A stretch of 64,000 bases of DNA from a virus (IMGVR_UViG_2681812962_000001:1-64000), one strand, 5' to 3'; shown: positions 1 through 64,000, counted from the stretch's first letter. Translations and numbers: made by a program. The notes: generated by a model from the sequence alone, not told the origin.

Positions 1-948
1 TTATCCGACTAATGCTTTCCATGTCTGAGGGCCAATGATACCATCCGGAATAAGCTTCTTAGATTTTTGAAACTTAATAACCCCAGCTTTAGTGCCAGAA
101 CCGTAAACTCCATCAATTGATACATATACACCTCTCAGTACAAGAGCTGACTGTGCTAGGTGAGTCCACCATTTGGAATAACTGTGGACACTAAGTACTT
201 TTGTAGCTTTCTGAGTCTTAGGACCCCAGATACCATCAATATCTGTTCCACCATAATATTGAAGGATGCGCAATGCTGCGTTTAAAGACTTGGGCCCAGT
301 GTAGCCATCAACAATTAACTTAGTGAATTTAGCTTTTCTAGGGTAATTACGAGAGTTAAGGAATGCTTGCGCTTCACGAACATTAGCATTCCCTTTAGAA
401 CCACTAGTTGAAGACTTAGTTTCTTTTTTAACAGCTTCAGCCTTACCACCTTTAAGCGAGGCTAGCTCATTGGCAATTGCCTGCTTGACCTCATTCCAGC
501 GGCCTTCATCTAAGACACGATGAGGGCAGTATTTACCAGACCACTCTTGATGTTTCTTGACTCGATTAATACCCCAGCCTTTTTTGTGAAGTAGTTGAGC
601 TATAAATTTTATGGCAAGCTTTTCAGCTGCTTTATATCTTGCACCGCCGGATTTAGAGTAGCAAACTTCAACACCAATAGAAGTCCTATTACCCGAGTTA
701 ACACCGGATCCATCTCCACAGTGCCAAGCATTGCGATTCTCAGGTATTCCTTGAATCACTTGCTTATCATCAACTGCATAATGATAGGAGACTTCGTTAT
801 TGTTATTCTTCATATAATTGATTTCAGACTGAGCCGAAGCATCATTTGCTGTGTTGTGGAAAGTTATGTACTTAGCTGACATGGTATTAGGGCATTTAAT
901 ACTATATTTACTTTTAGATACGAAGTCTTTCTTAACTTTAATCCCCAT
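1..948 (-). CDS. Endolysin, N-acetylmuramoyl-L-alanine amidase (Amidase_2, XlyA/CwlA-like) with C-terminal peptidoglycan-binding domains
   Basis: ITFHNTANDASA, AWHCGDG, SIGVEVCYS, SGKYCPH motifs; C-terminal DGIWGPKT/DGIIGPQTW PG_binding_1 repeats. Confidence 0.93.
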   Translation of the reverse strand: MGIKVKKDFVSKSKYSIKCPNTMSAKYITFHNTANDASAQSEINYMKNNNNEVSYHYAVDDKQVIQGIPENRNAWHCGDGSGVNSGNRTSIGVEVCYSKSGGARYKAAEKLAIKFIAQLLHKKGWGINRVKKHQEWSGKYCPHRVLDEGRWNEVKQAIANELASLKGGKAEAVKKETKSSTSGSKGNANVREAQAFLNSRNYPRKAKFTKLIVDGYTGPKSLNAALRILQYYGGTDIDGIWGPKTQKATKVLSVHSYSKWWTHLAQSALVLRGVYVSIDGVYGSGTKAGVIKFQKSKKLIPDGIIGPQTWKALVG

Positions 949-976
949 TGATTTTATCGACTCCTTTAAGTTGTAT

Positions 977-1010
977 GAAAAAAAGAGACACAGTATAAGC
1001 CGTGTCTCAT
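977..1010 (-). terminator. Intrinsic terminator-like hairpin between holin and endolysin
   Basis: Minus strand GAGACACGG..CTGTGTCTC followed by T7. Confidence 0.6.
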
Positions 1011-1036
1011 AAAGTGATAGAAGATATGTAATTCTG

Positions 1037-1276
1037 TTACTCAGTTTTAGTTAACCCGTCTTTTTGAAGTGCTTCTTTTTGCATCTGCCCTTTAGCTGTA
1101 ACGTAGTTATTCTTAAACCATGCTATGCCAGCAGCAATTACAGTAAAAATTGTAGCTAATACTTCACCCCATACATCCTCAGTTCCAGGAATAGGGGTTA
1201 GACCATTGGCCATCAATAACTGGTTAGCCAAGGCTATGATCAATACGATAGAGCGGATAATTGTACCTTTGTCCAT
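1037..1276 (-). CDS. Phage holin, SPP1 family (BhlB/XhlB-like)
   Basis: MDKGTIIRSIVLIIALANQ..AWFKNNYVT signature; two TM segments; next to endolysin. Confidence 0.9.
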   Translation of the reverse strand: MDKGTIIRSIVLIIALANQLLMANGLTPIPGTEDVWGEVLATIFTVIAAGIAWFKNNYVTAKGQMQKEALQKDGLTKTE

Positions 1277-1337
1277 AAATAATTCCTCCTCAGAAATATG
1301 TATAAAAATAGAGGCCGAGGAGTCTCACCCCGACCTC

Positions 1338-1727
1338 TTACTTGCCAATCCATACTCCGAACAGCGCGAGAACAATACCTGAAATAACAGAAGTGGCAAT
1401 TGTAACGATTGTTTTCTTCCAGCTCTTTAGATCATCCTCGCTGTCATCTTCAAGATCTGTTGTTCTCTCATCCAACTGTCCGACCTCATCTTTTAAGTAA
1501 GTCATATCCTTCTTTATTTCAACCACATCTGTCCTTGTGGAATACATGATTTCATTAGATTTCTCCATTTGTACCTTCATATCTTTATTTAACTCTATCT
1601 GCATTTCTGAGAGCTGAGACAACTTATTGAGTATTTCTGTATTTTCTTCCTGTTTACTAATTCGCTTATCATGGTTCTTTACAATAATCTCTAACTGCGC
1701 CAAGCGCTCTGGTATCTCCATTGTCAT
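1338..1727 (-). CDS. Coiled-coil membrane-anchored lysis accessory protein (XhlA/BhlA-like)
   Basis: Coiled coil plus single C-terminal TM helix; upstream of holin. Confidence 0.6.
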   Translation of the reverse strand: MTMEIPERLAQLEIIVKNHDKRISKQEENTEILNKLSQLSEMQIELNKDMKVQMEKSNEIMYSTRTDVVEIKKDMTYLKDEVGQLDERTTDLEDDSEDDLKSWKKTIVTIATSVISGIVLALFGVWIGK

Positions 1728-1739
1728 AATTTATTCTCC

Positions 1740-2285
1740 TCAAGTCGTTGGTGGGGCAGTGTCACCGGATTCAGGTTGATCTGGTTGCTCTAGGACTGCT
1801 AGTCTTGCTTCTAGATTTGCTAATTTGGCCACTAGCTCATCTCTTTGTTCTTTTGTCCAGTGGATATCTGTATTAGAGATGTGATTATCGAAGTCAATTT
1901 TCGTAGCCTGCTTTGTATTGTCTACGTTTGATAAGCCAACTTGAGATTTTGTAACTCCATGAGGATTGTTAGTACTACCTGTATGTGCTTCAAATTCACT
2001 CTTAGAGGCTTGTTGCACATTGTCGACATTAGCAAGACCAACTTGAGCTTTGGTAGTGGCGTGAGGGTTATCCTTACTTTCTGCATGGTTAGTAATCGTG
2101 ATTTTATTATTGTCTGATTGAGTTTTCAGCGAGGTAAGGGAGGAGGAGAGGGTGGCTATATCGTTAATCATCTTGATGAAGTCATCTATATCCAGATGAA
2201 TTGTTTCTTCTTCATCGGATACTGCTCCAGTTCTGACCATAATCCAAGAATCCGTCTCGTCATCATGTATCTTGAGTACTGCCAT
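1740..2285 (-). CDS. Tail fibre-associated protein with NPHxxTKxQVGLxNVDN repeats (YomD-like)
   Basis: Two internal fibre-type repeats; position after tailspike. Confidence 0.6.
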   Translation of the reverse strand: MAVLKIHDDETDSWIMVRTGAVSDEEETIHLDIDDFIKMINDIATLSSSLTSLKTQSDNNKITITNHAESKDNPHATTKAQVGLANVDNVQQASKSEFEAHTGSTNNPHGVTKSQVGLSNVDNTKQATKIDFDNHISNTDIHWTKEQRDELVAKLANLEARLAVLEQPDQPESGDTAPPTT

Positions 2286-2367
2286 AAATTCACACTCCTT
2301 TTAATAAAATTAGAAAAGACCTTCTATATATCTCTATATAAAAGGTCAATTTTATTTAGATTTTCAT

Positions 2368-5028
2368 TTACATTTTCAAACATAAAGCAATTCCGTAACC
2401 ACGCGTAGCATTATAAGGGGAAGTAAGCTTCATAACTCTAATCTTAGTGGGTTCTGTAGACTTAACTCCGACACCGTTGTCAGCAGTTAGATAATCTCCA
2501 TATCCAATACCATCTGCTACTCGAATAAATAACTGTCCCTGCAATCCAACCACATTCCATTCAGGTCTATCCGAACGCGGAACATAATCCGCACTTTCAA
2601 CGTAGTTTGGATTAATAACAGGAGAGCTATAAACCTCACCAGACTCTGGATCTGTAATCTGCTCATAAATTACTCCGCCAAATTCATTGCGCTTATATCT
2701 ACCTTGCCAATGAAACTGTGAGCCTCCAAGGAGAATGGCTGCAGTTTCCGAAATTGCCCCGATTACTAATTCATCTTTTTGAGCAGGTCTTACTTTATCA
2801 GCATCAATTGTAACTAATGTACCAGAGGGAATTGATTTACCATCTTTGGATTCAAAGTACTCGGCAAAGTCACTGAAAGTAGACCCCCCGTTAAATTGAC
2901 CCGTAGAAGTAATATTTCCGTTCATAGAATCGATGTACCACTTGATGTTTGCTCTGCTTGGTTCTCCTGTTCCATATCCACCAGCAACTGAATAGTTGTC
3001 TTGATCTGTTAGCTTAACACCGTTAGAGGAGAGAATAGAACGAGAAGTAACGTCGCCTTTAATCTGTGAGTTGTTTGACGCAATAACTGCTGCACGACTA
3101 CCATGAGCTTGAGAACCACCAGAAGAGGCCATAACGACTGTCCTTGCACCACCAGTTGTTGCGCCACCAGTGGTTGCTATTACGGCAGAAGCTTCTCCGC
3201 CAGCGTTACCACTAGAGGAAGCAATTACAGCACTTTTACTATTGCCTGCAATGGAGTTTGAGGTACTAGCAATTACAGCTGAGGAATCTGTTACTGCTTG
3301 GCCAGAGGAGGTAGCAGCACGGAATCCGCCTGGCAAGATGTTCGGGAAGTAAGTATAGTCACTACCAGCTACACGAGCAGGTATCTTATAGCCGGATCCA
3401 CTTACACCTACAATGTGAGTGCGCGAGTTTGTGTACCAAATTCCGACTGAATCAGCCAAGTTTGATCCCTGAAGGTTGGCACCAATTAGCTTTACACTAT
3501 TAATCTTACTACCTACTCGAATACCGACTCTGGCAGAATCGAATAGGTTAACGTTGGACAAGGATACAAAGTCTGCTTTTTGAGCACCGCCTGTTACGTA
3601 AATATCGGAGCCAGCTGTTTTAAATCCACGAATGTTAATTCCGTTAACTGTAATGTTGCTGCTCTTATACTGGAAGGCGACCACAGGGATGTCTTTATAA
3701 TCGTGTGAAGGATCGCCAATAGCAGTGAAATTTGAAATGGACACGTTTCTATATGCAGAAATAACAAGAGCTCGGGGTGAAAGACCTGGATAAATGTCGT
3801 TCTGGTAAGGAGTAATGGAGGTACAGTTTGTTAGTGTCACGTTGAATGCTGTTGTAGAAACTGGGGCACTAGCTGTATGGAATCCAATGTGTCGCAAGTC
3901 AAAGGATCGACAGTCATTTTTAGAAACACAGCTAACCAGGTGGACGTTCTGTCCGGCAGGTGCTGTACTGTGTGCCTTAACTTCGTATCCACGACTACAG
4001 TTCTCACTTAAACAATTCAGGAACCAAACATGCTTGGATCCATCATCAGCCTCAAATCCGTTTGAGTTTCCACCAGCACCATTATGGTGAGCGTCACCGT
4101 TTGCATCGTAGGCACGACAGTTAGAGAGGAAAACGAAATCAGAGAAGTGAGTTGTGAAACCATCATCACCAAAGTTTGTAGAAGTACAGTTGTTGATCCA
4201 TACATATTTACAGCCATTTTGCTGATATACTTTTTCCGAATCAGTTGAGCTATTGTATTTTGGGGAAGTTACATCAAAACCATGTAGGTAAGGATTGAGG
4301 GAGTGAACGTTGTTAACATAGATGTATTGGCCATTTACGATGCGCAAGCCACAGCCTGTACCGTCACCGCTTTCTACCGTCGCTTCTCGAAGCCTGTTAC
4401 AATCCAGTGTCATATCTTCAATGTAGATATACATGTTAGGGGTAGTGTGACTCTTAAGTCTCAGCAGATCGGCATTACGCGGAGCAGAGTGATGCAACAT
4501 GATTTTTGTATGTGCACCTGCACCGTAGAATTTTACGTAAGATGGTATCTTTAAGTTTTGCACCATGTAGTTCCCACCAGGTACAAATACTTTAACTCGT
4601 CCTGTGCCTAATGCTTTTTCAAATGCTGCAGTATTATCCGTTGCTTCTTTAGTGAATTTAGCATCTGCATAATATTTTTTGGTGGCAGGATTGAAGTAGT
4701 TAGCATCTGCAACTGCTCCATATTCCTGAACATTAACTGATCGAGTATGAAACTCATTAATGATTTTTTCAACTAGTGTAATCCCACTAGTCTTAAATTG
4801 AGAGATGTCACCAATTTCACTTTCTAGAGCTCTCAGCGTGTTATCAACTTCTTGTAGCATGCCGGTCAAGCTAGTATTTACTGTTGTAATATCTTCAAAA
4901 ACTTTATCGATAATCTCTTGCAGCTCTTCAGGTGTAAAGCGATTGCCGTTTTCATCGAAGAATACGCTAGTGCCGATTACTTTCCAAACATGGGTAGCTC
5001 TGTCATATGTGCTAAAACGATGATCCAT
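2368..5028 (-). CDS. yomE: Tailspike/pre-neck appendage-like protein: pectate-lyase beta-helix plus C-terminal peptidase G2 autochaperone
   Basis: VNVQEYGAVAD..DNTAAF beta-helix start; FSDFAEYFES cleavage motif and RSDRPEWNVVGLQGQ of G2 chaperone. Confidence 0.85.
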   Translation of the reverse strand: MDHRFSTYDRATHVWKVIGTSVFFDENGNRFTPEELQEIIDKVFEDITTVNTSLTGMLQEVDNTLRALESEIGDISQFKTSGITLVEKIINEFHTRSVNVQEYGAVADANYFNPATKKYYADAKFTKEATDNTAAFEKALGTGRVKVFVPGGNYMVQNLKIPSYVKFYGAGAHTKIMLHHSAPRNADLLRLKSHTTPNMYIYIEDMTLDCNRLREATVESGDGTGCGLRIVNGQYIYVNNVHSLNPYLHGFDVTSPKYNSSTDSEKVYQQNGCKYVWINNCTSTNFGDDGFTTHFSDFVFLSNCRAYDANGDAHHNGAGGNSNGFEADDGSKHVWFLNCLSENCSRGYEVKAHSTAPAGQNVHLVSCVSKNDCRSFDLRHIGFHTASAPVSTTAFNVTLTNCTSITPYQNDIYPGLSPRALVISAYRNVSISNFTAIGDPSHDYKDIPVVAFQYKSSNITVNGINIRGFKTAGSDIYVTGGAQKADFVSLSNVNLFDSARVGIRVGSKINSVKLIGANLQGSNLADSVGIWYTNSRTHIVGVSGSGYKIPARVAGSDYTYFPNILPGGFRAATSSGQAVTDSSAVIASTSNSIAGNSKSAVIASSSGNAGGEASAVIATTGGATTGGARTVVMASSGGSQAHGSRAAVIASNNSQIKGDVTSRSILSSNGVKLTDQDNYSVAGGYGTGEPSRANIKWYIDSMNGNITSTGQFNGGSTFSDFAEYFESKDGKSIPSGTLVTIDADKVRPAQKDELVIGAISETAAILLGGSQFHWQGRYKRNEFGGVIYEQITDPESGEVYSSPVINPNYVESADYVPRSDRPEWNVVGLQGQLFIRVADGIGYGDYLTADNGVGVKSTEPTKIRVMKLTSPYNATRGYGIALCLKM

Positions 5029-5088
5029 AATTCACAACCTTTCATTTAACAAGAAAGAGGCACTACAAGGAGCGCCTCTAATTGCTTT

Positions 5089-5880
5089 TTAATTTATAGA
5101 TTCTAGCCAAATGAGTCGTTTATCTTCTGGGGGAGTAGAGGACTTTGTGATACGGGTAAGATATGGTTCTTTAACATCTTTTCGAATCCATACAAGGTTA
5201 ACATTCACAGGGGCAATAGGGGAGACAAAGACATCTAACTTATCAAACTGCACTACATCAAGAAAGACCCATTCAAATCCATCATAACGATATCTACGGC
5301 CAGTATCTATAGCTGTGACCACCCAGCCAATCTCAGGATTAGGGTAGGTAGTTACAATTTCTGAATAAGTGTTTACAGCTTGCTTATAGTCTTTTTTGGT
5401 TTCTCGTACCATTGTCTCAAAATCTGAAGTGAGTTCTTGAGCATATACAGCCATATCATGTGCTTTGTTAGCACCGACCTCTGCACGATCAGCTTGTTCT
5501 TCAGCTCTCGTAGTTAAAGTATCCAGGGTTTCAGTAACTTCGCCATTTTCTTCCTTAACCCAAATTCGAGAGGCAGGGAAGTAGTACGCCCCCGTACCCT
5601 TGTAATCAAAGGAAAAAGACTTATTCTCATTATCTTCATGAAAATAAACTACACCATTCACATAATCCACTCTAAAGTAGTCAGGCTCTAGTCTAATGCT
5701 TTGAACTTCTTTCCAAACACGATTATTACCTTTTACTACCACGCGTTCACGCTTACTTGGAATCTCAGTTAACTGGACTCTGCCACCACGTACAGAGTGA
5801 GTTTCACCAGTAATATCTATGTATTGAGTTCTTTTTCGTGCAATAATGGGATCTTGATATCTGTCTAGTGAGTTATCCAT
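5089..5880 (-). CDS. yomF: Baseplate/tail protein
   Basis: YQDPII, LTEIP, VDYVNGVVYFH resemble SPbeta YomF; synteny. Confidence 0.7.
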   Translation of the reverse strand: MDNSLDRYQDPIIARKRTQYIDITGETHSVRGGRVQLTEIPSKRERVVVKGNNRVWKEVQSIRLEPDYFRVDYVNGVVYFHEDNENKSFSFDYKGTGAYYFPASRIWVKEENGEVTETLDTLTTRAEEQADRAEVGANKAHDMAVYAQELTSDFETMVRETKKDYKQAVNTYSEIVTTYPNPEIGWVVTAIDTGRRYRYDGFEWVFLDVVQFDKLDVFVSPIAPVNVNLVWIRKDVKEPYLTRITKSSTPPEDKRLIWLESIN

Positions 5881-5909
5881 TAATTCACCTCATTTCCTCT
5901 AAGCGTTGC

Positions 5910-6155
5910 TTAAGCATCTTGAGTCTCTGTCGCGTTTAACCGGTCAATGAATTTTGTTCTAACTAAATCGGCCAAAGCAGATAGATTAGGATTCCCAAAA
6001 TATTCTTCTTTGCTAATCATAATCTGACCACTTGCGTATGCTTGCTGCAATGTGTCTGTGCTATTAAAACTAGTAGCGACTTCTTTTAAATCTAATCCAT
6101 CTTCTGTATAAACAAATGTTACGCCTGTTACTTTGATTTTAATTGGTGCCGTCAT
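5910..6155 (-). CDS. Small tail-associated hypothetical protein (start moved to ATG 6155)
   Basis: AGGAG 8 nt upstream of ATG at 6155. Confidence 0.6.
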   Translation of the reverse strand: MTAPIKIKVTGVTFVYTEDGLDLKEVATSFNSTDTLQQAYASGQIMISKEEYFGNPNLSALADLVRTKFIDRLNATETQDA

Positions 6156-6160
6156 ATAAA

Positions 6161-6373
6161 TCACTCCTGTGTGTTATTTTGAGGTTCTGCTACATCAGTG
6201 TTTTTTAATTGCTCTTCTAGTTGCGATATTCGATTGTTAGCTTGATTCAATTCTTGACGAAGTAAATCTCTTTCAGCATAAGTAATCTCAAGATCTACCG
6301 TTAAAACTCCAATTCTTTCACCTAGATTATTAGCTACTTTCTGTTCAAAAGTAATTGTATTTTGGTTTTGCAA
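6161..6373 (-). CDS. Small coiled-coil tail-associated protein (start moved to TTG 6373)
   Basis: GGAGG 8 nt upstream of TTG; the longer ORF-track start overlaps a terminator. Confidence 0.6.
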   Translation of the reverse strand: MQNQNTITFEQKVANNLGERIGVLTVDLEITYAERDLLRQELNQANNRISQLEEQLKNTDVAEPQNNTQE

Positions 6374-6426
6374 AAGTCTCACCTCCATAAAAAAGAGAGA
6401 AGCTATTAACTTCTCTCCATGCAAAT

Positions 6427-9400
6427 CTATAATTGAGCTAAATTTAGCCGGCTCTCTAATTTGTTATTTCTAGAGATTTCAGCATTGAGGGCAAGGGAAA
6501 GAGCTTCGTAATCCTGCAAAAGATTTTTCACTGCTTCTATTTGCTCCTGCTGTGATTTCCAAAGTATAGATACAATTGAATATGGGTCAACACCATCTTC
6601 ATCTCTCATTAACGGGTTAACCATCTCATTTATGAAACCAACCTTTGGCTTATCAAAAATTAGTTTGTCTAAGTTGCTTTGTAGATGATATGTCCAAACT
6701 TGTTGACTAGAGACTAATTCTGAAGCGTGGGTCTCGAATTTTTCTAAATTTGATTTGAATTTAATAGAGGATCCAGTAGGGAAGGAACCTGCTCTAACAG
6801 GTCGATAAGTCATGTTACCGCCATTGTATCCCTTACTATCTACGACACGAACTTCACCATCGCCCATCATATAGATGTTGCTTGAAGAAGATCGAATGTT
6901 TCCAATAAGGTCACGCGTTGCTGTAACATCTCTTGCTACTAGATCCCCTGTATTATAATCTCCGTTTCCGTTAGTGACCCACACTGTAGGATTGACTGAA
7001 GATTTCCCGAAGCGGAGAGAGGATCCAAAGTTAGTGAGAGGAGAGCCATACTGTAGGACTCCATCAGTGTCAGATGAACTACTATTTTGCTTGACTGTGA
7101 AAGAGAAATGGTTGTTACCAACACGGTTGTCATCTTTTGGTCTAAGGATTACACGGCCTGTACTTGCCATGATGATTGTATCTCTGGCTGCATCCATAAC
7201 AATATCTCTACTGTCTGTCTTCAAGCCAATTGTTCCTAAGTTAGAGTATAGTGTAAGCCCTCGTCGTTCGGTGTCGAACATATGAGAGAAAAACTCAACT
7301 ACGCCGGAACCAGTTCCTTCATCACCATCAGCACCAACAGCTGTGGTTGAAATACCGTTATTTGTGAAGTACAGGTTTCTTCTGCCTCGAGAATCATTGA
7401 CCTTTGTGATACGAACCATACCACCACCAACAGTAATTTCACTATCCAAGCTTTCGGTTTGACCGAACCAAGTACGAGAGTATTGACCACGTGTTGAAAG
7501 AAGTGCTCCGTCTATCTTGGCATACTCATTACCGCTACCGCCCTGAACTGTAATTCTTCCAGCATCTAGTGTTCCACTTGTAATGTACTTAGCATCAATT
7601 CCTTCAACGCTAAGGTGTTTAGCCTTAATAGCTCCATCTTCAATTTTCACAGCAGACATCTGTTTGGTTAGAGTAATATCGTCTAGCCATATGTTACCCG
7701 TAGTACCGTCATTACCAATTGAAATCTGCAGCAGAGAAACGCCCGTTGAAGGGACAGTGTATACACCCTCAATGAAAGTCCAGTTTGGTTTTACTCCTTG
7801 GTAGTTGTAAGCAGCCAGGAGTGCGCCGTTTTGATTTCCGAAGCGAAGTTTTGAGTTGTCTGCTTTGCCGTTCCAGTTAGAGTCGGTCTTAATCCAGAAG
7901 GAGTAATATATCTTATCTCCGCCTTGAACCGGAATGTCTCTCTTTAATCCTATCCCCACCTTACCAGGGGGTATTCTAAAGGACGAATTAGAAGATTTAT
8001 ATGTAGAGGTATCTACAATTGCATCTGCTCCCCATGGGCTGGTATTTTGATCACCTTTATTTTCCCAGCTTGCATAGTTGGCAAAGTCACCGATAAGCAA
8101 TCGATCCGTGCTAATTTTGATTTTCTCAGGAGTTAGTTTGATCGCAGATAAGACATTGTTCTTTTCAACCCTAAGATTAATCTGATTGGCTTGTTGTGTT
8201 ATGGAGGATTCTGCAGTTGAGAGGCGGTTTGTCACAGCATTTAGCTCTGATTGGGAAACTTTTAGCTTTATCTCACTAGCTTGTTGAGCTATAGAAGATT
8301 CAGCCTGAGAGATACGACGTTTTATATCTTCAGGCGAAGGTGAATAGTCCGTTGGCACATTACCTTTCTCAAGTTGGATATCAGAGACAAAGATTAAGCC
8401 GTATGAACTTGAGGACAAGTCACTCGCTACCCTGTCTCCCAATAGAATATAAGCAGAATCTGAAGATGTTCGAGCCGTGAATTTAATAACATATTCATAG
8501 ACATATAAGTCATAGTTTCCTAAAAATCTACCGTACACCTTATGTTCTGACACTCTTTTATTTGTGGAAATACCTTGGTTGCTAGCATCGTCATACATTA
8601 AGTAGGTGTAATTCATGGTATTTTCGGCATTAGGATGAACAGCAACAAGGAAGCTTAGTACATACTCTTGTCCAGCCACGACATTGAATCTATCCGGTGA
8701 TTGCACTCCAAATGTAGTACCTTGAGTTGCACCCCTTATAGATTCGATTCTCATAAATCTTTTAGTTTCTCCTGTTGTAAATGTAACTGATGAAGCTATG
8801 CCATCAGAATTGGTATTTGTACTCCATCGCTTCCATTTTCCGATATTTCCACCTATGCTGAAATCTGTGTCAACAAGCAAGTTCCTAGAACCTATTTTAA
8901 TCTGATTAATGGCTTCATTAATCCCTGTCGTTAACTGGGAGGAGCTAACCTTAGTGGCGATAGCATCGTTTGCAACTTTTAAACTTGCGTTAGTATCAGT
9001 CACAAACTTGCTATATGTACCTTGATCAACCTTATTAGCCACCTCAGTTTTTGTTGCGCGGAGCTCAATGTCGCTCTCAGTCTGTGAGATACGAGTCTCA
9101 GCTTGAGAAATGCGACCAGCATTTGATTCTGTCTTAGTGACCAGTTGCTCTATGCGATCCGCCTGAATTTTTAAAGATGCTTCAGATTGAGATACGCGTT
9201 CCTTAACAGGGGAAAGGGAGGAGTCAACATAGGCAGTTTGGTCAGAAGCACTAAGCCTCCAGTCACTTGCCTTATTGCCTTTTTCTAGTTGAAAGTTTGC
9301 TACATTTACGATAGCAGTACCAATGTTATATACGAACCCTTGCCAGTAATATCTCTGATTGTCATTAGGAGTCTTGAAAGTTATCCAAGACTTGCCAAAT

Positions 9401-12400
9401 GTTGTTCCAATAGTTGAGTTATGGCTAATAATTATTTCCTTGTGCTCACCAGAAGCCTTTGTGGAGCTAAGCCACATATGAAGCGGAGTCCCTTTATTGC
9501 CTGCTATAGCTTTGTCTGCTTTTGCGGTAATGCTATACGTATACGTTGTATTCGGCTCTAACTCAATCCAATTTACTGTTTTAAGTCCACCATTACCTAC
9601 AACCTTAATAGTATTAAAGCTTCTGTAAGTAGCAGCTTTATCTGTACTGAGCGTTGCTCCGTTTGACATAAAAGAAGCAAAACTGTCAACGAAATTTCCT
9701 GACCCATCCATTAGGTTGGTCGCGCCAAACTCAAGATTCTCATACTCGTCTCGCGTAACCCTCGCATTAATTGCATCAGACTGAACTGCAAGTTCTGAAG
9801 AATTTAGGTTAACTTTAGTAACTAAAGCATCAAATTCTCCTTTACCAGCTTTGCCGCCTAGTAAATTATCTGCCTGTGTGCGAGTATAAACATCTGAAGA
9901 ACTAGCTTTAAGCTTTATAGCCTCTGTGTTTTGTGTAATTAGGGTATTTGCATCAGAAATTTTTAGGTTAACTTCGTATAATTTACCCTCAACTTCAGAC
10001 TTAGTATAAGTGGTGGATTTATCAGCTTTAAAAGTGATATCGTTGGCTGTTTGTGTAATGGAGGTTTCTGCTTTGGTCATTCTATTATCGAGGTTAGAAA
10101 TATCTTTCCCAGTGTCTTCAGGTGCAGCCGACCAGGAACTCACTTTCGTTCCATCTTCCAACTGTATTTTTTTGGCTTCTGCATTGCCCGTATTACCTTC
10201 CACAATTATCTTTACATATGATTGTAATTGTTCATTGCCATCGCCCTTGACTCTAAAATAGCCGGAATATTGCACCCATCCGTCTGCAAGCGGTTTTTTA
10301 GACATGCTCGTTTCACTTAAGCGTAGCGCCCAGTTGTCTGTGCCTATTTTACCAACAACTATATTCTGAAAAGGTCTCATTGTTTCGTTCGCCTTAACTT
10401 GAAGGGAAAGTGTGTAATACTTATCCTCGGATAAATACTTGCCTGCATTTGGATGTACACTAGTGTAAGTTATTTGCAAGTAATTTGGATTAGGAGTTGC
10501 CCAAGTCAACAGCTTCTCAGAATCAAGAATATAGTTACGACCACCCAATTCTAGTTTATCAAATTCTGTTTTAGTGACACGCTGCTCAATAGCATTCGAA
10601 TTAGCAATCATATTAGACTCGGCAACTTCTAGTCTACCTGTAACTATGTCTAAGGTAGTCTTGTCAGCTTTCGCTTGAATAGCATCTTTATTAAGGAAAA
10701 TTTGAGTGCCTTGGCTTGCTACAGTGTCAGACAGATTGTTGAATTCTTCCTCACTTACCTGAAGGTTTATTTGATCGGCTAGAGTGTTAATTTGAGCAGT
10801 TTGGTTTGTGAATTTTCCGTTCAGCAAGTCAAAATCTGTTTGCTCGACCTTTGATTTTATAGCAGTACTAGTCTGTTCGATATTAGACTCTGCAGTTGCT
10901 AATCTACCTGTAACTGTGTTCAGCTCTTCTTGTCCAACTTTGGATGCAATAGCGTCATTCATTACAGTAAGAGAACTCTCAGTAGTCGCTAACCGATCTC
11001 CGAGATCGTCCATCTCAATCTTCTCGGCTTTCAGAGCAATAGCTTCTTTATTAAGTTTAATCTCAGCGTTTGCCGTACTAACACTGTCTTTAACATTTTC
11101 AAGGTCAGCTTCAGTTTCTGATACTTTCAATGAGATGCTGTCTGCTTTTTGATCAATCTCGGAAATCTTAGTGGAGTGGGAGAGAACAGTGTCATCTAAT
11201 TCGTTTAATACAGTTTCTTGATTACTTACTTTTTGATTGATACCATTTACAGTTAAATCAATGCTGGACATTTTTTCGTTGTAAGATGTAGCATCAACTT
11301 TATTTCCTAAAGCAGTGTCTACTTCATTTTTCTTATACACATCTGTAGCGTTAGCTTTAAGACCGATAGAAGTAGCCTGCTGCTGGATTAAAGTTTCCTG
11401 AGAAGAAACCTCTTCGCCAAGATTGTCGAAATCCAGCTGTTTAACTCTAGAAGCTATTTCTTGAGAGTTCAGTGAAATGTCTGCCCGAGCTTTGCTCATT
11501 TTGCCATCTAGATCCGTTAAAGTCTGTGCTTGTACAGCAAAGGAGCCCTTCACCTCGTCTAATTCAGTCGATATAGTTGATAGTTGGCCGCCATGCACAG
11601 CGATAGCATCTTTGTGGGCCTCTATTTCAGCCAGAGCATTGGTTACATCTTGTCTAACTGTAGAGATGTTTGCTTTAGCAGTTTCGACTTCTTGCAAGCT
11701 TGCTTGGAGATTTCTATTCAACTCAGCTAATTTACTGTCAACAGTTGAATCATCTGCTTTTCCAATTAACGATTCAAGTATAGCGTCATACTCTTGCTGA
11801 TACTTCTCAATGTCAACTTTCTTAAGCAAGTCATCACGAATTGTATTGTACTCTTCTTCATACTGGGTTAAGTCAACCTTAGCAATCAGCTCTCCATTGA
11901 CATATTCAAGGTCAGCTTTGTCTGCAATATCTTGAACCATTCCTGCTGCTTTCTCTTCTAAAGCTGTTGCTTTATCTTCTAGTTCTTTTTGAAGATTTTG
12001 CATTTCTTCTAGCTTTTTGCCTGTGTCAATTTGAAAATCTTCTAAGTTATCTCTGATGAGTGTGTCTTCGTCAGTAATAACTTGGAGTTCATCTTTGATC
12101 TTATCAATGTTATCCTTAACATTCTCTAGGTCATCTTTGATCTCTTCAGAAGCTACGTCATATTTTGAAATATATTTTTGCTGTTCAAAGTCATAAACCT
12201 CGAATCCACCTTCAGATGTAATCTTTACATTAGCCTCACCATCTACAGGAGGGTCTTCTTCGCTAAATTTAAAGTTAATATCATTTAGCTTACCTGCAAC
12301 ATTGCCTTTCATCTCAATAGATGCTTTAGGACGATAAGGTTCTTTATTACTTATCTTTTCAGATAGGATAATGCCATTTACATTAACGTCTGTATCCACA

Positions 12401-14319
12401 CGGCGGTATGCCTGGACAGCGATAGAGTAGTAGAGGTTGGCCGGAATACCGGAGAACGTGTAAGAACGTGCTACTGGATTATTAACATTAATTTCCGTTT
12501 CTTTAGCATTAGTTGCGCCAAAAACATACTTATCGGAGAGGTTGCTAGAGTAAAGGTAGAGCTGGAAACCGTCAATGTTATGCTCGTCTTTTTCATCTGT
12601 AGGGAAGTCCCAGTTTAGAGTTAAATCTACAGAGCCGTTATCGTTCTCTGTGTGGGAAATAGGAGAAGTCGGTAGGGTAGGATCGGCAGGAGTTGTGCTA
12701 ATACGGTCATTACGGAGAGTGAAGTTTTGGTGAGTATACTCATAGTTGGCTTTCTTCGCATTGTATTCTGTCTTTGCTTTTTCAACTGCATATAATGCAC
12801 TAATTACCTTTTCGGCGTCAGACTGAACTCGTTTTTGGTTGCTAAGAGTGATAGAGATATTACGCTGATCAAAGTCGAATGTCATCTCAATAACTTTAGC
12901 TTTAATGTCAATGTCTAGCTGTCTGTGATGGTTGCGTATAATGTCGCCTAATGATAGACGATTCCAGTTTTTCTTCTCGCTTGAAACTTCGAAGAAATTG
13001 ACTATGTTAGTAGTCACATTAACTGGGGGAGTATTCATTTCAGCCAACTGTTCTATACCAGCATCATATAACTCAGACTCGTCGTAGATGTTGTCGTTAG
13101 ACCATTCTTCTTCGTGAATAAAGTTTTGTTCTAACTCAGCCAGGAGAGCAGGGGAGAGGTTGTTTTCAAGTTTTAGCTTTCCTTTTAAAATACCGATTTT
13201 ATCCTGAATTGCTGTTACTTCAGATTTGATAGTATCGATTTTTTTCTTCTGATCATCATATGCTTTAACTTTGGCATCGGCATCAGCCTTAGCAGCAGTT
13301 AAATCTGCTCCCTGAATGCTTTTTCTTGTTTCCAGGAAGTCTAAAGCTTTTTCCTTTTCAAGCTTTTTATTGAACAGTTCTGTTTCAGCAGCTAACTGTT
13401 CTTTTTGTTTAGCAGTTAGATTATCGAGAAACTGTTTGTACTCTGTGTTAGTTTTGTTGACTAGTTCATTGTAATCCAAAATAGCATGCGCAAGGTCATC
13501 GGTCATGTATTCGCTGGATTGAATTACATTTCTATTCTCGTCTCTTTGGAAAGGATAGAGGTAGAAAGAGAAATCATCAACGTAGGATTGGCCAGTTGGA
13601 TTAACACCGTTTATGCTAAGGCCGTCTTTGCCGGTTACAATTAATCGCGTAACTAGTTGATCTATATCTATCTGGTCAGTAATGGAATCCATATACTTCC
13701 CGTCACGGTTTATAAAACCTTTGTATTCAGAGAGCTCATCCTCTTTGTAGAAATGAATTTTATTCAGTGCCGTATCGAATTGAGGTATTACCTTAAATGT
13801 CTCACATACTGTGTAAAACAAATCTAGGCGGGTCACTCCAGATACATCAAAGGATCGAGCCTTAAGCTGAATCTCCGGGTTAATATAGCCAATTGTAAGC
13901 CCTGTGTCTTTAAGGATATCTTCCATTACTTGCTTAAGAGAATATGAGGTTACTTCGTAAACTCTCATTTTCCTCCAAATTAGCGAATGAGGAGCTAATT
14001 TACAAGTAACGCTATATGAATCTGCAGTCGAATTAGACTTACTAATACCAGTAATGACATACCACTCAGGCTCAAAAAAATATGAAGAAAACTTAATTAC
14101 GTAACGTTCTTTAAGCATTTTCATTACAGGGTTTTTAATACGTTTGTGATTTCTTACTATGTACAATGGAACTTGGAAACTCAGATCATTAAGCTTTCCA
14201 AAGCGAGGAGTAAATTGTAGCCCATTGAAATGAGTTATATTAGCGATTTTTTGTCGATAGGGTTTATGTAGTGAAATCTTAGGTCTTTTAAACTCATAGT
14301 TCTTTTCAATAGTGTAAAT
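6427..14319 (-). CDS. yomG: Very large tail tip (Tal)/host-specificity protein, ~2630 aa: YomG-like N-terminus, FN3, long coiled-coil repeats with CBM-like inserts, C-terminal peptidase S74 chaperone; probable ATT start
   Basis: Frame is open 51 codons upstream of the ORF-track start, to ATT at 14319 with AAGGAGG 8 nt upstream; GxRNL..QLEKG carbohydrate-binding-like modules; SSIKFKSN S74-type motif. Confidence 0.8.
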   Translation of the reverse strand: MYTIEKNYEFKRPKISLHKPYRQKIANITHFNGLQFTPRFGKLNDLSFQVPLYIVRNHKRIKNPVMKMLKERYVIKFSSYFFEPEWYVITGISKSNSTADSYSVTCKLAPHSLIWRKMRVYEVTSYSLKQVMEDILKDTGLTIGYINPEIQLKARSFDVSGVTRLDLFYTVCETFKVIPQFDTALNKIHFYKEDELSEYKGFINRDGKYMDSITDQIDIDQLVTRLIVTGKDGLSINGVNPTGQSYVDDFSFYLYPFQRDENRNVIQSSEYMTDDLAHAILDYNELVNKTNTEYKQFLDNLTAKQKEQLAAETELFNKKLEKEKALDFLETRKSIQGADLTAAKADADAKVKAYDDQKKKIDTIKSEVTAIQDKIGILKGKLKLENNLSPALLAELEQNFIHEEEWSNDNIYDESELYDAGIEQLAEMNTPPVNVTTNIVNFFEVSSEKKNWNRLSLGDIIRNHHRQLDIDIKAKVIEMTFDFDQRNISITLSNQKRVQSDAEKVISALYAVEKAKTEYNAKKANYEYTHQNFTLRNDRISTTPADPTLPTSPISHTENDNGSVDLTLNWDFPTDEKDEHNIDGFQLYLYSSNLSDKYVFGATNAKETEINVNNPVARSYTFSGIPANLYYSIAVQAYRRVDTDVNVNGIILSEKISNKEPYRPKASIEMKGNVAGKLNDINFKFSEEDPPVDGEANVKITSEGGFEVYDFEQQKYISKYDVASEEIKDDLENVKDNIDKIKDELQVITDEDTLIRDNLEDFQIDTGKKLEEMQNLQKELEDKATALEEKAAGMVQDIADKADLEYVNGELIAKVDLTQYEEEYNTIRDDLLKKVDIEKYQQEYDAILESLIGKADDSTVDSKLAELNRNLQASLQEVETAKANISTVRQDVTNALAEIEAHKDAIAVHGGQLSTISTELDEVKGSFAVQAQTLTDLDGKMSKARADISLNSQEIASRVKQLDFDNLGEEVSSQETLIQQQATSIGLKANATDVYKKNEVDTALGNKVDATSYNEKMSSIDLTVNGINQKVSNQETVLNELDDTVLSHSTKISEIDQKADSISLKVSETEADLENVKDSVSTANAEIKLNKEAIALKAEKIEMDDLGDRLATTESSLTVMNDAIASKVGQEELNTVTGRLATAESNIEQTSTAIKSKVEQTDFDLLNGKFTNQTAQINTLADQINLQVSEEEFNNLSDTVASQGTQIFLNKDAIQAKADKTTLDIVTGRLEVAESNMIANSNAIEQRVTKTEFDKLELGGRNYILDSEKLLTWATPNPNYLQITYTSVHPNAGKYLSEDKYYTLSLQVKANETMRPFQNIVVGKIGTDNWALRLSETSMSKKPLADGWVQYSGYFRVKGDGNEQLQSYVKIIVEGNTGNAEAKKIQLEDGTKVSSWSAAPEDTGKDISNLDNRMTKAETSITQTANDITFKADKSTTYTKSEVEGKLYEVNLKISDANTLITQNTEAIKLKASSSDVYTRTQADNLLGGKAGKGEFDALVTKVNLNSSELAVQSDAINARVTRDEYENLEFGATNLMDGSGNFVDSFASFMSNGATLSTDKAATYRSFNTIKVVGNGGLKTVNWIELEPNTTYTYSITAKADKAIAGNKGTPLHMWLSSTKASGEHKEIIISHNSTIGTTFGKSWITFKTPNDNQRYYWQGFVYNIGTAIVNVANFQLEKGNKASDWRLSASDQTAYVDSSLSPVKERVSQSEASLKIQADRIEQLVTKTESNAGRISQAETRISQTESDIELRATKTEVANKVDQGTYSKFVTDTNASLKVANDAIATKVSSSQLTTGINEAINQIKIGSRNLLVDTDFSIGGNIGKWKRWSTNTNSDGIASSVTFTTGETKRFMRIESIRGATQGTTFGVQSPDRFNVVAGQEYVLSFLVAVHPNAENTMNYTYLMYDDASNQGISTNKRVSEHKVYGRFLGNYDLYVYEYVIKFTARTSSDSAYILLGDRVASDLSSSSYGLIFVSDIQLEKGNVPTDYSPSPEDIKRRISQAESSIAQQASEIKLKVSQSELNAVTNRLSTAESSITQQANQINLRVEKNNVLSAIKLTPEKIKISTDRLLIGDFANYASWENKGDQNTSPWGADAIVDTSTYKSSNSSFRIPPGKVGIGLKRDIPVQGGDKIYYSFWIKTDSNWNGKADNSKLRFGNQNGALLAAYNYQGVKPNWTFIEGVYTVPSTGVSLLQISIGNDGTTGNIWLDDITLTKQMSAVKIEDGAIKAKHLSVEGIDAKYITSGTLDAGRITVQGGSGNEYAKIDGALLSTRGQYSRTWFGQTESLDSEITVGGGMVRITKVNDSRGRRNLYFTNNGISTTAVGADGDEGTGSGVVEFFSHMFDTERRGLTLYSNLGTIGLKTDSRDIVMDAARDTIIMASTGRVILRPKDDNRVGNNHFSFTVKQNSSSSDTDGVLQYGSPLTNFGSSLRFGKSSVNPTVWVTNGNGDYNTGDLVARDVTATRDLIGNIRSSSSNIYMMGDGEVRVVDSKGYNGGNMTYRPVRAGSFPTGSSIKFKSNLEKFETHASELVSSQQVWTYHLQSNLDKLIFDKPKVGFINEMVNPLMRDEDGVDPYSIVSILWKSQQEQIEAVKNLLQDYEALSLALNAEISRNNKLESRLNLAQL

Positions 14320-14333
14320 AACTTACGCCTCCT

Positions 14334-15101
14334 TTAGAAATATTTGAATTCATATTCAAAGCTAATGATACAACTGCCTTTAATATTTAATCGGTTAATA
14401 CCAACGGGCAGCTTTATGTACTCTTCGTTCGAGCTATCGTAGCGTGAGATACCCAGTAAACTTGTTTCGATTAACTCATTTGCACAGTCAATAGTAACCT
14501 TTTCACCATCTTGCAAATCTTCAATTTTAAATGGGGAATCATAACTTGAAAGGTTCTCGATCTCAATGCTGCCATTTCCTGTTTTCTCAATGTGAATTAC
14601 TGGCATAATTGGTAGTTCACCGTTATTGTCAATCTCAATCGGAACTTTGATTAATGGGTCGGCAGTGTTGTAGATAGGGGAGGATATGATATGGCTGTAA
14701 GAGAAAGGTGAGTCGCATCTTACTTGAACAGTAATATAGCCTTCACCTCTAGCGTTGTGCTTGAGGGTTGAAACGTCATGGAATAATACATAAAATACCT
14801 TGTCAATGTCTGCTTCAAATGAAAGGGGAGCGTAGTTATCAAGGTATAGCCATTTCTTAATGTTACTAAGATCGAACTCGTTAAATTTCTTGTTGACGTA
14901 AAGAGTTAGTGGGAAGGAAAGAGGCTCAGTATCTAAACCTTCGAAGTAGGGTATATCATTGTTCTTCACTTTTGTTTCTCTGATAGTTCTATTTGCTGCA
15001 AAGCTCTCTTCGTATAAGTCACTGCCTTGATTGACACTAATTACGTTGTAATCACTTGACTTCTCATTGTTGAACAGAAAAAATAAAGATTCTTTTATCA
15101 A
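14334..15101 (-). CDS. yomH: Distal tail protein (Dit)
   Basis: Follows tape measure; PLSF, RCDSPF, LPVGINRL typical of siphophage Dit. Confidence 0.8.
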   Translation of the reverse strand: MIKESLFFLFNNEKSSDYNVISVNQGSDLYEESFAANRTIRETKVKNNDIPYFEGLDTEPLSFPLTLYVNKKFNEFDLSNIKKWLYLDNYAPLSFEADIDKVFYVLFHDVSTLKHNARGEGYITVQVRCDSPFSYSHIISSPIYNTADPLIKVPIEIDNNGELPIMPVIHIEKTGNGSIEIENLSSYDSPFKIEDLQDGEKVTIDCANELIETSLLGISRYDSSNEEYIKLPVGINRLNIKGSCIISFEYEFKYF

Positions 15102-15141
15102 GTTTTCACCTCCAAATAAAGAAGGAGGGCTATGCCCCCCC

Positions 15142-18100
15142 TTAGGTTGTTCTAAGAATTAAACCTCGTCCAGTTAACTTATTATTAAATGTGTTGAACA
15201 ACTCATTCGCTCCAGAAGCATCTCCCATAAGTTTATCGATACTTATCTGAATAGGCATTGTCGTAAGAGTGGACGCATTCTGAATAGCATCCTTACGAAG
15301 AGGCATCTTTGCGTTCTGCACTTGTTGATCAGAGATACTCCGGGCTTCCTTAACAATATCTAGCACGTTTGCGGTATCATGTTGATTCAATACAATTTCT
15401 TTTTGGTGCAGCATAGCTAGCTTGCCTGTGCTCGAACCCCAAGAGCCGGTGTATCCACCTGTATCGAAGGAAGATACATTCTTACCGGTCTTATTTCCAG
15501 AAACGATTACAGTTAAAGCGTCAGATGCTTCTTTTAACCGGTCAACAAGGTTATTGGAAATACTATTACCGATTTCCTCCATATTCTTGTTAATGAAGTC
15601 TGTAAAACTAGATAGTTGCTTATTAATGTCTTTAATCTGACCATTCATGATTTTTTGTTCAATAGAATCAAAGTATCTATCATCATTAATCAAGTCATCA
15701 TATTTATCATTTATAGCTTCTGTATCCTTCTCTAACTGATCGGTTAATGCTTCCTTACGCTTCTCATCTTCTCGATCTTGTAGGAACTCATCCAGTGACT
15801 CCTGGGCTTCTTCGATTTGTTTCTTAAGGTCTTCACGCTGAGATTTAGCCCATTCTGAATCGTCAAGTGAGAGTTTACCGTACTTATCTTGGAGCTCCTG
15901 TAGCTCTTTGTTTCGCTTTTCCAGTTCTTTGTTAAATTGCTCATCATCAGCTTTAGAATCGATTTCATCTATAATCTTATTGGTGGCGTCCTCAGCATTC
16001 TTAAGCTCTATATCACGCATCTTTTCGTACATTTCTTTATAAATGTCAACTACTTCATCAGACATGTTCTGATAAATGGAGGAGATAGCCTGACCAGTGT
16101 TATAAACTTCAAGGGTTAAATCTTTTTGCTTATCTTCCCAGTTTTCAATTTCAGAAGTTATTTGATCATAGAGGTCAGGGAAGCCTTTAACTGTCTTACG
16201 CTGTTCTTTGAGCTGTTTAATATAATCCTTCACAGCTTTTTGCTGTTGCTGTAGGTTTTTATATTGATCGCTGTAGTATTTGACCTGATCTTTTTCTTCT
16301 GGGGTCATTGATATTTTGTCGCTTAGATTCTCAAACTTGTCAGTAATCTTCTCATAGGCATCAGCAATTTTCTTGAGCTTTTCTTCTACTTTTGAGGACA
16401 TTATAGATTCTTCAATTTGGAATAGCTGCTGCTTGTAATCCTCTAGAGTAATCTGAGCATTATTTAGCTCTTGAGAAAGCTGAACTCTTTGAGCAGCTGT
16501 TAAAGCTTTGTTAGTTTTAATTTCTCGCTGGATGAAACGAATTTTCTCTTCTTGAATACTTTTTTGCCTCTTGGTGTCGTTTAATTGCTTAGAAGTGATA
16601 CTTCGCCATTTTTCAGAGGTTTCATCATACTTTTGTAATTCAGTATCATACTTTGCTAAATTAACATCTAAGTCAGCTATGCGCTTGTCATAACCTGCGA
16701 GGTATGATTCTACAATGTCATAATTCAACTGCTCTATCTGCTCATCAATGCCGGCGATTTCTGATTGTAAATTCACTACTTCGGAACGAGCATTTGCAAC
16801 ATTCTGCTGATTCTGAGCGACAGTAGAAGAGTAGTCCGTTAGTGCATCAAGGTAAGTATTAGGATTAATCGTATTTCCGCTCTGATCCTCAATTTGCAAA
16901 TGAAGATGAGCACCAGTTGATTGACCTGTATTTCCAACTTTACCTAACTGTTGACCTGCAGCAACTCTATCACCGGCTTTTACATCCAAGCCTTTTTGCA
17001 TGTGCATATACTTTGCAACAGTGCCGTCATCTTGTTGAACAACAACCCAGTATCCAGCTGATTTTGAATAAGCAGCTGTAATGACTTTACCGTTTTGCAG
17101 AGACTTAACCGGATCACCTTGTTTACCATTGGCCAAGTCAATTCCTTTATGCTTCGTGGACCCACGCTTTTCCATGTAATCAGAAGTTTGACGGAAATTG
17201 TTTTTATAGTAGTCAGCTACAGATTTTGCAGCGTCTGTTGTCTGCGTTACAACAGACCCAGCATACTTGGAGTAGTTTGCTAAAACTCTATCAGCATAGT
17301 TTTTAGGTTCTTTCCATTGACCCTGAGCAGAAGACAGTATCTTCGAAACGTTACCAGCACCAGCGTTATAGGCGTAAAGTGCTTTCTGTATATCCCCACC
17401 GAATTTCTCAAGCTGCTGAGCTATGTACTTAGTACCACCCATAATGTTTTGGTATGGGTCATAAGCGTTTTTTACACCCAAATCGCTCGCAGTACCTGGC
17501 ATGAGTTGCATAAGCCCCATTGCACCAGCACCAGATCGAGCGTTAGTGTTGAAATTGGACTCCTGTTTAATTATTGCTGCGATTAGGTTGGCATCGACTC
17601 CATATTTTTGAGCAGCTTGGTTAATGTAGTCGCCGTATTTGCCACCTCCGACATTAGAGGAAAGAGGGGAGTATCCTAAGCCAGAGGAGGTTGATCCACC
17701 TGAGGTAGTAGTGACAATACCTGTGGGAGCAATGTAACCAGATTTTATCTGTCTCTCTAAAGACTTGGATTGCTCTTGCAAGATTTGCTTTTTTTCTTTG
17801 AGCATCTTGATCTCGCTTTTAACGGCGTCACGATACTTTTTAGAGTGACCAGGATAGTCATTGAGGAGGTTGTTTTGCTTTTCTATCTCTAGATTAAGCT
17901 TCTCTAAATCCAACTTGTATTTTTCAGCTACATATTTGGATGACTCAATTTCTTCTTGCTTATCCTTCTCGGATTCTGAAACATTATCGTTAGATTCAGA
18001 TAACTTCTCATTGGACGTACCAACTTCATTCAATGCTGTAGATGAAGCTTCAACCATACTTTTCATTTTCTCGATGCCATCAAGATTCTCAACAATACCA

Positions 18101-20379
18101 TCTAATTCATTACGCTGTTCCGACAAAGCTTGAATTTTAGCCATGTCTTGGCCATTCATGGTTCCACCTGAAGCGATAGTGTCACCAATCTCGTCGCCAG
18201 CTTCAGTTAGGGCTTTTCTGGCATCCGCAACGGATTTGATTGCCTCAATCTGTAAGCCGTAGTTATTAAGGATCTTAACTGTGGCGTTTGCTTGATTGAT
18301 CAAATCTTGTTGAACAGCATTTTGCATGTCAGTGTAAGATTTGACTTTGGCATCTCTAAGTTTAATGATAGCATCTTGGTTAACGGAGATTACACCGTTT
18401 TGGATTGAGATAGCTCCTGCGAGATCTTCTTCATTTTGCATGAGCGTAACTGCTTCTGCTGCAGATAGCTGTTTCCCTTCGGCTAACTTTTTAAGTAGGT
18501 TATTAAGAGGGGAGACTTCATCAGTTAATGCATTATAAGCGTCACCTAGAAGTAGTTCAGTAGCTTTCTGATGCTGCTGAGTATCAACTAACTCTTGCGC
18601 TATGTCTAATAACGCTTGGTAGTTTCCTCTTGCATTCTGTATGGCCTCGTCCATTGAATCTACTGCATCAGCAGAACCCTCGAAGGCCTCGGCCATCGCG
18701 TCGCCTTCTTCTGAATAGGTCTGTGCAGCTGCTTGGGATTCAATTGTTTGTTTCTCTAGGGAACCACTAAGAATACCGACAACAGTTTCTGCGTCAGAAA
18801 GACCAACCTTTAAGGAAGTAAGAGAGGCAACTTGTTCATTATAAGCGTTAGTGCCTTCTTTTACTTTCTGACCAGAATCTGCAATCTTCTCGACAGCATC
18901 AAGCTGATCGACACTAAAACCGTCTAGGTTAAAGCCATCACCTAGATCTTTCTTAAGAGCAGAGACACGTTTAGCCAGCTCTTTGATTTGTTCAGTTGTT
19001 GTGTAACCTTTTTCTATAGATTGGTCACTAATCCATTGGATATCAACAGCAGTAAGACCTTTCATATCACCAATTACAGCAGCAATTGCCTCAGTTGATT
19101 CGACTGTTTTCTTGTTTATCTCATCAAACTTTTCACTGATATCTGCGCTTAATTCATCAGCTTTCTTTTGTGCAGATTCTGCTTGAACACCTAGAGTAAC
19201 ATCTCCAGATTTGTTTATTGTGTTCATAGAGTTTGCATAATTAAGCTCTTTTTCTTGTTCCTTTTGTAGTTTCTCTAGCTCCTCACGAGCTTTTTTGATG
19301 CTATCCGCATTTTGAGAAAGGGTGTTTGGAGCTTGTAGAAGAGTCTTCTGTTTTTCGAGCTCGGCTTCTCGTTCGAGGAGCTTAATACGTTCCTCAAGGA
19401 TGCCGGAGTTATAGAGTATCGCATTTCCTTTTTCATCTTCTCCAGCTTTTACAGAAGGGAGGAGGGCAGCGAGCTCATTTTGAATTCGAAGATATTCTTC
19501 TTCTTGCTCGTTGTTTCGATCAATAGAGGAAAGTTTAGTGTAGGATTCAACAAGTTCATCTACCTTGTCCTTATCAGAAGAGAGAGATTCAAGAGAGGTT
19601 TCTTGGTTCTTAGTGAATTCTTCTTGCTTAGCTCGGGCATCAGCATATGCCGATGTTAATTTTTCTACTGCTAAGCCTATACCAGCAAAAACCAATCCGA
19701 CACCAGTTGTAGCAAGTAAACCACGCATTGCAGTTTTAAAGACATTTGTAGCAACTGTTGCTCTAGAAGCACCTGCTTCTATATTAGCAAACTGTCTATT
19801 AGCGTCAGATAGAGAGTCTGCACCGAATATCATGGCCGTGGAAAGAATGCGGAAGTTTTTGCTTAACAAAAAGACAGCTACGGATGCTGCAGCAAAGAGG
19901 GGAGGGAGCATACCAACATTTTCAGCGAAACCGGCTAATTTTTCTAATGCACCTCCTGCTATTTCAGTGAATGCTATTATACCGTCAGATAAAAATGCCT
20001 CTCCAAGAACTAGGGAAAGTTCTGTCCATCGATTCTGTAGTATGTTTAGCCTTGCTTGCAATGAATCTGCGTATTTCTCCTGCTCACGAGCTGCGCTGCC
20101 GAAGCTACCCATTGAAACGGAAGAAGCTTCTTGCGCGGTGGAAAATCCCTCCATGAGCGCAAGAAATCGCGACAAATGCTCCCGTCCAGCCAGCGTTACA
20201 GCTGTATTCTGCTGCTGCTCTGAACTTAAGCTGTTCCACTGAGATGCTAGTTGATCAAGTATGTCAGACACAGGTCTTACATCGCCGGTCACATCTTTTA
20301 CAGCGATACCTAATGAAGTCAGCTGCTCTTCAGCTGCTCCCATAGTTGTGATACGGGAGAGTATTGTTTTCAAACTGTT
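15142..20379 (-). CDS. yomI: Tape measure protein exon 2 (contains SLT lytic transglycosylase and M23 peptidase domains)
   Basis: Begins NSLKTILSRI, continuing the TMP motif; IIKQESNFN..GAMGLMQLM (SLT); HKGIDLA..HLH (M23); spliced product 2296 aa. Confidence 0.9.
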   Translation of the reverse strand, partial: NSLKTILSRITTMGAAEEQLTSLGIAVKDVTGDVRPVSDILDQLASQWNSLSSEQQQNTAVTLAGREHLSRFLALMEGFSTAQEASSVSMGSFGSAAREQEKYADSLQARLNILQNRWTELSLVLGEAFLSDGIIAFTEIAGGALEKLAGFAENVGMLPPLFAAASVAVFLLSKNFRILSTAMIFGADSLSDANRQFANIEAGASRATVATNVFKTAMRGLLATTGVGLVFAGIGLAVEKLTSAYADARAKQEEFTKNQETSLESLSSDKDKVDELVESYTKLSSIDRNNEQEEEYLRIQNELAALLPSVKAGEDEKGNAILYNSGILEERIKLLEREAELEKQKTLLQAPNTLSQNADSIKKAREELEKLQKEQEKELNYANSMNTINKSGDVTLGVQAESAQKKADELSADISEKFDEINKKTVESTEAIAAVIGDMKGLTAVDIQWISDQSIEKGYTTTEQIKELAKRVSALKKDLGDGFNLDGFSVDQLDAVEKIADSGQKVKEGTNAYNEQVASLTSLKVGLSDAETVVGILSGSLEKQTIESQAAAQTYSEEGDAMAEAFEGSADAVDSMDEAIQNARGNYQALLDIAQELVDTQQHQKATELLLGDAYNALTDEVSPLNNLLKKLAEGKQLSAAEAVTLMQNEEDLAGAISIQNGVISVNQDAIIKLRDAKVKSYTDMQNAVQQDLINQANATVKILNNYGLQIEAIKSVADARKALTEAGDEIGDTIASGGTMNGQDMAKIQALSEQRNELDGIVENLDGIEKMKSMVEASSTALNEVGTSNEKLSESNDNVSESEKDKQEEIESSKYVAEKYKLDLEKLNLEIEKQNNLLNDYPGHSKKYRDAVKSEIKMLKEKKQILQEQSKSLERQIKSGYIAPTGIVTTTSGGSTSSGLGYSPLSSNVGGGKYGDYINQAAQKYGVDANLIAAIIKQESNFNTNARSGAGAMGLMQLMPGTASDLGVKNAYDPYQNIMGGTKYIAQQLEKFGGDIQKALYAYNAGAGNVSKILSSAQGQWKEPKNYADRVLANYSKYAGSVVTQTTDAAKSVADYYKNNFRQTSDYMEKRGSTKHKGIDLANGKQGDPVKSLQNGKVITAAYSKSAGYWVVVQQDDGTVAKYMHMQKGLDVKAGDRVAAGQQLGKVGNTGQSTGAHLHLQIEDQSGNTINPNTYLDALTDYSSTVAQNQQNVANARSEVVNLQSEIAGIDEQIEQLNYDIVESYLAGYDKRIADLDVNLAKYDTELQKYDETSEKWRSITSKQLNDTKRQKSIQEEKIRFIQREIKTNKALTAAQRVQLSQELNNAQITLEDYKQQLFQIEESIMSSKVEEKLKKIADAYEKITDKFENLSDKISMTPEEKDQVKYYSDQYKNLQQQQKAVKDYIKQLKEQRKTVKGFPDLYDQITSEIENWEDKQKDLTLEVYNTGQAISSIYQNMSDEVVDIYKEMYEKMRDIELKNAEDATNKIIDEIDSKADDEQFNKELEKRNKELQELQDKYGKLSLDDSEWAKSQREDLKKQIEEAQESLDEFLQDREDEKRKEALTDQLEKDTEAINDKYDDLINDDRYFDSIEQKIMNGQIKDINKQLSSFTDFINKNMEEIGNSISNNLVDRLKEASDALTVIVSGNKTGKNVSSFDTGGYTGSWGSSTGKLAMLHQKEIVLNQHDTANVLDIVKEARSISDQQVQNAKMPLRKDAIQNASTLTTMPIQISIDKLMGDASGANELFNTFNNKLTGRGLILRTT

Positions 20380-20610
20380 CGGTCCTGTTACTTTCACCTA
20401 GCAGGCTACTGACCATAAACATATGGCGGTGAAGCACTTCAACTTCACTCTCTATGTTTCCATAGATGCTCAGACTGTCGCTTCAAGTGTCATACACTTG
20501 TCTTCCCACTCAGTCGTTCAGGCTGCCATTACGCTTGCCCCTTGTCGCCCTCGTCTTAACGTTAGGGGTTCCAAGTCAATCAGGGAGGATTTTACATCAG
20601 CAACTAGTTT
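20380..20610 (-). ncRNA. Group I self-splicing intron (231 nt, ORF-less) in the tape measure gene
   Basis: 5' exon ends in U; P1 CAUCGGU/GCUGAUG with U.G at the splice site; P10 AAACU(A)GUU pairs with 3' exon AACAGUUU; P7 A(C)GACUG/CAGUCU; P8 CAAGUGU/ACACUUG; P9 UCUAUG-GAAA-CAUAGA; terminal G; removal restores RESGNIIG-NSLKT. Confidence 0.92.
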
Positions 20611-22263
20611 ACCGATGATGTTTCCAGATTCACGTGTAGATGCTCCAATAGCTGTTGTATAGCCTAACAATTCATCTAAATCTGCACCAAATACGGAGGC
20701 TGTAGATCCAGCACGTCTTATGGATTGAGATAGGTCTAAAGAACTTACTGAGAACTGATTATCAACTTCGTTAATTCGATCAATTATAGATTCACTGTCC
20801 TTAGCTGCAATATTAAAATTGGTCATTGCGGCAGTGATAGACTTAACTGAATCTTCAGGAGAAAGTTCCCCTATATTCTGAAGAATCTGTGCTGACTCGG
20901 CTAAATCAGCCAATTGATCTCCTTCATAGCCTAATCTCCCAAATTCCCCCATCATTGTGAGTACATCTGGAAGAGTGTTTCCTAATTGTATACTTAAATC
21001 AATGGACTCGCTCAGTAAAGTGTTGAATTGGGAATCCGGTATATCCATTACACGTCTAATGTTGGTCATTAATGTGTCGACTTCTACAATTTGTTCTGTG
21101 ATATTACGAAAAGCGTTTAACGATCCATATATTGAAGTCATTGCTACGCCCCAAGTGACGGTGCGGGCTAGGGCAGTCTGTAATTCTTGACCAAACGTAT
21201 TTACATGTGAAGCAGCAGTATTAACGTTTGATGATATCTCCTTGAATTCCATATTAAGAGATTTCATTTGCTGGCTAACATTAGGGGTCTTAGCTGAAAG
21301 CGAGTTAACGGAGTTAAGGTAGTTGTTTAATCCAGCTTGGCCGTCAGGTCCTATAGCGGAGCTAAAACGTCTCTCAAGATTCTGTACATTTACTGCAGCT
21401 TGACGTTTGTAGAGCTCTAGCTGTTTCTCTAGCTCACGAGTACGTTGTCTAGCTTTTGAATCGTCATCTAGTTGAGAGATGAGCTGTCGAACTATTTCTA
21501 TATCCTGTAGAGTATCAGCAATATTAATTGCATTAGACAATTTAGACAGAGTTGTAGCGGATACTTCGCCTTGCTGTTTTAATGACTTAAGTTGAGTCTC
21601 TAGCTGCTGAACAGCTTTTCTGCGCTTGTCTATATTATCAGTGGTACGGATAGAGGAGATATTTCCTTCGCGATCAGTGTTATATGTAATATCTTCATAG
21701 TTTAATCTGTTTTTTTGTTGACCGCCAAGATAATTTCCAGTGGCATCACGTTTTTCTGTTTTAGAGAGTGTTTGACCGTATTTAGTAATTTGGTCTTGAG
21801 CCACTTTCGCTGCCTGAGCTTGTTTTTGAAGAGCTTGCGTCTGCTCATTAACAAATCTGGTGGACTTTTGAAGAATTTCTCCATTTTGTTTGTGCTGCAT
21901 GCTCGTTTTCTCAGTCGTTCCGTCCAATTTCTTTGTGACTGTGATTTGCTCTTCAATTACTTTATTAAGATCTTTGGCACTCTTAACATGGCCGTCTATG
22001 GATTTTGTAAATCCGTTTAGCACTTTCTCTACTTGCTTATCCATAATTACGTCTAACTTGATTGGCTTGAGTTGTTTCTGAAAGGAGGCAATTTGCTTAT
22101 TAATTTCGGAAATAGAGGATTTGGAGATATCAATTTCAGATTTAATATTCAGGGCTTTAGCTTTACCTTGGAGGAGCTTAATATCTTGATTAAGCTGGTT
22201 AGTAGCTTGTCTACTGGTATCAGCAGAAGGGGAGAGTATTATTTTCAAATCTTCACTCAACAT
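20611..22263 (-). CDS. yomI: Tape measure protein exon 1 (551 codons)
   Basis: MLSEDLKIILSPSADTS resembles the YomI N-terminus; TP901-type TMP core ending ..TRESGNIIG. Confidence 0.9.
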
Positions 22264-22273
22264 GTATCACATC
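22231..22273 (-). repeat. Direct repeat copy 1 (TMP RBS/start region)
   Basis: 38/43 identical to 24944-24986. Confidence 0.8.
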
Positions 22274-22301
22274 CTTTCAGTATTAGCATAGATAATTTAT
22301 T

Positions 22302-22342
22302 ACAAAACAAAAGCACATTCATTAGGGGATGTGCTTTTGTTT
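22302..22342. terminator. Bidirectional intrinsic terminator after the nuclease gene
   Basis: ACAAAAGCACAT..ATGTGCTTTTGT inverted repeat. Confidence 0.7.
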
Positions 22343-22420
22343 GCTAAAGTTTCAAATATAATTTCCAATTACTTAAGCTTTTTTAATACTGCTTGAACAA
22401 TATCGCTATTGAGCTCCATA

Positions 22421-24655
22421 TCATATGATACGGGGTGAGGGAATGATGCTATGCTTTTTCAATTTTGTTTTTAGTCCTAACATATCTTTCTTCATATCCT
22501 CTGGGTACAAATCTACAAGTGGAATATTGTTTTCTCTTAAGATTCTAATTTTCTTTTCCATTCTTCTACGATAGGATTCTTTGTCTGACATTCCAAAGTA
22601 TTCGACTGGTATTCCATTAATGACCCAATCAGTTTTCATCATGCCCAATCTAGGATCATCGACGATTTCTTTATAAAGCGTCGCTTTCTGATATTCTATG
22701 CCCTCATCTATAAGATAGTTTGTAATAGCTAGTTCCTTCTTTGAATCGCAAATATCGCCATTTTTACTAATGCAAGAGAAAGACTTGCCATACAAAGATT
22801 GATTAGGCGTTAAACCAGCTTCCATACATGCCGCTGAATAAGAATCAAAGTATCTAAAGTATGACATTGCTCCACAAGACATATGTTGATTAACTTCATC
22901 AATACTTGGGGTTTTTTCAAGTTCTTTTGATAGTTCTACCAAATTTTCAATAAGCTCTAATTTTATTTCTGATTTGAGTTTATCTGAATATACTTCTTTG
23001 TTCTTTTTTAATTCTAGTGTGTCATTAGCCATACTGTTAATTGAGATAGCAGATCTTTCAGGAAACAGCTTTAATAATTCAGTTATCGTACTCGTTGGAT
23101 ACACTTCTTTAAGTGTAATAACATCCTGATTAGACCAGGGTATCCTATTATTTATACCAAGTTTAGATGCTTTGGTGTTTATAGAGTAGGGAGATCTGTG
23201 AGGAAGTTTTTCAATAACAGCCCTAGTGCCACCTGAAATATATAATTGCCTTAGCACCTCGAGTTCATGTGTTGTCCAATGGTAATTTTCCCTCCTCAAA
23301 CCTAGTTGAGAGGCTTTATGCAAGATAGTATCCTTACTATGGGAGAGATAGTCTAGCAAATCTTCCCAATCCAATTGACTGTAGTTAACCTTTAAGAAAT
23401 TAATTTCCTCTTGAGTCCAGTCGTTATGCTTGTAGCATCCTAGCATCCTTAATCTATTTTGAACGGCAGAAGTACTTGTAAAATTGTATTTAGACCTAAT
23501 TTCTTCATATGGGAGAGCGTTTTCGAAGTCATTAATTAATTCTTGGTCTGTATACTGTACAAACCTGTTCTCTTGTCCTTTAGGTAGTGGTAACTCAAGC
23601 AGCTTGCACAAGTTCGCTAAATTGCCAAAATGTTTTTTGATCGCTCGATATTCATAATCTTTAAAGTCTGACATGGCTAAGGGTCTTTGCAATCGTAAGT
23701 AATTATCATAAACGATTTGTTTTATTTCGTTCGTATTTAAATTATCATGTCCATACCTATACTCGTAAGAAACAGTAAGACCTAGTGAGTTAGCTTTGTG
23801 GCGTATGGTACTTTCAGACCTAGGTATCATTAATTTCTCATTAATAAGTTTGATATCGTTAAAGGCATAGTACTTTCTTAAAACATTCTCGTCATGTTTG
23901 TACCAGCCGTTAGCAGATAATAAATTAAGCTCTTTTAGGAAATTGTCGTAAGAGCCGCATAATCTTATAAAAGGAGCAACTGTGGGTAGTAATGGATCAT
24001 TTTTTAGGTCTGAAGCAGTGGGGTACCTTTTGTTGATAACTAAGTAATCCCAAAATATACGTTCAAGAGTTTCACGGTCATATGTAATCTTCGTATATTG
24101 TTCCATGTTTTTATCGCAAGTACACTTTGGGTTGTATCTTAAATTTCTGTGCATTTTCTCTATGATGCTGCCGCAGGTGCAGATAATTACTAGAGGTGTG
24201 CTAACTAAATCAACTATCATACTTTTATTTAGTACCTTGAATCCTTTTTTACTCAATTCATTAACAGCTTGAGAAATCGGATTTCTTAGCTTCTTTTGTT
24301 TTCCACAGTCTCGACAGTAGGGACGATTAGGCAACTTGTTAATTGACTGAAAACATATTTTTCCACATGAACATTGAAATTTCATTTTAGTCTTACTATC
24401 CACATATTTGTCTTCAAGTAAACTAAGATCATAGGTTGCAAATCTTTGTTTAGCGACCGATATATCCATTTTATTGTGAGCTTTTAATGGTTTGGTTGTT
24501 TGTCTTCTGTCTCTGCGCAAACCTAATGTATGTGCTTTTTTAGCTATTGAACTCCAATTTCTATGTACAGATAAAGAAGAAATTATCTCCTCTTGACTTG
24601 CGCAACAAAATTTCTCTTGTAAAATTGCTATATCTGATTCATTCCATGCAGCCAG
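22421..24655 (-). CDS. Free-standing homing-endonuclease-like protein: Myb/SANT-like repeats, Zn ribbons, endonuclease-associated repeats, C-terminal PD-(D/E)XK/Vsr-like nuclease; probable CTG start
   Basis: Five W(T/S)xxExxxL..R(S)xxxIxxKAxxLGL-type repeats; CxCG ribbons; PTxxD..FGSY-type repeats; C-terminal SKKE..TDW..VEYFG; RBS AGGGAG is 9 nt from CTG but 0 nt from the ORF-track TTG. Confidence 0.7.
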   Translation of the reverse strand: MAAWNESDIAILQEKFCCASQEEIISSLSVHRNWSSIAKKAHTLGLRRDRRQTTKPLKAHNKMDISVAKQRFATYDLSLLEDKYVDSKTKMKFQCSCGKICFQSINKLPNRPYCRDCGKQKKLRNPISQAVNELSKKGFKVLNKSMIVDLVSTPLVIICTCGSIIEKMHRNLRYNPKCTCDKNMEQYTKITYDRETLERIFWDYLVINKRYPTASDLKNDPLLPTVAPFIRLCGSYDNFLKELNLLSANGWYKHDENVLRKYYAFNDIKLINEKLMIPRSESTIRHKANSLGLTVSYEYRYGHDNLNTNEIKQIVYDNYLRLQRPLAMSDFKDYEYRAIKKHFGNLANLCKLLELPLPKGQENRFVQYTDQELINDFENALPYEEIRSKYNFTSTSAVQNRLRMLGCYKHNDWTQEEINFLKVNYSQLDWEDLLDYLSHSKDTILHKASQLGLRRENYHWTTHELEVLRQLYISGGTRAVIEKLPHRSPYSINTKASKLGINNRIPWSNQDVITLKEVYPTSTITELLKLFPERSAISINSMANDTLELKKNKEVYSDKLKSEIKLELIENLVELSKELEKTPSIDEVNQHMSCGAMSYFRYFDSYSAACMEAGLTPNQSLYGKSFSCISKNGDICDSKKELAITNYLIDEGIEYQKATLYKEIVDDPRLGMMKTDWVINGIPVEYFGMSDKESYRRRMEKKIRILRENNIPLVDLYPEDMKKDMLGLKTKLKKHSIIPSPRII

Positions 24656-24943
24656 TTTTAACAACTCCCTAATATTGTTCCACTTATATTAATGCCAGGA
24701 AGGAGGTAGGGAATTTCCTATTTAGATTAAGTAGTTAATTCAATCCAATCCTTTCCCTATAAATCAGTATAATTATGATTTATTTATTTGCAAAAGAAAA
24801 ATGAGAATATTATCCATATTTAAATCTACGCCTTAACTTATATGAGATGTAGAACTTAAACACGGATTATTTCAAAAGAGAAGAGGGATTTTACATTAGA
24901 ACATATTAACTATAATAATATTATCGTTAATGTCATCAAAGGA

Positions 24944-24986
24944 GGAGAGTATATTTTTTAAATCTTCACTCAAAATTTATCACATC
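24944..24986 (-). repeat. Direct repeat copy 2 (relic TMP start, opens 25-codon ORF MSEDLKNILS..)
   Basis: 38/43 identical to 22231-22273. Confidence 0.8.
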
Positions 24987-25009
24987 GAAACAAACAAAAA
25001 TACAACCAC

Positions 25010-25651
25010 TTAAGATGCGGTTGTGTTTTTGTTCATCGCAATTTTAAATATACCTTCCCATTGTTCAAGTTTTTTTAGCACTGCTTGAACGACTTCGCCA
25101 TTCTTTGGGAACCCTTTTTCTTGTGGAGATCCAGGTATGAGGGAGGGGAGGAATTCTACATATAGAACAGGCTTTTCGACGTCTGCGGTATTAATTTTTA
25201 GAGTTGCTTTTTTAATTAGCTCGTCATGCCTTCGATCAGAGGATAGACCGCCTATAATGGCACCAACACCTCCAGCAATTACCCCACCAATTAGAGCTCC
25301 ACCAATTTGCTGAGTACGGGAGACTTTTGATACTGTTTCACCATTTAATTCAAATGAAGCATCCAAAACTTTGTCAGCCGAAAAGGAATACTCTTGAATA
25401 GTGCTACTGGAAGTTCTCTGGTAATACTTAAATAAGTTCACATCTTTATTGTAAGCAATTTTAGTTTGACCATCTAAGCCAGGGAAAAAGAGATCGCCAT
25501 GAAACTCTTTATCATATTCAGCCATATGATTTAACACTGCATCTTGTTCTTCACTTTTTCTTTTAGAGTGTTTTCTCATTGCTGCAACAATAGCCAGCCA
25601 GATACCAAATATTATTACCCACCACAGTATGGCTATAATAAACACCACCAT
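25010..25651 (-). CDS. yomJ: Membrane-anchored YomJ-like protein (putative immunity/exclusion moron) with own promoter
   Basis: N-terminal TM; SKVS..GGVIAGGVGAIIGGLS..TLKI..KPVLYVEFLP resembles SPbeta YomJ; upstream TGnTATAAT. Confidence 0.7.
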   Translation of the reverse strand: MVVFIIAILWWVIIFGIWLAIVAAMRKHSKRKSEEQDAVLNHMAEYDKEFHGDLFFPGLDGQTKIAYNKDVNLFKYYQRTSSSTIQEYSFSADKVLDASFELNGETVSKVSRTQQIGGALIGGVIAGGVGAIIGGLSSDRRHDELIKKATLKINTADVEKPVLYVEFLPSLIPGSPQEKGFPKNGEVVQAVLKKLEQWEGIFKIAMNKNTTAS

Positions 25652-25774
25652 ATATTTTTTTGTATATTATACCATAGATTGGGAGAAGTGGGAAAACTGA
25701 CTTCACACTATAATTTTGATAAAGATGTAAAAATCAACCAAGGACATGGCTTTGAATAAAAGAGAGATTTTATA

Positions 25775-26788
25775 TTAAAACATATCAGCAACATCATCAT
25801 CATCGTCATTTAAATTATAGAAGTTATTAGTGGTACTAGAATCTTTGTGACCAAGTAATTTCTGTGCTTTGGTTAACTTTCCGTCAGAATCCTTAATTAG
25901 ATGGGAAGATCGACTAGCTCGGACGATATGAGGGTTTACGCGTCTTCCAATAATGTCCGAGATGATTTCTTTAAACCAGTAGTTAACTGCAGAAGCATGT
26001 AATGGCTGGTATTCGTTATTTTGTTTGGACACAAATATGAATTCGCAATTATCTTCACCTCTATGTTCAAGCCACAACTTTATATGTCCCATAGCTTCAT
26101 CTGAGAGGAGGAGAGGTCTAAGTAATCCTTGCTCACCTTTGCCTTTAGTTCTGACATCATGGGTTCTGTACGCGCCAACGCTATTACCAACTTTGTCTTT
26201 GAGGGGCTCATATGAGATAATTTCCTTCTTCAACTGAACGAACTCTGATCGTCTTGATCCTGTATCATATAGCACGCTGAAAGCAGCTAAAATTTGATAT
26301 TGCTCAGCTTCTAATAAAGCATCTTTTACATTTTGGATTTCTACTTTTGTGAGAGGAACTTTACTGTAGACTTTATTAGGGGAGGGGTTAGGCACACCTT
26401 CTATGAAGTTTCTAAATGTGAGGAAGTTGTCGTCATCCTCGTAAAAGTTTAAGAGGTATTTATTCATAGAAGAAACGGCAGAACGCTTAAACTTAATTCC
26501 ATTGGAAGACATTCCTCTACGGACTAAGTAGTTCTGATATCTCATGAATTCTTTCTTTTTAATCTTGTATACTTCTTTGCCACCTAAAGCTTCTTGAACC
26601 CAACTGTAGAAAATTCTTAGTCCAGATTTATATTGGTCTAAAGTTTTAGGGGAGAGATGTACTGATTCGTAAAGATATTCTTCAACTAATTCACGGTTAA
26701 AAGGATTGACCCTCGACCACTGTTCGTCTGTAACTTCATCTATTTTCTTCGCTCTTTCACGAAGCATATTTTTCTTAATGTCAGCCAA
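25775..26788 (-). CDS. yomM: Tyrosine recombinase (XerD/integrase family) inside the tail operon
   Basis: Complete catalytic set: TGSRRSE, TKGK, PHIVR, LLGH, NFY. Confidence 0.88.
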   Translation of the reverse strand: MADIKKNMLRERAKKIDEVTDEQWSRVNPFNRELVEEYLYESVHLSPKTLDQYKSGLRIFYSWVQEALGGKEVYKIKKKEFMRYQNYLVRRGMSSNGIKFKRSAVSSMNKYLLNFYEDDDNFLTFRNFIEGVPNPSPNKVYSKVPLTKVEIQNVKDALLEAEQYQILAAFSVLYDTGSRRSEFVQLKKEIISYEPLKDKVGNSVGAYRTHDVRTKGKGEQGLLRPLLLSDEAMGHIKLWLEHRGEDNCEFIFVSKQNNEYQPLHASAVNYWFKEIISDIIGRRVNPHIVRASRSSHLIKDSDGKLTKAQKLLGHKDSSTTNNFYNLNDDDDDVADMF

Positions 26789-26806
26789 TAATCATCACCA
26801 ACTTTA

Positions 26807-27223
26807 TTACTTAGTTTTAATTCCCATGCTGTTTAAATCCTTAGCTAAGGCACTAACCAAGCGGCCATCTTCCAAATTACGTCTAGTGTTTGCCATGAAT
26901 GGCCTAGGCTGCTCATAGCTATATCCAAAGCCTTGAAATTGATATTTCTCACCAGTTTCGACTACAGTAGCAACATCTCTGTATCCATCTACTCTAACGT
27001 TATCTAAAGAAACTCCATTGGCCTCGTTCTCAGTGACAAAAGATTTTTTTAATTCCCCAGTACGCTGATACCGCTGGGGCTCATAAGCGTTATATACGTC
27101 TTGCTGCACATGTTGGTCACCAGTTTCAACCATGACTTGCTTAACGTTGCTGTTTGTTTGTTGCATGGCGTTAATAGCAGCTTTTTCAATCATAGCTTGA
27201 ATCTGAACCATATTCTTGGCCAT
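26807..27223 (-). CDS. yomN: Tail component (HK97 gp10-like neck/tail completion)
   Basis: YQRTGEL, VETG, QPRPFMANT motifs; synteny. Confidence 0.7.
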   Translation of the reverse strand: MAKNMVQIQAMIEKAAINAMQQTNSNVKQVMVETGDQHVQQDVYNAYEPQRYQRTGELKKSFVTENEANGVSLDNVRVDGYRDVATVVETGEKYQFQGFGYSYEQPRPFMANTRRNLEDGRLVSALAKDLNSMGIKTK

Positions 27224-27226
27224 CAG

Positions 27227-27712
27227 TTACTCGCCTTCTGTTTGAACTTCTTCTTCCAATTCGACAACTTTCTGAACAAGATCTTCTAGCTTTTGCTGAT
27301 CCATATTTTTCAGTTCAACCAATTGTCTGTCAATTGAATCCATCATTTTTACCACACGTTGGTAACTTTCCTTGGGAAAGGCCTCAAGAATAAGAGGGTA
27401 GATATCCGAGTTTCTAATTTGAAGGTAAGTATTAAACTTATTTTTTAAGTGTGAAGAGATCTCCAGATCAGCAAATGTTTTAATAATCATGAAAAATAAC
27501 CATTCTTGGCGACCTACGGATGCTAGATCAATCTTTTCTGCTTTTGCTTGTTCAAAGTCAGTAAGAAATTCAATGAGCATCTCTTTTACTTTAGTAGGAG
27601 AGAAGAGTGGATAAATGAAAGCATGTACATCTTCAGTAAGCTGTACTTTTTCTTTTTTGTCATACTTCTTAGCATCGCTTTTCAACAACTGTAGCGTTAA
27701 TTTCTTTGACAT
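27227..27712 (-). CDS. yomO: Putative tail assembly chaperone
   Basis: MSKKLTL..IYPLFSPTK; between major tail gene and TMP. Confidence 0.6.
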   Translation of the reverse strand: MSKKLTLQLLKSDAKKYDKKEKVQLTEDVHAFIYPLFSPTKVKEMLIEFLTDFEQAKAEKIDLASVGRQEWLFFMIIKTFADLEISSHLKNKFNTYLQIRNSDIYPLILEAFPKESYQRVVKMMDSIDRQLVELKNMDQQKLEDLVQKVVELEEEVQTEGE

Positions 27713-27912
27713 ATATAATTTCCTCCTTAAAAATCCAAATGAAAGGAGAGGGGGAGACCCCTCTCAATTATTCAACTGTTTCTTCTACAGCAATAGGTTC
27801 TGAATCTTGAACTGACTCAGCAGGTTCAGTTACTTCTGGTTCAGGTTCTGGCTCTGGCTCTGGTGTAGCCACAGGCTCTGGCTCAGTAGTTACTGGCTCG
27901 ACTGTGGCATCC

Positions 27913-27918
27913 TTAGGG
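27913..27918 (-). other. Programmed +1 ribosomal frameshift site CCC-UAA
   Basis: Same signal as SPP1 gp17.1/17.1*; +1 frame continues 48 codons to 27768, then a terminator. Confidence 0.72.
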
Positions 27919-28635
27919 AGTAGTGGAGCGTGGAACTTCGAAGAAGCGACCAATCTTATTGTCTTCGGTCATTGCGTTAAAGTTTAGCTCTGGTGTTAGA
28001 GGTGTACCGTTCTCGAGAGAAAGTTCGACTGCCCCGGAAGGAACAACGTTATCAAACTGAACATATAGATCACTTACTACAGCATTGGTATCTGGATTAT
28101 AAGTGATAGTACGGTATTCCACTTCATAGGACTCAGAGAACTTATCTGCTGCAATTTCAACAAGTTTACCGGTTGCTTCAACCTTGTAAATTGCTTTCAG
28201 ACGTTCCCCTTGTTCAGCAAAGTCAACAGGGATAGTACCATCTGCAGCTACCTTCTTATTCACACCATCTAGGTTAGTAAAAACAACTTCTCCTTCTGCT
28301 GGAACTTCACTCAATGTGAAGGCTCCTGCATCTCCAACCGTTACAGTTTCGATTTTGTTAACCAAAGCCTTGCCGTCACGTTCAACAGCAACACCTTGAG
28401 TCATTGCGAGCCATTCTAGGTCGAACAACGCGTTTCGTACTGCAAGAGAAACCTCTTTAGCACTACGGATTAGAGCGATATCGCGGTTACCAATACCACC
28501 TTTAAGCCGTTCTTCTGTCACAGCCTGAGAGATAGATGCCATCTGCGCCTCAGTTGTGAATACGATGTGGCCATCTCTTTTACGCTTAAACGTTACGTCA
28601 GCTGTATCAGAGATAACAGTTTTGTTAATAGACAT
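27913..28635 (-). CDS. yomU: Major tail tube protein (240 aa), with a predicted +1 frameshift product of 288 aa ending at 27768
   Basis: KTVISDTADVTFKRK..LKGGIGN; ends CCC TAA with an open +1 frame. Confidence 0.8.
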   Translation of the reverse strand: MSINKTVISDTADVTFKRKRDGHIVFTTEAQMASISQAVTEERLKGGIGNRDIALIRSAKEVSLAVRNALFDLEWLAMTQGVAVERDGKALVNKIETVTVGDAGAFTLSEVPAEGEVVFTNLDGVNKKVAADGTIPVDFAEQGERLKAIYKVEATGKLVEIAADKFSESYEVEYRTITYNPDTNAVVSDLYVQFDNVVPSGAVELSLENGTPLTPELNFNAMTEDNKIGRFFEVPRSTTP

Positions 28636-28684
28636 TTAGTTTCCTCCTTGTAAAATGCATATAAAAAGACAGCTATTAGCTGTC

Positions 28685-29404
28685 TTAAAAAGCTTTCTTA
28701 ATTTCATTGAACTGACCTTGAGATAGCTCATGTCTTTCTTCCTGGTAAAGATCAATGTGTTTTGACCAACTGTCAATTTTCATTTTTTCGGCAGATACAG
28801 TCGCAAATAGGGTGGCTGTTTCGTAAGCAAATCCCTGTGCGATACGCTGATACTCCATGAAAAACTGATAGATGGTCAAGTTGGCTATCGCATTATATGA
28901 AGGCTTACTACCAAACACAGAAATACTAGTTGCCATATCAGAGAACGAAATCATCTCAGCATCTTGAGCTTTTACACGCTTACTTCTCTCCCAGGCTCGT
29001 TGAATCTCTGGGTTAGGGTTAATTAACTCTTCTTTCATGCAATTCATTCTCATGACCAACTGTCTTATTTGTTGAAAGTTATCCTCGCTGATCCGATTCA
29101 TGATAGTGTCATCATTGAAAACATGACTGAAGACTTCTGAATAAGCTTCATTGAAAGAAGGTAAATTGCCGCTAATCTGAAACAAAGTTACTCGATCATC
29201 TTGAAAGACTTCTATGAGCATATCATGTTTGCCTGTTTTATTGTCTTTGTGAAGCTCGTTGATAATCTCTAATTTACTCATTTTTACGTAATTCATGAAG
29301 GGCTGTAAGCGGGGGTAATCTTCTACTTTAATAAAGTGGCAAGTGCCTATATCGGTTTCTATCGGCATCCCTAAGATGAAATACTCCTCATTGTACCGTT
29401 CCAT
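28685..29404 (-). CDS. yomV: Conserved SPbeta-like virion protein
   Basis: YFILGMPIETDIG..TLFATVS..IDSWSKHIDL; synteny. Confidence 0.7.
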   Translation of the reverse strand: MERYNEEYFILGMPIETDIGTCHFIKVEDYPRLQPFMNYVKMSKLEIINELHKDNKTGKHDMLIEVFQDDRVTLFQISGNLPSFNEAYSEVFSHVFNDDTIMNRISEDNFQQIRQLVMRMNCMKEELINPNPEIQRAWERSKRVKAQDAEMISFSDMATSISVFGSKPSYNAIANLTIYQFFMEYQRIAQGFAYETATLFATVSAEKMKIDSWSKHIDLYQEERHELSQGQFNEIKKAF

Positions 29405-29907
29405 TATTGACCCGACCCAAACTGAAAGACGTTACTGTAACCTACGAATTCACTAGGTAAGTTAGCGATTTGGCCACCTCCAGCATCCTTTGTTTTATTG
29501 ATACCGGCCACGTTTTGATGCAGGAGTAGCTGACAAATCCGGTCTGTAATTCTCATAGTGCGAAAATCTTCGTTTTCATAATCACTGTGAGCAATAACAT
29601 CGAATATGATCTGCTTAGTGCTGTACTTGTCATTGTTTACATCTGCAGCTCTTCGACCCATATAAAACATTAGTCTGCATTGAGGTGTGGTTAAATCGCT
29701 AGTGACCTTAGTTTTTTTAATAGACTTTTTAATAATATTCCATTTTGTCTCTTCATCCATTTCAGTAATGTTAGGCAGGTCTTCTGAGAGGGGATCAGGC
29801 TGGGTGTTAAATAAATCTTCAGGGGGATAGTGTAGGAGTCTTAAAAGAGATTCATCGCTACTTAAAGTGTTATAGATATCAGCAAGCATACTATAATTCA
29901 TTTCCAT
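29404..29907 (-). CDS. yomW: Putative tail terminator/completion protein
   Basis: LLRLLHY..DPLS..CRLMFY; synteny. Confidence 0.65.
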   Translation of the reverse strand: MEMNYSMLADIYNTLSSDESLLRLLHYPPEDLFNTQPDPLSEDLPNITEMDEETKWNIIKKSIKKTKVTSDLTTPQCRLMFYMGRRAADVNNDKYSTKQIIFDVIAHSDYENEDFRTMRITDRICQLLLHQNVAGINKTKDAGGGQIANLPSEFVGYSNVFQFGSGQ

Positions 29908-30557
29908 TAGGAGTTCACCATCCTTTTAGCGTAGATGATGAGTATACCTTTTTCATTAATAACCTTTGTTCTATCAATCCCTACAAATTGATAATTCTGA
30001 CCGTAGAATTCATGAATTTTGCCTTCTTCTAGATCAGAATGAACCTTGTAAGGCATCGTAATAGATAAATCAGAATCAGGAACATTGATAGGCTTGCCAT
30101 CAGTAAAGGATGGAGCTGATACGCTAATGTAGCAAGGATGACTAGTTGACTCACCTTTAATAATCTTATACTGAGGTTCTTTAAGTTTGTTGTAGCCCAA
30201 TAATATTTTTTCGTCCTTACCAGCCAATGAAAATTCGTTATTGCAAAGGTATATCATTGCCTTTTTATAAGTACGATAGTTTTCTGGCAAAGTGACTACT
30301 AACCAACTTTCTTCCGAAGTGAGCACGACACTGCCTCTATTAATCTCATCAGGACGACCATATATATACTTACCCATTCCATCTACATTATTGAATTTGG
30401 ACTTAAGTAGGATTCTACTTTCTGCACCATCAATTAGGGCGCTTTGAGAGTCATATCCATTTAAGGCCATTTCAACAATTTTACTAGAATCGTGTAGCAT
30501 CTTTTCTTCTACAGTAACCTCGTGGTAGTTAGAGTAATCCCTTATTTTCATCACCAC
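29907..30557 (-). CDS. yomX: Putative head closure protein
   Basis: Synteny; RGSVV..WLV..CN motif. Confidence 0.6.
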   Translation of the reverse strand: MVMKIRDYSNYHEVTVEEKMLHDSSKIVEMALNGYDSQSALIDGAESRILLKSKFNNVDGMGKYIYGRPDEINRGSVVLTSEESWLVVTLPENYRTYKKAMIYLCNNEFSLAGKDEKILLGYNKLKEPQYKIIKGESTSHPCYISVSAPSFTDGKPINVPDSDLSITMPYKVHSDLEEGKIHEFYGQNYQFVGIDRTKVINEKGILIIYAKRMVNS

Positions 30558-30783
30558 ATTTCAACTGGTCGTTAATCTTGGTGATCTCAGCACTAACTGT
30601 CAAAATGGTGTCCCTAATTTCTGCTAGAGCTGGATCACTTAACAGTGGTTTATTTAAATATTCCTCTAGCTTAAAAAGGACTCCGTTGTTTTTCTTGCTC
30701 AGTCTGCTGCAGAAAAGATACAGGGACTCATCCTCGAGTTTTCCAGAAGAGGGGTTGTGCTTTGAAATCCAATGATTACTCAT
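30529..30783 (-). CDS. yomY: Small conserved protein
   Basis: EIRDTILTVSAEI; synteny. Confidence 0.6.
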   Translation of the reverse strand: MSNHWISKHNPSSGKLEDESLYLFCSRLSKKNNGVLFKLEEYLNKPLLSDPALAEIRDTILTVSAEITKINDQLKCGDENKGLL

Positions 30784-31175
30784 AGGAAATCCTCCTCGTT
30801 GTTCATAATCAAAACTCTTAGAGCGTCTTTATCTTCAGCTATCGAACTTTCAATTGATCTAATCTGAGCACTGTAATTCCTGAATCCGATGTCACCGTTG
30901 AACGGTTGATATACTCCTTGAAAAGCAGTTAATTGGTTCTTACGAAAAATTAACTTAATGAAGTAGGCTAGGATCAGCAGTTCACTATCGCTTAAAGCCT
31001 TATTAATAGTTTCTGATGCATCATCACAGGTAATAGCGGTATCCATCTTATTATTGAAGTGCTTAACGCCATTGTGAATGGTTGCATATACCTTTTCTTC
31101 TGACTTAGGTAAGTCGATTTCAGGAAATTGCCCATTGTCCATAAAAGCTGTCCAGATTTGATCGTAGGTAGTCAT
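30780..31175 (-). CDS. yomZ: Putative head-tail adaptor
   Basis: MTTYDQIWTAF..HFNN..YQPF; synteny. Confidence 0.65.
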   Translation of the reverse strand: MTTYDQIWTAFMDNGQFPEIDLPKSEEKVYATIHNGVKHFNNKMDTAITCDDASETINKALSDSELLILAYFIKLIFRKNQLTAFQGVYQPFNGDIGFRNYSAQIRSIESSIAEDKDALRVLIMNNEEDFL

Positions 31176-31190
31176 ATAATGACCCCCTTA

Positions 31191-31661
31191 TTATTCAAAG
31201 AGAAGAGAAGGGTCGCCATTTGGAACTTCCATCCACTCTGCTAAAAACTTAGCTTTGCTAGCTGTGAGATCCATCTTTTGAGCAACATCGATTACGAATT
31301 GTTTCTCTTCTTCTACTGTTATCTTGCTTAGCTTACTCTTCATAGCATTTACGTTACCTTTGAGAATGGCTTCGATTTCTTCCTCTGTATGAGTATTCGA
31401 AGTGTATGTCTCTTTGTCCAAGATATTATCTACAATTTCTGTAACATCAGCATTTGCTTTGTCTTCTACAATGTAGAGTTCACCTTCATCAAAACAACGA
31501 GAATTCATTGTGAGCCACTCAACAACTTCTTGTGGAATATCTTTAGAATCAATCTTCCCGTTTTTGCTACCATTCCAAGTAAACACTCTACGAGATCCAT
31601 CTGCTGTGTAATTAACTACATAAGGGGTGTTACGTCTTCTAGCTACTTTAATTTTGCTCAA
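31191..31661 (-). CDS. yonA: Conserved head-region protein
   Basis: [25 protein letters not shown]; follows capsid gene. Confidence 0.7.
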
Positions 31662-31722
31662 TATAATATTCCTCCTAAATAATCCTAGTAATAGGCAGGG
31701 GGGAACCCTGCCCGATGGTTAA

Positions 31723-32739
31723 TTAAAGTTGTACAGCTGCGTCTTCTTTAACTAGTCCGATCGCTTCACCAAATACCATAGTTACAGAAGCATCTTGAGT
31801 TAGTTTCATTTTAATACGTTCATCTTCCATGTCTGTTGCAGTAGTTTGTTTCAACCCGCCGTATTCAACAACACTGAATGGTTTCTGAGAAACACCACCG
31901 GCAAACATGAAGCCTTTGTTAACTGGCAGCTCTGTTTTGGAGTTAGTTTCGTCCAGGAATGGATTCACTAAAGTCACTGCAGTTGTACGGCCAATAGTAG
32001 TAGGGTTAAGTGCTGTTAGCAATTCTTTCTTAATATCATCTGTAAGCAATTTATTGAAAGTATTGTCTGAAGCTTGTTGCATAGCAAAGTGATCTACAAG
32101 CAATGCATCGCCAATGAAGACGGGGCGGCCACCATACCGCTGTAGGGTAGATGCTACTTTGTTGTATTGAGTAAGAGTTAGGTTGGATCCAGCTGCGATG
32201 TTGGCTGCAGGGATCTTTCCAGATGCTCGAGCAGCTTCAATAAGCTTGTAGATATTATCCAAGTAAAGACGAACTTTAGCCTGAGCTACATCATTGACTA
32301 ACTTGTTGAAGAACTCTACGGAATCACGTACAAGGTCAAGAGGCTCATAGTAGAAACCAGTAGATAGATGCTGTGGCTCAAGAGTTACAGTTTTACGACC
32401 TTCAACTCGGACTAGGTCAACGCCAGAACCGGTTGCCGACCACATAACCTTCGCTTTGTTTTTCTGAGGGATCTTAAGCTGCTTGAACGTTCCAGGAGCG
32501 GCTGTATCAAGATCTGCCATAATACCAAGGATGTCTGTAACAACTGGCTTTGCAATTTGATCAGCTTGTTCGACAACCAGGTTGTTAAACTGATGCAACA
32601 TAGAGGGATCTGGATTTGTATAACCATCATTAAAGACTGCTTTGATGTAAGACTTAATGTCTGCTTTATCTGTTTCTTGCATTTGGTTTTGACGAACGCG
32701 GCTCATAAGAGCTCGCAATTGACCAGTATTTAGTTTCAT
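31723..32739 (-). CDS. yonB: Major capsid protein
   Basis: PDPSMLHQFNNLVV..SGVDLVRVEG resembles SPbeta YonB. Confidence 0.85.
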   Translation of the reverse strand: MKLNTGQLRALMSRVRQNQMQETDKADIKSYIKAVFNDGYTNPDPSMLHQFNNLVVEQADQIAKPVVTDILGIMADLDTAAPGTFKQLKIPQKNKAKVMWSATGSGVDLVRVEGRKTVTLEPQHLSTGFYYEPLDLVRDSVEFFNKLVNDVAQAKVRLYLDNIYKLIEAARASGKIPAANIAAGSNLTLTQYNKVASTLQRYGGRPVFIGDALLVDHFAMQQASDNTFNKLLTDDIKKELLTALNPTTIGRTTAVTLVNPFLDETNSKTELPVNKGFMFAGGVSQKPFSVVEYGGLKQTTATDMEDERIKMKLTQDASVTMVFGEAIGLVKEDAAVQL

Positions 32740-32784
32740 ATGTATAACTCCTTTAAGATAAAATTAATATTTTATTTGATTTAA

Positions 32785-33351
32785 TTACTCGCCTGCTACT
32801 GGAGCGGCTGCGACAGGGGAGAGGTCCTCTACTTCAAGTCGGACAATCGGTTGGCCATGAGTGTAAGCCAAATCTTCTTCGTTTGCGACCACCAAGAATT
32901 TATTCCGGGAGCCAGCGTAATCAGCGTGTGGAGCATCAGCTTTTGACACAATAAATACTTTTTCTGCGATGTCAAAGTGGGCTACCATACCATGTCCGAT
33001 AATATCTACACCATCATTTTTCTTGAATGCAGAAGTGTCGAAGCGTGTATATCCTTCTTCAAAGATCACAATACGACCGCGCTCACCCTCAGCATTATAA
33101 AAAGCGGAAAGCTCTTCATCTAAGTAACGACGTTCAGGTGCGGCAGCAAGATAGCCTTTTTTAGCTTTATCAGACAATTGCTTTGCTGTACGTTCACCCT
33201 CAGCATTAAATCCTAGTTCGACCAATGTAAAGTTGTCTACATCCTCAAGGAAAATTGCTCCATGAGCGACAGTCTTAACATGAATAGAATTCAAGTTGCC
33301 GACTGCATGTTTATCGTGTTTAATTAAGGCTTGTTGTGCTTGTGTAGCCAT
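32785..33351 (-). CDS. yonC: Head decoration/capsid-associated protein
   Basis: GNLNS..AHGA..DNFTLVELG; upstream of capsid gene. Confidence 0.7.
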   Translation of the reverse strand: MATQAQQALIKHDKHAVGNLNSIHVKTVAHGAIFLEDVDNFTLVELGFNAEGERTAKQLSDKAKKGYLAAAPERRYLDEELSAFYNAEGERGRIVIFEEGYTRFDTSAFKKNDGVDIIGHGMVAHFDIAEKVFIVSKADAPHADYAGSRNKFLVVANEEDLAYTHGQPIVRLEVEDLSPVAAAPVAGE

Positions 33352-33379
33352 TTTTCATTCCTCCAATAATAATTTAATT

Positions 33380-34816
33380 TTACTCAGAAAAACGACTGAA
33401 GAAGTCATTTTCAGCTGGAATTAGATCTTGACGAGTACTGTTTAGTGCAAGAGTAGCAGTGCTATGAGCTTCCTCAGCTTTTACAGTTACTAGTTCAACT
33501 AGCATTGAATTTAGCTTCATTGTGGCTTGAGATGCTTCTTCGCCTTCATTAGCTGATTGAGCGACAAGTGTTTGAACTTCTTCAGTCTCATATTGCTCCT
33601 TAGCATTGAGAGCAGTGAATTTACCCTCGTAATGCTCTTTCTGACTGTTGAGCTTTTGCTCTAGCTTTTCGCTTTCGTACTTTTCTTTGTACGGTTTCAG
33701 CTCTGTGACTGCTTGGTTAAGAGATACTAGTTTTTCACTAGCGCCATTAAACTTGGCTTCAACTGAAGCTTTGTCTTCTTGAGCAGAGTTGAGCTTTGAA
33801 GTAAGCTCAGAAATCTCAGTATCCTTTTGGTTTAAAAGGTTCTGAGTTTCCTGGGGCACAACTTCTTCCCAGTTGCGCTTTAGAAAAACTTCAGTTTTAG
33901 AGTCAAAATCAATTTCTACAGCGCTCTCTGATTTTGAATAGTTAAATTTAAAATACTTGTCATATGCGTCATCTTCAGACCAACTGTAGATGTTTGCAAT
34001 GAAATAGTTATCGAATGTATCGCTGATCCAGACATCTTCTTGCTCGGCCAGCTTTTCACTGAATGCTTCATAAATTTTCGAACGAATGTCATCATGTGAC
34101 AGTTCAAAAGTCTTTTTGAATTTCACTTTTTCACTCTCCTTAGTATTATTTTGATTAAGTGCCTGAGCCACAAGTCTCTCAAAACCTGCAAATTCGTTAA
34201 AACTTACAAGCTTAGAAGAATCATAGGCCGGTAGCACAATAGAATGGTTACCACGGTTCTCAGAGTTCAGAACACAGTGACCATCAAAGATGATAGGTGA
34301 GAGAATATGCTCCACACCATCAACAAATGAATAATTTTCATATAGAAACTCGCAGCTTGAATGTACCTCAATTCCTCTTACATGCCATTCCTTCAGTAAT
34401 TCACATGCATCAGGAAACCGAGACTTCCACAAAACTCCATCAGCTAGAAGTACTTCTTTTTCTCCATCTTCTGTTTGAATAGTTCCTTTGTATCCAGGGG
34501 TAGTGAAAGTGCCAATTGGAGTGGTATTAAGTTTTAAGCGCTGTTCGCCATTCCGGTTTGTGGAAAGGAATTCTTCATGGGATCCTAATGCATCTGTGGG
34601 AGATCCGGGTTCTTCGACCTGATAGTACCTAGTCACGATGGGTTTATTTAGAAGGGTGTTTGCTGCTTCCAATGCTACTTCCTCGGAAACAATGGCATTA
34701 TTATTACTAACTTCAAAATCAATGATCGAGAAGGTAACTGGAAGGAGAGTGGGGTCATTAGATTGCTTAATTTCATTCAAGCGGAGCTGAAGAGTTTTCT
34801 TTTTCTGCTTTTTCAA
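33380..34816 (-). CDS. yonD: Prohead protease/scaffold protein
   Basis: LLNKPIV, HEE, SSCE protease-like N-half plus coiled-coil C-half. Confidence 0.75.
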   Translation of the reverse strand: MKKQKKKTLQLRLNEIKQSNDPTLLPVTFSIIDFEVSNNNAIVSEEVALEAANTLLNKPIVTRYYQVEEPGSPTDALGSHEEFLSTNRNGEQRLKLNTTPIGTFTTPGYKGTIQTEDGEKEVLLADGVLWKSRFPDACELLKEWHVRGIEVHSSCEFLYENYSFVDGVEHILSPIIFDGHCVLNSENRGNHSIVLPAYDSSKLVSFNEFAGFERLVAQALNQNNTKESEKVKFKKTFELSHDDIRSKIYEAFSEKLAEQEDVWISDTFDNYFIANIYSWSEDDAYDKYFKFNYSKSESAVEIDFDSKTEVFLKRNWEEVVPQETQNLLNQKDTEISELTSKLNSAQEDKASVEAKFNGASEKLVSLNQAVTELKPYKEKYESEKLEQKLNSQKEHYEGKFTALNAKEQYETEEVQTLVAQSANEGEEASQATMKLNSMLVELVTVKAEEAHSTATLALNSTRQDLIPAENDFFSRFSE

Positions 34817-34845
34817 TAATTATCACCTCCTTGAAAGCAGAAAAA

Positions 34846-36348
34846 CTACTCACTAGGAGTATTATTGGAATCAGTTGTAGCAGATTTTATAGTGTTGGGA
34901 TTTTCTGAGGTTTCGCTTGAACTTCCTTTGCCAGCATTACCACTCATTACGGATGAGGTCATATAAGGCTTTATTTTCTCTTGCAGATGAAGTACATCAG
35001 TTTCATAAAGAGTTTGTTCAAGGAAGGTATCCCAATTGACTCCTGGCAACTTGTCGACGAGATGCTTAATAGAAAAGCCTTTGTCCACCAGTTTGGTAAG
35101 CACCTCAATGATTTCTTTAGCTGAAAGTGGTTTTTCTTTGTCATAGATAATGGAGTAGTTATCTAACTGGCTATCAGGAACAATTAGGTTAATTAGCTTT
35201 TGATAGATGTTTTCAACGTCCTCGAGCATGACTCCCAGTCTCTTATAGAAAAGATCCAACTTAGTATTTCCTGAAGCGTAGTTGTCACCAGTGCTACTAA
35301 GGAGGCCGTAGGAGGACTCAATGTCTTTATTTATATGGTCAAATTTCTTTCCATCTAAGCCATCTACCTTAACATCCGGGAATTCAATAGATGCAAAATC
35401 CGGGATAGAAACTACATTGACGCCATCTTTGTTGTTAGCTTCTAAAGCGGACTTAACGCCACCATGAATCTTCTGTTTTATTGCTTTATTTAATTCCAGG
35501 TTACTATATTTGCCATTATTCTTATCTGACCCAATAGTAACCACAGCTACAGCGTTTATGATCTTGTTAGCAATCGATCTCTCTACATCTTTCAACTTTT
35601 TCTTATGTTGTACATCGAATAGGCCAGAGGTAATCCAAGATGTTCCTTTAGATTGGTTTCTCTTTAAAGCGCCAGTTGTGATGGAAAATGTACGCTCTTG
35701 AGGCAACTCGACGTATTGTTTATCTGGATCCTTCTTAAATTCATCGTAATGCTGCTGTGTCACGTAAGGGGTGAACATCCTAAACATAAGCTTTCTCTGC
35801 TCGTCGTTAAAGGAATTAAAGAATCTCAAGTCCAGTACACAAGTCCAGTCGTTATTTTTTCGGTATAGCGGCTGAGCATATCTGGTGTCATCAAAGATAT
35901 AGGCATGCGGATTCTTTTTGTCTCCCAGCCACATGCCAACTACATTTCCAGAAGCAGCTGTTTGCTTTAAAATGTCGCGAGTCAATCTCCTATGCTGCAC
36001 TTTCTTTAGTTGCTTATGTATGGCCATTTCATGCTTGTCCGATGCTTCAGTCTTTTTGAATGACTCAATACGATAATTTAGAGTGGGGAGAGATTCAATC
36101 ATCTCAAAGAGCATGTGGATATCAGGAGAAGAAATGTAGAAGTATTGAGCTAGATTTTCAATTTCTTGCTGATACAGATCAGGATTGGCGAAGTACTTTT
36201 TAAGTTGTTCTGCAGTTACCTCAGTAATAATGCCGTTTGAAAAAAGGCGAGTTATGAAACCACTAGCGAAAGTACCCGCATATGTCTCCATGTCGTTTAA
36301 CATCAATTTGTATTCATCTGAATTTGTATCAATATCTCTAACTTGTAT
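34846..36348 (-). CDS. yonE: Portal protein (probable ATA start at 36348)
   Basis: Follows terminase; EYKLMLND..TFASGFI resembles YonE; GGAGG 8 nt upstream of ATA. Confidence 0.8.
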   Translation of the reverse strand: MQVRDIDTNSDEYKLMLNDMETYAGTFASGFITRLFSNGIITEVTAEQLKKYFANPDLYQQEIENLAQYFYISSPDIHMLFEMIESLPTLNYRIESFKKTEASDKHEMAIHKQLKKVQHRRLTRDILKQTAASGNVVGMWLGDKKNPHAYIFDDTRYAQPLYRKNNDWTCVLDLRFFNSFNDEQRKLMFRMFTPYVTQQHYDEFKKDPDKQYVELPQERTFSITTGALKRNQSKGTSWITSGLFDVQHKKKLKDVERSIANKIINAVAVVTIGSDKNNGKYSNLELNKAIKQKIHGGVKSALEANNKDGVNVVSIPDFASIEFPDVKVDGLDGKKFDHINKDIESSYGLLSSTGDNYASGNTKLDLFYKRLGVMLEDVENIYQKLINLIVPDSQLDNYSIIYDKEKPLSAKEIIEVLTKLVDKGFSIKHLVDKLPGVNWDTFLEQTLYETDVLHLQEKIKPYMTSSVMSGNAGKGSSSETSENPNTIKSATTDSNNTPSE

Positions 36349-36365
36349 TGTGCTCACCTCCAATC

Positions 36366-38144
36366 TTAATAGTAAACCAGGTCATCGTCGTCGGCTGTTT
36401 CACTGTTTTTATTTAAGTCACGTTCTAGCTCAGAAGCTATGTGATTTCCATATGAAACGCTACTGTATTTATCTTTACGTTTAGAGCGAGGCTCTTTTAA
36501 TTTAACTTGTCCGGTGTCAGGGTTTGTTTCACCTTCAAGGTTGATCATTTCGTTAATCAATGCAGTTGCCTGCGCATAAGGAAGAATCAATTGACTTTGT
36601 GTTTCAGTTGGTAAGTTCTCATAACCTTTTATTGATTTAAGAACTTCCTTACCATCATTTTCATGCATTAGAAGCTTTAATTTACCGCGTTTCAAAGCGT
36701 CTTTCATTGTAATAGCGATCTTACTGTTCAAAGAAGCATTACCTTTTATACTATAAATCACTTTTGGAGCAGAAGTGTATACACACCTAGCTTGCATCTT
36801 TTCATCATTAATACAGTTTAAGGGCTCATATTCTTTAGCTCGTTCTTTATCAAATAAAGGTTGAGAGAGAAGATCAAAGATGGCTAAACCGACGTTTTGT
36901 GTATCGAGAACTATGTAGTCACAATTAAAGTCTTCGTAAAGCTGTCTAATTCTAGTGGACTGTGTTTGAGTATGGCCTCCAACTATGCTTTCCATGTAAA
37001 CAACATGTCTTTCATAGGAACGACCTTTGCTTACAGGTACTAATTTAAGCACTGAATACACACTGGCATCATTGTCTGTGCCTTCCATAGTTGCAATATC
37101 ACAGCTAAGTAAGCGTATCTCTCCAGGCGCTTTAGGATCTGGTTTAAAGGAAGAATCTCTTAGTAACTGGTAATAATCCAGGGGATAAAGAGGGGAAGAG
37201 AGCTTTCTGTTTTTCTCCAAATCTTCAAACTTAAAGTAGGCCTTTTCAGATTCTCCAAACCAAAGAGCTTCCATCTCCATTGACCAACCAACTTCGTCAA
37301 AGTCGTCCTCAGACATCTCATCCTTTACTTGATCTTCCATTAACAATCGTTCTTTTATAGCCAATTGGTAGGGAAGGCCACACACAAAGTAGCTAGAGCC
37401 ATCCATCATTGATTTGTAATAGGTAAGGAAACGGTTATATGACCAGTGCACCTTGTACCAACAGGAGGATAAATATATCTCTTTGTTGCGCTCTGTGAGG
37501 TGGGCATACTCGTCTTTTTGCAGATATCTAGGGGAGCGGGGAGCTGTTAGAAACTTTCGGAGTACTTTAGAGATGATCTGAAAATCAACCATTCTAAACT
37601 CATCAACAATTAGCAAATTGGCTCGCTTAGAACGCGCTCCATCGTTTGAAGCTACAATTTTGATCCAGCTACCATTGTGGAATTCTACTTTGGGATCATT
37701 CGAGGAGGTCTTTAAATCGGATATTTCTCGAGCAAGGTTTTCAGAGTTCTTTCGCATATCATCTATTTTTTCAATGACTTCTCGTGCTTGACCCTTCGTA
37801 CCAGATGCAATTATGATCTTTGTCTCGGGGAATAATATGGCTCGAACACAGCAAAAGATAGACGTCAAAAACGTTTTACCCTGACCACGACTTGCAAGAT
37901 ACATGAAATAATGATTGTGCATCATCATGTATAATAAAATACACTGAAACAACTTAAGATTAATCCCTAAATACTCACTAACAAATCTCTGAGGATTACT
38001 TCTATAGAAAGATCCCCATACAGCAATGCCTTCCATTAAACGCTCGGACTTGGTTTTCTTGTTGAAATTACGGCCTTTATTGAATATATTTATGCCTTTA
38101 TAGGCCTTGTTTCTATCTACTTGGAAGTTTTGATGAGCGCTCAT
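36366..38144 (-). CDS. yonF: Terminase large subunit
   Basis: Walker A SRGQGKT, Walker B LIVDEF, RNase H-like DIA..KDKYS. Confidence 0.93.
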
Positions 38145-39013
38145 GATTTACCATCAATTTCTTCAGCAACAGGATCCTCAACTGTATGCTTTTTAATTTC
38201 TTCCCAGTATTCGTCTGCATATTTATTTTTAAGATTAAGCATTCTAGAGAGATGTCCCAAGAAAAAGACCCTTATATATCTTCCTATATTATCAACATCA
38301 GCCCATTTAGGATCCGGCAGGGGGACAGGCTTATCATTTTCCCATTTCTTTAGCAAAGTTCCAAAGCTCTCTTGTTCTGCAGCATTTGCTCCCGTTTCTT
38401 GAACAGGCTTTAAATTACCTGAGCCTAATAAATCTTGCAGGGTTTTAAGCTGCTGATCTACTTTTTCCTTGTTTTCTCTACGTTTCTCAATATCTAGTTG
38501 TGTAAGGCAGATTTGCTTAATTACAAGCTCCATACCTTTTGAATCTATCTGATATCTTGAAGTGAAGTCCTCATACTCGTTCTGTAGCCAAGTGTAGTCA
38601 TCCATAGAAAAGCCGCGTCCCCAGAACTTAACCAAGAGACCAGCGTTTTCTTGAGCTATCTTCTTATCTTCATCCGAAAAGTCAGCGGCAAGTCCTGTAT
38701 TAGTAGTTGCAGTGTCGCTGTCAGCCCATGTTTCAAGCCGGAATTTCTTTAATGAGATATTTTTAAAATACATTCCGAATGTATCTTTCTCGTCTGCAAC
38801 TGAAGCTTCCCAGAGTTCTCTCTTGAAAGGTCGATCACATACTCGAAGAATCTCTTTCATGGATTCCTTATCACCATGCGCATTGTCGAACTCTTGTTTA
38901 AGACAGTCTTTGCACCATGGCATTTTCTCATCTGTATGCCATTTGCTATACGACTTATAGAAATTAGCCTCATGTTTATCTCTTAAGCATTTTAAGCATT
39001 GTTTAGTGCTCAT
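38141..39013 (-). CDS. yonG: Putative terminase small subunit, Zn-finger N-terminus
   Basis: CxxC..CxxC; immediately upstream of and overlapping TerL. Confidence 0.7.
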
Positions 39014-39220
39014 TAATAATCACCACCTATATAAAAGGATCGAAATATCCTTTAGAAAGTGCCCGGCAGAAGTGGAAAGGGGAGACCACTGCCAGACACT
39101 TGTAAAAGATATTTCGAGGTGTGAAGCGGGGAACTTAAAATAAAATCACCAATTTATCCTGTTAATGATTTATGCAGGCATGAAAGAGGGGAGGGCTAGG
39201 CTCCATCCCCTACGGTAATT

Positions 39221-40414
39221 TTATTTCACTTTATCTAAACGAATATAATACTCACTTTCTAAGCCATCTTCTTTATCAAAAACAAAGAAAGATTGAGCGG
39301 GTTTTCCGCCATAACGTCCTGAAGTAGAGTGGTCATCCGCTCCAATCAAACTTGGATTGACGTGAACTCTTGTAACACCATATTCTTTGCTGAATTTGTG
39401 ATGAATATGTCCTGTAAAGATATGCTTTGGAATTACACCTAGAAGCTGAGGAAGGCGATTTACACTTTGATTTGGATTGTCAAAGTTTCCGTGTGCATAT
39501 ACAACTTCTTCATCAAAAATCTTGTCTAAGATATAACCATCTTTGTCAGTCTTAATAGTTACATTAGGATGGTTTCTCAAACGTGCCTCCATATACCACG
39601 GAATGAGATACTCGTAATTCTCTTTTAAGCCAACTTCGTCTTTCTTGCCGGATCGACCATGGTTGCCGATGACGTTATAATAAACAACCTTAGGAAAGAT
39701 AGAGGAGAGGTGTGATACAATTTCGCTGAGAACTTCAGATACGTATTGAACTTGTTCTACTAAATCTTCGTTTGATTGCACTCTGGTGCTTATATGTATG
39801 GTACCACTAATTTGGTCTCCTAAATTAGCAACATGTAGTGTATGTATTTCGTTCTTGAGTCCATAGTCTACAATCTTTGAGACCAATAAATTAACCCTAG
39901 CATCAAATATCTCTTTATTGAATTTATTAACAGAGTTATCTACTTCCATACCGAAATGCCAATCACTGAATAAAGCTAGTCCATGCTTGACATTTTCGAC
40001 AGTTGAACTAGAGGGTTTAAAAGTAAGAGGCTTCTTTCGCTCGAGTAACTGAATCCCATCCTGCAAATCATCTCTCAATTTCTCAAATCTTGCTTGATTT
40101 CGGATAGCTTTGTTGTATTCACGTTTCTGGTCGAGCTTTCGAATTTTCTCTTTCTCTGCCTCAACCCGCATTTCTTCGTATTTATCTAGGATTTCTTTAT
40201 CGAGGTTCTTGGAAAGGATGTAATCTTTCCAATTGCAATATTCTTTAAAGGATTTGCGCCATTTTGATTCTCCATAGTTGCTTCCATATTCTTTATTTAA
40301 CAAATCAGCTATCTCATCAAAAGATGTTTTATAGGTATCTTTATTAGAGAAGAGTCGAACTTGATAGTCTAGAAAGCTTTCATTATTTCCTCTTTGTAAA
40401 ATGTCGTGAGTCAT
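39221..40414 (-). CDS. yonJ: Calcineurin-like metallophosphoesterase
   Basis: SDWHFG, LGD, GNHGR, HG, GHIHH motifs. Confidence 0.85.
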   Translation of the reverse strand: MTHDILQRGNNESFLDYQVRLFSNKDTYKTSFDEIADLLNKEYGSNYGESKWRKSFKEYCNWKDYILSKNLDKEILDKYEEMRVEAEKEKIRKLDQKREYNKAIRNQARFEKLRDDLQDGIQLLERKKPLTFKPSSSTVENVKHGLALFSDWHFGMEVDNSVNKFNKEIFDARVNLLVSKIVDYGLKNEIHTLHVANLGDQISGTIHISTRVQSNEDLVEQVQYVSEVLSEIVSHLSSIFPKVVYYNVIGNHGRSGKKDEVGLKENYEYLIPWYMEARLRNHPNVTIKTDKDGYILDKIFDEEVVYAHGNFDNPNQSVNRLPQLLGVIPKHIFTGHIHHKFSKEYGVTRVHVNPSLIGADDHSTSGRYGGKPAQSFFVFDKEDGLESEYYIRLDKVK

Positions 40415-40426
40415 CTAGTCACCACC

Positions 40427-40633
40427 TTAGTCTATAGAACTATCTAACTTATAATTTTCAAGTTCTGATGCTTCCTTGATGGTGATATCAATCATACGAT
40501 TTTCTCCTTCAAAAGCGTCAAGTATTTCTTCTAACTGGTAAACTTTGATTTCGTCATCATATTCAGTCAGGGTGCCCGCTTCTAAATCAATCTTTGCTTT
40601 TTTAAACGTTTGGGTGATGTTTTGCTTCGCCAT
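40427..40633 (-). CDS. yonK: YonK-family protein
   Basis: KKAKIDL..TLTEY..Y.L.EIL..IDITIKE; upstream of yonJ. Confidence 0.75.
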   Translation of the reverse strand: MAKQNITQTFKKAKIDLEAGTLTEYDDEIKVYQLEEILDAFEGENRMIDITIKEASELENYKLDSSID

Positions 40634-40857
40634 ATTAATTTCTCCTCCTAATTGATCCTGTATTTATTTATACTTTGTATTTAACATCTCACAAACTGAG
40701 TTGATTTATATTTGCATTAAATACATCTGTAGAATCAGCTGTATTTTGATACAAATATTCTAAAAAACCTCCCCAAATTAGAAAGGGAGATTTATTAAAA
40801 GTTTATTAGGAAAGCTAATTTTACTATTGTAAGAATCTTTACACTTCATTTCCATTA

Positions 40858-40885
40858 TTGACATACCATACCAGTGTGATATGTT
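40858..40885 (+). promoter_or_regulatory. SigA-type promoter of the lipoprotein gene
   Basis: TTGACA-N16-TATGTT with TG extension. Confidence 0.55.
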
Positions 40886-40920
40886 GGAATGGAATGTAAT
40901 GGAAGGGAAGGATTGGCTTT

Positions 40921-41721
40921 ATGAAGAAATTAACAAAGGTTTTTTATTGTAATGTCGCTCTATTATTGCTTGTGCTGTTGCTCGTAGGGTGTTCAGGCGG
41001 TACAAACGATGAAGCAAAAACTGATGCTTCAAATAGTGAAGCCACTCAAAAATCCGACGATAAAACTAACAAAACAGAAGAGAACAATCAAGTAGATAAA
41101 GATAAATCCGAATCTACAAAAGACACAGAAGTATCTGGAACAGGGAGTTCAGATGAATCTACTACAGACAGTTCTGATGCATCTACAACGCAAGAGACTA
41201 CAACAGATGAGTCCGAGAGTACTTCAAAAGGAGAATCTTCTGTAAACGAATCTAAGGAAACCTCTTCAGATGATGCAAAAAAACAAGAATCGGATAGTGG
41301 ATCTGAACCCAAAGAAGAAGATGAATTATCAAATTATTCAGCTGCTCAGATTGAATACGCCCGAGTTTGGTTACAACTTGGAACTATAAAAGACATAGAT
41401 GAATTAAATATTCGACATATTGCAGCTGGTGAATTAGTTAAACCTGATAATAATGAAAGTGCTGCTTATCCTGAAGATGTTATCCAGTTAGCAGGTGGTC
41501 GCTTAGTTGATGGTTCGGTAACATATAGTAGTAATGGTGATGGCACAATTAATGTTTACTCCGTTCCTTTGCGCTGGGATGGTGTTCCTGATGATGAACT
41601 TGGAGAAGGAGTAATTCGTGAAATAACAGAGGATATCATTAATAATACAAAGAAAGTTTCTGTTGATACGGGCAACAATGAAGAAATCATTAAGCTCATT
41701 GATTCTATGAACAGTAATTGA
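40921..41721 (+). CDS. Lipoprotein with Ser/Thr/Asp-rich linker and C-terminal globular domain (moron)
   Basis: Lipobox LLVGC; opposite strand to the late operon; own promoter and terminator. Confidence 0.8.
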   Translation: MKKLTKVFYCNVALLLLVLLLVGCSGGTNDEAKTDASNSEATQKSDDKTNKTEENNQVDKDKSESTKDTEVSGTGSSDESTTDSSDASTTQETTTDESESTSKGESSVNESKETSSDDAKKQESDSGSEPKEEDELSNYSAAQIEYARVWLQLGTIKDIDELNIRHIAAGELVKPDNNESAAYPEDVIQLAGGRLVDGSVTYSSNGDGTINVYSVPLRWDGVPDDELGEGVIREITEDIINNTKKVSVDTGNNEEIIKLIDSMNSN

Positions 41722-41760
41722 CTTAGATATCACTGTCACCGATAATATTGAGATTACTAT

Positions 41761-41798
41761 AAAAAAGGGGCGGTTCGTAATTTTTATGAACCGCCCTA
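41761..41798. terminator. Terminator between the convergent lipoprotein and LysM-GH19 genes
   Basis: GGGCGGTTC..GAACCGCCC hairpin with A/T tract. Confidence 0.75.
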
Positions 41799-41806
41799 GT
41801 ATTAAA

Positions 41807-43663
41807 TTAAAATACTTGAATAGCTTTTGCGTAATACATCTCTCGGTTTGCTAAGTGATTTGTACCACCATTTACTCTTAACGTCACAGCTCTTACTGTT
41901 GGATTTGTATCACATAGCGCATTCATATTATTGTTATGCCACCAGAATCCTGCGCTAGTCCATGGATAATGAGAAGCGACATAATTAACACCTTGGTTTA
42001 CTATTTCTGGATCACCAATTGCTTTTGAGAAAGCAGTATAGTTGTAACGACCAGTTAATTGAATATAACCCCCTCCTTTGTACTTTGGACCATCGCCTGG
42101 TTGTGTATTACCTAGTTTAACACCTTTGGATGTATTGTATTCATAATCCCATCCACTGGCTAACTCTGTTCTATATACCCCACATGCTGATTCCTGACTA
42201 CATTGGGCAAGAAAATGAGTGATTCTAGAACGAGTTGTAATATGATATCTTTCTAAACAGCTATTTAAATCTTTTAACATGGCATCTGAAATTTTTGAAC
42301 TTGGCCATCCAATGTGATTTAGCTGACTTTCGGATACATATTTACCTGTTTTACCAGTTCCACCTTTGATTGGAGTCGAAGTATCCTTTCCAGTATCACT
42401 GCCACTACCATTGTCATAAACTTTCAATTTTTGGCCAACCTGAAGCTTGTTCGGATCACTGATACCATTTAACGATTGGATTTGGGACAATGTCATTCCA
42501 AAACGTTGTGCGATGCTACTCAAGTTATCTCCGGATACAACGATATATGTAGTGGTTTTTTGGGTTGGAGTATCCTTCCCACCATCATTGCTGCTACCAT
42601 TATCATAAACTTTTATTCTTTGTCCAATCTGAATTTTATTTGGGTCACTGATATTATTCAAAGATTGAATTTGTGCCACCGTCATGTCATAACGCAGTGC
42701 AATACTACCTAGGTTATCTCCAGATTTAATAGTATAAGTAATGGTTTTACGAGAAGACCCTCCACTTTCAGACCCGCCCGAAGAGGAATAGACTTTCAAT
42801 TTTTGACCAATTTGAAGCTTGTTAGGATCACTAATGTTATTCAATGATTGAATTTGAGCCACTGTCATGCCATATTTCTGTGCAATACTGCCTAGATTAT
42901 CTCCAGATTTAACTGTATATGTAGTAGTCGGGCGAGTAGAACCGCCAGTTGAGCCACCTGAAGAGGCATAAACTTTCAATTTCTGACCAATTTGAAGCTT
43001 GTTTGGATCGCTGATATTGTTCAATGATTGAATCTGAGCTAACGTCATGCCATATTTCTGTGCAATACTGCCTAGGTTGTCTCCAGATCTAACTGTGTAC
43101 GTAGTGGTTGGACGAGTGGAACCGCCTCCCGTAGAACCACCTGAAGTAGAGTAGACCTTCAAATTCTGACCGATTTGAAGCTTATTTGGATCAGTAATGT
43201 TATTCAAAGATTGGATTTGAGCCAGCGTCATGCCGAACTTCTGTGCGATACTGCCTAGATTGTCTCCAGATTTTACTGTGTATGTAGAGGTTGGACGAGT
43301 GGAACCGCCGCCTGTAGAGCCACCTGAAGAAGAATAGACTTTCAATTTCTGACCAATTTGAAGCTTGTTTGGATCAGTAATGTTATTCAAAGATTGGATT
43401 TGAGCCAGCGTCATGCCGAACTTCTGTGCGATGCTGCCCAAATTGTCTCCAGATTTAACAGTATAAGTAGTAGTCGCGCGTGTGGAGTCGCCACCAGTAG
43501 AACCACCAGAAGTGGAGTAGACTTTTAGTTTTTGACCAATCTGAAGTTTATTTGGATCAGAAATGTTATTCAAAGATTGGATTTGAGCCAGCGTCATGCC
43601 GAACTTCTGTGCGATGCTTCCTAGGTTGTCTCCAGATTTAACTGTGTATGTAGTAGTTGCCAA
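41807..43663 (-). CDS. Seven LysM domains plus C-terminal GH19 (chitinase/lysozyme-like) hydrolase
   Basis: 7x YxVKSGDNLGSIA..N..LQIGQKL; HFLAQCSQES, GGGYIQLTGRYNY, SAGFWW, RVNGG; no signal peptide. Confidence 0.88.
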   Translation of the reverse strand: MATTTYTVKSGDNLGSIAQKFGMTLAQIQSLNNISDPNKLQIGQKLKVYSTSGGSTGGDSTRATTTYTVKSGDNLGSIAQKFGMTLAQIQSLNNITDPNKLQIGQKLKVYSSSGGSTGGGSTRPTSTYTVKSGDNLGSIAQKFGMTLAQIQSLNNITDPNKLQIGQNLKVYSTSGGSTGGGSTRPTTTYTVRSGDNLGSIAQKYGMTLAQIQSLNNISDPNKLQIGQKLKVYASSGGSTGGSTRPTTTYTVKSGDNLGSIAQKYGMTVAQIQSLNNISDPNKLQIGQKLKVYSSSGGSESGGSSRKTITYTIKSGDNLGSIALRYDMTVAQIQSLNNISDPNKIQIGQRIKVYDNGSSNDGGKDTPTQKTTTYIVVSGDNLSSIAQRFGMTLSQIQSLNGISDPNKLQVGQKLKVYDNGSGSDTGKDTSTPIKGGTGKTGKYVSESQLNHIGWPSSKISDAMLKDLNSCLERYHITTRSRITHFLAQCSQESACGVYRTELASGWDYEYNTSKGVKLGNTQPGDGPKYKGGGYIQLTGRYNYTAFSKAIGDPEIVNQGVNYVASHYPWTSAGFWWHNNNMNALCDTNPTVRAVTLRVNGGTNHLANREMYYAKAIQVF

Positions 43664-43720
43664 AATTATAACCTCTCTCTTTTTATTAATAGTTGCTGCG
43701 ATTAATTCTGTGTTGTAATT

Positions 43721-44014
43721 TTATTTTACTTGTATGGATATTTTTTTTACCACCTCCTTAAGCTCTTTTCCAGCCTTAAAGGCAGGGGTTTTACCCGAAG
43801 GAATGACCATTTCTTCTTGAGTATGTAGGTTGCGAGCTTTTCGTTCGGCACGATTACGAACTTCAAAAGTACCAAACCCAACCAGTTGCACTTTTTCACC
43901 TTTTGCTAAGGTTTCACTAATTGTTTTGAGTGTGCTTTTAACCGCCGCTTCAGTGTCTTTCTTGGAAATTCCCGTTTTAATTGCTACCTCTTTAATTAAT
44001 TCTGCTTTGTTCAT
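43721..44014 (-). CDS. yonN: HU histone-like DNA-binding protein (start moved to ATG 44014)
   Basis: MNKAELIKEVA..VQLVGFGTFEVRNRAERKARN..PAFKAGK; RBS AAGGAGG. Confidence 0.93.
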   Translation of the reverse strand: MNKAELIKEVAIKTGISKKDTEAAVKSTLKTISETLAKGEKVQLVGFGTFEVRNRAERKARNLHTQEEMVIPSGKTPAFKAGKELKEVVKKISIQVK

Positions 44015-44048
44015 ATTTTGTTCCCTCCTTATCGAATATAATTTTATT

Positions 44049-44933
44049 TTACTTTTTACTAACAAATTTAGTTATGTCTTCAATATTTTCATCGAAGAAG
44101 ATATATTCATTATTGTCTTTGATGTAAAACCCAAGCACATGATCCATTTTAGATTCATTGTCATCCAATACGATATATTGCTTACAAGACTTATCGACTA
44201 TGAAATATTCACCATTAAATTTAAAATTGTTTTCAGTATCTATGTAAGACCAGTTTGATATGTAATCAGCATCTATCGGAATTCTGCCATTTCTGCTTTC
44301 ATGTATAAGTTCTTTGCTAAAGTGTATAGTGCTTCCATCAAACTTAGGGTATTCAGCAGACCATTCACCCGCTTCGTTCTTCTTCAAATCATATGTAAAC
44401 ACATCATCATCACCTACCTCAATGTACTTATCTTTAGTGCTGTAGAGAATATTCATTTTATAAGTTTTAGTATCTCTCCACTTTTTAGCTTTTGCTGAAT
44501 CTCTGTACTCAGCGTTTATAGTGGGGGAGAGCTCTGGGATAATCTCATTTCGGTAATCTTCAATAAGATCTTGGTCAATTGACTCGATTTCAGCAGAATA
44601 GAATCCCTGATCGTTGTTGAATTCAGAATAGCCGTATAAGTAATCATATACACTTTGATTAGCCAAGTTTGATATAACGGTTTCTCGCTTATTAATCGTG
44701 GAGTACTTGTCAGGTGTAAGGATTCCACCTTCCTGAGTTTCACGTAGAAGGTAGTTAGCGCAATCGAGTAACATCTTTCTAGTGCCATGGAAGGTAGTAT
44801 AGTTAGTTATGTAGTTATCGAACTTATCTAATATGTATTGCTGTACCTGATTAACTAATTCAGTACCTGAATCAGAAGCACTTGAGTGTAATGTATGCAT
44901 CCCGCCATTAGGGAGGTCTATTGTAAATATCAC
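44049..44933 (-). CDS. Hypothetical phage protein
   Basis: 294-aa ORF with RBS; co-oriented. Confidence 0.6.
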   Translation of the reverse strand: MIFTIDLPNGGMHTLHSSASDSGTELVNQVQQYILDKFDNYITNYTTFHGTRKMLLDCANYLLRETQEGGILTPDKYSTINKRETVISNLANQSVYDYLYGYSEFNNDQGFYSAEIESIDQDLIEDYRNEIIPELSPTINAEYRDSAKAKKWRDTKTYKMNILYSTKDKYIEVGDDDVFTYDLKKNEAGEWSAEYPKFDGSTIHFSKELIHESRNGRIPIDADYISNWSYIDTENNFKFNGEYFIVDKSCKQYIVLDDNESKMDHVLGFYIKDNNEYIFFDENIEDITKFVSKK

Positions 44934-44981
44934 TTTTATCTACTCCCTCACTTATATATAATCGGTTTTTTTTGATGAAAT

Positions 44982-45710
44982 TTATCCGTTTTGCGTCATG
45001 GTAGCGCATTTCTTACATTTAGACTTAAATCCATTGCTCTTTTGTTTGTCTTTTATAAAGAAATCTTCGGTTAAAGGTAATACCTTTTTGCAATAAATAC
45101 ATTCAGAGTAGTTCCATTCAACTTTAATGTAGTTTTCATCGGCCATTGAGTATTTCCACTGCTTGACATATTGATCTCTGATCTTCTTACAAGCTGTCTT
45201 TAGGTTTTTGGTAATTGCTTGTGCTTTCTGATTATAGAGTAAGGCAATATCAGCTTCTCGTAGTCCTGCTTCAAACAGTCCAATTATCTTTCGTTGCTTA
45301 TGAGATAGCGGTACTTGGTGAATGTAGTAATCTAAATCTCCGTAAACAGCTGAAATTTCTGGATTTGTTTGGGCTAGGTGAGAGGCAGAGATGAATTTTT
45401 CCCAGAGAGAAGGATCATATCTATTCACCATAAGTCTGACAGGCTTAAACTTTATATGTAAAGGTATTTCTCCATCTTGCTGCTTCTTTAAAAAAAGCTC
45501 TTTTCTATGAATGTTAAGTCGCTGTTCGGCGAGCGTTATGGCAATATTGGCTACCTCTTCTAAATCAAACTGTTGAGATGTACTTAATTGATAAAAGTCA
45601 TCGAATTCACTTCTATTTCTAATTAATCCTTCTATTACTTCCTCATCACTGAAGGAAAGAAAGCGGAAGGGATGTTCATGTTTATGTATATCACGTTTAA
45701 CTGCTCCCAT
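44982..45710 (-). CDS. Sigma70 region-4-like HTH protein with C-terminal Zn ribbon (candidate late activator)
   Basis: LSHKQRKII..GLREADIALL..QAITKNLKTACKKI; CIYC..CKKC. Confidence 0.6.
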   Translation of the reverse strand: MGAVKRDIHKHEHPFRFLSFSDEEVIEGLIRNRSEFDDFYQLSTSQQFDLEEVANIAITLAEQRLNIHRKELFLKKQQDGEIPLHIKFKPVRLMVNRYDPSLWEKFISASHLAQTNPEISAVYGDLDYYIHQVPLSHKQRKIIGLFEAGLREADIALLYNQKAQAITKNLKTACKKIRDQYVKQWKYSMADENYIKVEWNYSECIYCKKVLPLTEDFFIKDKQKSNGFKSKCKKCATMTQNG

Positions 45711-45743
45711 TAATTATTCCTCTCATATATAATTTTATTTTAC

Positions 45744-45932
45744 TTAATAAAATAGATTATTCTCAATTTCACGTTTTAATAACTGGTATGTATAACGGCC
45801 GGTGTTAATAGTTCCATTCCATTTGTAGTCCTCATACAATTCTAACTCATCATCATAGGCCAGGTTGTCTTTAATCTTTTCCTCAAGATACTCAATCACC
45901 TCACTTGAAGTAATTATAAAGTTGTATTCCAT
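45744..45932 (-). CDS. yonP: YonP-like small protein
   Basis: Size, position at head of late cluster, ELELYEDYKWNG motif. Confidence 0.5.
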   Translation of the reverse strand: MEYNFIITSSEVIEYLEEKIKDNLAYDDELELYEDYKWNGTINTGRYTYQLLKREIENNLFY

Positions 45933-45966
45933 ACGCTGCCTCCTTCCTTATGTACCTAATAACCTA

Positions 45967-45995
45967 ATTTTATAACGCAACGAAGTATTAGTCAA
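45967..45995 (-). promoter_or_regulatory. SigA promoter driving the leftward yonP/sigma-like operon
   Basis: TTGACT-N17-TAAAAT with AAATAAAATAAAAT just upstream. Confidence 0.7.
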
Positions 45996-46078
45996 TTATA
46001 TTTTATTTTATTTGCTGGACAAGATAAGTAAAATTATGTAATGTTTATTGTGAACAAGTTAACAGGGAGGTGAGACTA

Positions 46079-46243
46079 TTGACTGGAAAAGAACTAAAGA
46101 TGATGAGGATAGGGTTAGACATAAAAGCATGCGATATTGCAAAAAAGCTTGTACTATCTAAACAATACATAAGCATGATGGAGAACGATAAGCGCCCGAT
46201 ACCTGAACACTTATTAAGCAAATGGACTGCACTATTAAAATAG
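46079..46243 (+). CDS. Small XRE-family HTH regulator (54 aa, not in ORF track)
   Basis: MTGKELKMMRIGLDIKACDIAKKLVLSKQYISMMENDKRPIP..; RBS GGAGG, TTG start. Confidence 0.8.
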   Translation: MTGKELKMMRIGLDIKACDIAKKLVLSKQYISMMENDKRPIPEHLLSKWTALLK

Positions 46244-46256
46244 AGGAGAGATATTA

Positions 46257-48455
46257 ATGGAGAACAATTCATTCGAAATACTAGTTAAACCAGTGAGACA
46301 AGTATTTTACGATACAGCAACGGGCTATGGAGTATATGCATGTGATACTAAGGAAAAAAATAAGGTTGAGCTTAACAATTATGGCAACTTTACTATAAAC
46401 GGTAATTTACCATTCAGGTTAAATCTATACAAAGAATATAAAGCAAATGTTAAAAGGGAGAAGGGTAAATATGGAATTAGCTATAAGGTAAATTCAATTT
46501 TCGAGCCTATACCTGAAACAAGAGAGGGACAGATCGAATACCTTAGATACATACTTACAGATAAACAGGTAGAAGAAATACTTAAAGTTCATCCTTCCGG
46601 AAATATACTTAAACTTATCGAAGAAGATAAACTCGATTATAAAAACATCTATGGTATTGGTGTCTTTATTTATGGAAAAATTAAAGACAGAGTAAGAGAG
46701 AGTAAGGAGTACCAAGCGGCTTTTGCATTTCTAGGTAAAGCTTCACTCCCTCAGAACCTAGTTATAAAGTTAATTAAGCATTTCAAGACTTCTGCTCAGC
46801 TTATCTCAGAGATGAAGAAAAATCCATATTGTATCACTCAAGTAAATGGCATAGGGTTTAAAACAGCGGACCCAGTTGCGCAAAGCCTCGGTGTTAAAGC
46901 CAACGATCCTTATAGAATACAAGCAGCAATTGAATATGTAGTTGATCAAGAATCTAATAAAGGTCATGTTTATTGCACTATCGATAAAGCAATTGATGAA
47001 GTACATGCACTTATTAATGTAAACCACACATCAATTAGTGAGCAGATTCATAATACACAAGGTCTCTATGTACATAATGATCGGCTCGCACTTAAGTCCC
47101 TATACAAAGCTGAGAAGACCATATCAGATAAAATAAAACAATTATCAAGTTGTGGTAGTGGCGTTTTAGAACTTGATGTAGAGAGATTTTTAGATGAGGA
47201 AGCAGAGCAGAGTGGCATTCAATTAAGTGAGGAACAGCGAAGTTTCTTCATTAATATGTTTAAATATAACTTTCAATTGCTGGTAGGTAACGCGGGAGCA
47301 GGAAAAAGTATGCTGGTTTCAATTCTAATTAAGATTATCGAAACATTGGGTAAAACGTATTCCATGATGTCTCCAACTGCCAAGGCTGCGAAAGTATTAG
47401 CACAATATACTGATAGGCCAGTTACAACCATACACAAGGCAATTGGAGTGGGATTAAGTCCAGATATGGAAGAAGCCCAGCAGGTAAACAGTGAGTTTGT
47501 AATAGTGGAAGAGACTTCTATGTTGGATTCGGTATTGTGTGCGAAGCTGCTAAGTAAATGCGTAAATCCTAATGTCAGGATACTATTTATTGGCGATAAT
47601 GCACAGATTCCTTCGGTAGGAGCTGGAAACATATTGCACGATCTTATTAATAGTGACATTCCTAAGACAATTCTTACTCAAGTATTCAGACAGAAAGAAG
47701 GGGGCATTTTAGATATAGCAACAAGAACCAGGAAACAGGAGAGATTCCTCGATAATTCAGATAAGGGGATAATTGAATTCGGTAACAACTGTACTATAGC
47801 ATGTGTTCCCCAAGAAAAAATGGAAGATGGGTTTATTTATTACTATAAGAAACTACTTGAAGAATACGATCCTGAAGAGATAATGGCTTTATCACCTACA
47901 AAGAAGAATGGGTTTGGGACAGTCGAAATCAATAAATACATACAATCCGTAGTAAATCCTGAATCAATTGAGAAGAAAGAAATCACTCATGGTCAGGATG
48001 AAGTTACTTTTAGAGTACAAGACTACACTATGAATACAACAAATACTTACAATATCGAGGATGTTCAGGGCGATCTAACTACAATTGTTAATGGTGATAC
48101 CGGTAAAATTATCGATGTTAATCCAGATAAAAAAGAGATTATCGTAGATTTTGGATCTTCTGAGATACCTTTAGAAGCACATCAACTGAAGCAATTGATG
48201 CACTCATGGTGTATAACATTACATAAGAGTCAAGGTTCGGGATCCCCTGCAGTAATAATGCTTATAGACAAATCTCATAAATTTAGCCTTAATACCAATT
48301 TACTGTATACAGGAATTACAAGGGCTAAGGAGAAGCTTATTATTATTACTCAGGCTGAAACTTACAACTATGCGTTAAAGAAAATGACCAATCTTCAAAG
48401 AAATACTTTTCTTAGAGATATGCTAGAAGAACAGGAGCAAGGATTTAGTTTCTAA
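46257..48455 (+). CDS. recD2: RecD2/TraA-family SF1B helicase
   Basis: HhH NPY..GIGFKTAD; GNAGAGKS; VEETSM; IGDNAQIPSVG; TLHKSQG; YTGITRAK. Confidence 0.9.
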   Translation: MENNSFEILVKPVRQVFYDTATGYGVYACDTKEKNKVELNNYGNFTINGNLPFRLNLYKEYKANVKREKGKYGISYKVNSIFEPIPETREGQIEYLRYILTDKQVEEILKVHPSGNILKLIEEDKLDYKNIYGIGVFIYGKIKDRVRESKEYQAAFAFLGKASLPQNLVIKLIKHFKTSAQLISEMKKNPYCITQVNGIGFKTADPVAQSLGVKANDPYRIQAAIEYVVDQESNKGHVYCTIDKAIDEVHALINVNHTSISEQIHNTQGLYVHNDRLALKSLYKAEKTISDKIKQLSSCGSGVLELDVERFLDEEAEQSGIQLSEEQRSFFINMFKYNFQLLVGNAGAGKSMLVSILIKIIETLGKTYSMMSPTAKAAKVLAQYTDRPVTTIHKAIGVGLSPDMEEAQQVNSEFVIVEETSMLDSVLCAKLLSKCVNPNVRILFIGDNAQIPSVGAGNILHDLINSDIPKTILTQVFRQKEGGILDIATRTRKQERFLDNSDKGIIEFGNNCTIACVPQEKMEDGFIYYYKKLLEEYDPEEIMALSPTKKNGFGTVEINKYIQSVVNPESIEKKEITHGQDEVTFRVQDYTMNTTNTYNIEDVQGDLTTIVNGDTGKIIDVNPDKKEIIVDFGSSEIPLEAHQLKQLMHSWCITLHKSQGSGSPAVIMLIDKSHKFSLNTNLLYTGITRAKEKLIIITQAETYNYALKKMTNLQRNTFLRDMLEEQEQGFSF

Positions 48456-48579
48456 AATAAAATAAAACTAAGTGATACGGTTATATAGGAGTCTCTGAGA
48501 CGATATTAATTGTTTCGAGTGTCATTACACTCGGAGACACTACAGCGGCTCTAAGACCCCTTAAAAGTAAAATAAAAGG

Positions 48580-49590
48580 ATGGTCGAATTGAATACAGAT
48601 GGTTTAAAAGAAGGATTAATAATTAAGAACTATAAGGAGCTTTGCTCTTTGTTAAAGATTGAGTTCAAGACGAGTAGTAAAAACAGAGAATACCAACTGA
48701 AGGAGCTCAGCAGATACTGTATGTTCACTAAACAGGGGCATAAGTATCTGATTAATGATGTTTATAATACCCCCCTGCCTAAACAAGACAACAGGGGACT
48801 GAGCAAAGGCAGTCGTGGAAATCGAAATGTATACGGTGATTATCTGCAGATGCTTATATTGGAGCTACTAATAAGAAGTAATTCAGGGAAGGAGCTGCTG
48901 ATTAGTCGTTCCAGACTTATGAAGGCGTTAAAGGTAGTTAACGAAAATTATCATCGATTCATTAATCGGCCAGATAAATTATCAGAAGTGGTGGATATCA
49001 AGACAAGCACCATAAAGGACTTTTATGCCACTACGGATAATAACTTGAAAAATGCTATTGAAACGGCATTAAAGAAGCTGCAAAATAAAAGGTTGCTTAT
49101 GTATAAAACGAGTCAAATAGTAGTTACACAGAACAACGAGCTAAGGGAACCAACATATGAAGAAGCACAATTAATTATGAATCTGGAGAAGACAGTACTT
49201 AATACGATGGGATATGGAGACATAGACAGCGTGAGAAAATCCAGTGGTTGGGAATTATTCAAGGAGAACGTTAAAGAACTATTGGCTAAGAACAGTGAGA
49301 TATCATATTATTTCAATGCTTACCACATTACATTAAATGAGAACCACGCCAATGAAGAGCATCAACAACTAGCCAACCAGACAATTAATGTAGCGCTTGA
49401 AAGTGGAGCTGAGAACGTTAAGAAAGTAAATAAGAAGGTAATTGAGAGTCTTAATAAGAATGCAGCAAGAAGGCATGCAAAAGGATTTCTAAATGGCAAG
49501 AGCGGTAAAGTTAGATCAGAAGAATCTTATCCGAAGGACGTACAAAGCTTAACCTCTATACTGATTGATCGTAAGGCAGATACAATGTAG
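48580..49590 (+). CDS. Putative replication initiator (Rep-like) protein
   Basis: KNYKELC..L N-terminus typical of Firmicute phage/plasmid DNA-binding proteins; followed by iteron-like repeats. Confidence 0.45.
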   Translation: MVELNTDGLKEGLIIKNYKELCSLLKIEFKTSSKNREYQLKELSRYCMFTKQGHKYLINDVYNTPLPKQDNRGLSKGSRGNRNVYGDYLQMLILELLIRSNSGKELLISRSRLMKALKVVNENYHRFINRPDKLSEVVDIKTSTIKDFYATTDNNLKNAIETALKKLQNKRLLMYKTSQIVVTQNNELREPTYEEAQLIMNLEKTVLNTMGYGDIDSVRKSSGWELFKENVKELLAKNSEISYYFNAYHITLNENHANEEHQQLANQTINVALESGAENVKKVNKKVIESLNKNAARRHAKGFLNGKSGKVRSEESYPKDVQSLTSILIDRKADTM

Positions 49591-49952
49591 ATATGTCTTT
49601 TCAAAAGTTCCCGAGGAGAATGGGTAGTAAATATGTGTTTTCATACATTTAGATAGATAATATAAAAAAATATGCCTTTTCAAAGTACCTAATATATATA
49701 TACTTAGGATGTTTGAAAAGGCATATTTTTTGTTTTCTGCCTATGTATTAATATTTAAGACGATTAGTACAAGTGATTTTCTTGTACTAATCAATGTGTT
49801 ATTTTGCGTCCTTTGCAAAGTAACACCCATATTTTACGTAACTTAACTCTGTATATTAGGACTATATATAATACAACTTATCCTACCCGCTTCGCTGCTA
49901 GTCTAAATTGTATTATATATAGTTTTGTCATCCCCGAGTTTCGGGTCTGACA
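49591..49952. repeat. Iteron-like direct repeats and a cluster of long inverted repeats (candidate origin)
   Basis: ATATGYSTTTTCAWA at 49591, 49631, 49670 and inverted at 49712; palindromes at about 49665-49731, 49762-49792, 49861-49923, 49926-49952. Confidence 0.55.
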
Positions 49953-49957
49953 CTTGT

Positions 49958-50164
49958 TTATATGGGGTCTATGGTGTCATACTTACCTGATCTAATGTCC
50001 GCAAGTAGAGGCAGAATGAAGGATTTAAAGTAGGGGAGTCTAACGTGTCTTATTTCAGTAAGGTAGTATATGTATTCTCGATCTGTATTTGTATCTCTGA
50101 AGGTTATAACTCGTTCACCCATGTCTCTTACAACGGAGACTAACTCATAGCGCATATATATCAC
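49958..50164 (-). CDS. Small hypothetical protein
   Basis: RBS AGGAGG; likely start at ATG (MRYEL..). Confidence 0.55.
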   Translation of the reverse strand: MIYMRYELVSVVRDMGERVITFRDTNTDREYIYYLTEIRHVRLPYFKSFILPLLADIRSGKYDTIDPI

Positions 50165-50600
50165 CTCCTATTTAGATGATACATTTATTAGTTTAAGCAG
50201 GTGTTAGGAAAATGTTAAATAAAATTTAGGGAATTAGGGCGCCATATTGAGGATGAGGAAGAAGCCGTTCAATCGTAAAATTGGAGCTTATGGACAAATG
50301 AAGATGCATACTGAGTGATATGATTAGGCTAGATGGAGGCATATGAAGATTATTGAATCGCAGGATAGTTGGTATAAACGAATATTAAGACATGTGGAGA
50401 TAAAAAGAGGGAGAGATAATAGTAAGTGGAGGAGGAGATATATGCATAGATCAGGAGGCTGACGATTGAGTTGACGATTAAAATGGGAACCGGGCAAGGG
50501 AAAACGCAAAAATAGTAGAGGTGTGTAAATGTAAGAGCTACAGGAATATTTGGGATAAGAAGCTGAATTTTGGATGTTTTTGTACCCCCCTTACACTAAA

Positions 50601-50632
50601 AACCTGCGCATAAGATACGTTATGCGCAGGTT
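50601..50632. other. dif/loxP-like palindromic recombination site (13-6-13)
   Basis: AACCTGCGCATAA-GATACG-TTATGCGCAGGTT. Confidence 0.55.
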
Positions 50633-50892
50633 ATGGTTAATATTGGTAATTGTATGTATTTAGAGAATCCAGTTTTCAGAGCCGAGGAAGTAGCTTTTTT
50701 TAAAAATAGATTGTTAACAGTCAGCTTGCTCCATAGGGCGTTAATGCTTTTGAAATCGTATTGTAACAGCGGCTGGGATTCCGACTACATCTATACTCAC
50801 TTTATACAATACAACTATATTTATTAATCTATAAATCCATCTATCATATCAAATATTTACTTAATAAATAAACAAGTAAAATAAAATAATTA

Positions 50893-50921
50893 TTGTAATT
50901 GTATCGATTTTCCTGTATAAT
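50893..50921 (+). promoter_or_regulatory. SigA promoter of the yonT-like gene
   Basis: TTGTAA-N17-TATAAT, then RBS AGGAGG. Confidence 0.7.
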
Positions 50922-50944
50922 ATTACTTATAGGAGGTGGTAATA

Positions 50945-51109
50945 ATGTTTGATTTAATCTTGCTCTACGTAGCCAAAGTTACAGCAATCCTGCTAGCTTT
51001 CATCACAATAGCAGAGAAAGTCCAAAACATGGCATACAAGAAACAAGAAAAGCGTTCCAAACGTAAGCGCTCGGCGACCAACCAAAAACGCAAACGTAAG
51101 AAACGCTAA
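50945..51109 (+). CDS. yonT: YonT-like type I toxin (54 aa, not in ORF track)
   Basis: MFDLILLYVAKVTAILLAFITIAEKV..KRSKRKR..KRKRKKR: TM helix, TIxEKV, basic tail. Confidence 0.75.
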   Translation: MFDLILLYVAKVTAILLAFITIAEKVQNMAYKKQEKRSKRKRSATNQKRKRKKR

Positions 51110-51160
51110 TCAAATCATTATCTAGGGAAGGGGTTAAAAACCCTTTCCCATATCACTTAT
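51060..51160 (-). ncRNA. Putative SR6-like antisense antitoxin RNA (ends approximate)
   Basis: Minus-strand TTGCAT-N18-(TG)TATATT at 51194-51165; hairpin about 51125-51149; would overlap the toxin 3' end. Confidence 0.4.
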
Positions 51161-51197
51161 CTATAATATAACACCTTATAAGGAGTGTATGCAAGCA

Positions 51198-51373
51198 TGA
51201 AGAAACTAATACAATATTCCTCTAAATACTCATTTTTTGTATTCGTATTACTTTATCTTACTATACGTGATTATCCTTTTGGAGATACCTTACAGACAAT
51301 AGCGGATATAGCTTTACTTGTTGCAACTATAGTCACCATCATTTCAATTGTAGTTGAAAGACGTACCAAATAA
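51198..51373 (+). CDS. yoyJ: YoyJ-like two-TM membrane protein
   Basis: Directly downstream of the yonT-like gene as in SPbeta; two hydrophobic segments. Confidence 0.55.
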
Positions 51374-51870
51374 CATGATAAGTAAAGAAGGGTATGCTTT
51401 CCCTTCTACATACTGAGATAAAATAAAATTATATAACAGACCAATCAACTTAAAGCGGTAACTTATTCATTAAATATCAAAACGTATAACAGCACGTCCG
51501 ATTAGTTACGGGGACTTTTTAGCGGATCCTCAATTCAAGAGGAGGACTCAATGGACCCTTAAGCAATGACGAGTTAAAAGATTCAGCTTTCATACGCAAA
51601 ATAACTAATTAAAGGTGTAATTGAGTTGTTTGAACGATATGCATTAAAAGAAAGGGTATCACAATCAAAATTCCAAAGGAACGGGAAGAATATTGTTCAA
51701 CGCTAAACTACATGCTACATTGAACCGTTAATTATAATACCCTGATCAATTCCAGTTTGATACAATAGTGGGTGGTAGAGACTATAAAATACTTTGAAGT
51801 ATACTTTTAAGTCTTTTGCAAATCATTGAGAAAAATGTCTTCTTAGAATTAAATAACCAGGAGAGTAAAA

Positions 51871-52839
51871 ATGAAATATTTTTATATTGCTAGATTAAAC
51901 GGACTGAAGATTGAAGGTAAGTTAAATAGAGGGATTCAAGTAGTAGACAATTTACGTATCTCCAATAACAAAGATAGAATAGAAAAAAAATGTGACGATT
52001 TTTTTAAACACCTGGTTGGTAAGTTAGAATATGATCATTTATTTGAAGGTAGTTATGTCTATGCTGAAGGTGATTACGAATTTGATAAGCATAATGATGA
52101 AGCAAAGAGAATGGATCTATTAAACTATTTCTTGAAGGTAAGTCAAGTTGTAAGTTCTTGTCTTTGGTTAATTAAAGATAATAGTATTTCAACAGAACAA
52201 GGTTTCTTATATATTTACGGAAACGAATTCATAAAAAAATCTGTTAGTTCAAATGGTAGAACAAATAATTTCCTAAACGCTACCGGGAATAGAGTGGAAA
52301 CATTATATACTTTAGATGAGCTTAAACAAGGCTTAGATATCAATCAAAAACAATTCAACAGTAAAGATATGGCTAGGTTAGATAATGCAGCAGCGGCTGA
52401 TATGGTTACAAATAAGGCTACTCGTTTAGAAAGGTTTAATAATTTCCTCGATACTGCAAGAACCGAGATTTATGTACCAAACAAAATTTCGACGTATTGT
52501 ACTGCCTTAGAAACACTCCTTTCAACCGATAACCAAGAAATCGGGCATAAAATAGCAGAAAGACTAGCAAGATTATTAGGTAAAGACTCTACTGAGAGAA
52601 TAGAGATCTTTAACTTTATCAAACTAGCCTATGGTATTAGGTCAGCAAATGTTCATGGCGATAAATTGCCGAAGAAGTTTCGAGATCTTAATGCACAGTA
52701 TGAAGTGTCAATTAAGCTAGATAATTACATACGTAAATTTTTCACACTTGTTTTAGAAAATGAAGAGCTGATTACCTTATACGAAGGTGATAATAAAGAG
52801 GATTTAAATATGTACTACAGAGAGCTAATTTTTACTTAA
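51871..52839 (+). CDS. HEPN-domain protein (ApeA-like), putative anti-phage RNase
   Basis: ALETLL..YGIRSANVHG (Rx4H). Confidence 0.72.
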   Translation: MKYFYIARLNGLKIEGKLNRGIQVVDNLRISNNKDRIEKKCDDFFKHLVGKLEYDHLFEGSYVYAEGDYEFDKHNDEAKRMDLLNYFLKVSQVVSSCLWLIKDNSISTEQGFLYIYGNEFIKKSVSSNGRTNNFLNATGNRVETLYTLDELKQGLDINQKQFNSKDMARLDNAAAADMVTNKATRLERFNNFLDTARTEIYVPNKISTYCTALETLLSTDNQEIGHKIAERLARLLGKDSTERIEIFNFIKLAYGIRSANVHGDKLPKKFRDLNAQYEVSIKLDNYIRKFFTLVLENEELITLYEGDNKEDLNMYYRELIFT

Positions 52840-52950
52840 TAAAATGAATCCCAATCTTTAACAGAATCGGATATCACTCCTTTAGCTAAGGATATTAATA
52901 CCAAATTAAAGAACCTTGAATAAGTTAGACAATATTGTGAAAGAAGTGAT

Positions 52951-53688
52951 TTGATGAAGGTGAATGTGAAGAGCATGTGCCCTGAATGCAACAGAACAAA
53001 TAGAGATAATTCCCAGCTAATTGACGTTAATGTACCTTTAAATGAATCGGGTATATATACAGTGGAGTGTAGTTTTGGACATAAGACACGACATATTATG
53101 GGTGTTCAGCATTTCGAAGTTTTATTTGAGTTAGGTATTATGTCATTATTAGATGGATACTATCGGGAAAGTATACCAAATTTCACTGCCGCGTATGAAC
53201 GCTTTTATGAGTACTGTATCCACCTATTCTTGATAAAAAACAATGTGGGGGTAAAAGAAAGAAAGGCTACTTGGAAAAGAGTGTCAAATAACTCAGAATA
53301 TCAAGCTGCTGCATTTTATTATATGTATCTAAATGAATTCAAAGAAGTACCTCCTGAAGTAGATCAGAAAAAAATAAAGGCTTTTCGCAATAAGGTTGTT
53401 CATAAAGGTTACTTTCCTCAAGAAGAGGAAACTCTTGAATATGCTAGGTATTGTTACGAATATATTGTTGGGATTCTTCAGAAAATGTTTTCAAATGAAG
53501 AGTTTCGTGTTTCCTCCTTCCACTTTGATGTAGAGGGTAGGTTTTCTCAAGAGGAAGGTTTGGATACGACAAGTATAGTTCCAATTACAATGATAGGTAC
53601 ACAAACTGGAGCACAAGATTTCAGTGATCGTGATTTTGATGAAAGATTGGATTATATTAAAAACCATAAACGTTGGATTATTAAATAA
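52951..53688 (+). CDS. Zn-finger plus HEPN-like protein
   Basis: CPEC..CSFGH; AAYERF..FRNKVVHKG (Rx4H). Confidence 0.6.
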   Translation: MMKVNVKSMCPECNRTNRDNSQLIDVNVPLNESGIYTVECSFGHKTRHIMGVQHFEVLFELGIMSLLDGYYRESIPNFTAAYERFYEYCIHLFLIKNNVGVKERKATWKRVSNNSEYQAAAFYYMYLNEFKEVPPEVDQKKIKAFRNKVVHKGYFPQEEETLEYARYCYEYIVGILQKMFSNEEFRVSSFHFDVEGRFSQEEGLDTTSIVPITMIGTQTGAQDFSDRDFDERLDYIKNHKRWIIK

Positions 53689-53800
53689 AGCATCCCAAGT
53701 AGGGTGCTTTTTCTATTAGAGTTGTAGATAACTACGACGGAGCCTAGGGCAACACGCATAAAAGGAAAGGATTGAAATTGAAGAAATACATACTGGATGC

Positions 53801-54037
53801 CTATGATCTTGATTCGATAAGATGATATGGATCTTTTACCCTTGATCTGACAGTGTGCACTTTTGGATGTGCTCTATATATTTCGGCTATTGCATTAGCA
53901 TGTGTTTCTAATTAGCTGAATCTTGTTTTATGATGATTGAAAATATCAACCAAACTTGTCCATACGATACCTATTTCATTAAGCATTTCTTGATTTATAT
54001 CATAATCCTTAAACAGTAATTTCTTTACTAATGTCAT
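53801..54037 (-). pseudogene. Remnant of a RelA/SpoT-domain (small alarmone synthetase-like) gene
   Basis: In-frame TAA at 53912-53914; continuation reads ..KVHTVRSRVKDPYHLIE, then truncates; RBS AAGGGGG. Confidence 0.6.
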
Positions 54038-54252
54038 TTGTAATCCCCCTTATCTATTGTATTATCATACCTCTGTGTGTATTAAATGTGCATTTAATAT
54101 CTCGAACTGAAGATCTATTGTATAATGTAGGGTACTACTAACAATTGTGGTTATTAATACCTTATATTTTTAAGTTAAAGATATATTAGGAGTAGTAATC
54201 ACTTCAGCTGACAATTAAATTTCAGTTTTATAGAGAGAAAGAGAGAGATACT

Positions 54253-54939
54253 ATGGCATTTGAAGATACCTATAACAATATAAAATCAAAAGTAGCGACT
54301 ATGGAAGCAACAGTAAGAGTAGATAAAATTCAACAAGATGGAATATTAATTCATACAGTAGAGGACTTTCTGAAGCTGTGTAGCACTTTAAAATCAGAAA
54401 TAGTATTTTATCAGTACATCAGTTATGATCCAGAATCCTATCTTATACGGACAGACAGAGAATATCACAACGTTAAAGCCTTAAACGATGAAATAATTAA
54501 TAAAATAATTGGATACAATAATTCGCTTCCAGGTTTCAATTCTGATGAACCTATACAACTTATTGTTTACCAAGTTTGCTTTGGTCAGATCTATTTCTAT
54601 TATGAGGTCAACGAACGTTATTTGCATCTAGTTGAACCAGACATAGAATTAGAAAATATCATATTAGATGTGACAGAGAACATAAGTGATCAAGAAATTA
54701 ATGACTTAAGAAATCAAGAGATTAAGGCTAATAGGAATCAGCTCAGTGAGGTAGTAGAAATCATAACCAATCATAAAGTGTTCCAAGCAGCAACTAATGA
54801 GGCTAGCACAAAAGAATTTGCTATAAGCTTTTTTGATGAGTATCCAGAGTATTATAAAGTTATTAATAAAGCTCAACACATTCACCCTATTAAGTATGTT
54901 ATAAATTTGGGCATTAAATATCGCAAAGCAAATAAATGA
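54253..54939 (+). CDS. Hypothetical protein
   Basis: 228-aa ORF in accessory cluster. Confidence 0.6.
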   Translation: MAFEDTYNNIKSKVATMEATVRVDKIQQDGILIHTVEDFLKLCSTLKSEIVFYQYISYDPESYLIRTDREYHNVKALNDEIINKIIGYNNSLPGFNSDEPIQLIVYQVCFGQIYFYYEVNERYLHLVEPDIELENIILDVTENISDQEINDLRNQEIKANRNQLSEVVEIITNHKVFQAATNEASTKEFAISFFDEYPEYYKVINKAQHIHPIKYVINLGIKYRKANK

Positions 54940-54996
54940 ATGGTTATTAGGATAAAATACGGATTTTATTAAACGGTAAGAGTGGAGGGTATATTC

Positions 54997-55809
54997 TTGA
55001 ATGAAGACAAAAAAAACGATAAACAAGGTCACTATTACTTAGCCACATTACTCGTAAGGCTATTCCCGAATCAAATAAGAACTATTAGAGAGAAAACTAC
55101 ACATGTGGCAAGAGATTTATTAAAGGCTCTGCAAGAAATGCAACAGGATATTGAAATTATAAGTGAGGTAGAATCTGAGTTAAAAAAAACTCTACTTCAA
55201 TTAGGATTCCCACCCAACTTGGATCATCTATATACTAGAAGCTATAGTGAACTACTATGCAAAATAAGGAGCTCACATACTGAAGATCAATTACTGAAAG
55301 ATCTAAACGAATATATGTGTAATTTATTTAATGATGAGGTTATTGACGAAATTTTTATGGAATGGGAAAGTTTTCACTCAATTAATAGGAGACGAAAAAT
55401 CTTACATGAAATTATAGAGTGTCACAAACACGGATTTTATTTTACATCTATTCCGGCTGCCCTTACTCAGATTGAAGGGAGCGTTATGGATGCTTTCAAA
55501 ATCACTGGTGAAACGAAAAATGGAGCTCATTATATTATGCTGGAAGAGCTTTTAGAAACTGATTTTGAAAAAGAGGTACATGTTTTTTATACAGATCATA
55601 TTAAGGGAAGGTTTATTTTAGGTGCTGATTTAAGAAACGCTATAGGAAGAAATGCGATACTTCACGGCTATGATACTGGTTATGGTACAGAACTAAGTTC
55701 GTTAAAAGTCATTCTATTTTTAGACTATCTATTCAAAAGAATAGAACTTTTAGATGATAGTGATATAAAACCTTTTTTAGAAAGGAATAGAAATAGAATA
55801 TTTAAATAA
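54997..55809 (+). CDS. HEPN-like protein
   Basis: LTQIEG..GRNAILHG (Rx4H); TTG start after GGAGGG. Confidence 0.6.
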   Translation: MNEDKKNDKQGHYYLATLLVRLFPNQIRTIREKTTHVARDLLKALQEMQQDIEIISEVESELKKTLLQLGFPPNLDHLYTRSYSELLCKIRSSHTEDQLLKDLNEYMCNLFNDEVIDEIFMEWESFHSINRRRKILHEIIECHKHGFYFTSIPAALTQIEGSVMDAFKITGETKNGAHYIMLEELLETDFEKEVHVFYTDHIKGRFILGADLRNAIGRNAILHGYDTGYGTELSSLKVILFLDYLFKRIELLDDSDIKPFLERNRNRIFK

Positions 55810-56136
55810 GGAGCATACTTGTTTGGAGTTTTAGTTAATCAAAACTTTTTGAACAATGGATAAACAAGAGGCATTCCAGAAGGCATTTTAGCCATATTTC
55901 TAATGGTGCTTTAAAGAGACAAAATAGGGGGTGGGACAATAGATTTAAATAAAACCAGTAAACCAGTCTTTTATTTGTTAAAGTTTTAGATATAAGCAAT
56001 GAAGATGAAAGTTTATTGAAGGTGGACTTGAGGATGACTTAATTCCTTCCCTTGTAACTTTACATAAGAAAAGACCGGTCAAAACTTTCTAGTGTGTAGA
56101 AGTGGTTACGACATATAAGTGAAATAAAATAAATTA

Positions 56137-56165
56137 TTGACCTATAATTAGTATAGTTTTATAAT
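56137..56165 (+). promoter_or_regulatory. SigA promoter
   Basis: TTGACC-N17-TATAAT preceded by AAATAAAATAAATT. Confidence 0.7.
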
Positions 56166-56198
56166 TTAGTTCTAATCAAATTAGTGGGGTAAATTAAA

Positions 56199-56523
56199 AT
56201 GAACTTAATTAAATGGGCAGTGAATGATATAAATAATCTTATCTGACTGAGTTATGGATCGAGCGAGATGCTTATATTGATACTTTAGAATTGCGAGGTA
56301 TAAGACCAGTTTGTCATCTAGTGCGATTACAAGTAAAACAATCAAAGATTACCACGAGGAGTACAACCAATATAAGCAAAACTGTTTAGATATTCGGATT
56401 CCATACCATTGTTTCGATAGTTGGTTACTAAACCAGAGTTTAGAGAAGAAAGGATTAAACAAAGAGGGAAAAACTAGCTGTATTAGGCTCAATGCCATAA
56501 CTCAATTAAAGAGAAGGCTGTAA
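56199..56523 (+). pseudogene. Degraded gene downstream of a strong promoter
   Basis: ATG at 56199 closes after 15 codons; coding-like segments continue in other frames. Confidence 0.4.
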
Positions 56524-57119
56524 TTAGGAGCAGACTGAAGAACGAATTTAGTATTGAAGTTTATTCCAGAGGAGGGCAACGTTCTTTGTGAGCATTAAAT
56601 TTGTATATTAATATATAAAATAAAATTACATATTTATTTATATTTGTTAAGTTGTAAATAGAAAAAAGACGATAAATTAACAAATGATTTAGCTTGCTTG
56701 GAGTAAAAAAACACCTCACCCCTTGATATATAAATTCTGTCAGCATAGACGATTCAATCTAATGCAAGCCATAATGGCAAGTTTGCCAATAGAATGGTTA
56801 GCCAGTATAACGAACAACATTATAAAACAACTTTGTATGTAGAATTTAGATAATGCAGGTCAGTACACTTTTTTAGTTAAAATGAACCTGAAGGAAAACT
56901 TGAAGAGCGATCGGTTTTTAAACTTTGAAGATGTTTATGAATAAGAGTATAAGTTAATTTAATTCACTTATATATAATTAATTTGTATACTAATTAAAAG
57001 GCACATTTTATCTCAAAAACCTAGATAAATTTGGGTCTTTTAGTTGTGTTCTAAAATCACATATGATAAGATTTATTCAAATAAAATAAAATGAATGGAA
57101 ATATGAGTGGAGGGGTATA

Positions 57120-57287
57120 ATGTTAACAGAGATCTTTGATTATTATAAGAGAAACATTCGTCGGTTGAATGAAAAACAATTGAAGAAAACTTTGCATGAT
57201 ATCAATAAAACTCAACGATTGCTGCATGTGGGAATCAATGAATTAAAAGTGAAACAGAAGGAAGAAATGAGGTGTCTAAATGGGTGA
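57120..57287 (+). CDS. Small 55-aa protein leading the yopPQR operon (not in ORF track)
   Basis: RBS GGAGG; MLTEIFDYYKRNIRRL..; overlaps the next start. Confidence 0.55.
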   Translation: MLTEIFDYYKRNIRRLNEKQLKKTLHDINKTQRLLHVGINELKVKQKEEMRCLNG

Positions 57288-58300
57288 TTCTATAATAAAA
57301 TTTCCGAGCACTTCACTTCAAGAAGATATCTACATATATCTAGAAGAATTGCAAAATCACTCACCTAATACTCGAGAAAGTTATGAGAGGGATATCAGAG
57401 AGTTTTTCTTTTTTAAACCAGTTGAAAAAAAATTAGAACATGTATATGAAAACGATATGAAACAAATTAGAAAAACTGATTTATTAAGTTATAGAAACTA
57501 TCTCTCTACAATAAAGAATAATAGCAATAAAACTATAAATATTAAGATCTATTAAAAGTTTCTTTCGTTTCTTTGCTTCAGAGTTTAATCTTAACCTATC
57601 TATTTTTGATTTCAGACAATTAACTGAACCAACTGATAGAACATATGATCCAATTAGTATTACTGAAGTTGACTTATTTACAGATGCTGCATTAAGATTT
57701 GAACTTCACAACGCTAGATCTAAATGTAATCTATTGAAATTTGCAGCCAGAACCTCTTTAAGGCTTTCTGAGTGTCTAAACATCTTAAAAAGAGACTTGG
57801 TGGTATGTAAGGACTATGTAAAAGTAAAAGCATTACAAAAAGGAAAGAAAGAATTTGAAACAGCAATCTCTATTGATTTTTATCGAGAGTTATTAGAGAG
57901 TGGACTAAAAAATTTGTCGGATAATGATAAAGTCTTTGGTGAACTAAAAGCAAGAACAATTGAGACTATGATTCAAAGGTTAAAAAAGCACATAGGATTT
58001 TCTGAGGATCGTAATATAGTGTTTCATAGTTTTAGGGGAGTAGCAATAAATTATGAGTACGATGTCTCAGGGGATATTAAGAAGGCTATGCTACAAGGCA
58101 ATCATAGTAATTCTGTAACTACTTTCAAATATTATCTTGATAAACAGAGAGACCTTTCAAATGCACCAGGCGTTAAAATGGATAAAGAAGAAAATAGAGA
58201 ATTCTTAAAAGAACTCTCCAAAGAAGACTATATGAATTTTTTTGAGAATGTTAAAATAGATACATTAAATGAATTAAAAAGATATTTGAAGAATAGATAA
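57280..58300 (+). pseudogene. yopP: Frameshifted tyrosine-recombinase-family gene (YopP/SroD-like)
   Basis: SAM-like domain to ..NKTINIK, frameshift near 57547, then SIKSFFRF..RTSLRLSE, HSFR, GNH, KYY. Confidence 0.75.
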
Positions 58301-58314
58301 AAAGGAATGATTTC

Positions 58315-59643
58315 ATGGTACAATTACTCACAGAAGAATCGGTTTCGACATTAACCGACAAATTAATCGAGACAATTGACTCTTTAAGACACGAAAAGAA
58401 ATTTACAAGTAACATTAAACAATTTTTAGCAACTAATTACAGCTTGTCTCCAGGACAGGTGCAAGGAATTATTAATGATACTTCTAAAATAAAAGGACTT
58501 AACTCCCCAGAACTCTATGTGTATGCTGAAGCAGTCTACAACTTTACTGAAAAGGAGGAAGTAGATCCTGATAAATATTATCCAACGAGAATGGCAAAAG
58601 AGATAGCTACAGAATTTAAGGGAGAAACAGAGGAAACTGTTTCATTTCCGTATGTATTTGAAGGTATTGAACAAGTTGCTGAGGACGACTTTATTGGTAC
58701 TATAAAAGCCTCTGAAATTAAAAAGCTAATGGATAGTCAACTTATACAATATAACTTTGATACTCAAAGAGAGGCACGACTAAGAAAAAACAGCAAGACA
58801 GAAGAAATAATCCCAATTCCTAAAGTCAATGAATCAAGTGTGAATGAAATAGTTAATCTAATTAAGAATGATGATTTAATTTCTTCAATGCTTACTTTTA
58901 ATGCGCGCTTAGGATCTGGAGACACTCCTGGAGAAGAAATAATATATAATTCAGATGATCGGACTTTAACGATAAATCCTGGTACACTGTTTGACTGTAT
59001 GGATGGATTTCACCGGGTCTCCGGAATTGTAACTGCATTACTACAATATCCTGATAAGGACATGATCTTTAAGATAAACATTCTAAACTTTACAGTGGAG
59101 AAAGCTCGAGCATACTTTGCACAAATGAATACGGTTAATCCAGTATCAAAAGCACAGATTGAGCGTTTTGCTAAAAAGAATTATTCTACATTTGTTGTAG
59201 AACAATTAGAGTACTCAAGTGAACTTAAGAGTAGAGTTTCAACTTCTCATGGTATGAATAGTAAAGCAGTAGTAACCTTTAATACGTTAACGGCAGCAAT
59301 AGATGAAAATTGGTCACTAAAAAATAAGTTTGAAGCTATTCAACTAAGTAAATATCTTGGAGAGTTTATAAATAACTTGTTCTATGCATATCCAGAGGAA
59401 TTTCTAGGAGATAGTAAAACATCTCGGCCATATTTAACTATGAATAATATGTTTTTCGGTTATATGAAATTGGCTAAAAGGATGCAGGAGAATAATGTTA
59501 GTCTAATGAATTTAAATAGCATTTTAGATAAGATAGATTTTTCAAAAGATAGTAAAGACTTTACAAGCACTAAGGGAAAAGGTGCTAAACAACAGTTGGA
59601 TATTATAAGGAATGTGTTTAGTGATATTAGTGTTACAATTTAG
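58315..59643 (+). CDS. yopQ: ParB/DndB (DGQHR)-like protein (YopQ/SroE-like)
   Basis: QYNFDTQR, MDGFHRV, QMNT; between two recombinase-fold genes. Confidence 0.78.
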   Translation: MVQLLTEESVSTLTDKLIETIDSLRHEKKFTSNIKQFLATNYSLSPGQVQGIINDTSKIKGLNSPELYVYAEAVYNFTEKEEVDPDKYYPTRMAKEIATEFKGETEETVSFPYVFEGIEQVAEDDFIGTIKASEIKKLMDSQLIQYNFDTQREARLRKNSKTEEIIPIPKVNESSVNEIVNLIKNDDLISSMLTFNARLGSGDTPGEEIIYNSDDRTLTINPGTLFDCMDGFHRVSGIVTALLQYPDKDMIFKINILNFTVEKARAYFAQMNTVNPVSKAQIERFAKKNYSTFVVEQLEYSSELKSRVSTSHGMNSKAVVTFNTLTAAIDENWSLKNKFEAIQLSKYLGEFINNLFYAYPEEFLGDSKTSRPYLTMNNMFFGYMKLAKRMQENNVSLMNLNSILDKIDFSKDSKDFTSTKGKGAKQQLDIIRNVFSDISVTI

Positions 59644-59654
59644 GAGGAAATCTT

Positions 59655-60638
59655 ATGGCTAAGCTGTACAATAATGAAATGAAAGAGGCTTTCTTAAGAC
59701 ATTTAGAAAAAACCCATAATGAAGAAACAGCTAAAGTTTATATGTATTCTTTAAAGAGAGCAAAGGAAATGGAAGAGTTTTTAAATAAAGATCTTTCAAC
59801 ATTTACAGAGAAACAAATTTTAGAAGTAATAATGGCTGGGGATCATGCTAGTGAAACTGCAGCTAGAAGTGTATTAACTCATTTAAGAAGTTATATTAAT
59901 TGGGCAATTGTAAATGGCTTAACCTCTTCTAATATTAATATGGCGGATAGAATTACAACAGATCATTTAAAAACAGCGATTGGGCACAATAAGAAGTTCC
60001 ATATAACCGAAAAGGATTTAATCGAGCTAGAAAACAACCTTGTTAACGCGCAAGATAAGGTGGTTGTTCGACTTATATTTGAAGGTGTATTTGGTAAACA
60101 ATTTGCAGAGATAAGAAATTTGAAAAAAGATGATATAGATACAACAAATAATAGTATATTGTTAACTGATTTGAAAAATGAACAGAGGAATCTTAAAGTT
60201 AGTAGTACATGTATTAAGGTAATTAAAGATGCTTTAGATCAAGAGAATTATGAATACAATAACGGTAAGTCTACAACATCAGTAAAAGATGCACCACTAT
60301 TAGATAACGGATTTGTAATAAGACAGAAATTGGCCGGAAGAAACCGAGAAGGCTCAAATGAACCTATACCTAGTTTTCATATATATCGTATTTTTGATGT
60401 GTTAAAAACAGTAACTAACAACCCATATCTAGATCCAAACAAAGTGAGACAATCTGGACAGCTTTATTGTGGATATAAACACCTAATGGATGGCGGCACT
60501 TTAGACAATGACTTTTATGATAAATTATCAGATCGGTTCAATATATCAAAAAGACAAAATTTCCATAAGTTAAAAAATGAGGTTAATGAAGAGTCAATTA
60601 ATAGTTTATATAGCATTAAAGAAAACCATCCAAGCTAA
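59655..60638 (+). CDS. yopR: Master repressor MrpR/YopR-like (catalytically degenerate tyrosine-recombinase fold)
   Basis: LYNNEMKEAFL; LVNAQDKVVVRLIFEG lacks the catalytic Arg; PNKVRQSG lacks the His of HxxR. Confidence 0.8.
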   Translation: MAKLYNNEMKEAFLRHLEKTHNEETAKVYMYSLKRAKEMEEFLNKDLSTFTEKQILEVIMAGDHASETAARSVLTHLRSYINWAIVNGLTSSNINMADRITTDHLKTAIGHNKKFHITEKDLIELENNLVNAQDKVVVRLIFEGVFGKQFAEIRNLKKDDIDTTNNSILLTDLKNEQRNLKVSSTCIKVIKDALDQENYEYNNGKSTTSVKDAPLLDNGFVIRQKLAGRNREGSNEPIPSFHIYRIFDVLKTVTNNPYLDPNKVRQSGQLYCGYKHLMDGGTLDNDFYDKLSDRFNISKRQNFHKLKNEVNEESINSLYSIKENHPS

Positions 60639-60652
60639 GAAGGGTGGTTTTT
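60622..60652 (+). terminator. Intrinsic terminator after yopR
   Basis: AAAACCATCC..GGGTGGTTTTTT. Confidence 0.65.
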
Positions 60653-60799
60653 TGCTGGAGTTAGTAAAATAAAATACAAAAAAATGTGGTAACCCGGGAT
60701 ATCTTATAGTAAAATGGTAGCAAATCAACTTAAATATGTAAAAAGAATGCCCTTACAGAAGATGCGGAATTCACATTTAGTAAAAAGGTAGTAATCCAT

Positions 60800-60960
60800 T
60801 TAGATCGCTGTGCATTGCAGTGCAGGGAGAAGCCATCTCCCTGCACTGCGGAGGTTATTCTTTATCAACCCACTCAATAGATCGTCGTCTACGCGGCAAT
60901 TTAGCGCAAAGGCGATTTAACGGGCTGTAGCAATGTTCATTGATGGTATCTGCCCGGTTA
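60800..60960 (+). ncRNA. Candidate structured ncRNA
   Basis: GC-rich island with a perfect 14-bp hairpin (60817-60849) inside a closing stem (60800-60808/60912-60920); candidate upstream promoter 60687-60715. Confidence 0.4.
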
Positions 60961-61184
60961 CATAGTTAAGCCTATATCTTCCAAAATCTAGCTAATTCAA
61001 ATAATGACCCTTTCATGATATTGTCAACGGACAGTCTCATCGTGTTAAATTGCTTGCATGTCAGCTGGGTAATGATACCTATTATTAGTCCTATAAACGT
61101 TCTGCTTATAGGCAATACATTACATAAATTTGCATATTTGCTGGAAAAATGCACGAACACAATGTATAATTAAAAGAACAAAAG

Positions 61185-61198
61185 CGAACATTTGTTCT
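61185..61198 (+). promoter_or_regulatory. LexA (Cheo/SOS) box downstream of a -10 TATAAT
   Basis: CGAAC-ATTT-GTTCT; TATAAT at 61165-61170. Confidence 0.65.
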
Positions 61199-61243
61199 TA
61201 TTTAAATTAAAATGGCAAATTTTATTCTTAGGAGAGAGATAAC

Positions 61244-61489
61244 TTGAGTAAAAAAATAGCGCAGGTAAGCCTTACAGTCAATGTAACAGTTCTAGTAGAT
61301 GTAGAACAGGATCCAGCAGACACCGAAGAACAGCTCAGAGAGGCTGCAATTGAAGCTCAAGATGATCTCTATGTTACTCAAGATGGGGAACGCAAAAAGT
61401 TAAGAATTGAAGGCATACACGTTGATGATGCTTACGTACTTGAAGATGAAGAAATAACTGGATCATACATAGAAGATCTTGAAAGGTAA
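61244..61489 (+). CDS. Small acidic hypothetical protein, likely SOS-inducible
   Basis: RBS AGGAG; LexA box upstream; terminator hairpin about 61485-61534. Confidence 0.65.
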   Translation: MSKKIAQVSLTVNVTVLVDVEQDPADTEEQLREAAIEAQDDLYVTQDGERKKLRIEGIHVDDAYVLEDEEITGSYIEDLER

Positions 61490-61885
61490 AATAAAAAAAG
61501 AGGCTAATTATTAGCTTCTTTTTTTATTTTACTTGTCGATAATTTGATGGAAAAAGAACAAATTATATCAAATTTATTTGGCGCTTATAGAGAGGAATGA
61601 TTAGAAATGAGCTACGTTGAAGGGCATAAAATAACAAGCAATAAACAATAGTAGCCAGACTATACTGAAATAACCCTGATTAAAGAAGCTAAAGCTGTGT
61701 ACTGCTCTTTTTAACACAAACAATAGCTTAGTAAATGAATGCTGATGGAGTATTTTTGATTAACAATATTGATAAAAAGTGAATTTTATCGCATAGATCA
61801 TTAGCATATTTTTTAATACCGTTATGCTAATCCACCTCATTATTTTTACCACGCATACACTATTATTAGGAAAGAGGTGGAAAAT

Positions 61886-62327
61886 ATGAATAGAGGAAAC
61901 CCATTTAAGCGGAGAAGGTATTGGAGAGAACAGAAAGACTGTCCATGCCCTGTGGCCCATTGTGAAGCAAGTGAGTGTGAAGAGCGAAGAGAAGCATTTT
62001 CTTCTGGAGGAACTTATATTGCAGACAATCCTAGTATAGGACTTGTTGAATATTATAAGCGAACTGACTAGCTTTTATAAATGCAAAATGTGTACAGAGA
62101 TACCTGGATTTTCACTGGCAACAGTAGATCAGTTAGCCATAGCTGCTGGGGATTTTTTGACTAATGGAGAACCTTTATGTCCAATGTTAATTTGGGCGCA
62201 ACGTAATGGTATGCCTGTACTCGTACGTGTTGATCCATCAAGCTCTAGTCCAATAGTTGAAATTAACGAGAAGATTTCCCACAAATGTTTAGCTTACAGT
62301 GTGTGTTCTAGAGTACTTGTGCCATAG
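61886..62327 (+). pseudogene. Cys-rich protein paralog 1 (frameshift near 62056)
   Basis: Two overlapping ORFs together align end to end with paralog 2. Confidence 0.65.
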
Positions 62328-62568
62328 TCAGCCGTGAATAATCGGCTAACTTAATCCGAGTGAACAAAGTAGAACAAAATAAGTAAATTAAAAAAGGAAA
62401 ATATCGCCTTAGTTTTTTGTACCATGAATATATTTCAATAAAGTTGAAGTTAGGCTCTTTCGTTCAAGGGTCTAACGGTTAATTAGCACACATTCTTTGA
62501 TATCATTATGAAGTCAACTTCCATAATGGGAACCACTCATAAATAGTAATGAGGAAAGAGGTGAGAAA

Positions 62569-63005
62569 ATGACTCGAGGAAATCCCTTTAAACAAAGAAG
62601 ATATCTGAGAGAACAGAAAGGCTGTCCGTGCCCTGTAACCCCTTGCGAATCACTTGAGTGTGAAGAGCCTCGGGATGATTTTGAATCTGAAAATCCACAC
62701 TTTTGGCAAAATCCTGATCCATTAGGAGTTAACTTAAACTTTTATTTTGTTAATGAGTTGTCAGGATTTGAACCATGTACAGAACTTCCTGGGTATGACC
62801 GCCCGTGCTTTCAGAGATAATCCAAATTAGTTCATCATTTCAAGTTGATGGTTGCTTCTTATGTCCTATGCTGGTATGGATTACGAACAATGGCATCCCA
62901 ACTCTAGTGTTATTATCTCCTGATAGCAATAGCCCCGTTAGAATATTAGCTACACCTTCCTTAACTTGTCGTGCTTATAAAGTATGTGTTCGACCTGTTT
63001 TATAA
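62569..63005 (+). pseudogene. Cys-rich protein paralog 2 (frameshift near 62806)
   Basis: RGNPFKxRRYxREQKxCPCP..CTExPG..LCPMLxW..AYxVCxR shared with paralog 1. Confidence 0.65.
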
Positions 63006-63264
63006 CACGCCAATGCTTACCGGCTTGTCTACATATATATAAGTAAAACTATCTTTTTATTTGTAGGAGGAGCAAGACATAGAAGGCAATAGATATAGGA
63101 AACTTAAAGGGAAAGTCTTTTCTCACAGCGTATTTCTCCCAAGCAATCCTAAATACTCGTGTAGTTTTAAGTCACTGTCCCCATCATGCCACTCAGATAT
63201 TCTATAGTAAACATTATCGTTAGTGAGTTTCATACTTACAATCTTTTCTTGATCAATGTAGATT

Positions 63265-63668
63265 CTAATTGGTATTCTTACGTCTTTTAATACTTCTAGA
63301 ATCGTTTACCTTTCCCCAGTCGAACAAATCCACTTCTTTTGCTTGTTCACTATTAATAGATCGTACGCTACCATCTTCTTTCAGTATCTGGTACGATATT
63401 ATTGTTTTGAATACATTCTCTTCTCTTAATATGTACGGATATATCTTTCCAGTTTTGTTTTCAACAACATATCCTTGAAATTCGTTAAACCTAGGATGCT
63501 CTTTAAAAATAATTGTTGGATTGCTTTTAGAGCGAAACCAATTTAGTAGCTTATTTTAAGTAAGTACGCTACGATAGCAAGTACTATAGCTGTAACAAGT
63601 CCACCTACAGCACTTACTATAATCTGATCAAGTAAAGTGAGCTTTGTTTTTATTAGATAAGATAGCAT
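63265..63668 (-). pseudogene. Frameshifted membrane-anchored protein gene
   Basis: MLSYLIK..TM segment, 1-nt loss in an A-run near 63555, then open frame ..NKLLNWFRS..NTN*. Confidence 0.5.
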
Positions 63669-64000
63669 TATAATTATCCCTTCTATAATGGTGTTGCTAC
63701 TAATATAACATTAAGCCTCTCTTCCTTCTTGGTAAAGATAAATTCTGAAAGGAAGGCAGGATTTTTATACCCAAATATCAAAGAATCTTTTCAGCCGTGG
63801 ACTTATACGATTGAGTTGCCAGGCGCTACTATGACCAATGACACGCTCTGGCATTCCTATGCAATAGATTCAGGAAAAAAGGTTTTGAACTTTATTAGAG
63901 AGTAAAAAAGAGCGACTATTTTAGTCGCTCTAGTTGTTTTTGTGGTTTTCTGAATTGTTCTTCGAACATATCTCTAAAACTTTAAGAAGATATTGACATA

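What the first reader, a model, noticed from the sequence alone, without database searches (positions are those of the whole stretch)
20380..24986. Candidate collaborative-homing pair: free-standing modular nuclease beside the intron-bearing TMP gene
Seen: the intron encodes no endonuclease, but the gene directly upstream of TMP (22421-24655) encodes a C-terminal PD-(D/E)XK/Vsr-like nuclease behind a long DNA-binding array; it ends ~1.8 kb from the intron insertion site. Known: in cyanophage S-PM2 psbA and T7-like DNA polymerase genes, ORF-less introns are mobilised by adjacent free-standing endonucleases that cut the intronless allele. Inference: this nuclease targets the intronless GGT-AAC (G-N) site of TMP in co-infecting SPbeta-like phages. 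The intron would give self-immunity, and cutting a rival's tail gene could also act as phage-versus-phage interference. I know of no description of such a pair for a TMP gene or for this nuclease architecture.
Basis: partly seen in the sequence, partly recalled or inferred. Interest (0 to 1): 0.8.

Follow-up and report, generated by a model that had tools for sequence, protein, structure and literature searches.

The report
Free-standing nuclease beside intron-split tail gene
A prophage tail tape-measure gene is split by a small self-splicing-type intron, and the gene just upstream encodes a nuclease from a family that elsewhere lives inside tape-measure introns, so the two probably travel together, but whether the nuclease cuts exactly at the intron site is not shown.

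Summary
The tape-measure (TMP) gene is split between GGT (20611) and AAC (20379) by a 231-nt ORF-less group I intron. Rfam misses it, but 97% of cells pair in a 20-sequence alignment and 33 of 52 pairs show compensatory changes. The 747-aa gene upstream (22421-24664, minus strand) is free-standing. It has Myb-like repeats, HNH_repeat modules and a C-terminal PD-(D/E)XK/Vsr-like domain.

New here: the nuclease family is tied to TMP genes. 16 of 17 viral loci and 28 of 32 metagenome loci that carry it show TMP homology. Shorter members (about 320-450 aa) sit inside TMP introns of the same intron family, about 70 codons downstream of the window's intron. Longer members sit directly upstream of TMP in six other phages.

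The pairing is loose. Of 5 phages with the same-site intron, 2 carry the nuclease. Of 7 free-standing nucleases, 2 have that intron, 4 have some ORF-less intron in the TMP core, and 3 have none there.

Best reading (0.6): a TMP-directed free-standing homing endonuclease that mobilises the intron in trans. TMP introns and collaborative homing are both already in print, so this is a new variant of a known kind.

The parts
20380..20610 (-). ORF-less group I intron (231 nt) in the TMP gene, inserted between GGT (Gly) and AAC (Asn), here called site B
   Evidence: Sequence. P1 and the terminal G. Model R1 scores 185.8 bits (E 1.2e-61). Structure counts. It is the only R1 hit in the whole 3.39-Mb genome.
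20611..22263 (-). TMP exon 1 (551 codons)
   Evidence: Pfam PhageMin_Tail positions 4-135 at residues 424-551. 46% identity to the G246 TMP.
15142..20379 (-). TMP exon 2 (1745 codons plus stop), with SLT and M23 peptidase domains
   Evidence: Pfam PhageMin_Tail positions 136-201, SLT (E 3.8e-32) and Peptidase_M23 (E 9.1e-26).
22421..24664 (-). Free-standing homing-endonuclease-like gene, 747 aa
   Evidence: Full-length homologues sit upstream of TMP in L010 (34% identity over 691 aa, E 3e-118) and in G249 (35% identity, E 2.3e-127).
22442..22795 (-). C-terminal PD-(D/E)XK/Vsr-like catalytic domain (about residues 624-741). Invariant residues: S641, E644, Y664, D679, W680, E688, G691, Y698, K705
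   Evidence: Invariant columns in 40 sequences. Model pLDDT 92.6. Foldseek matches. No Pfam family.
22811..22957 (-). HNH_repeat (PF18780), residues 570-618
   Evidence: E 1.9e-14.
23009..23419 (-). Three tandem Myb/SANT-like repeats (residues 416-552). Two more lie at residues 7-49 and 254-296
   Evidence: Family profile against c-Myb R2R3, E 1e-6. Repeat pattern of my own. phrog_323 hit at residues 409-521.
24116..24373 (-). Two CxC...CxxC zinc-ribbon-like motifs (residues 98-120 and 162-183)
   Evidence: Pattern. phrog_559 'HNH endonuclease' non-catalytic region, residues 71-186.
24665..25009 (-). 345-nt spacer upstream of the nuclease gene, with a terminator-like hairpin (25024-25002) and a promoter-like site (24936-24909)
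   Evidence: Site counts are not above the shuffles, so this is weak.
22264..22420 (-). 157-nt spacer between the nuclease gene and TMP. By eye it holds a hairpin followed by a T-run (about 22345-22310) just before the TMP ribosome-binding site
   Evidence: Sequence read. The scan did not list it.
25010..25651 (-). 213-aa membrane-type gene. In relatives it directly abuts TMP

Best explanation
The 747-aa gene is a free-standing homing endonuclease from a family specialised on tape-measure genes. Its array of DNA-binding modules (Myb-like repeats, HNH_repeats, zinc-ribbon-like motifs) places a Vsr-like PD-(D/E)XK domain on DNA.

Most likely it cuts or nicks the conserved PhageMin_Tail-coding stretch of TMP in related co-infecting phages or prophages that lack it. 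Repair from the nuclease-bearing genome then copies the nuclease gene and the neighbouring TMP DNA. The ORF-less intron 1.8 kb away is carried along in trans. The intron itself only needs to splice so that a 2296-aa TMP can be made.

Shown: the intron, the architecture, the free-standing position, the family's tie to TMP, and the conserved catalytic-type residues.
Inferred: nuclease activity, a target inside TMP, and mobilisation of the intron.
For: (1) The family is linked to TMP. Of 17 viral loci holding the nuclease domain (L010-L026), 16 show TMP homology around it; L011 does not. Near-duplicate loci reduce this to about 12 of 13 distinct. Of 32 metagenome loci, 28 do, and many of these repeat the viral ones.

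(2) In L013-L015 and L017-L026 the nuclease ORF lies between TMP exons, and a hit of intron model R1 begins within about 70 nt of the ORF's end. These members are therefore encoded within introns of the same family as the window's intron.

(3) Free-standing members sit directly upstream of TMP in six further phages: L010, G249, G135, L180, L183 and L184. This holds even though the TMPs are only 28-46% identical.

(4) Relatives lack the gene at this spot (G246, G247, G232). Only 2 of 246 genomes of the bacterial family hold the domain at E<=1e-5. That is the sporadic pattern of a mobile gene.

(5) E644, D679, E688 and K705 are invariant across 40 homologues and present here, so the enzyme looks intact.

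(6) Precedent. T4 MobE mobilises the neighbouring nrdB intron in trans without cutting at the intron site. F-CphI and the T7-like cases cut at it (PMC2790892 and PMC3984707, passages).
Against: There is no cleavage or inheritance data, and no RNA run holds the locus (which is not evidence either way).

The pairing with introns is loose. L180, L183 and L184 carry free-standing members beside a TMP core that is uninterrupted at sites A, B and C and has no R1 hit. G232, G246 (a provirus rated 100% complete) and G247 carry the same-site intron without the nuclease upstream.

The 5' end of the nuclease gene is about 4 kb from the intron site. Co-conversion in T4 reaches at most about 2 kb (PMC2790892, passage).

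Trees of the nuclease domain are unresolved, so no target site can be assigned by kinship.

The fold matches have E of 0.01 or above.
Confidence: 0.6

Rival explanations
1. Strict collaborative homing. The nuclease recognises the uninterrupted GGT-AAC junction of TMP, and the intron protects its own genome by splitting that site.
For: The G|N intron is the only intron in this TMP and the only R1 hit in the genome, so it is the one obvious way this TMP differs from a target allele. G249 repeats the arrangement: a 778-aa homologue upstream of TMP plus a same-site intron scoring 192 bits. The exon flanks of the four other carriers are similar around TCGGT|AA (G249 sequence).
Against: L010 and G135 carry free-standing homologues while their G|N site is uninterrupted. 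L180, L183 and L184 have no intron in the core. Three of 5 same-site intron carriers lack the nuclease. No family member was found inside a G|N intron, and the ORF in L014's G|N intron belongs to another family. With a cut at G|N, the nuclease gene would need about 4 kb of co-conversion to profit.
Confidence: 0.2
2. The target is the 'LAGR-YQLSR-F' region about 70 codons downstream (site C), as for the intron-encoded relatives. Self-immunity comes from a sequence variant rather than from the intron, and the G|N intron is co-converted passively (MobE-type trans homing; also nested in the best explanation).
For: The intron-encoded family members cluster at this site. L010, G249 and G232 have ORF-less introns there. 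The window reads AGREHLSRF where the relatives of its lineage that I read show YQLSRF: MaeS, L010, G246, G247, G232, L198 and L211.
Against: The sample is small and not corrected for phylogeny. Other lineages read VRQRENF there, so the variation may be ordinary drift. There is no evidence for the specificity of this enzyme, which is only 32-35% identical to the other eight proteins compared, 23% for G135 and 39% for P0003.
Confidence: 0.2
3. Independent neighbours. The nuclease homes to its own insertion point (the junction between the 213-aa gene and TMP, or the TMP 5' end) by intronless homing. The intron is an unrelated, now immobile passenger of a gene that is an intron hot-spot.
For: The conserved feature across 7 phages is the position upstream of TMP, not any particular intron. 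TMP cores collect introns without this nuclease: G232 has four ORF-less insertions within about 150 codons. ORF-less TMP introns shared between different prophages were reported in 2008 (PMC2504315, section 8). Free-standing endonucleases usually cut close to their own gene (PMC3984707, passages).
Against: It does not explain why the same nuclease family also sits inside TMP introns 1.5-2 kb away. That is most simply explained by shared recognition of TMP core DNA. The TMP 5' region and the upstream gene are poorly conserved (29% identity), so they make poor homing targets.
Confidence: 0.25
4. The gene is a decaying or domesticated relic (a regulator or maturase-like helper, for instance) with no nuclease activity.
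For: The start context is odd: TTG directly after AGGGAG. This is the most divergent of the long forms, and the N-terminus differs from the homologues.
Against: The ORF is intact at 747 aa. All nine invariant residues of the catalytic domain are kept, and the model is confident.
Confidence: 0.07

Closest known systems
Collaborative homing pairs: F-CphI with the psbA intron of cyanophage S-PM2, and the HNH gene next to the DNA polymerase intron in T3/T7-like phages (as summarised in PMC3984707 and PMC10448857, passages read)
   Same: [quoted passage not shown]
   Different: In those cases cleavage at the intron insertion site was shown; here nothing is shown. The nuclease here belongs to another family (Myb-like repeats + HNH_repeat + Vsr-like PD-(D/E)XK). 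It lies upstream, 1.8 kb from the site, and homologues occur beside TMP genes with no intron at that site.
[quoted passage not shown]
   Same: A free-standing endonuclease next to an intron-bearing gene. The intron has no working nuclease of its own and can be inherited through co-conversion.
   Different: MobE is an HNH enzyme that nicks away from the intron site. Function is demonstrated there and only inferred here.
Group I introns in TMP genes of Bacillus cereus-group prophages, TMP-IVS1 to IVS3 (Tourasse and Kolsto 2008, PMC2504315, section 8 read)
   Same: Several insertion sites in the conserved part of TMP. The introns are mostly ORF-less, related introns adapt to different sites through P1, and the same intron occurs in unrelated prophages.
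   Different: That study reports one HNH gene in a TMP intron and no free-standing partner. It calls the spread of the immobile TMP introns 'puzzling'. I did not test whether those introns belong to family R1.
I-Bth0305I / EDxHD homing endonucleases (PMC3239194, abstract and passages; PDB 3r3p)
   Same: A modular phage homing endonuclease with N-terminal DNA-binding modules and a C-terminal Vsr-like domain. It is a top structural match (prob 0.99, TM 0.70 on the target).
   Different: The E-D-x-H-D signature is absent: no His is invariant among 40 family members. The DNA-binding modules differ (Myb-like and HNH_repeat here, NUMOD/HTH there).
ICP1 'HEG islands': a HEG-bearing TMP intron, and a terminase intron with an adjacent T5orf172 HEG (Barth et al. 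2023, PMC10448857, passages)
   Same: TMP as a frequent HEG and intron target; an ORF-less intron beside a free-standing HEG. The alternative origin proposed there, HEG turnover that leaves an empty intron, applies here too.
   Different: Different phages, nuclease families and intron family. That work concerns the terminase pair, not TMP.

Membership tests
Group I intron | 5' exon ends in U, paired with G of the internal guide (P1); intron ends in G | tested here: met
   Exon ...CAUCGGU pairs with intron GCUGAUG, and the last intron base at 20380 is G. The same holds for all aligned family members.
Group I intron | Conserved core helices P3-P9, including the P3/P7 pseudoknot, supported by covariation | tested here: met
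   97.0% of 1030 cells pair, against 38-47% in slid controls. 33 of 52 pairs show compensatory changes. P3 has 7 of 7 pairs covarying, and one P7 pair takes three pair types.
Group I intron | Match to the curated Rfam group I model | tested here: not met
   No hit at gathering score in the window, and none at E<=10 in 19800-21200. I read this as a gap in the model's reach, given the covariation.
Group I intron | Self-splicing, with ligated exons in RNA | not testable with these tools
   No RNA run holds the locus. Splicing would restore the frame (phase 0) and the contiguous Pfam domain, 135|136.
PD-(D/E)XK / Vsr-like nuclease superfamily | Restriction-endonuclease-like alpha/beta fold | tested here: met
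   Model pLDDT 92.6. The best PDB matches are TnsA, I-Bth0305I, BstEII, Vsr, Hjc and 3hrl, with probabilities up to 0.99, but E from 0.0097 to 0.9 and none at or below 0.001.
PD-(D/E)XK / Vsr-like nuclease superfamily | Conserved acidic and Lys catalytic residues | tested here: inconclusive
   E644, D679, E688 and K705 are invariant in 40 sequences. The classical (D/E)xK reads E-Y-F here, so the Lys would come from the next helix. Their placement in the active site was not inspected. No Pfam family matches the domain.
EDxHD homing endonucleases | E-D-x-H-D signature with a catalytic His (PMC3239194, passages) | tested here: not met
   No invariant or nearly invariant His among the 40 aligned sequences. 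There is no sequence match to 3r3p in the PDB sequence searches.
Free-standing homing endonuclease gene | An intergenic gene present in some related genomes and absent in others at the same position | tested here: met
   It lies between the 213-aa gene and TMP here. It is absent at that spot in G246, G247 and G232 and present there in L010, G249, G135, L180, L183 and L184.
Collaborative homing pair | ORF-less intron with a free-standing endonuclease gene adjacent to the host gene | tested here: met
   The distance from stop codon to 5' splice site is 1810 nt.
Collaborative homing pair | [quoted passage not shown] | not testable with these tools
   This needs a cleavage assay. No computation here bears on the cut site.
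Collaborative homing pair | Intron and endonuclease are inherited or distributed together | tested here: inconclusive
   2 of 5 same-site intron carriers have the nuclease (window and G249, against G232, G246 and G247). 2 of 7 free-standing nucleases have the same-site intron. 4 of 7 have some ORF-less intron in the TMP core. The sample is small and related.

The most novel reading that the evidence does not exclude
A dedicated 'tape-measure' homing-endonuclease family exists in two states: embedded in TMP introns, and free-standing just upstream of TMP. The free-standing enzymes would act as trans-mobilisers for whole clusters of ORF-less introns in the TMP core. That would explain the old puzzle of how 'immobile' TMP introns spread between unrelated prophages. 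It would also catch the Bonocora-Shub route (free-standing nuclease, then collaboration, then intron-encoded nuclease) at several stages within one gene, with exclusion of rival phages' tail genes as a by-product.
Probability: 0.3. Interest if true: 0.65.

Novelty: new variant of a known kind. Interest (0 to 1): 0.5.

Why it matters
Group I introns without their own nuclease are common in phage structural genes, and how they spread is an open question. Tourasse and Kolsto raised it explicitly for TMP introns in 2008.

This locus, with its six sister loci and the intron-encoded relatives, offers one nuclease family and one intron family in the same gene, in every arrangement: free-standing nuclease alone, free-standing nuclease with empty introns, and nuclease inside the intron. 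[quoted passage not shown]

The work also flags an uncharacterised catalytic domain (no Pfam family) as a candidate new branch of PD-(D/E)XK homing endonucleases. And it identifies a widespread small group I intron family that Rfam did not detect in this window.

Tried and rejected
- Rfam gave no group I hit for the window. The intron call rests on my own alignment and model instead.
- The word-based protein search found only the query itself at full length. The exhaustive HMMER search then found 1342 relatives of the C-terminal module at E<=0.001, so the 'singleton' result was an artefact of the first tool.
- The PDB sequence search with the whole protein gave nothing meaningful.
- Direct BLASTP between the MaeS intron ORF and the 747-aa protein showed no homology in the nuclease region. 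They belong to different families.
- Trees of the nuclease domain (34 inner branches, 5 well supported, bootstrap not settled) and of the long forms do not place the window's enzyme with any site-specific group. I draw no target inference from them.
- Sequencing runs: no RNA holder is listed. There is one DNA run that may be the source, and one run with a small share.
- Earlier findings of this scan: none for this genome.
- Promoter and terminator scan: site counts are not above the shuffles.
- GC content: the nuclease gene is at 0.33-0.36 and TMP at 0.38-0.45. The difference is too mild to argue for recent import.
- First attempt at search for related loci with the 40-sequence alignment failed for lack of a conserved stretch. 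A 9-sequence alignment worked.
- Complex prediction, the second structure job and a full-length fold were not used. The DNA-binding array rests on sequence evidence only.
- Supplementary files of the papers were not seen. Those of PMC3239194 (list of Vsr-like endonucleases) and PMC10448857 (HEG neighbourhood tables) could already contain members of this family.

Full report
**1. What is in the window**

All relevant genes are on the minus strand. Two long ORFs, 20518-22263 and 15142-20397, are the two halves of one tape-measure (TMP) gene.
- Pfam PhageMin_Tail matches profile positions 4-135 at the end of the first ORF and 136-201 at the start of the second.
- The second half also carries SLT and M23 domains, as in SPbeta YomI-type TMPs.
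- blastn alignments to 20 Bacillus phage records of the SPbeta/phi3T type, annotated yomI, tape measure or lytic transglycosylase where they carry annotation, run at 66.5-67.6% identity. They stop at window 20609, two bases past the exon end.
- Reading the DNA, exon 1 ends ...ATC ATC GGT at 20611 and exon 2 starts AAC AGT TTG at 20379. The insert is 20380-20610, 231 nt, in phase 0.

**2. The insert is a group I intron, although Rfam does not see it**

Rfam 15 gives no hit at gathering score in the window and no group I hit at E<=10 around the site. The evidence for an intron is as follows.
- The exon's last U pairs with a G in a P1 helix (CAUCGGU/GCUGAUG), GUU before that guide can pair with the first exon-2 bases AAC (P10), and the last intron base is G.
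- The 5' 100 nt match sequences that split a ribonucleotide reductase gene in Roseobacter phage CRP-118 and a P22-type coat gene in a Caudoviricetes genome.
- I aligned 20 compact members (A4). These are 19 of the 26 non-identical compact members listed, the other 7 left out as near-copies, plus the window.
- The structure (RNAalifold consensus plus P7 added as a pseudoknot) pairs 97.0% of 1030 cells, against 38-47% when partners are slid. 33 of 52 pairs change on both sides, and 0 of 500 shuffles reach the covariation score.
- Model R1 built from this alignment scores the window's intron at 185.8 bits. That is its only hit in the window and in the whole 3.39-Mb genome.
- Splicing itself could not be checked, because no RNA run holds the locus.

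**3. The upstream gene**

ORF 22421-24664 (747 aa, TTG start) ends 1810 nt from the 5' splice site.
- Pfam sees HNH_repeat ('homing endonuclease associated repeat') at 570-618 and a weak copy at 213-247.
- PHROGs match phrog_22655 (unknown function) on the C-terminus and non-catalytic parts of 'HNH endonuclease' families.
- A profile of the family hits the c-Myb R2R3 DNA-binding repeats (E 1e-6). I count five such W-x-x-E/D...LGL repeats and two CxC...CxxC motifs with a pattern of my own.
- The C-terminal 191 aa have 1342 relatives at E<=0.001 among 1.84 billion representatives.
- In 40 of them, S641, E644, Y664, D679, W680, E688, G691, Y698 and K705 (full-protein numbering) are invariant.
- The AlphaFold model (pLDDT 92.6) resembles TnsA, the catalytic domain of the homing endonuclease I-Bth0305I, Vsr, Hjc and a DUF559-like protein. 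Probabilities reach 0.99, but E-values are 0.01 or worse.

So 'Vsr-like PD-(D/E)XK behind a DNA-binding array' is right at fold level. The domain has no Pfam family, and it lacks the invariant His of the EDxHD signature (definition from PMC3239194 passages).

**4. It is free-standing**

The 213-aa gene upstream aligns end to end with its G246 counterpart. TMP aligns from residue 2. In G246 these two genes overlap with nothing between them. G247 and G232 also lack the nuclease there. The word-based search found no full-length relative, but that was a sensitivity limit, as section 5 shows.

**5. The main new result: the nuclease family is a tape-measure family**

*Intron-encoded members.*
- A scan of viral contigs with the C-terminal module gave 20 loci. 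17 of them hold the nuclease domain.
- tblastn with the window's TMP shows TMP homology around the nuclease in 16 of those 17. L011 is the exception. L015/L017, L019/L023, L021/L022 and L012/L016 are near-duplicates.
- In L013-L015 and L017-L026 the nuclease ORF (about 320-450 aa) lies between TMP exons. An R1 hit starts right after the ORF. These are therefore intron-encoded nucleases in introns of the same family as the window's.
- They sit mostly after '...LAG' or '...LAGR' (site C, exon-2 residues about 66-72). In L019 a second copy sits at 'NEV|D' (site A).
- A metagenome scan gave 32 more loci, many the same contigs as the viral set. 28 of them have TMP segments.

*Free-standing members directly upstream of TMP.*
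- L010: 761 aa, 34% identity over 691 aa, E 3e-118.
- G249: 778 aa, 35% identity, E 2.3e-127.
- G135: 573 aa, distant.
- L180: 539 aa. L183: 661 aa, with L182 similar. L184: 371 aa plus a second copy of 534 aa.

**6. How tight is the nuclease-intron pairing?**

*Same-site (G|N) R1 introns.* These occur in G232, G246, G247 and G249 besides the window. L042, L059, L113 and L118 are the same places and are counted once. The nuclease is upstream of TMP in 2 of these 5 (window and G249). G246 is a 128-kb provirus rated 100% complete, and it has no match to the module at all.

*The 7 free-standing nucleases.*

| Phage | Introns in TMP |
|---|---|
| Window | G\|N |
| G249 | G\|N, plus two introns of another type |
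| L010 | ORF-less introns at two other sites; G\|N intact |
| G135 | ORF-less introns at two other sites; G\|N intact |
| L180, L183, L184 | None: contiguous TMP core, no R1 hit |

*Other TMPs.*
- The only G|N-site intron with an ORF (L014) carries a Zn-finger/DUF559-like protein. It resembles the ORF in the site-A intron of Microcystis phage MaeS and is not of this family.
- G232's TMP has four ORF-less insertions within about 150 codons and no nuclease nearby.

**7. Reading**

The shared feature of the family is TMP DNA. The simplest account of one family being found both inside TMP-core introns and 1.5-2 kb upstream of that core is that its members recognise the conserved TMP core. The window's enzyme would then be a free-standing homing endonuclease that attacks TMP of related phages, and the intron would be mobilised in trans. 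This is the logic of collaborative homing and of MobE-type trans homing (PMC3984707 and PMC2790892, passages). I give it 0.6.

Within that reading the cut site is open.
Against it stand L010, G135, L180, L183 and L184, and the 4-kb distance to the far end of the nuclease gene. I give it about 0.2.
- Site C, where the intron-encoded relatives live, is an equal candidate at about 0.2. The window there reads AGREHLSRF, where the relatives of its lineage that I read show YQLSRF: MaeS, L010, G246, G247, G232, L198 and L211. That could be a resistance polymorphism, but the sample is small and uncorrected for relatedness.
- Independent neighbours, with intronless homing at the gene's own insertion point, remain at 0.25.
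- A dead relic gets 0.07.

**8. Comparison with what is known**

- TMP introns at three sites in Bacillus prophages, mostly without ORFs, were described in 2008. That paper called their spread puzzling (PMC2504315, section 8 read).
- TMP as a frequent HEG and intron target, and an ORF-less terminase intron beside a free-standing HEG, were described for ICP1. HEG turnover was offered there as an alternative origin (PMC10448857, passages).
- In 5 searches of the open-access library I found no description of a free-standing nuclease paired with an ORF-less TMP intron, or of this nuclease architecture. Subscription literature and supplements were not seen.

**9. Verdict**

This is a new variant of a known kind. 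Its value lies in the series of arrangements, which makes the pathway testable. It does not lie in a demonstrated new mechanism.

Noticed in passing
window 20380-20610; loci L034-L172: A widespread family of compact (about 225-260 nt) group I introns in phage and prophage genes. A 26-base core pattern finds 19 genome-contig loci and at least 120 viral loci. Rfam 15 gave no hit for the window's copy at either threshold. Other members were not tested against Rfam.
   Followed up: partly
L033 (G232) about 10569-12015, minus strand: One TMP gene carries four ORF-less insertions within about 150 codons: two weak R1 hits (17.9 and 12.8 bits), the G|N intron (164.6 bits), and one at site C (70.3 bits).
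   Followed up: partly
L008 (Microcystis phage MaeS, MT362618.1) about 2610-3928: There is an unannotated group I intron in the TMP gene at 'NEV|D'. It carries the annotated 'hypothetical' ORF 2949-3746, a Zn-finger plus DUF559/Vsr-like protein. The record annotates the TMP pieces as separate or missing CDSs.
   Followed up: partly
L007 (Roseobacter phage CRP-118) 3998-about 4160; L009 (Caudoviricetes ctn9Y15) 3996-4217: A ribonucleotide reductase gene and a P22-type coat gene are annotated as two CDSs each. Each is split by a member of the same intron family.
   Followed up: partly
L019 / L023 3967-7720: One TMP gene holds two intron-encoded nucleases of the same family (sites A and C). It also has a 302-nt insertion at about the G|N site that R1 does not recognise.
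   Followed up: no
window 25775-26788 (-): A tyrosine-integrase-like gene (phrog_1, E 2.9e-40) sits inside the tail module two genes upstream of TMP. ORFs of similar size lie at the same relative place in G232 (347 aa, with a recombinase-like C-terminal motif by eye), G246, G247, L010 and G135, and an integrase-like ORF in L011 was confirmed by PHROG. The others were not tested.
   Followed up: partly
window 20146-20172 (exon 2 codons about 70-78): The TMP here reads AGREHLSRF, where the relatives of its lineage that I read show YQLSRF. The spot is where intron-encoded relatives of the nuclease insert. It may be a target-site variant or plain drift.
   Followed up: partly
window 22310-22345 (-): By eye there is a hairpin followed by a T-run between the nuclease stop and the TMP ribosome-binding site. 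If it terminates transcription, it would sit in the middle of the tail operon. The consensus scan did not list it.
   Followed up: no
L031 (G232:C103:55367-56743, minus strand): A distant relative of the nuclease domain (459-aa ORF, profile E 4.8e-10) lies about 11 kb downstream of the G232 TMP. It is not in an R1 intron. Its context was not examined.
   Followed up: no
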